From contig JBBSXC010000002.1 of assembly GCA_038045945.1 (NCBI GenBank), positions 1 through 16,171 on the forward strand: DNA of 16,171 nt. The letters run 5' to 3'. The notes beneath the pieces are model-generated. The model was not told where the DNA came from and did no database searches. It worked only from the letters and a program-made list of their open reading frames with translations. How positions within the stretch are numbered: position 1 is the first letter of the stretch; every line of letters begins with the position of its first letter. The DNA is from Nanobdellota archaeon (lineage in GTDB: Archaea > Nanobdellota > Nanobdellia > Pacearchaeales > GW2011-AR1). Positions 1-16,171 of the stretch are shown here, piece after piece. Position numbers and translations under genes: made by a program.

Positions 1-3000
1 GCTATAGTTTTGTTATTGCTAGTTGCGTTCTTCTTAACTATTGATCCTCCTCCGCCTCCGCTACCCCCTCCGTTTCCCCCTGATGCTGGTGGTGTATAAC
101 TGTTATTTGTTTCGTTGTTTTCTACTACCGTGTAGTTTGTGAAGTGTTCTACTAAGAATACTAATTCTCCTGTTGTTGAGTCGTAGCTTTCTACTGTGCA
201 TAAGGGTTTTTCGCAGTCAATTCCGTCTCTTTGCACTTTTAGGAGATTAATGTTTTTTCCTCCTCCTATGTTTATTGTTACTGTTGCTGGTTCGTTTGAT
301 AATTCTTTTAGTGCTTGCTCTCCTGTGTCTACTGATACTGTTCCTAGTATGTTTCCTGATTTTTCGTTAAAGATTTTTATGTAATCATTTATTTTTTGTA
401 ATATTTGGTTTACTGTTTTTGTTTGGTCGTATTTTTTGAAGTCTATTATGTTTGTGAATTCTATAACTCCCATACCATTTCTTTCAAGAGTTAAAGGTAC
501 TTTGCTTAAGTCTTCTTCTTTTTCTAAATCTGTTGTTTTTCCCCCATCAAAGTTTTCTTTATATTTTTCGGAATCGGTTTTTGGTATAGTACAAGCGTCG
601 CATACTAATCCTCCGCAATCAATTCCTGTTTCATCGCCATTCATTATTTTATCGTTACATTTTGGTGTCTGTGGCGTATTAGTTAAGCACTGGTTTGTAC
701 AAGAATCAGCATTGTTATTATTGTTCCCATCATCGCATTCTTCTCCTGTTTCTACTTTGCCGTTTCCACAGATTGTTGTTATTTGGCATGAGTTATATCC
801 GCTACAATCTCCTTTACATGATTGTATTCCGCTTTCTTCTCCTACAAAACATGCTTGTGTTGATTTGTCGCAAATTTCTCCTCCCTCTTTTATTCCATTA
901 CCACATACTGATGCCCCGTTTTCTACTCCGTTCATGTCATTAATTATTTCTTGTTCTGTTAATGCCCTATTAAATATTTTTAGTTCATCAATTTTACCGT
1001 AGAATTGTCCATCGTAATTTCTTTCGTCGCTTCCGAATGCCCCTATTGTTATGTCTCCTGGCCCGTTTCCTACTGCTCCTACATTGTTTCCTGGTATGTC
1101 CGTACATCTTTCTCCGTCGAGGTATAATTCTGCATTATTTCCTATTTGTCTTATTGCTACGTGTGTCCATTGCCCGTTTACTGGCTTTGTTGTGCACCTT
1201 GCTGTTCCCAGCCCTAGTGCTGATCCTCTCCATGCTAAAGCGTCTCCATTCATCATGAATGTCCATTCGTAATTAATAGGATTTTTTACTATTATTTCTC
1301 CTCCTCTTTCAAAGTTTTCTGAATAAATCCATCCTGTTATTGTTACTGATCCTGGTATTGATAATGGGCCTTTTATTCTTACATAGTCGTTTATTCCGTC
1401 TAGTTCTAATGCTTGTCCTATTTTTCCTGTTCCGAATTTTGGTTCGTTTTGAGGTATTCCATCTTTTCCCTTATTTTCTCCGCTATTTTTTAGGTCTCCA
1501 TCAAAGTTGTAGTATACTATTGGTTCTGCTATTGGGTAAGAGTTCTCTTCAAGTTGTTTTGGTATTGCTTCGCCAACTATTGAAACTTTATCTCTTATGA
1601 AGTTGTTTATTGCATCTGCTGTGAAACGTTCGTCCCATTTTCCTCTTCTATTCTTTATTGCTTCAAGTGTGAATGACTTTCTGTTTTGTTTTTCTGGGGG
1701 AAAACCTAAGCTTTCCATGTATGCTGCTATTGTTGCTTTTTCCGGGTCCTTAAATTGTGTTTTTGCAAACTTTGCGTCGGGTTCAATGTTGCTTATCCAT
1801 GCAGCATCACTTATGCTTCCATAATTGAAATGTTGTGTTGGAAATCCGTATCTTCCCTCGAGCCCTGTGTTGTAGTATGTGTTTGATGAGAATGATAATT
1901 TTTCGCTTGGCCAACCGTTTACTGATACTCCTTTTGATTGTTCTATTATGTTGTTACGAACGTAGCTTGTTCCTGGTTCTCCAGTAAGTTGCATTCCAAG
2001 ATTTATCCCTATGTTGTCTTCAATTCCGGTTCCTGACCCTTCAAAATTGTATATTTTATTGCCTTCTATTATTAATTCCTCAACAGATCCTGATACTCCT
2101 ATTGCTTGTCCTAAACCTGCTTTCCACTTTAGTGCTATTATGTTGTTAGTTATTTCTAGTCTTCCAAATCCTGGTTTTTGACCGTTTGCTGCTAGATGGC
2201 TTGCTGTTATTCCACTTCCTCTAATGTTCCACCCTCCGTCTCCTTCAAGATCAACTGCTTCTAAAATAACGTTTCTATCTACTTTTGAGTTTATAGAAGG
2301 CCAATCAAAGTTTGGTGCTGTGTATCCTAAAGTTATTCCCATTGGGTTTCCTGCTAAAAAATTGTTTTCAACTAAGTTTTTCCCCACTTCTCCAGCAGCT
2401 CTGTCCATTAGTCCTTCTCCTGCACCATCTGATAATATGTTTTCTCTTACAATAACATTCCAGTTGTTTGCTTGATTGTAAAAATTGTGTAAGAACCATG
2501 TTGCAACTTTTGGATCATTTGCAGTCCTTTCACCGCTTGGCCCCATTTTCAGACCGTTAGAATAATAAACATTTCCTTCATTTAGTAGCTCATCAATTTG
2601 TTCAGTGTATGCTCCAAGGTTTGCTGTTATCTTACCGTTACCATCTGTTACCCATCCGTCATAAACGCTATTTCTTCTGAATTCTAAGTTTGTGTATCCT
2701 TGAACGTTTAGTGCTCCTCCGCTTGGGAAATTATTTCCTTCAACTATTAAGTTTGAGAATTGTTTTCCCCCTCCACCGCTTATTATTGATCCCCCACAAT
2801 GATTCTCTTCACTATAAACAGCAAAGTCTAAATCTCTTATTACAACATTGTTAGACCTCCTTGTTGCATAGCTTCCACATACTAATGCTGGTCTTTCTTC
2901 TAACGTTTCTCCCGTACTGTAACCTCCAAGAATCAATCTTTCTTTATCGCTCCTTCCTGATGTTCCTTGATTTGCTGGATTCCCAAAGCTTTCCCAGTAC

Positions 3001-3482
3001 CATTTGTCTCCAAATCTCATTAATAACCAGTCTGGGTATCCTTCACGTAATTGTGAGTGTCCTGCTGCCAAAGTCTTTTTTGGTCCGCAAAGACTTTCAT
3101 CAGTCGGTGCTATAGGGCACCTGCCCGTCCACTCATCTTTTCCTAAGCTTGAACTAACATATGTTATTATTGTGTCCGAGCTTGGATCAAAAGTTGTCCA
3201 ACCATCCTCATCTGCTCTTGGCTCTGCTATTTCTTTATCATCCTCTGAAGACCAGCATCCCAAATCTAGTTGCCAGTCTAATAATCCATCTCCATCGTTG
3301 TCTATTCCATCGTTACACTCAGTTACTATTGGGCTTAATTCCACATCCTTTCCTCCTTTTCCTGCTTCACCAGTTAGTGTTTGCGAACTTAGTCGCAAGA
3401 TCGTTATTGATAACAAAGCAATTATTATAATTATTAAGAATATTATTCTTTCATCATACTTTTTCACCAAACCTTTTTTCAC
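1..3482 (-). CDS. Large multidomain secreted/surface protein (>1160 aa, 3' end beyond window): N-terminal TM, acidic Cys motif, right-handed beta-helix, LamG-like jellyroll, Cys-rich repeats, beta domain, Gly linker
   Basis: Not in the ORF track because there is no stop inside the window. Manual translation of the open frame from GTG at 3482 (in-frame TAA at 3486-3488; alternative GTG at 3467) gives MKKGLVKKYDERIIFLIIIIIALLSITIL (TM), ECNDGIDNDGDGLLDWQLDLGC, and YVSSSLGKD...LREGYPDWLLMRFGDKW. Beta-helix-type Asn-ladder repeats follow (LIVEGNNF, IVRENIL, VENNFL, ITNNII, IEGNKI, VRNNII; ~1570-3200). LamG motifs YYNFDG, GKIGQALELDGINDYV, WTHVA and FYGKIDELKIFNRAL lie at ~935-1515. CGNGKVETGEECDDGN and CNDKIMNGDETGIDCGG lie at ~590-905, then LVFLVEHFTNY and SGGNGGGSGGGG. 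Confidence 0.9.
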   Translation of the reverse strand, partial: MKKGLVKKYDERIIFLIIIIIALLSITILRLSSQTLTGEAGKGGKDVELSPIVTECNDGIDNDGDGLLDWQLDLGCWSSEDDKEIAEPRADEDGWTTFDPSSDTIITYVSSSLGKDEWTGRCPIAPTDESLCGPKKTLAAGHSQLREGYPDWLLMRFGDKWYWESFGNPANQGTSGRSDKERLILGGYSTGETLEERPALVCGSYATRRSNNVVIRDLDFAVYSEENHCGGSIISGGGGKQFSNLIVEGNNFPSGGALNVQGYTNLEFRRNSVYDGWVTDGNGKITANLGAYTEQIDELLNEGNVYYSNGLKMGPSGERTANDPKVATWFLHNFYNQANNWNVIVRENILSDGAGEGLMDRAAGEVGKNLVENNFLAGNPMGITLGYTAPNFDWPSINSKVDRNVILEAVDLEGDGGWNIRGSGITASHLAANGQKPGFGRLEITNNIIALKWKAGLGQAIGVSGSVEELIIEGNKIYNFEGSGTGIEDNIGINLGMQLTGEPGTSYVRNNIIEQSKGVSVNGWPSEKLSFSSNTYYNTGLEGRYGFPTQHFNYGSISDAAWISNIEPDAKFAKTQFKDPEKATIAAYMESLGFPPEKQNRKSFTLEAIKNRRGKWDERFTADAINNFIRDKVSIVGEAIPKQLEENSYPIAEPIVYYNFDGDLKNSGENKGKDGIPQNEPKFGTGKIGQALELDGINDYVRIKGPLSIPGSVTITGWIYSENFERGGEIIVKNPINYEWTFMMNGDALAWRGSALGLGTARCTTKPVNGQWTHVAIRQIGNNAELYLDGERCTDIPGNNVGAVGNGPGDITIGAFGSDERNYDGQFYGKIDELKIFNRALTEQEIINDMNGVENGASVCGNGIKEGGEICDKSTQACFVGEESGIQSCKGDCSGYNSCQITTICGNGKVETGEECDDGNNNNNADSCTNQCLTNTPQTPKCNDKIMNGDETGIDCGGLVCDACTIPKTDSEKYKENFDGGKTTDLEKEEDLSKVPLTLERNGMGVIEFTNIIDFKKYDQTKTVNQILQKINDYIKIFNEKSGNILGTVSVDTGEQALKELSNEPATVTINIGGGKNINLLKVQRDGIDCEKPLCTVESYDSTTGELVFLVEHFTNYTVVENNETNNSYTPPASGGNGGGSGGGGGSIVKKNATSNNKTI

Positions 3483-3504
3483 GAATTATGAAAGAACTAT
3501 AAGC

Positions 3505-3512
3505 TATTTAAG
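3505..3512 (-). promoter_or_regulatory. Putative archaeal TATA box (CTTAAATA)
   Basis: Ends 22 nt upstream of the GTG at 3482, the same spacing as two other TATA-like boxes in the window. Confidence 0.5.
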
Positions 3513-3529
3513 TATTATTAAGAAGCTTT

Positions 3530-4456
3530 TTATGGTATTCCGCTGTATTTGAAGTTTATTAGTACGAATATTATTATGAACATTATTGTGCTTATGAAGA
3601 ATAATGGGTATGTCATGTCCAAATTTACTTTTCTTCTTGATAATTTTAGCATTTCTAGCATTGATGCTTTTAGTTCTTCGTTGTTGTTTACTAGTGAGAA
3701 TTGTCCTGCTGTTTCGTAAGCCATTGCTTTTAGTGCTTCTTCGTCTAGTTTTGATACGTATCCTAATATGTTTTCTGCCCCTTTTGTTGTTCCTACTCCT
3801 AGCGTGTTTATAACTATCTCGTTTTGTTTAGCGTACTTTATTATTGCTTCTACTGTGTCTACGTTTATTTCTCCGTCACTTAGGACTATTATTGCTTTTG
3901 TGTCTTCTTCTTTGTACATTGTGCTTGCTGCTATCATTGCATTCATTATGTTTGTTCCTCCTACTCTGTTTACTCTTATGTTTCTTATTGCTTCTCTCAT
4001 TGGTTCTTTGTTTGCTGTTATTTCTTGTTCTATGAACGGTACTCCTGAGAATGACATTACTCCTATTCTTGTGCTTACTGGTGCGTTGTTTACGAATTCT
4101 GTTGCTGCTGTTTTTGCCGCTTCTATTCTGCTCGGTGATAAATCTGTTGTTTCCATGCTTTGTGATGTGTCTATTGCTATTACGAATGAGAATGTGCTTG
4201 CGCTTTTTGTTACGCTCATGTGCATTCCTGCGCTTGCTAGCGACATTATTGCAACTAGGATTATACTTAAATAAAGAACCGTCAGGTTCTTTGAAAAGAA
4301 TTGTATTCCGCTTATTCTGCTTATTGCGTCGAAATTTGCGAATTTTAGTGCTCTCATGTCATGTCTTTTTAATGAGTAGAAGTGTATGAATATTAGTGCT
4401 GGTATTATTAGTATTATTGCTAAATATTTTGGGTTTGTGAATGTGAATATTGCCAT
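3530..4456 (-). CDS. BatA-like membrane VWA domain protein
   Basis: N-terminal BatA-type double TM (FTNPKYLAIILIIPALIFIH), intact MIDAS AIDTSQSM, SRIEAAK, GGTNI, VLSDG and a C-terminal TM. It follows MoxR and DUF58. Confidence 0.9.
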   Translation of the reverse strand: MAIFTFTNPKYLAIILIIPALIFIHFYSLKRHDMRALKFANFDAISRISGIQFFSKNLTVLYLSIILVAIMSLASAGMHMSVTKSASTFSFVIAIDTSQSMETTDLSPSRIEAAKTAATEFVNNAPVSTRIGVMSFSGVPFIEQEITANKEPMREAIRNIRVNRVGGTNIMNAMIAASTMYKEEDTKAIIVLSDGEINVDTVEAIIKYAKQNEIVINTLGVGTTKGAENILGYVSKLDEEALKAMAYETAGQFSLVNNNEELKASMLEMLKLSRRKVNLDMTYPLFFISTIMFIIIFVLINFKYSGIP

Positions 4457-4520
4457 AGTTTGTTTTTTTGTGTTTTGTTTGTTTTTTCTTTATTTTTTAT
4501 CTTTTTTTTCTTGGAATTCT

Positions 4521-4540
4521 TGAAAATCTTTAGATTTTCA
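4521..4540. repeat. Perfect 9-bp inverted repeat TGAAAATCT-TT-AGATTTTCA (hairpin or operator)
   Basis: Read directly in the intergenic gap, 7 nt downstream of the DUF58 stop. Function unknown. Confidence 0.6.
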
Positions 4541-4547
4541 TACAGTT

Positions 4548-5459
4548 TTATGCTCCTTGTAGTATTACGGGTGCTGCTTTTTCTTGTGCTCTTTTTTTCA
4601 TGAATGATGCTAGGTAAAATGGGAAGTGTTTGTTTGTTAATAGCTCTATGAAGTCTGCTGGTGTGCTGTGGAACATTTTTTTTACTTCTTCTTCTTTTTT
4701 TCTTACGTAGTATTCATACTTGTTTTTTGCTACTGATGGGTTTACTACTAGTTTTTCTCCTGTTTGAGGGTTTTCTATTGTTACTTCTTCATCTATATCT
4801 GGTAGTTCTCTCTCTATTGGGTCTCTTATCATTATTCCCACTGTTTCTATTTGTGTTGATAATGCACTCAACTTTTTTTGGAAGTTTTTTGATAGGTGCA
4901 TGAAGTCGCTTACTATGAATATCCCTGTTAGGCTTTTGTCTAAGTGTTGCAAGAGGAAGTCTATTGCTCCTTCTATTTTTGTTTCTCCCCCATAGCTTTC
5001 TGTTCTTTTTAGTATGTCTGCGAATAGTGCGAATCTTTTTGTTCCTCCTTTTGGGTATGCGAACTCATAATATTTTCCTTTTGGCATTATGAATCCTACT
5101 TTGTCTCCGCTTGTTATTACTAGGTGTGCTAGTGCTACTGATACTTCTGCTGCGTATTCGCATTTTAGTTTGTTTGCGCTTCCGAATATCATGTTGTCTC
5201 CTAGGTCTATTATGAATACTATTTTTATGTCTCTTTCTTCTATGTATTGTTTTATTAGTGTTTTGTTAGCTCTGTAACTGGCTTTCCAGTCTATTAGTGC
5301 TGCGTCGTCGTCTGGGCTGTATACTCTGTATGAGTCGAATTCTAGTCCTTTTCCTCTAAATAGTATTCTGTATATTATTCTTTTTAGTTGGAATTTTCTC
5401 ATTGCTCCTTCGAATTCTGATATGTTTCTTGCGTAGTCTACGTTTAGTTCCCTTTCCAT
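4548..5459 (-). CDS. DUF58 family protein (MoxR-associated, vWA-like)
   Basis: Signature FRGKGLEFDSYRVYSPDDDAALIDWKASYR...KQYIEERD, GDKVG, IVSDF and IRDPIE. Directly downstream of MoxR. Confidence 0.92.
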   Translation of the reverse strand: MERELNVDYARNISEFEGAMRKFQLKRIIYRILFRGKGLEFDSYRVYSPDDDAALIDWKASYRANKTLIKQYIEERDIKIVFIIDLGDNMIFGSANKLKCEYAAEVSVALAHLVITSGDKVGFIMPKGKYYEFAYPKGGTKRFALFADILKRTESYGGETKIEGAIDFLLQHLDKSLTGIFIVSDFMHLSKNFQKKLSALSTQIETVGIMIRDPIERELPDIDEEVTIENPQTGEKLVVNPSVAKNKYEYYVRKKEEEVKKMFHSTPADFIELLTNKHFPFYLASFMKKRAQEKAAPVILQGA

Positions 5460-5463
5460 AGTG

Positions 5464-6561
5464 TTATGGTATTTCTACTTTGTCTAGAATTGCTTGTATT
5501 ACTTTTTCTGGTGTTACTTTTTCGCTTTGTGCTAGGTAGTTTAGTATCATTCTGTGTCTTAGTATTTCGAATGCTACTTTTCTTACGTCGCTTGGTATTA
5601 CAAAGTTTCTTCCGTTTATTAGTGCTTCTGCTTTGCTTGCTATGAATAATCCTATGGTTGCGCGTGGACTGCACCCCATCTCTAAGAATTGGTTGTATTC
5701 TGTTGCTTGGTTGTCTCTTGTTGCTTCTACTATTCTTACTATGTATTCTTCTATTTCTTTACTTAAGTATATGTCTTTTACTAGTATTTGCATTCTTACT
5801 ATTTCTTCTGGTGTTAGTATTGGTTTTATTTCGAAATCTTCGAATTTGAATAGGCTCATGTTTCTTTTCATTATTACTTTTTCTTCGTCTTTGCTTGGGT
5901 AGTCCATTAGTATTTTGAATAGGAATCTGTCTACTTGTGCTTCTGGTAAAAAGTATACTCCGCTTGTTTCTACGGGGTTTTCTGTTGCCATTACGAAGAA
6001 TGGTTTTGGTAAGGGGTATGTTTCTTTTCCTATTGTTACGTTTCTTTCTTGCATTGCTTCTAGTAGTGCGCTTTGTGTTTTTGGTGGACTTCTGTTTATT
6101 TCGTCTGCTACTAAAAAGTTTGCGAATATTGGTCCTTTTACTACTTCCATTCCTTTGTCTGGTGTGTATGTTGTTATTCCTACTATGTCTGTTGGCAAGA
6201 GGTCTACTGTGAATTGTACTCTTTTTGCTTCGCATCCTGTTACTTTTGCTAGTGTTATTACTAGTAGTGTTTTTGCTATTCCTGGTACTCCTTCTAGTAG
6301 TACGTGTCCGTTGCATAGTAGTCCTCTTATTAGTCCTTCAACTACTTTTTCTTGTCCTACTACTACTTTTTTTATCTCGTTTTTTACTTCTTGTAGTTTT
6401 TTCCCGCATGTTGCTACTTCTTCTTCTGTTGCTCTTCCCCCATAGTCTCCTTCTTGTGTTGGTGTTTGTCCTTTGAATTTTTTTGTTTCTTCAGAATTAG
6501 TTTTTTTTGTTTTTGTATCAATTCTTTTTTTGTTTATTACTTTCTCTTTATTCTTCTTCAT
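5464..6561 (-). CDS. moxR: MoxR family AAA+ ATPase
   Basis: Walker A GHVLLEGVPGIAKT, RVQFTVDLLPTDIVG, Walker B LVADEINR, SALLEAMQE, ATENPVE, LPEAQVDRF and GCSPRA. Start placed at ATG 6561 because GAGGTG (6568-6573) lies 6 nt upstream; the track's GTG at 6570 is part of that site. Confidence 0.95.
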   Translation of the reverse strand: MKKNKEKVINKKRIDTKTKKTNSEETKKFKGQTPTQEGDYGGRATEEEVATCGKKLQEVKNEIKKVVVGQEKVVEGLIRGLLCNGHVLLEGVPGIAKTLLVITLAKVTGCEAKRVQFTVDLLPTDIVGITTYTPDKGMEVVKGPIFANFLVADEINRSPPKTQSALLEAMQERNVTIGKETYPLPKPFFVMATENPVETSGVYFLPEAQVDRFLFKILMDYPSKDEEKVIMKRNMSLFKFEDFEIKPILTPEEIVRMQILVKDIYLSKEIEEYIVRIVEATRDNQATEYNQFLEMGCSPRATIGLFIASKAEALINGRNFVIPSDVRKVAFEILRHRMILNYLAQSEKVTPEKVIQAILDKVEIP

Positions 6562-6567
6562 AATTAG

Positions 6568-6606
6568 CACCTCTCCTCATTTACTTGTTTTTTTAGATTA
6601 TTAAAT
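6568..6606 (-). promoter_or_regulatory. Shine-Dalgarno GAGGTG (6568-6573) and TATA-like ATTTAATA (6599-6606) for moxR
   Basis: GAGGTG is a partial match to the archaeal GGAGGTGA consensus. The TATA-like box sits in the 66-nt intergenic gap. Confidence 0.5.
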
Positions 6607-6627
6607 GTTTTCTTCATTGTTTTCTCT

Positions 6628-9600
6628 TTATATTTTGAATTCTGAAAAGTTTGGTTCTCTTCTCATTCTCATTCTGTTGAATAAGTGGTATACGAATATT
6701 AACGATAGTATTCCTAGTGTTCCAGATACTAAGTATACTAGTATGTCTCTTGTTGGCGTTTTTGGGCCGATTATTGTTGGTCTTTGTGCTATTGAGTTTT
6801 TACATGCTCTTACTACTTCGTTGCTGTATTGCCATGCTTCGTCTGCTTTTCCTTCAGCTAATGCCTTTTTTGCTCTGTCTAGTGATTCTTTTAGTTCTGC
6901 GCACTCAGGGTTTTGTACTAGTAGTTCATCTGTGAATAGTATTATTTGTTCTACTTCTGTTTTGTTTGTTTCTATTATGTCTAGGAAGAATTTTCCCCAG
7001 TCTGAGAAGCTAGGGTCCCTTACTGTTCCATTAATTATTATTTCTACTCTTCCTGTCTTTTTTGTGTCTATTGATATTGTCATGTTTGTTGTTTTTTTCT
7101 GTCCTGATGTTAATGAATCAAAAAATGTTTGTCCGAAACTTACGTTTACTATTCCCGTGACGTTTTCGTTTACTACTACTAAACTTTTTAGGTTTATCCC
7201 TGTTAGTTTTGTTTGTCCTGAGTTTAGTAGTGTTAATGGTACGACTATTTGGTCGTACTTGAATGATGATATTTTGTCAGGCAATAATAATTTTAGGCTT
7301 ACTGGTCTTGATGCTCCTCCTCCGCCTCCAACCCCTCCTCCGCTGCTTGGCGTTGTTACCGATGTTGATGATGGTGTTAGGTTTACTGAGAAGTTGTTGC
7401 TTTTTGCTAGGCTATAGGTATCATTTGCTATTATTTGGAAGTATTCTATTCCTGTTACTGTTGACGTTGATACATTGAATTTTGGTAATTCTCCTGATGA
7501 GTTTGTCCAGTTTGTTATTGTTGCTGTAAATGATCCGCTTATTTGTGAAAAACTCGAATTCATCCTTAAGAATGAGAATTCTACTGAGTAATTGTTACAT
7601 GTGTTTGAGTTCACGTCTCCGTCTGAGAAGTAGTCTGTTAGTGTGTATGTTATACTTCCTCCTGCTGTAGTGTTTGCTATTATTGACGCAAAGCTTACTG
7701 GATAGTTTGTGTGGTTTACGCTCAAGTTTATTATTGTTGTGTTGCTAAAGTACGGGTTTGATATGTTTATAGTTAAATTTTTCGCCCCACCACATGTTGT
7801 TTCGTCTGTTAGGTTTAGGTATAATGCTAATGTTACGTTTGCTCCTCCTGCTCCGTTTCCTACGCTCGTGTTTCTCACTATTCCGTCAATTATTATTGTG
7901 TAGTTTAGGTTGTCTCCTACTGTGTGGTTTCCTGTCATGTTTATCATTATGGTAGAGTTTTCGCTTGAGTATACTACTGTTGGGTTGTATGCTACTATTC
8001 TTACTTGGTCGTATACGTTTATCCAAAAGTCCATTGATGATTGTGCGTTGCTTGTGTCGTTTACAGATACGTTTATGTGGTATGATCCGCTTATTGTTGA
8101 ATTAATACTCAGGTTTATTATTCCAGTACTTGTATTGAACGTGCTCGAATTTGCGAAGCTTGTTCCTTGTAAGAATGAGTATGTTATGTTATATGTGCCC
8201 CCGCTATCAGTGCTATTGTCTTCTCGATCGGTGATGTTCATTCTTATTGTCAGGTTTGCCCCTTGGTATGTTGATTGGTTGCTTATTTGTGTTATGTTTG
8301 GTGCGTGGTTTATCGAGTTAATTGTTATTGTGAATGAGCTCGTTGCGTTTAGTCCGCTTTGGTCTTGTGCTTGCACATAAACATTATAAATTTTTTGCAG
8401 TGCTCCTCCTAAGTCGCTTTTGTTTGGTGTGAATGTTGCTGAATAAATCATCAGGTCTGGTTGGCTTGGTGTAGGTACAGAAAGTAGTGTTAGATTGAAT
8501 AGGTTAGTATTAGGTCCGACTATTGTAAAGTTGAAGCTGATATTTTCATTATAGATTCCTTTTTGTTTTATTCTGAAATCGTTGTCTCTAACATTTATCT
8601 GCATTGACCCTGAAGAACTATCTTCACTTACTGTTGGTCCAGCAAAAGAATCAATTGTTGGTGTGTCGTTAATATTGCTTACGTATATGCTTATGTTTGT
8701 TACTCCTGGTGTTCTTCCGTCTGATGCGTTTATTGTTATGTTATGGTATCCTACGTCTATGTCTATTGGTGTAAAGTTTATTATTCCTTGCGAGTTTGAT
8801 CCGTTATAGAATTCTGGGAATTGTGTTTGGCTTAGGTTGTAATAACTGAAATTAATTAAGTCTCCATCAGGGTCGCTTACATTGTTGCTTAGGTTTAAGT
8901 AAAAGTTTGTGTTCTCTTCTACTGTAAAGTTTTGCCCTATGCTCCATTCTGGTGCTGAGTTTCCTACTAGTTGTATTATGAATATGAAGTTTGATCCTGA
9001 AAATCCGTTATTGTCTACTACGCTTAGGTTTATTGTGTTATTTCCTAGTGTTGTAGAGTTTGCTGTGAATGTTAGTGATACTTGTGATCTGTTGTTTGTG
9101 TCTCCAGTTTTTGCTATTGTTATCCAGGGTATTGTTGATCCGCTCATGTTTTTTGCTGTGAAGTTTATTGATTCATTAAATCCCCCGTTACTCACGTTTT
9201 TGTTAGGCACTAATAAGTCGTTGTCTGTTGCGTTTATGTATAGGGTGTATGTGTTTCCGTTGAATCCTGTAAAGTTTGTTGTTGGAAAGAGGGATACTGA
9301 GTCGTTAACGTTGAATACTTGTAGTCTTATTAGTCTTGATGAATACTTGTTTGGTGGGTATCCTATATTGTCTAATACTGATATGTTTATTGACCAGTTT
9401 CCTACTTGGTAATCATCAGGTGTGAAGTTTATTGCTGTTGATGAGTTATAGTTTACTGGTGTTACGTTTGTTGCGTTCAAAAACCATGTGAAATTACTTA
9501 CGTATGTTAGGTTTGCTAATTCGTCAATGTCTGATGCGTTCACATAACAGGAAAATGGTGTGTTTTCTGATATGTTGAAGTATGGTGTGCTTGCTCCGAA

Positions 9601-10797
9601 TTCTTGTCCGCAAATGTATGTTAAGTTTGGTGCTTCATTGATGTTATTAATCACGAAGAATAGAGAATAATTTTTTTGTCCGTCTTGGGCAAATCCGTAT
9701 CCGCTAGCGTTATCTGTTACTGAGATGTTTATTGTGTAGTTTCCTACGTCATCCCTTCCTGCTGGTGTGAAGTTTACAAACATTGCTGTCGTGTTATAAG
9801 TTGTGTTGTATTGTGTTACGTTCCATATTGTGCAGTTTGGCCCTGTGTTTCTACTACTCCAATTTGCTAGTATGCATGATGAGAATGTTACGTTAAATCT
9901 TAATGGCAAGTGTGGTTCTTCATCTATTGCGAATATTACTGATGTGAAGTTGTTTCCTGGTTCCGTTGCGTTTATTGTTATGTTTTGGAAGTTTTGTAAT
10001 AGTGGCACGTCATTAATTTCTGTTATGTTTAGTGCTAGTAGTGATCCTTGGTCTAATGATTCTGTATCTCTAACTTTTAGTTCTATTTGCATATCTGTCC
10101 CGTTGTGTTTGCTTAGTGTTGCATTAATTTTTAGTATTCCTGTGCTTACGTTTATGCTGAATATTGATGAGTTTACAGTGTAGTTTGATCCTAGGCTAAA
10201 TGTTAAATTATCGTTTGTGTCTGGTTCTGTGATGTTTGCTGTCATGTTATAAGTGCATATTGTGTCTTCTACGCATCCTAAAATGTCGTGTGTTAGGCTG
10301 CTTCCGTCAAAGTTTATCCAGTCAGCTCCCGATTCTTTTGATATTACTGGTATCGTGTTTGTTATTAGAAAATTTTCTTGTAGTATGCTTTGTGCGCTTG
10401 CGTTATAGCACCATACTTCGAACGTGTGGTTTCCTTTGTATGTGAATGTTCTGTTATAGTAGTATGGTAGTGCTGTTGTGTTATATGTCATGTTTACATA
10501 AGCACCGTATGTTCCTGTAAAGTTGAATCTTATACTACATGTGTCTGGTACGTTTGCTCCGGTAATGTTTGTGTAGTTTGCGTAGAATGTTACGTTATAA
10601 GTGCTTCTTTCTGTTATTGGGGGGTTTTCTGTGTCGTCCCATATTGATAAGTTGTAGTTTGTGCTAGAGTTGTTTGTTCTGGTTAATGCTTGTGTTGTTT
10701 GTAATGATGCTAATACTGAAATCATTATTGTTATTGTTAGTATAACTAAGAATATTTTCTCGTTCTTTATTGCCTGATCTCTTTTTTTCTTTTTCAT
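6628..10797 (-). CDS. Giant membrane-anchored surface protein with tandem cadherin-like/Ig-like repeats (putative adhesin)
   Basis: Signal/TM at the N-terminus. Units of ~100-115 aa end in EINDVP, NINEAP, NVNDSV, GNSAP, NINDTP and SINHAP, with DxD motifs (DIDE, DNDL, DPDGD) and recurring NFTPxxxxVG. After the SSGGGVGGGGG linker come an Ig-like domain, a helical segment with two Cys, a C-terminal TM and a basic tail. Confidence 0.88.
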   Translation of the reverse strand: MKKKKRDQAIKNEKIFLVILTITIMISVLASLQTTQALTRTNNSSTNYNLSIWDDTENPPITERSTYNVTFYANYTNITGANVPDTCSIRFNFTGTYGAYVNMTYNTTALPYYYNRTFTYKGNHTFEVWCYNASAQSILQENFLITNTIPVISKESGADWINFDGSSLTHDILGCVEDTICTYNMTANITEPDTNDNLTFSLGSNYTVNSSIFSINVSTGILKINATLSKHNGTDMQIELKVRDTESLDQGSLLALNITEINDVPLLQNFQNITINATEPGNNFTSVIFAIDEEPHLPLRFNVTFSSCILANWSSRNTGPNCTIWNVTQYNTTYNTTAMFVNFTPAGRDDVGNYTINISVTDNASGYGFAQDGQKNYSLFFVINNINEAPNLTYICGQEFGASTPYFNISENTPFSCYVNASDIDELANLTYVSNFTWFLNATNVTPVNYNSSTAINFTPDDYQVGNWSINISVLDNIGYPPNKYSSRLIRLQVFNVNDSVSLFPTTNFTGFNGNTYTLYINATDNDLLVPNKNVSNGGFNESINFTAKNMSGSTIPWITIAKTGDTNNRSQVSLTFTANSTTLGNNTINLSVVDNNGFSGSNFIFIIQLVGNSAPEWSIGQNFTVEENTNFYLNLSNNVSDPDGDLINFSYYNLSQTQFPEFYNGSNSQGIINFTPIDIDVGYHNITINASDGRTPGVTNISIYVSNINDTPTIDSFAGPTVSEDSSSGSMQINVRDNDFRIKQKGIYNENISFNFTIVGPNTNLFNLTLLSVPTPSQPDLMIYSATFTPNKSDLGGALQKIYNVYVQAQDQSGLNATSSFTITINSINHAPNITQISNQSTYQGANLTIRMNITDREDNSTDSGGTYNITYSFLQGTSFANSSTFNTSTGIINLSINSTISGSYHINVSVNDTSNAQSSMDFWINVYDQVRIVAYNPTVVYSSENSTIMINMTGNHTVGDNLNYTIIIDGIVRNTSVGNGAGGANVTLALYLNLTDETTCGGAKNLTINISNPYFSNTTIINLSVNHTNYPVSFASIIANTTAGGSITYTLTDYFSDGDVNSNTCNNYSVEFSFLRMNSSFSQISGSFTATITNWTNSSGELPKFNVSTSTVTGIEYFQIIANDTYSLAKSNNFSVNLTPSSTSVTTPSSGGGVGGGGGASRPVSLKLLLPDKISSFKYDQIVVPLTLLNSGQTKLTGINLKSLVVVNENVTGIVNVSFGQTFFDSLTSGQKKTTNMTISIDTKKTGRVEIIINGTVRDPSFSDWGKFFLDIIETNKTEVEQIILFTDELLVQNPECAELKESLDRAKKALAEGKADEAWQYSNEVVRACKNSIAQRPTIIGPKTPTRDILVYLVSGTLGILSLIFVYHLFNRMRMRREPNFSEFKI

Positions 10798-10814
10798 GTC
10801 AAATTTTTGTTCTT

Positions 10815-12758
10815 TTATTGTTGGTCGTTTTCCTCAATTCTTTTCTTGATTGCGAATAATTTGTATAATGTGTATATTATTGCTACTATTAGTAATAGTA
10901 TTAGTATTATCAGTAAGTATAACAAGTAGTTTATTTTTTTTGGTTTTTCTATCTGACAAGAATTTGGGCATGGACCTCCACAGTCTATTGCTTCTTCTCC
11001 TTGGTTTTGTATTGTGTCTGAGCATGTTGGGCATTGTGAGCATGGACCTCCACAGTCTACTAATACTTCGCATGATTTGTCATGACAATTTTTCACGTTG
11101 TCATTACATGATGGGTTTGCTACGTAGAAGCATTCTTCTGTGACGTTAGGTTTTTTTGTTGTTGTTTTGCAATTGTTTATGTCTTTACAGTCTAATAGTT
11201 TTATTCCGCATTCTTCTTCGCTCCATCCTTCTAATCGGCATTTTATTTCTATTATTCCTCTGCTTAAGTCGTCTAATAATTTGTTTTTGTATAGTCCGTT
11301 AATGTTTTGGCACATTGCGGTGTTATCACAAACCCATCTTTCTTGGCATGTTCCTCCACCTCCTCCGCCTCCCCCTCCAGTGCTTGATCTTGGTGGGTTG
11401 CTTATTGTTATTGTCCATGATCTGCTATCGTTTAGTTCTCCGTCGCTTACTCTTACTGATACGTTGAATGTTCCTCCATCTGAGAATGTTTTGTTGAACT
11501 GGTTTGTTAGCGATGTTTCTAGCACGCCATTTATTGACCAGTACGCGCTTGGTGTTGTGTCATCTGGGTCTTCAGTTGATACGTTGAAGCTTATTGTTAG
11601 TGGTGGTGTACTACTTATTGTTGTGGTTGTTGGGTAGTATGATGTTATGTTTGGCGGCCTATTTTGGTTTGTTACTGTTAGTTCAAAGTTTGAGCAGTTG
11701 TATCCTGGACCGCCTGTGTATCCGCAGTATGTTGCGTTTGGGTGTATGCTCGTGTTTAGTCCTTTATCTCTTACGCATACGCTTACGTTGTATAATCCTA
11801 CTACTGATGCGTTTGCTGTCATGTTTATTTTTCCGCTAGTAGAATTTATTGTGAATATTGGTATTCCTGATATGAACGTTACGTTGTAGGTTAGGTTTCC
11901 TCCGCTGACGTTTCCGTCTTCTGTGTCGTTTGCTGTTATTTGTTTTATGAATTTTGCGTTAAACCATACTGTTTGTGCTCCTAATAGTTCTATGCTAGGG
12001 TTATGGTTTACTGCCACTACGCTTATGTTTGTTATTGCTGTGTCTGCTCTGCTTCCGTCTGATGCTGACACGTTTTCTCTGTAACTTCCTACTTGCGATT
12101 TTGTTAGTGTTCCGGAGAATATTTCTGCTATTGTTAAGTTTCCTGTTTGTGATAGTTTTGTTATGAAGAATGGGTTTATTGGTGTCATTGATACGCTTAT
12201 TGTGTCTAAGTCTTCGTCAGTTATGTTTATTAGGTGTGATAAGAATGAGTCTTCACAGGCTAATATTTGCCCTGAGAGGTTTAGTATTTGTGGTGCGGAG
12301 TTTGATATTGTTACTGAGAGTGTTACGTTTGTGTTTCCTACTTGTCCTCCTGTTAGGTTTGCGTATACTGCTAGTTTGTTTGTTCCTGTGATTAATGTTA
12401 TTGTTGTGTTTGGTGTGAATACTTGTCTGTTAACTATTATTGTTCCGCTTCCGTTGTATAATGTGTAGAACCATGTTTGTATTGTTTTTTCTGCTGATAC
12501 GTTTAAGTCTACGCTTTTGTTTTGTGATAAGTTGAACGTGTATGTTGTGTTTGTTGGGCTTGCTATTGTTATGTTTGGCGCGTTTACTACTACTTGTACG
12601 AATAATTGTGCTACTGTGCTTGAACTTCCGAATAAAAAATCGAAGTAACTTGCGAATGTTGATATCTTCCCTACTTCTGGTTTTGTGTAGCTTGCTATCC
12701 AGAAAATGTTTACTAGCATTATTAGTAAGAATCCTAATACCACCAGCTTTTTGTACAT
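10815..12758 (-). CDS. Membrane-anchored surface protein: cadherin/PKD-like Ig repeats, poly-Gly linker, Cys-rich region
   Basis: N-terminal TM; SNSAPQI, VNHNPSI, QNRPPNI, DEDLD and DPDD motifs; G9 linker; two CxD...DCGGPC repeats; C-terminal TM plus KKR. Start moved to ATG 12758 (track used TTG 12770) based on TATA spacing. Confidence 0.88.
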   Translation of the reverse strand: MYKKLVVLGFLLIMLVNIFWIASYTKPEVGKISTFASYFDFLFGSSSTVAQLFVQVVVNAPNITIASPTNTTYTFNLSQNKSVDLNVSAEKTIQTWFYTLYNGSGTIIVNRQVFTPNTTITLITGTNKLAVYANLTGGQVGNTNVTLSVTISNSAPQILNLSGQILACEDSFLSHLINITDEDLDTISVSMTPINPFFITKLSQTGNLTIAEIFSGTLTKSQVGSYRENVSASDGSRADTAITNISVVAVNHNPSIELLGAQTVWFNAKFIKQITANDTEDGNVSGGNLTYNVTFISGIPIFTINSTSGKINMTANASVVGLYNVSVCVRDKGLNTSIHPNATYCGYTGGPGYNCSNFELTVTNQNRPPNITSYYPTTTTISSTPPLTISFNVSTEDPDDTTPSAYWSINGVLETSLTNQFNKTFSDGGTFNVSVRVSDGELNDSRSWTITISNPPRSSTGGGGGGGGGTCQERWVCDNTAMCQNINGLYKNKLLDDLSRGIIEIKCRLEGWSEEECGIKLLDCKDINNCKTTTKKPNVTEECFYVANPSCNDNVKNCHDKSCEVLVDCGGPCSQCPTCSDTIQNQGEEAIDCGGPCPNSCQIEKPKKINYLLYLLIILILLLIVAIIYTLYKLFAIKKRIEENDQQ

Positions 12759-12780
12759 GATTAATATCAATTAAAATGAA

Positions 12781-12788
12781 TATTAAAA
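12781..12788 (-). promoter_or_regulatory. Putative archaeal TATA box (TTTTAATA)
   Basis: Ends 22 nt upstream of ATG 12758. Confidence 0.55.
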
Positions 12789-12858
12789 CCTTATGTTCAG
12801 ACGATAATTCGTATTTTTTGCGGCTATAATTCTTTGGAAATAATTGCTTTTAGTTCTT

Positions 12859-13284
12859 CTAAATTATTGTTACTATTTTTATTATTACTTTTCCTTTATA
12901 TTCCCCGTTTTTTGCTTCTTTTGGTATTTTTACGGTTAATAATACTTCTTTTTTCTCTTTTGGTGAGATTACTATTTTTTGTTCTACAAAGTATGGTTCT
13001 ATTTCTTCACTAGCAGTTATTTTTGCTATTACTTCTTTGTTGTAATTGTTGTTTATCTCTATTTTTGCTGTTCCTGATCCTCCAGGCATCATTTTTCCGA
13101 AGAATACTACTCCCGGTATTACTCCTATCCCCCCTTGGTCTGATATTATGAAGTACGATTCTAAAACTTTTTCTTCTAGTAGGTAGGTGTCTTGTTTTGT
13201 TGTGCTCGCAATTATTGTTATTATTGACGAAATTATTAGTATTATTGTTATAATCAGTACTATTTTTGTTGTTTTATTTTTCAT
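12859..13284 (-). CDS. Small N-terminally anchored single Ig-like domain protein (~141 aa)
   Basis: MKNKTTK plus a TM, then VFFGKMMPGG...IEINN...IPKEAKNGEYKGKVII. ATG 13284 overlaps the upstream gene by 11 nt, which is more plausible than GTG 13323 (50-nt overlap). Confidence 0.8.
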   Translation of the reverse strand: MKNKTTKIVLIITIILIISSIITIIASTTKQDTYLLEEKVLESYFIISDQGGIGVIPGVVFFGKMMPGGSGTAKIEINNNYNKEVIAKITASEEIEPYFVEQKIVISPKEKKEVLLTVKIPKEAKNGEYKGKVIIKIVTII

Positions 13285-14434
13285 TTTTTTCTTGAGATTT
13301 TTTGTTTGTTTGTTTTCCCACATTTTTTCTCTTTTTATAAATTATTATCCCTGCTATTGTTAGTATTATGATTATTGCTGTACTTATTGCTGTTATCATT
13401 ATCATGCTGTTTTGTTTTGATACTTCTAAGAATCCTTTTGTGCTTGAACTTTTTTCTGAGTAGTGCAAGATTATTTCTATTTCGTATTTTCCCGTTTTTA
13501 TGTTTGTTGCGTCTGCGAACCCTTTTAGTTGATAATTTTGAAATCCTGATACACTTACCGGCGGTGTTAGGAAGCTCATTCCTTCTTCTCCTGTTTTTGT
13601 TAGGCTTACGTTTGCGTATACTCCGTCTATTTTGTCTTTCCAGTCGTTTTGTATAGTTATTTCGAAAGGATTTATTTTTCCACTAATGATTTTTTTTGTG
13701 TAGTTTATTACTCTTATGTTTAGTTCTCCTATTCTGAAGTTGTGCTCATTTATTGATGGTTTTTCTCCTCCGTAATCTACTATTGATACTGCTCTGTAAT
13801 CTCCTGGTGTGTATTCTGATGTGTCTATCTTTTTTGTGTATTCTGCAGTTTTTGTTGGTTCTAATAATTCTGCTCCCTTATCAGTGAAATACATTTTTTC
13901 TATTAATTCTTCTCCGGAAAATATTTCTAGGCTAGGGTTTGTGAATAAGCTTTCTTTTCCTCTATTTACTATTTGTATTTTTGCTTCTGCTTCTACTCCT
14001 TTGTTTACGCTGTCTATTTGTAGTGTTGATTCTAAGTATTTTCCTGGGTATGGCACGTATATTTTTATTAGTGCTCCTACTGATATTGCTGTTCCTAATC
14101 CTCCTTTAGGGTCTACTTCTTGTTTTGCGAATATGTACAGAAGATTTGTTCCTACTTTTTTTGCTTCTGATGGTAATTTTATTATCGCTTTGAATGTTCC
14201 TGATCCTTGCATTTTTGTTTTGTCAAACCTTACGCTTTCTAGCATGTCTCCTTCTGCTGAGATGTTTGTTTTTATTTCTGGTGTTGTGTCTACTGAGTAT
14301 TCTATTGTGAATTCTTTTCCTGCTTCGTAGTCTACTTCTATTATTGCTGGTCTTATTCCTAGGTGTGCTGATGCTATGCTTATTGATAGAATTATCAGTA
14401 TTGATAATTTTATTATTTGCTCACCTTTTTTCAT
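13274..14434 (-). CDS. Secreted, C-terminally anchored protein with ~3 Ig-like domains
   Basis: Class I-like signal (ISIASA^HLGIRPA), beta-strand patterns with IVNRG, PGDYRA and TGKYEIEI, a C-terminal TM and a Lys-rich tail. Confidence 0.85.
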   Translation of the reverse strand: MKKGEQIIKLSILIILSISIASAHLGIRPAIIEVDYEAGKEFTIEYSVDTTPEIKTNISAEGDMLESVRFDKTKMQGSGTFKAIIKLPSEAKKVGTNLLYIFAKQEVDPKGGLGTAISVGALIKIYVPYPGKYLESTLQIDSVNKGVEAEAKIQIVNRGKESLFTNPSLEIFSGEELIEKMYFTDKGAELLEPTKTAEYTKKIDTSEYTPGDYRAVSIVDYGGEKPSINEHNFRIGELNIRVINYTKKIISGKINPFEITIQNDWKDKIDGVYANVSLTKTGEEGMSFLTPPVSVSGFQNYQLKGFADATNIKTGKYEIEIILHYSEKSSSTKGFLEVSKQNSMIMITAISTAIIIILTIAGIIIYKKRKNVGKQTNKKSQEKNEK

Positions 14435-14456
14435 TAGTTAAATTAGATTTCTTTCG

Positions 14457-14464
14457 TTTATAAA
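14457..14464 (-). promoter_or_regulatory. Archaeal TATA box (TTTATAAA)
   Basis: Consensus TATA ending 22 nt upstream of ATG 14434. Confidence 0.65.
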
Positions 14465-14466
14465 TT

Positions 14467-14485
14467 ATGTCAAGAATCTTGATAT
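14467..14485. promoter_or_regulatory. Palindrome ATgTCAAGA-A-TCTTGAtAT abutting the TATA box (candidate operator)
   Basis: Perfect core at 14470-14482. Extra TCTTGA half-sites at 14491-14496 and 14517-14522, and TCTTGC at 14539-14544. Confidence 0.45.
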
Positions 14486-14554
14486 TCGCTTCTTGAGCAT
14501 ACGAAAACTAATGTTTTCTTGATTTCTAAAAGAATTTTTCTTGCTCGACCTTTT

Positions 14555-14625
14555 TTATGCTGCTGCGGCTGCTGTTGCTGTTAGTGTGCTTGATAGTGCT
14601 CCTGTTGATCCGTCGTATGGTACTG
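14555..14625. repeat. Direct repeat copy 1 (69/71 identical to 16101-16171)
   Basis: Direct comparison; both mismatches are synonymous Ala codons. Confidence 0.95.
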
Positions 14626-15199
14626 CTAGTATTATGCTTATGTTTATTTGGTCTTGTGTGTCTATGTATCCTAGTTGGCTGCAGTATTGGTCTCCTGGTG
14701 AAGTTATGTTCGGGTCTCGCCATAGGCTTAGGTTGCTTACTAGTGCTCCGTTGCATGCTCCTGCGTCGCTGCTTGTTACGTTTAGTTGGTATCTTCTGTT
14801 TCCTTCGCTTCCTGCGAATAGTCCTGTTGCGTTTTTATCTGATGATAATTTTATTGTTACGTTTGTTGTTCCAATGTTTTCTAAAGCTAATGGTGTTATT
14901 CCGCTAGTACTCCAGTTTCCTCTTGTTACTACAGGTCCTGCATTTGCCGCTAGTAGTGATGCATTGTTTTGTCCGTTGTCTATGCTTCCTGCTCCCCAGT
15001 TTATTGTGTCTCGTGTGAAGTTTACACTTACTACTGTTGCTACTGTTACGTTCACGTATCCGCTTGTTCCAAATCCTGTTATCTCACTAATTTTTTGGTA
15101 TTTGTTTAGTGCTAAGAAAGAATTTGTTGCTGCGAATCCTACAGCAATTATTGCTAATAAAAGCACAACATACCCTAGACGATTATTTTTATTTTTCAT
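14555..15199 (-). CDS. Secreted beta-sandwich protein, paralog C (putative filament subunit)
   Basis: N-terminal TM, ITGFG, GYVNVTV, RGNWSTSG, LENIG, two Cys and PYDG...LSSTLTAT. Clear paralog of 15480-16091. 10 N-x-S/T sequons. Confidence 0.88.
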   Translation of the reverse strand: MKNKNNRLGYVVLLLAIIAVGFAATNSFLALNKYQKISEITGFGTSGYVNVTVATVVSVNFTRDTINWGAGSIDNGQNNASLLAANAGPVVTRGNWSTSGITPLALENIGTTNVTIKLSSDKNATGLFAGSEGNRRYQLNVTSSDAGACNGALVSNLSLWRDPNITSPGDQYCSQLGYIDTQDQINISIILAVPYDGSTGALSSTLTATAAAAA

Positions 15200-15202
15200 G
15201 AT

Positions 15203-15397
15203 TTATCCGCTCCCGTTTGATCCTGCCTGAGGATTTGGTACTACTGTTAATTCTACATTTGCTTGATTGTTTCCTTCTGCTTGAGGATTATTGTATAATT
15301 GTTTATTTATGTTTAATGACATCGTCATAACTATTGAGAATACTGATAAAAGTATTGCGACAACAAGCAAAGTTACTATTAATCTATCGGACACCAT
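15203..15397 (-). CDS. Small single-TM protein (~64 aa) with one extracellular beta-strand
   Basis: MVSDRLIVTLLVVAILLSVFSIVMTM (TM), a polar linker and ANVELTVVP. Its stop is 3 nt before the next ATG, and a TATA box lies upstream. Alternative start at 15409. Confidence 0.78.
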   Translation of the reverse strand: MVSDRLIVTLLVVAILLSVFSIVMTMSLNINKQLYNNPQAEGNNQANVELTVVPNPQAGSNGSG

Positions 15398-15425
15398 TTT
15401 TCTTATCATACTTAGATTTATTCTG

Positions 15426-15433
15426 TTTATAAA
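15426..15433 (-). promoter_or_regulatory. Archaeal TATA box (TTTATAAA) preceded by purine-rich BRE-like AACAAAG
   Basis: In the intergenic gap. It predicts a transcription start near 15403, favouring ATG 15397. Confidence 0.62.
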
Positions 15434-15479
15434 CTTTGTTGAGAATGACTGACTAGTAATTTTTTATTTATTTCTCTTT

Positions 15480-16091
15480 TTACGGCGCTGCTGAGATTGT
15501 TGCTGTTATTGTGTCTGATAATATTCCACTATTTCCGTCATATGGTATTGTTAGTAAGAAGTCTATTCTTAGTGTGTCTTGGTCGCTCAGGTATCCTAAT
15601 TGTTCGCAGAATAAATATCCGCTTGTGTTTACGTTTCTGAAAGTCGAGTTTGATAATGCTCCAGGACTACAGCTTCCTGTTTCGTTGCTTGTTATATTCC
15701 ACATGTATCTTCTGTGCCCTTGGCTTCCTCCGAATAGTGAACTTGCGTTTTTGTTTGTGCTCAGTGTTAGTGTAACGTTTCTTGATCCTATGTTCTCTAG
15801 TACTAATCCGCTCATTCCGCTAGTGCTCCAGTTTCCCCTTAGTACTGATGGCCCAGAGGTTTCTAATGTTGCGTTGCTTTGTCCATCGTCAATGCTTCCC
15901 GGTCCGAAGTTTAGTGTTTCTTGTGTGAAGTTTACACTAATTATTGTTTCCACTGTTATGTTTACGTATCCTTCTGATCCTGCTAGTCCCGATAATCCTT
16001 TAATGAAACTTTGTGGTAAGTTGTAAGAAATTATTGTGTTTAGTATTAGTACGATTGTTATTGTTATTAATACTAACTTTTGAGAATTCAT
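15480..16091 (-). CDS. Secreted beta-sandwich protein, paralog B (putative filament subunit)
   Basis: TM, LSGLAG, GYVNITV, RGNWSTSG, LENIG, two Cys and PYDG...LSDTITAT. 10 sequons. Confidence 0.88.
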   Translation of the reverse strand: MNSQKLVLITITIVLILNTIISYNLPQSFIKGLSGLAGSEGYVNITVETIISVNFTQETLNFGPGSIDDGQSNATLETSGPSVLRGNWSTSGMSGLVLENIGSRNVTLTLSTNKNASSLFGGSQGHRRYMWNITSNETGSCSPGALSNSTFRNVNTSGYLFCEQLGYLSDQDTLRIDFLLTIPYDGNSGILSDTITATISAAP

Positions 16092-16100
16092 TTTCTTTTT

Positions 16101-16171
16101 TTATGCTGCTGCTGCCGCTGTTGCTGTTAGTGTGCTTGATAGTGCTCCTGTTGATCCGTCGTATGGTACTG
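16101..16171 (-). CDS. 3' end of a third paralog (A), truncated by the window edge
   Basis: Encodes ...VPYDGSTGALSSTLTATAAAAA*, identical to the C-terminus of 14555-15199. Not in the ORF track. Confidence 0.85.
   Translation of the reverse strand, partial: VPYDGSTGALSSTLTATAAAAA

Follow-up and report, generated by a model that had tools for sequence, protein, structure and literature searches.

Bat-type operons of bacteria combine genes for MoxR, DUF58 and BatA/BatB proteins. Makarova et al. (2015, PMC5898192) predict a secretion system in a neighbourhood comprising arCOG01314, MoxR, vWA and Ig-like S-layer genes. The Elr/WxL pilus (Sleutel et al.) was found, in that study, only in Bacillota (48 of the 4,698 genera screened); its proven chaperone, ElrE of Enterococcus, consists of DUF916, DUF3324 and a transmembrane segment (TM), and the WxL donor strand follows the consensus [S/T]-x-[G/A]-x-[V/I]-x-F (10.64898/2026.10.17.759780). 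The Pam pilus (Troman et al.) is reported in CPR only and built from two-domain pilins of 39–55 kDa with an internal linker strand (PMC13278184). A literature search found no description of the cluster type presented here.

The stretch of DNA analysed, hereafter the window, spans 16,171 nt of contig C2 of a Nanobdellota archaeon. Its cluster genes are close-set (intergenic gaps of -50 to +120 nt), all lie on the minus strand and form two separable modules, A and B, arranged head to tail in a single direction of transcription (Table 1). The gene inventory given by the sequence-only reading was borne out: at least three co-oriented paralogs of a small beta protein (SB), a TM mini-protein, two anchored Ig proteins (Ig386 and s154) and the moxR-DUF58-VWA trio are present. 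The two cadherin-like repeat giants are also there; their cadherin, PKD, Big_9 and tandem-95 matches all fall below curated cut-offs. As that reading had stated, type IV pilus ATPase, platform protein, usher and sortase are missing from the window, where searches for T2SSE, T2SSF, prepilin peptidase, usher and sortase families returned no match. The type IV machinery of the genome (T2SSE ATPases, T2SSF platform proteins and an A24 prepilin peptidase) is encoded on other contigs (C1, C3 and C4). A 1160-aa LamG/Cys-repeat protein is co-oriented with the cluster but lies outside the finding, and no counterpart was found 3' of the VWA gene in the loci of relatives.

Table 1. Features of the window (positions in the window unless prefixed with C2, the contig).
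Feature	Position	Strand	Description
LamG/Cys-repeat surface protein, 1160 aa	3..3482	minus	Laminin_G_3 4.8e-19; runs off contig
Module B	3530-12770		Two sequon-rich cadherin-like membrane proteins and MoxR-DUF58-VWA
BatA-like membrane VWA protein	3530-4456	minus	VWA_2 9e-21
DUF58 protein	4548-5459	minus	DUF58 match 1.5e-37
MoxR-type AAA+ ATPase	5464-6570	minus	AAA_3 9.3e-57, AAA_lid_2 1.2e-17
cad1389, 1389 aa	6628-10797	minus	Giant repeat protein; 112 sequons (8.1 per 100 aa)
cad651, 651 aa	10815-12770	minus	Type I membrane protein; 31 sequons
Module A	12859-16171, runs on to C2:22887	minus	Giant LamG adhesin, s187, Ig423, mini-protein, SB x3, Ig386, s154
s154	12859-13323	minus	Basic N-terminus, TM, one Ig-like domain; weak partial WxLIP_PGBD match 5e-4
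Ig386	13274-14434	minus	Candidate membrane-anchored chaperone or stalk
SB214	14555-15199	minus	SB203 paralog, candidate fibre subunit
mini68, 68-aa TM mini-protein	15203-15409	minus	Candidate donor-strand-only terminator/anchor, membrane-anchored
SB203	15480-16091	minus	Candidate fibre subunit; SB HMM 6e-68
Third SB paralog, last ~23 codons (C-terminal)	16104-16171	minus	Truncated by scaffold gap
Scaffold gap	C2:16172-16271		100 N; ends window, interrupts third SB paralog

Homologs of these genes are not scattered: the gene order of the window was found again in 10 other genomes (G018, G021, G035, G049, G054, G056, G059, G004, G292 and G105), and the arrangement is thus not a product of chance. 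Modules A and B were adjacent in 11 loci among those examined. A search of 61 genomes from the order found SB in 23; among the high-quality genomes in the phylum sample, 149 of 301 carried it. Among 25 SB-bearing loci chosen for long contigs, an Ig-TM gene directly follows the SB gene in 22, and an s154-type gene follows the Ig gene in 20. In module B, a cadherin-like gene lies directly upstream of MoxR orthologs (at least 53% identity) in 12/12 loci. We conclude that the cluster is a conserved, unnamed, non-type-IV surface system.

SB203 comprises an N-terminal hydrophobic helix, two conserved Cys, 10 N-glycosylation sequons and a conserved TG[YF]A / G-x-V-N-[LI]-T-[VI] strand. It shares 53% identity with SB214 across 157 aa (E 3e-58), and the third-paralog fragment is 96% identical to residues 192–214 of SB214. 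The family has 1883 representatives at E≤1e-3. No Pfam family was assigned to the 148 members analysed, and the WxL sequence test found 0/148 members at E≤1 and 0/61 genomes at E≤5; judged by sequence, SB is not a WxL domain. The closest named ESM cluster is WxL (0.79), a weak lead. The most conserved block of the 148 members, positions 41–53, is an amphipathic strand with [TS]45 in 106, [GA]47 in 146, [VI]49 in 109 and [LIV]51 in 147 of them; strand position P14 is aliphatic, with F in 1/148. The AF2 model of SB214 (pLDDT 59) places the hydrophobic helix at residues 6–35 and a confident beta sandwich at residues 100–214 only; the 55 low-confidence residues bear conserved motifs and probably fold. 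In the Foldseek comparison suggested in the sequence-only reading, chaperone-usher pilins (Fim/Cup/Pap/Cfa) head the SB rows with E values of 0.01–0.3, below significance and a weak lead, and nothing was retrieved at E≤1e-3; the best VIA Z is 5.2. The helix lies 15–18 residues ahead of the putative processing site, a greater distance than expected for signal peptidase I, so that SB could be retained in the membrane.

Behind its signal peptide, Ig386 carries three Ig-like sandwiches and, at the C-terminus, a TM helix; its AF2 model (pLDDT 92) resolves domains at 26–127, 134–235 and 240–339 and a helix at 344–385. The folds that it matches are of a generic kind (CARDB, BsuPI, GH2 Ig and RbmA; MSP/YadV at Z 9.6–9.9, tied with many), and a cluster drawn mostly from CPR is among its ESM feature neighbours (0.95), a lead only. 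In the Ig386/Ig423 family, PF11797 (DUF3324/WxLIP_HBD) is the commonest Pfam match (16/34 members at E≤1), and two members pass its cut-off of 28.9 bits (P0032, 31.3 bits; P0033, 29.5 bits). Ig423 of this genome aligns through its pre-TM domain to profile positions 29–132 of 138 (E 5.9e-4); Ig386 itself has no PF11797 match. On this sequence evidence, the three-Ig membrane proteins of module A are regarded as distantly related to DUF3324.

The giant LamG protein upstream in module A ends in an SB-like domain. The SB HMM matched 15/15 tested C-termini (E 6.5e-16 to 2.9e-8), belonging to 14 giants or large proteins (314–2290 aa as read, several cut by contig ends) and one 199-aa SB-like protein. 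Some giants, unlike ElrA, retain in cis a weak counterpart of the first strand. The mini68 protein consists of a TM helix, a polar linker and a single amphipathic beta strand, ANVELTVV, followed by Pro; it matches positions 1–51 of the SB HMM (E 4e-5 among 15 sequences), a match partly driven by the TM. A second copy begins right after the scaffold gap, and strand-only TM mini-proteins directly upstream of SB genes were found at 8 other loci as well (L016, L018, L023, L025, L027, L028, L042 and L047).

In module B, the cadherin/PKD-like repeats of cad651 are followed by a Cys-rich stalk and then by a TM with a short tail. The conserved C-terminus of cad1389 comprises an Ig domain, a helical hairpin (A-x-Q-A-C-K) and a TM followed by a short basic tail, and distant orthologs retain this module. 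Sequon density is 4.7–8.1 per 100 aa in SB, giant and cadherin-like proteins and 0.2–0.8 in Ig-TM and cytoplasmic proteins. Both Walker motifs are present in the MoxR ATPase (A, GVPGIAKT; B, DEINR). In the VWA protein, a pair of TM helices at the N-terminus precedes a VWA domain bearing the MIDAS motif D-x-S-x-S, and a further TM lies at the C-terminus; its BatA-like N-terminus (4.1e-4; 21.2 bits, under the 25.9 cut-off) and its PRK13685 (2.8e-26) and BatB (5.9e-14) matches are all sub-cut-off.

For module A, the mechanism fitting best is a donor-strand fibre, because the gene set fits the Elr/WxL and Pam pili, part of the Ig-TM family shows DUF3324 homology, and the locus encodes a donor-like strand and strand-only mini-proteins. 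We see an even chance that module A is an usher-less fibre formed, like these pili, by chaperone-guided donor-strand exchange; of the filament proposed in the sequence-only reading, the non-type-IV surface system stands, and the donor-strand fibre is its best-fitting interpretation. SB would be exported, with processing close to its conserved motif TG[YF]A, and the conserved amphipathic strand at its N-terminus, [TS]-x-[GA]-x-[VI]-N-[LIV]-[TS]-[VI], would be donated to the following subunit and complete its beta sandwich by insertion. Membrane-anchored DUF3324-related Ig proteins would keep subunits until hand-over, Ig386 serving SB and Ig423 the giant. The giant adhesin, through its terminal SB-like domain, would act as tip cap and binding payload, possibly in host attachment, and the mini-protein would fill the last subunit and anchor the fibre in the membrane. 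We regard module B as a distinct adhesin unit: its two cadherin-like type I membrane proteins would be heavily N-glycosylated, with MoxR-DUF58-BatA-like VWA serving their folding, insertion or state.

The sequence-only reading had treated the cluster as one unit, with MoxR/VWA as an assembly chaperone that would also act on the SB fibre. Conservation of the cluster was confirmed, and in the window and 9 of the 10 other genomes the modules are indeed co-oriented and spaced by ~8–13 kb (module B is inverted in G004); a single machine is nevertheless improbable. Module A occurs without any MoxR in G039 (98% complete), G046 and G048. Of 36 genomes of family f20, 20 have SB and none has MoxR, and G084 carries its MoxR trio and the accompanying cadherin-like giant 216 kb away from module A. 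MoxR is therefore assigned to the cadherin-like pair, not to the fibre. Moreover, export signals are absent from MoxR and DUF58, yet fibre assembly would take place outside the membrane. Assembly of SB as type IV pilin-like subunits by the machinery encoded on the other contigs would agree with the archaeal pilin layout, in which a beta domain comes after a hydrophobic helix at the N-terminus. This is very improbable, as a (K/R)(G/A/S) class III-like site is present in only 9/148 SB proteins, Pilin_N matches 1/148 (E 0.032) and the constant partners of SB are Ig-TM proteins; 0/25 SB loci have an ATPase or platform gene among labelled neighbours, a weak point given that labels came from the query set only.

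A static surface complex or coat without a polymer, in which SB is helix-anchored, the Ig-TM proteins are stalks and the giants dock non-covalently through their SB-like domain, is a lesser but appreciable possibility. It would correspond to the platform model once proposed for WxL clusters or to a SlaA/SlaB-type envelope and is consistent with the long hydrophobic helix of SB, which has no canonical cleavage site close by, with sequon richness like that of envelope glycoproteins, and with giants that lack a C-terminal TM of their own yet share the SB domain. The Ig386 model, with three complete Ig domains and a TM, also fits this view and departs from the two-lobed chaperone shape, and the protein has S-layer families COG1470 and COG1361 among its ESM structure neighbours. 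The SB model is of the low confidence given above. However, a static coat leaves unexplained both the strand-only mini-proteins and the top conservation of the SB junction strand, and the WxL clusters, which look homologous, have since been reinterpreted as encoding a pilus instead of a platform (10.64898/2026.10.17.759780).

Compared with known systems, the donor-strand fibre proposed for module A shares complementation and exchange with chaperone-usher pili (Fim/Pap/Csu/CFA-I) but has no usher, outer membrane or PapD_N match, and the fold matches are below significance. Module B resembles the Bat-type and arCOG01314 neighbourhoods in placing a MoxR AAA+ beside DUF58 and a membrane VWA with intact MIDAS, near Ig-like surface proteins; it differs in its constant partners, two cadherin-like, sequon-rich type I membrane proteins, and the window lacks the arCOG01314-type flavodoxin-like protein and BatB-E/TPR genes. 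The likeness to Pam is one of architecture: both would have an ultrasmall episymbiont as host, Sec-type Ig-like pilins linked through donor-strand exchange, a pair of chaperones with C-terminal TM anchors, a tip subunit, a TM-anchored terminator and no trans-envelope machine, whereas SB has one domain of ~165 aa instead of two. From Elr/WxL of Enterococcus faecalis, module A differs in that SB is unmatched by the WxL Pfam model and has an aliphatic residue in place of Phe at the last pocket position; an N-terminal TM serves as anchor instead of LPxTG and sortase; the Ig-TM protein is three-domain, with no clear DUF916 found; and the host is an archaeon without peptidoglycan. With roles as proposed here, both have small pilin paralogs, a large adhesin with a C-terminal pilin domain, a multi-Ig membrane-anchored chaperone with a DUF3324 domain common by sequence, a small anchored strand-only terminator and neither usher nor ATPase, and the SB strand agrees with the donor-strand consensus at 3/4 positions. 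If the proposal is correct, a symbiont-type archaeon makes a thin surface fibre with a giant sticky protein at its tip, like two bacterial pilus types.

The contig carrying the window, C2, comprises 23,011 bases, of which the window is the first 16,171, in a genome of 847 kb on 7 contigs (93% complete); the four sequencing runs listed, all of DNA and none listed as RNA, derive from one groundwater study. The window edge is a 100-N scaffold gap (C2:16172-16271). The minus strand carries every gene, with intergenic spacing of -50 to +145 nt. Two modules are distinguished here: module A, which extends from a giant LamG-repeat adhesin to s154 (a TM segment plus one Ig-like domain) and contains the SB proteins (small beta proteins, the candidate fibre subunits), and module B, which consists of the cadherin-like pair cad651 and cad1389 and the MoxR-DUF58-VWA trio.

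Genes of the cluster on contig C2, from first to last in transcription order
Gene or product	Coordinates	Strand	Remark
LamG-repeat giant, at least 1429 aa	C2:18598-22887	-	beyond window, first in transcription order
s187	C2:18057-18620	-	beyond window
Ig423	C2:16789-18060	-	beyond window
small ORF, ~76 aa	C2:16413-16643	-	between Ig423 and second mini-protein copy
second mini-protein copy, cut by gap	within C2:16172-16409	-	beyond window
SB paralog, final ~23 codons	16104-16171	-	window edge
SB203	15480-16091	-	
mini68	15203-15409	-	
SB214	14555-15199	-	
Ig386	13274-14434	-	
s154	12859-13323	-	
cad651	10815-12770	-	
cad1389	6628-10797	-	
MoxR	5464-6570	-	
DUF58	4548-5459	-	
BatA-like VWA protein	3530-4456	-	
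1160-aa LamG protein, runs off contig	3-3482	-	last in transcription order

The items observed in the sequence-only reading, a co-oriented cluster of SB paralogs, a TM mini-protein, anchored Ig proteins, cadherin-like giants and MoxR-DUF58-VWA, all hold, the third SB paralog being a mere fragment at the window edge. The scaffold gap interrupts a tandem array in which a mini-protein gene and an SB gene form the repeat unit, so the real number of SB paralogs at the locus may exceed three; mini68 and the mini-protein copy past the gap are nearly identical. The small ORF beyond the gap has no counterpart among the labelled genes of other loci, and its product is apparently cytoplasmic, since it contains no hydrophobic segment. 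At the other end of the cluster, the 1160-aa protein begins with a TM segment followed by L-T-G-E-A-G, resembling the TG[YF]A junction of the SB proteins, and carries a LamG domain, acidic Cys repeats and a weak match to a Nup98-type autopeptidase (2.9e-5, below cut-off).

A word-indexed search returned only 21 proteins of the SB family; an exhaustive HMM search retrieved 1883 representative clusters at E<=1e-3, a number that falls to 351 at E<=1e-30, with nearly all representatives measuring 190-240 aa. Within the taxonomic order of the window's archaeon, SB was detected in 23 of 61 genomes and MoxR (AAA_3) in 18 of 61. In a phylum-wide sample of high-quality genomes, two of them flagged unpublished (G303 and G304), MoxR was present in 192 of 301, and about half (149/301) carry the SB cluster. 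The ESM Atlas neighbours of SB belong to Nanobdellota. A closer-alignment locus search (2 loci) returned a Candidatus Pacearchaeota archaeon (L049) as the closest named relative, with an SB protein 58% identical, and a more distant Candidatus Woesearchaeota archaeon (L050).

For the neighbourhood analysis, 32 loci from 30 relatives were picked for long contigs around SB or MoxR matches, and their ORFs were labelled with HMMs and BLASTP made from the window's proteins. The order giant-s187-Ig423-(mini)-SBxn-Ig386-s154-cad651-cad1389-MoxR-DUF58-VWA was found in full, or as far as the locus spans, in G018, G021, G035, G049, G054, G056, G059, G292 and G105, and G004 shows the same order of both modules with the second half inverted. 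An Ig-TM gene lies directly 3' of SB in 22 of the 25 SB-bearing loci (two lack the pairing and one is at a contig end), with an s154-type gene coming next in 20 of the 25. Since the gene order, now seen in 10 other genomes, and the SB/Ig-TM pairing recur, the homologs are not scattered, and the conserved synteny expected of a dedicated system is borne out.

In the SB proteins, a short polar N-terminus precedes a hydrophobic helix of ~20 residues, and a linker of 12-15 residues then leads to the best-conserved block of the family. This block begins with T41 (124/148), G42 (146/148), [YF]43 and A44 (111/148), and continues as an amphipathic strand with [TS]45 (106/148), [GA]47 (146/148), [VI]49 (109/148), N50 (139/148), [LIV]51 (147/148), [TS]52 (142/148) and [VI]53 (146/148), whose polar face bears a conserved N-x-T/S sequon. 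Two Cys residues are invariant, and the C-terminal end is a conserved T-x-T-A-T-A strand. We infer that the N-terminal helix is cleaved, at a putative site unusually far from it. Neither SB203, SB214 nor Ig386 has a Pfam or NCBIfam match, and no Pfam match to TasA-like/Peptidase_M73 was obtained in SB. An AF2 model built from an 18-row alignment reached pLDDT 59, the low confidence at residues 40-100 most likely reflecting the shallow alignment rather than an incomplete fold. The structural comparison of SB with pilin-like folds that had been proposed from the sequence was run, and with this poor model it gave no reliable match: Foldseek returned nothing at E<=1e-3, the VIA wide search peaked at a noise-level Z of 5.2 (phage baseplate, capsid jelly rolls, GOLD), and the scores against AbpA 7ueg (Z 4.6) and cannulae (Z 4.0) were likewise at noise level.

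The giant of module A has the build of a tip adhesin, in which a variable payload, here LamG-type repeats, is joined to a C-terminal pilin-type domain. The SB HMM matched every one of 15 C-termini examined in 13 loci (E 6.5e-16 to 2.9e-8), 14 of them from large proteins and the remaining one from a 199-aa SB-like protein. HMM positions 92-203 give the strongest match, and none of the 14 large proteins keeps the TG[YF]A motif. A tip subunit devoid of the whole N-terminal half was not upheld, as some giants also align weakly from SB position ~46 and retain a weak copy of the first SB strand. Of the mini-proteins, mini68 aligns to positions 1-51 of the SB HMM, covering TM, linker and first strand, with an E of 4e-5 among 15 sequences that is partly TM-driven. 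Their build is a TM segment, a polar linker of ~20-30 aa and the strand G/A-x-V/I-x-L/I/V-x-V/I, usually followed by Pro. They lie directly upstream of SB on the window's contig (2 copies) and, by BLASTP, in L016, L027 and L028; a pattern search of 17 loci added L018, L023, L025, L042 and L047, each match -11 to +89 nt from the SB start, and found none in the other 12.

In its model (pLDDT 92), Ig386 has three complete Ig-like sandwiches between a signal peptide and a TM helix at the C-terminus. Its first domain resembles MSP (Z 9.9) and, at Z 9.6, the YadV chaperone, but many generic Ig folds score equally well; fold searches were generically Ig-like, and the ESM neighbours include CARDB, NEW3 and COG1470. 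Among the ESM feature neighbours, one at 0.95 groups 473-aa proteins that are 77% bacterial, with Candidatus Uhriibacteriota (CPR) the most frequent source, through which a link of Ig386 to CPR chaperone-like proteins is possible. The commonest Pfam match of the Ig386/Ig423 family is PF11797 (DUF3324, WxLIP_HBD), seen in 16 of 34 members, 2 of them above the cut-off. Ig423 matches it in the domain preceding its TM segment (E 5.9e-4, 20.2 bits, cut-off 28.9 bits), Ig386 itself has no PF11797 match, and PF06030 (WxLIP_PGBD) gave a partial match (5e-4) in s154 only. Sequons per 100 aa number 8.1 in cad1389, 6.2 in the giant, 4.8 in cad651 and 4.7-4.9 in SB, against 0.2-0.8 in Ig386, Ig423, s154 and the cytoplasmic proteins.

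In module B, the trio matches AAA_3 (9.3e-57), DUF58 (1.5e-37) and VWA_2 (9e-21) in Pfam/NCBIfam, its genes are spaced by 4 and 91 nt, and the VWA MIDAS reads D-T-S-Q-S. A MoxR AAA_3 protein, a DUF58 protein and a membrane VWA protein with a MIDAS thus occur in one operon, as in Bat-type modules; the VWA protein scored 21.2 bits against the BatA N-terminal model, under the 25.9-bit cut-off. The matches of cad651 and cad1389 to cadherin, PKD, Big_9 and tandem-95 models in Pfam/NCBIfam are all sub-threshold. The constant partner of the window's trio is this cadherin-like pair, because a cadherin-like gene lies directly upstream in 12 of 12 loci whose MoxR is at least 53% identical to the window's, whereas a second MoxR type (42-46% identical, 8 loci; L030, L032-L038) has its own DUF58 and neither cadherin-like nor SB neighbours. 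For that reason the second type, which is common in the phylum, was assigned to a different Bat-like operon. The long-mysterious MoxR-DUF58-VWA trio would gain in the pair a concrete, constant client.

Distant orthologs of cad1389 retain a C-terminal Ig domain, a helical hairpin with A-x-Q-A-C-K, a TM segment and a short basic tail. A conserved cytoplasmic tail on the cadherin-like proteins serving as a MoxR dock was rejected, the tails being short, basic and variable. The cad651-type C-terminus is a TM helix with a short tail in the window and its family's close relatives; in L019, L020, L022, L046 and L047, from other families, at least the last 60 aa are helical, rich in K/R/Y and devoid of a hydrophobic segment. 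In each of two relatives (G001:C6:3525-5582 and G019:C1:2934-4937) a single open frame (872-909 aa) carries the MoxR AAA_3 match in two pieces, profile positions 1-78 and 76-131, separated by ~1.6 kb, suggestive of an intein or another large insertion within the ATPase domain.

We propose that module A would build a fibre by usher-less, chaperone-guided donor-strand exchange. The SB paralogs would form the shaft and the giant adhesin the tip, Ig423 and Ig386 would act as membrane-anchored chaperones for tip and shaft subunits, respectively, and the strand-only mini-protein would anchor the fibre in the membrane. A serious rival, though less probable than the fibre, is that the same proteins form a static docking complex or coat instead of a polymer. 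A three-copy SB prediction (residues 40-214, 148-row alignment), with scores of 0.47, 0.00 and 0.00, weighs neither way. Far less credible is the idea that the SB proteins are type IV pilins. T2SSE and T2SSF are encoded in this genome, on other contigs and not in the window, but a class III-like (K/R)(G/A/S) site occurs in only 9 of 148 SB proteins, on which ground the idea was rejected, and Pilin_N is matched by a single one of the 148.

The sequence-only reading had coupled MoxR-DUF58-VWA to the filament system. Such a single machine driven by MoxR would agree with the co-location of both modules in this lineage, where they are probably co-expressed. The tie to the fibre was not supported by the wider comparison, since module A occurs without MoxR. 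In G039 (98% complete), G046 and G048, module A is followed downstream by at least 10 kb of unrelated DNA, and no AAA_3 match is found anywhere in these genomes; among the 36 genomes of the GTDB-type family f20, 20 have SB and none has MoxR. In G084 the two are apart, with module A at 657-677 kb and a cadherin-like giant plus MoxR-DUF58-VWA at 441-461 kb. Module B is separable from module A, and a single MoxR-driven machine is improbable. Module B would rather constitute a separate adhesin unit served by MoxR.

Bat-type MoxR-DUF58-BatA operons are one of the two nearest published ideas for module B. The other is an arCOG01314-MoxR-vWA-Ig-like S-layer neighbourhood, described as a predicted secretion system (PMC5898192). 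In addition, a role in modulating archaeal type IV pili has been proposed for MoxR/vWA pairs (PMC4858521).

For module A, literature searches yielded no description of this archaeal cluster, and the closest parallels are bacterial. The Pam pilus, reported as confined to CPR bacteria, consists of Sec-type Ig-like pilins linked by donor-strand exchange; it has a pair of PapD-like chaperones with TM anchors at their C-termini, a tip subunit of one domain and a terminator that is likewise TM-anchored, but no usher (PMC13278184). An October 2026 preprint on the elr operon of Enterococcus reports polymerisation of WxL-domain proteins by donor-strand exchange, with [S/T]-x-[G/A]-x-[V/I]-x-F as the donor consensus. 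The chaperone there is ElrE, a DUF916/DUF3324 membrane protein; in the model, ElrA (variable payload plus C-terminal WxL domain) forms the tip, whereas ElrB, which is small and anchored and has a donor strand but lacks an acceptor domain, acts as terminator. The system is reported only in Bacillota (48 of 4,698 genera screened; 10.64898/2026.10.17.759780). The parts of module A match Elr/WxL one for one: SB would correspond to ElrC/D, the giant to ElrA, Ig386/Ig423 to ElrE and the mini-protein to ElrB. A DUF3324-related domain is probably common to both by sequence, and the SB strand, a candidate donor, fits three of the four donor consensus positions; the fourth is aliphatic instead of Phe (F in 1/148). 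The WxL domain PF13731, however, matched none of 148 SB members at E<=1 and, at E<=5, nothing in 61 related genomes, an ESM feature neighbour "WxL" at 0.79 being a lead only. Pfam/NCBIfam detected no sortase family, outer-membrane usher or PapD-type chaperone in the window, inspection by eye found no LPxTG in its proteins, and a TM mini-protein with one strand occupies the corresponding position. Because the WxL model misses all SB proteins and LPxTG and sortase are lacking, module A is, as judged by sequence, not a member of the WxL/Elr family.

Tentatively, then, DPANN archaea may own a third lineage of usher-less membrane-chaperone donor-strand pili, sharing DUF3324 with the WxL systems and equipped with a new SB pilin family (at least 1883 clusters), a TM donor-strand-only terminator and giant lectin-type tips that touch the host. 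For the question of how DPANN archaea attach to their hosts, module A offers a candidate shaft, tip, chaperone and anchor. If this is true, a principle just reported as limited to Bacillota or CPR would extend to Archaea and be present in both domains of life and in both ultrasmall episymbiont groups. Already known are the assembly principle and one chaperone domain (DUF3324); what would be new is its presence in an archaeon, SB as a pilin family, a terminator made of a TM segment and a strand only, and the association with a cadherin-like pair served by MoxR.

Follow-up and report, generated by a model that had tools for sequence, protein, structure and literature searches.

What could a protein of 64 residues, made up of a membrane helix, a flexible linker and a single β-strand, contribute beside the gene of a pilin-like subunit? 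The original prediction read it as an anchor or terminator that fills the open groove of a basal subunit, tethers the filament to the membrane and sets its length. The window, i.e., the whole stretch of DNA that was analysed (16,171 nucleotides), represents the first 16,171 bases of its contig, in a source genome of 847 kb (35 % G+C, 93 % complete, 7 contigs). The features of the small open reading frame (ORF) are the following:

15203-15397, minus strand: small-protein gene, an ORF of 64 aa that begins MVSDRL, with its stop at 15203-15205 and 17 database relatives of 43-70 aa
15320-15382, minus strand: transmembrane (TM) helix, residues 6-26, with a hydrophobic window of 3.0 and a short charged N-terminus before it
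15263-15319, minus strand: N/Q-rich tether SLNINKQLYNNPQAEGNNQ, residues 27-45 (19 aa), variable in homologs
15242-15262, minus strand: donor strand ANVELTV, residues 46-52, conserved at alternate positions, with predicted contacts to subunit residues 200-207 and 66-71
15206-15241, minus strand: Pro/Gly-rich tail, residues 53-64, variable and 5-22 aa long in homologs
15426-15433, minus strand: TATA box TTTATAAA, 36 nt before the ATG at 15397

The small ORF is a real gene with a product of 64 aa. Each element claimed for this product (TM helix, N/Q linker and ANVELTV) was found in the sequence at its place, as was the TATA box claimed to be its own. The claimed spacing of 3 nt to the downstream paralog is also borne out by the distance between the stop codon of the small ORF and the ATG (15197-15199) of the gene for the 214-aa subunit C. 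An alternative in-frame ATG at 15409 would yield a 68-aa form of the protein. Since this codon lies too near the TATA box, given the usual archaeal spacing between TATA box and start, the 64-aa form is the more likely of the two. A HMMER search with the 64-aa query against 1.84 billion representatives recovered the 17 relatives at E ≤ 1e-3, all of similar size (43-70 aa); longer or fused forms were absent at E ≤ 0.001, a result that the tool itself grades as weak evidence. Scans of the small ORF and of both pilins against Pfam and NCBIfam assigned no family and returned sub-threshold noise only, such as DUF443 at 17 bits. The TM helix is probably an uncleaved signal anchor that leaves the N-terminus inside. 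A class III (type IV pilin) signal peptide was also considered and rejected, as no [KR][GA] cleavage motif was seen by eye before the helix. Note that just past the window, across a 100-N assembly gap, the first 46 codons recur in near-identical form with a different upstream region. Four DNA runs, all of one study, contain the small-ORF locus in their contigs, and variants at the junction between small ORF and subunit match the expected second copy.

The genes on both sides of the small ORF encode subunits with a pilin-like appearance:

14555-15199, minus strand: pilin-like subunit C, 214 aa, with signal peptide, ITG (15074-15082), strand GYVNVTV (15041-15061) and a predicted incomplete β-sandwich
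15480-16091, minus strand: pilin-like subunit B, 203 aa, 48 % identical to C (HMM score 272 bits), without a small ORF of its own
16101-16171, minus strand: third subunit gene, C-terminal end only, cut by the 100-N gap past the window

The gene for subunit B ends 71 nt upstream of the small ORF. Subunit C has 21 relatives by word-seeded search, and the pilin family was present in 146 of 301 sampled genomes, representing 103 of the 225 genera of the phylum. Pfam and NCBIfam assigned no family to either pilin of the window, nor did Pfam to any of 68 pilins. A search of PDB sequences with the pilin profile gave nothing meaningful (best E 0.72), and the 115 matches of the profile among 5.8 billion proteins were all unnamed, none of them with a Pfam domain. 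The AF2 model of subunit C, built on an alignment of 68 sequences (pLDDT 88, pTM 0.71; pLDDT was 57 with 20 sequences), presents a signal helix, an unpaired segment (residues 39-58) and then a β-sandwich. In this model the subunit strand (residues 47-53) stands just 5 residues ahead of the first strand of the body, which on steric grounds would place it too near the body to fold back into its own groove. A Foldseek search of the model against the PDB produced no match at E ≤ 0.001. Among the 45 fold matches listed, 26 were chaperone-usher pilus subunits (CupE, Csu, Fim, Pap, Saf, Cfa, Caf1, CS20) and one was a TasA fiber, the best target-normalised TM-scores being 0.50-0.56, all at E > 0.001. 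By these weak matches the predicted fold is pilin-like. We infer the open groove of the subunit from the co-fold presented below.

Evidence that the small gene belongs with the pilin gene comes from related loci. A pattern scan identified 46 of them, one genome per species, all in metagenome-assembled genomes (MAGs) of Pacearchaeota, Woesearchaeota or Nanoarchaeota. A profile HMM of the small ORF found it in 43 of the 46. In the three others (L009, L021 and L035) the contig stops before or within the subunit gene; every locus that is complete upstream holds a small ORF that keeps TM helix and strand, as anticipated for syntenic loci. Counting the source genome in, the subunit gene lies directly downstream of the small ORF in 44 of 46 instances. 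The remaining two have no adjacent subunit call, the subunit being fragmented in L006 and cut by the end of the locus in L029. Stop and start overlap in 24 of the 44 pairs (by 4 nt in 13, 8 nt in 6, 11 nt in 3 and 14 nt in 2), while pairs without overlap are spaced by 0-3 nt (11 pairs) or 6-158 nt (9 pairs). Of 45 regions upstream of the small ORF, 36 contain a TATA-like hexamer that starts between positions -45 and -22 of the ATG, and these starts peak sharply at about -29. These hexamers upstream of the small ORF, together with the adjoining pilin start, indicate that the small ORF is the first cistron of a unit composed of small gene and pilin gene.

The conservation of the protein is confined to the TM helix, a basic residue near the N-terminus and alternate residues of the strand. 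The 59 homologs are 11-73 % identical to the protein of the window, with a mean column identity of 25 %. Of these 59, 57 have a lysine or arginine among their first 8 residues, on the N-terminal side of the helix. The linker spans 16-28 aa (median 20) and its sequence is not kept. The strand itself is conserved at alternate residues: position 46 is G or A in 56 homologs, position 48 is V, I or L in 58, and positions 50 (L, V, I, F or M) and 52 (V, I or L) fit in all 59, while positions 47, 49 and 51 vary. This alternation, with the consensus [GA]-x-[VI]-x-[LVI]-x-[VI], is characteristic of a strand that buries one face. The strand on which the original prediction depended is thus retained by its homologs. 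Beyond it, E53 is found in 28 and P54 in 30 of the 59 homologs. Four relatives (L020, L026, L039 and L046) appear by eye to carry two strands in tandem, an arrangement that would fit a role as structural plug. The small-protein HMM also weakly matches double-anchored proteins of 329-338 aa within the loci.

These patterns bear on whether the small ORF acts through its product at all. It could be the decaying remnant of a duplicated pilin 5' end, of which profile similarity to the pilin N-terminus (see below) would be expected, or it could be a uORF that tunes pilin translation, its place right before the pilin start resembling that of a leader ORF. In 43 loci, however, the frame is intact (58-87 aa) and is maintained together with the alternate-position pattern and the conserved topology of charge and helix across such a range of identities, which argues against both possibilities. 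So does the predicted binding described below, which is specific, with controls at 0.00. Consequently, we consider a small ORF without protein function very improbable.

The strand of the subunits can be compared directly with that of the small protein. Across the 68 subunits, position 47 is G or A in 66, position 49 is V, A, I or L in 65, and positions 51 (V, L or I) and 53 (V, I or L) fit in all 68. The outward-facing positions form an N-x-T sequon, with N50 in 66 and T or S at position 52 in 67 of the subunits. When the two families were aligned with hhalign, ANVELTV was placed opposite GYVNVTV (probability 93.2 %, E 3e-7, 56 columns), with part of the score coming from the TM helices. The proposed in-register match of the two strands was in this manner recovered from the family profiles. 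The two families differ in what precedes the strand. A motif [LIVFMA][TS]G follows the signal helix within the first 75 residues of 61 of the 68 subunits, G42 being kept in 65, and it is plausibly a signal-peptidase site. In the small proteins a loose match to this motif occurs in 8 of 59, at scattered positions and never at the aligned one, in agreement with the claim that the small protein lacks the [IL][TS]G of its neighbors. Since the aligned motif is missing there and kept in the subunits, the argument that the TM helix may stay uncleaved is a reasonable one. A probable origin of the small gene is the duplication of a pilin 5' end that comprised signal peptide and strand, with subsequent loss of the cleavage site.

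The fit of the strand in the groove of the subunit was modeled by co-folding residues 43-214 of the subunit (its own N-terminal strand included) with residues 27-64 of the small protein, each with its alignment. Three runs gave ipSAE values of 0.88, 0.87 and 0.86, and the best of three controls gave 0.00; the score mark that was used is reached by 58 of 80 solved complexes and by 2 of 110 mismatched pairs, and it is only a rough guide here because custom alignments were supplied. The runs share at least 86 % of their contacts, with a pLDDT of 67-68 for the small protein. Residues 40-55 of the small protein touch subunit residues 195-210 and 63-78. [quoted passage not shown] Both of the contacted segments, the last strand and INWGAG, are among the most conserved of the family, and the subunit's own strand (47-53) falls outside the confident interface. 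The predicted topology is the donor-strand-exchanged form described for chaperone-usher and Elr pili (bioRxiv 10.64898/2026.10.17.759780). Binding of the small-protein strand in the subunit groove is therefore supported in silico (ipSAE 0.87 against 0.00 for the control), as had been claimed, and this pass may partly echo the model's memory of solved donor-strand complexes.

We lean towards a reading in which the small protein is a permanent plug, anchored in the membrane, that closes the groove left free at the proximal end of a fiber or stalk of strand-linked subunits. The protein would pass the membrane once, with its N-terminus in the cytoplasm, and its sole role outside would be to hold out a single β-strand on a tether some 20 residues long. 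This strand would mimic the four inward-facing residues of the pilin's N-terminal donor strand and would enter the pilin groove antiparallel to the last strand, completing the incomplete β-sandwich. Since the small protein has a strand but no acceptor domain, nothing could be added behind it, and its place would be the membrane-proximal end of a donor-strand-linked fiber or short stalk, which it would hold in the cytoplasmic membrane. The rest of the fiber would consist of pilins joined by their N-terminal strands and bearing lectin-type adhesins that end in a pilin-like domain, with membrane-anchored Ig-like helper proteins aiding assembly. The geometry counts against this reading: with an N-terminal anchor and an antiparallel fit, the membrane can be reached only if the tether doubles back alongside the subunit, for which a linker of 16-28 aa may just suffice.

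The expression of the two genes bears on the part played by the plug. Because the small gene heads the pilin operon and overlaps the pilin gene in 24 of 44 pairs, near-equal synthesis of small protein and pilin is suggested. Near-equal synthesis fits a tether or a placeholder better than a scarce terminator that sets length, since an efficient terminator in near-equimolar amount would yield very short fibers. The co-expression of the two genes thus speaks against the small protein as a simple regulator of length, a function that had been part of the original prediction.

The placeholder just mentioned deserves separate consideration. The small protein could be a membrane-tethered primer that caps each new pilin 1:1 and is then displaced by the strand of the next pilin, acting as a mini-chaperone or nucleator; this likens it to ElrE, the chaperone of the Elr system, or to the strand of TapA. 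The promoter shared with the pilin and the frequent overlap suggest 1:1 synthesis, and the predicted groove binding is equally compatible with it. Furthermore, the small ORF is as universal as the pilin (43 of 46 loci), whereas Elr anchors are variably present according to the preprint (bioRxiv 10.64898/2026.10.17.759780). However, the orientation predicted for the strand is antiparallel, that of the final state, while the strands of Elr chaperones are described there as parallel and as leaving the pocket free (bioRxiv 10.64898/2026.10.17.759780). In addition, the four pocket residues of the small protein match those of the pilin strand, leaving no apparent thermodynamic drive for displacement, the loci already hold Ig-like, TM-anchored chaperone candidates, and extra pilin paralogs such as subunit B have no small ORF of their own. 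We regard the placeholder as unlikely on balance, if still worth serious attention, and retain the permanent plug as the preferred reading.

The architecture of the loci provides the wider context. Their usual gene order is a large adhesin, proteins of about 160 aa and 410 aa, the small ORF, the pilin, proteins of about 370 aa and 140 aa, and sometimes one of about 650 aa. Of this order, the window contains the later half, along with additional copies of small gene and pilin gene; the earlier half is located just past the gap. Three genes downstream of subunit C are relevant here:

13274-14434, minus strand: exported Ig-like protein of 386 aa with a C-terminal TM helix, of a family that includes a 423-aa paralog and occurs in 38-39 of 46 loci
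12859-13323, minus strand: protein of 154 aa that has its TM helix at the N-terminus and a single Ig domain (PapD-like/ASH-type), present in 31 of 46 loci
10815-12770, minus strand: protein of 651 aa with an N-terminal TM helix, a donor-like strand AQLFVQVVV, a PKD-like and Cys-rich body and a C-terminal TM helix, in 9 loci

The 386-aa protein is a candidate membrane-anchored chaperone. Members of its family (the 386/423-aa family) begin with a signal peptide, contain Ig-like domains and have a TM helix at the C-terminus. The commonest Pfam match of the family was PF11797 (WxLIP_HBD, DUF3324), found in 17 of 57 members with a best E of 9.1e-9, mostly below the cut-off, and its place, immediately ahead of the C-terminal TM helix, is that seen in ElrE. 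When ten members were scanned one at a time, their scores against PF11797 were 16.7-27.3 bits, below its cut-off of 28.9, and generic Ig families such as CARDB matched them too; the link to DUF3324 is at most suggestive. The family profile found nothing meaningful among PDB sequences (best E 0.0085, unrelated or uncharacterised Ig-like chains), and in the protein atlas the 386-aa protein matched generic Ig-like clusters only, the single lead being a bacterial (Uhriibacteriota) cluster at 0.95. The 154-aa protein belongs to a family (with a 187-aa member) in which Pfam matches among 51 members fell in the PapD-like clan (ASH in 12, Cep192_D4 in 12, PapD-like in 4 and MSP in 3), and PF06030 (DUF916) matched a single member of the 51 at E 5e-4.

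Eight large proteins of the loci carry a pilin-like domain at their C-terminus. In the source genome, a domain HMM locates it at residues 1281-1424 of a 1429-aa lectin protein (LamG, DUF2341). The HMM of this adhesin C-terminal domain also matches both pilins of the window, and hhalign relates the domain to the pilin family (98.5 %, E 3e-15, 140 columns) from pilin residue 49 on. The adhesin domain may for this reason also bear a donor-like strand, which would complicate a simple picture of tip, shaft and base.

Adhesins with an acceptor-type C-terminal domain raise the question of whether a polymer is formed at all. The small protein could instead anchor one pilin-like adaptor, whose N-terminal strand would hold one adhesin, making up a three-part dock. 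The operon layout implies the near-equimolar expression that such a dock would use, and small genomes with an intimate episymbiotic lifestyle, which also count in its favor, are expected of this DPANN group. However, many loci and genomes have 2-10 pilin matches (3 in the source genome, 10 in G064), which suggests shaft diversity. In addition, the pilin has both donor strand and predicted groove, the defining layout of subunits that polymerise in chaperone-usher, Elr and Pam pili. A dock of this kind seems to us quite unlikely, more so than the placeholder, and the plug at the base of a fiber remains our preferred reading. Even so, the base anchor proper could be a protein of the 651-aa type, which combines a donor-like strand with a C-terminal TM helix in 9 loci; its relatives often display by eye LTG and a strand G-x-[IL]-x-[FL]-F-V-E-G after the signal.

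Overall, the computational evidence bears out part of the original prediction, i.e., the gene, the conservation of the strand, the synteny and the predicted binding in the groove. We infer the remainder of the anchor and terminator reading, namely polymerisation, the basal position of the small protein and its action as a terminator that sets length.

The locus supplies a concrete parts list for possible host attachment in DPANN archaea: an adhesin, a shaft subunit, helper proteins and a membrane plug. In its widest form, the proposal would be that about half of the Nanoarchaeota-type DPANN archaea build a chaperone-assisted, usher-less pilus by donor-strand exchange. Within Archaea it would be the first pilus of this type, and it would stand as a deep counterpart to the Elr/WxL and Pam systems. 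Its base would be a bare donor strand on a membrane tether, the smallest possible component, derived from a truncated pilin gene, and its lectin-tipped fiber would be the main organelle of host attachment. We hold this composite proposal tentatively, as possible and somewhat short of probable. Pili with membrane-anchored chaperones are reported as specific to Bacillota or CPR bacteria in two preprints of 2026 (bioRxiv 10.64898/2026.10.17.759780; PMC13278184). An archaeal counterpart, if true, would imply a much older origin or repeated invention in single-membrane cells. The 64-aa protein would reduce the base subunit of a pilus to one tethered strand, and it offers a simple experimental handle, given that a synthetic peptide QANVELTVVPNP should cap assembly or compete with it.

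Several known systems invite comparison. PapH-type terminators are full pilins with a groove unable to exchange; they act with anchoring at an outer-membrane usher and are expressed at a low level. PapH and, in the role proposed here, the small protein would both end a donor-strand fiber at its base by donating a strand without accepting one. In the TasA fiber of Bacillus subtilis, the accessory protein TapA donates a strand to the fiber subunit and is linked to anchoring and nucleation. Strand donation to a fiber subunit is alike in the two cases, although TapA is larger and folded, unlike the 64-aa protein. TasA subunits have the peptidase M73/TasA fold; neither the TasA (peptidase M73/camelysin) families nor the SipW-type peptidase families were matched by Pfam in the 68 pilins or in the proteins of the window. 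Donor-strand fibers already described in Archaea (ABP, cannulae and Tat-dependent pili) are portrayed as chaperone-free, and we found no description of a chaperone-assisted system such as this one in DPANN or other archaea in the literature searched.

The Pam pili of CPR bacteria are usher-less donor-strand pili with chaperones that carry a C-terminal TM helix (bioRxiv 10.64898/2026.03.03.709456, PMC13278184). For their terminator, PamR, the prediction is that its N-terminus enters the last pilin and that the protein so tethers the fiber to the membrane (PMC13278184). The resemblance extends to the lack of an usher, an ultrasmall single-membrane episymbiont as bearer, TM-anchored chaperones and a terminator that tethers to the membrane (PMC13278184). 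In contrast, PamR is folded and RbmA-like rather than a bare strand, and Pam pilins have two domains with the inter-domain linker as donor strand, unlike the DPANN pilin (PMC13278184).

The closest known protein is ElrB, encoded by the elr operon of Enterococcus faecalis. This LPxTG protein of 13 kDa has a donor strand but lacks an acceptor domain, and AlphaFold places it at the pilus base as terminator and anchor, a role that is likewise predicted (bioRxiv 10.64898/2026.10.17.759780). The preprint describes ElrD as a WxL-domain pilin that polymerises by N-terminal donor-strand exchange, ElrE as a DUF916/DUF3324 membrane protein with a chaperone role, and ElrA as an adhesin with a WxL domain at its end, and its authors confine the Elr/WxL system to Bacillota (bioRxiv 10.64898/2026.10.17.759780). 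A WxL assignment of the DPANN pilin was considered and rejected: the nearest named cluster in the protein atlas was WxL at 0.79, under the bar of the tool, and the WxL domain (PF13731) had no match genome-wide at E ≤ 10 and none in the 68 pilins. The strand motif is a different one as well: the DPANN proteins have [GA]-x-[VI]-x-[LVI]-x-[VI], and the preprint gives [S/T]-x-[G/A]-x-[V/I]-x-F for Elr. [quoted passage not shown] The DPANN protein, in contrast, has 64 aa, an N-terminal and apparently uncleaved TM helix and a strand near the C-terminus (46-52 of 64). No LPxTG was seen by eye among the 59 aligned homologs, in which the only TM helix is N-terminal; there is no cell wall here, and the geometry from tether to strand is opposite. 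What the two share is small size, a true donor strand, the lack of an acceptor domain and a predicted docking in the groove as terminator or anchor. Their loci likewise share a gene beside the pilin, a membrane-anchored chaperone (here a candidate) and adhesins in which a variable payload ends in a C-terminal pilin-type domain. By analogy, the small protein is thus best described as a functional counterpart of ElrB, not as a member of the ElrB family. Set beside the Elr and Pam pili, the DPANN locus, as known from its genes, presents the same parts list and would follow the same logic.

The gene of the 64-aa strand-only membrane protein (small ORF), which lies among genes of the pilin-like subunits (pilins), occurs more than once on its contig (G000:C2), and its second copy lies at an assembly gap.

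16101-16171 (-), third pilin gene, C-terminal end only, adjoining a 100-N scaffold gap
G000:C2 16172-16409, just past the window end, the gap and the first 46 codons of a second small-ORF copy

The 100-N gap separates the C-terminal end of the third pilin gene from the second small-ORF copy, whose first 46 codons are near-identical to those of the first copy while the upstream regions differ. It follows that small ORF and pilin were duplicated as a unit and that the assembly collapsed at the repeat. A contig from one DNA run (X3) appears to carry the junction absent from the assembly; it shows 26 differences and a deletion of 3 nt net. Between the second small ORF and the gene of a 423-aa membrane-anchored Ig-like protein lies a cytoplasmic-looking 76-aa ORF (G000:C2 16488-16718), with no relative among the 46 related loci.

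The donor strands of pilins and small protein may differ in N-glycosylation.

15041-15061, pilin donor strand (residues 47-53)
15014-15022, second pilin sequon, N60-F-T62 (residues 60-62)

An N-x-T sequon forms the outward face of the pilin strand, with N50 present in 66 of 68 pilins and T/S52 in 67 of 68, and the second sequon is equally conserved. Unlike the pilin strand, that of the small protein has no N-x-T sequon; the pilin strand may be N-glycosylated and the plug not. Furthermore, four small-protein relatives in related DPANN loci (L020:4724-4924, L026:2950-3171, L039:3840-4058 and L046:2998-3243) bear a second donor-like strand in their tails (e.g., SVNLFVEGG...SVGLYVEGG), which suggests that a single anchor with two strands could plug two grooves.

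Genes of large surface proteins and a MoxR-type gene trio lie on the same contig as the pilin genes.

G000:C2 18598-22887 (L047:2327-6616), 1429-aa LamG/DUF2341 lectin-type protein, pilin-like domain at residues 1281-1424
6628-10797, ORF of 1389 aa
3-3482, ORF of at least 1160 aa, on the same strand as the preceding ORF
5464-6570, MoxR-type AAA+ ATPase, same strand as the surface-protein genes
4548-5459, DUF58 protein, same strand
3530-4456, BatA/VWA protein, same strand

The pilin-like domain forms the C-terminal end of the 1429-aa adhesin. Its alignment to the pilin starts at residue 49 of the latter. Besides a groove, the adhesin may therefore have a linker strand of donor-like type, and could sit inside the fibre and not at the tip alone. 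The 1389-aa ORF encodes a signal anchor and a C-terminal TM helix, together with cadherin/Big-like repeats and numerous N-x-S/T sequons. This ORF and the one of at least 1160 aa, which runs past the window start, are probably additional adhesins; of the two, the search for a pilin-like C-terminal domain covered the 1389-aa protein and found none there. The ATPase, DUF58 and BatA/VWA genes, which come after the surface-protein genes, are the common MoxR-DUF58-VWA (Bat-like) trio, with at most a putative link to the pilus locus and relatives in just 2-3 of the 46 related loci.

Two matches point to bacteria. One pilin homolog (P0063) is labeled by its source as deriving from a Candidatus Parcubacteria (CPR) MAG, and for the 386-aa membrane-anchored Ig-like protein a protein-atlas feature search turned up, at 0.95, a cluster whose members are mostly from bacteria (Uhriibacteriota). 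Either these matches result from mis-binning or they hint at a system common to DPANN and CPR.

A further family also bears a donor-like strand.

10815-12770, 651-aa protein
L005:8101-10083, L015:8114-10111, L019:8128-10110 and others, its relatives

In its members an N-terminal signal helix, often with the LTG motif of the pilins, and the strand are followed by a body that is PKD-like and rich in Cys, and a TM helix lies at the C-terminus; shorter, double-anchored proteins of 329-345 aa (L003, L004, L006, L016 and L017) share the same N-terminal module. The family could represent another type of base protein that bears a strand, in an orientation like that of ElrB, the predicted base subunit of the Enterococcus faecalis Elr/WxL pilus, which has a donor strand without an acceptor domain.
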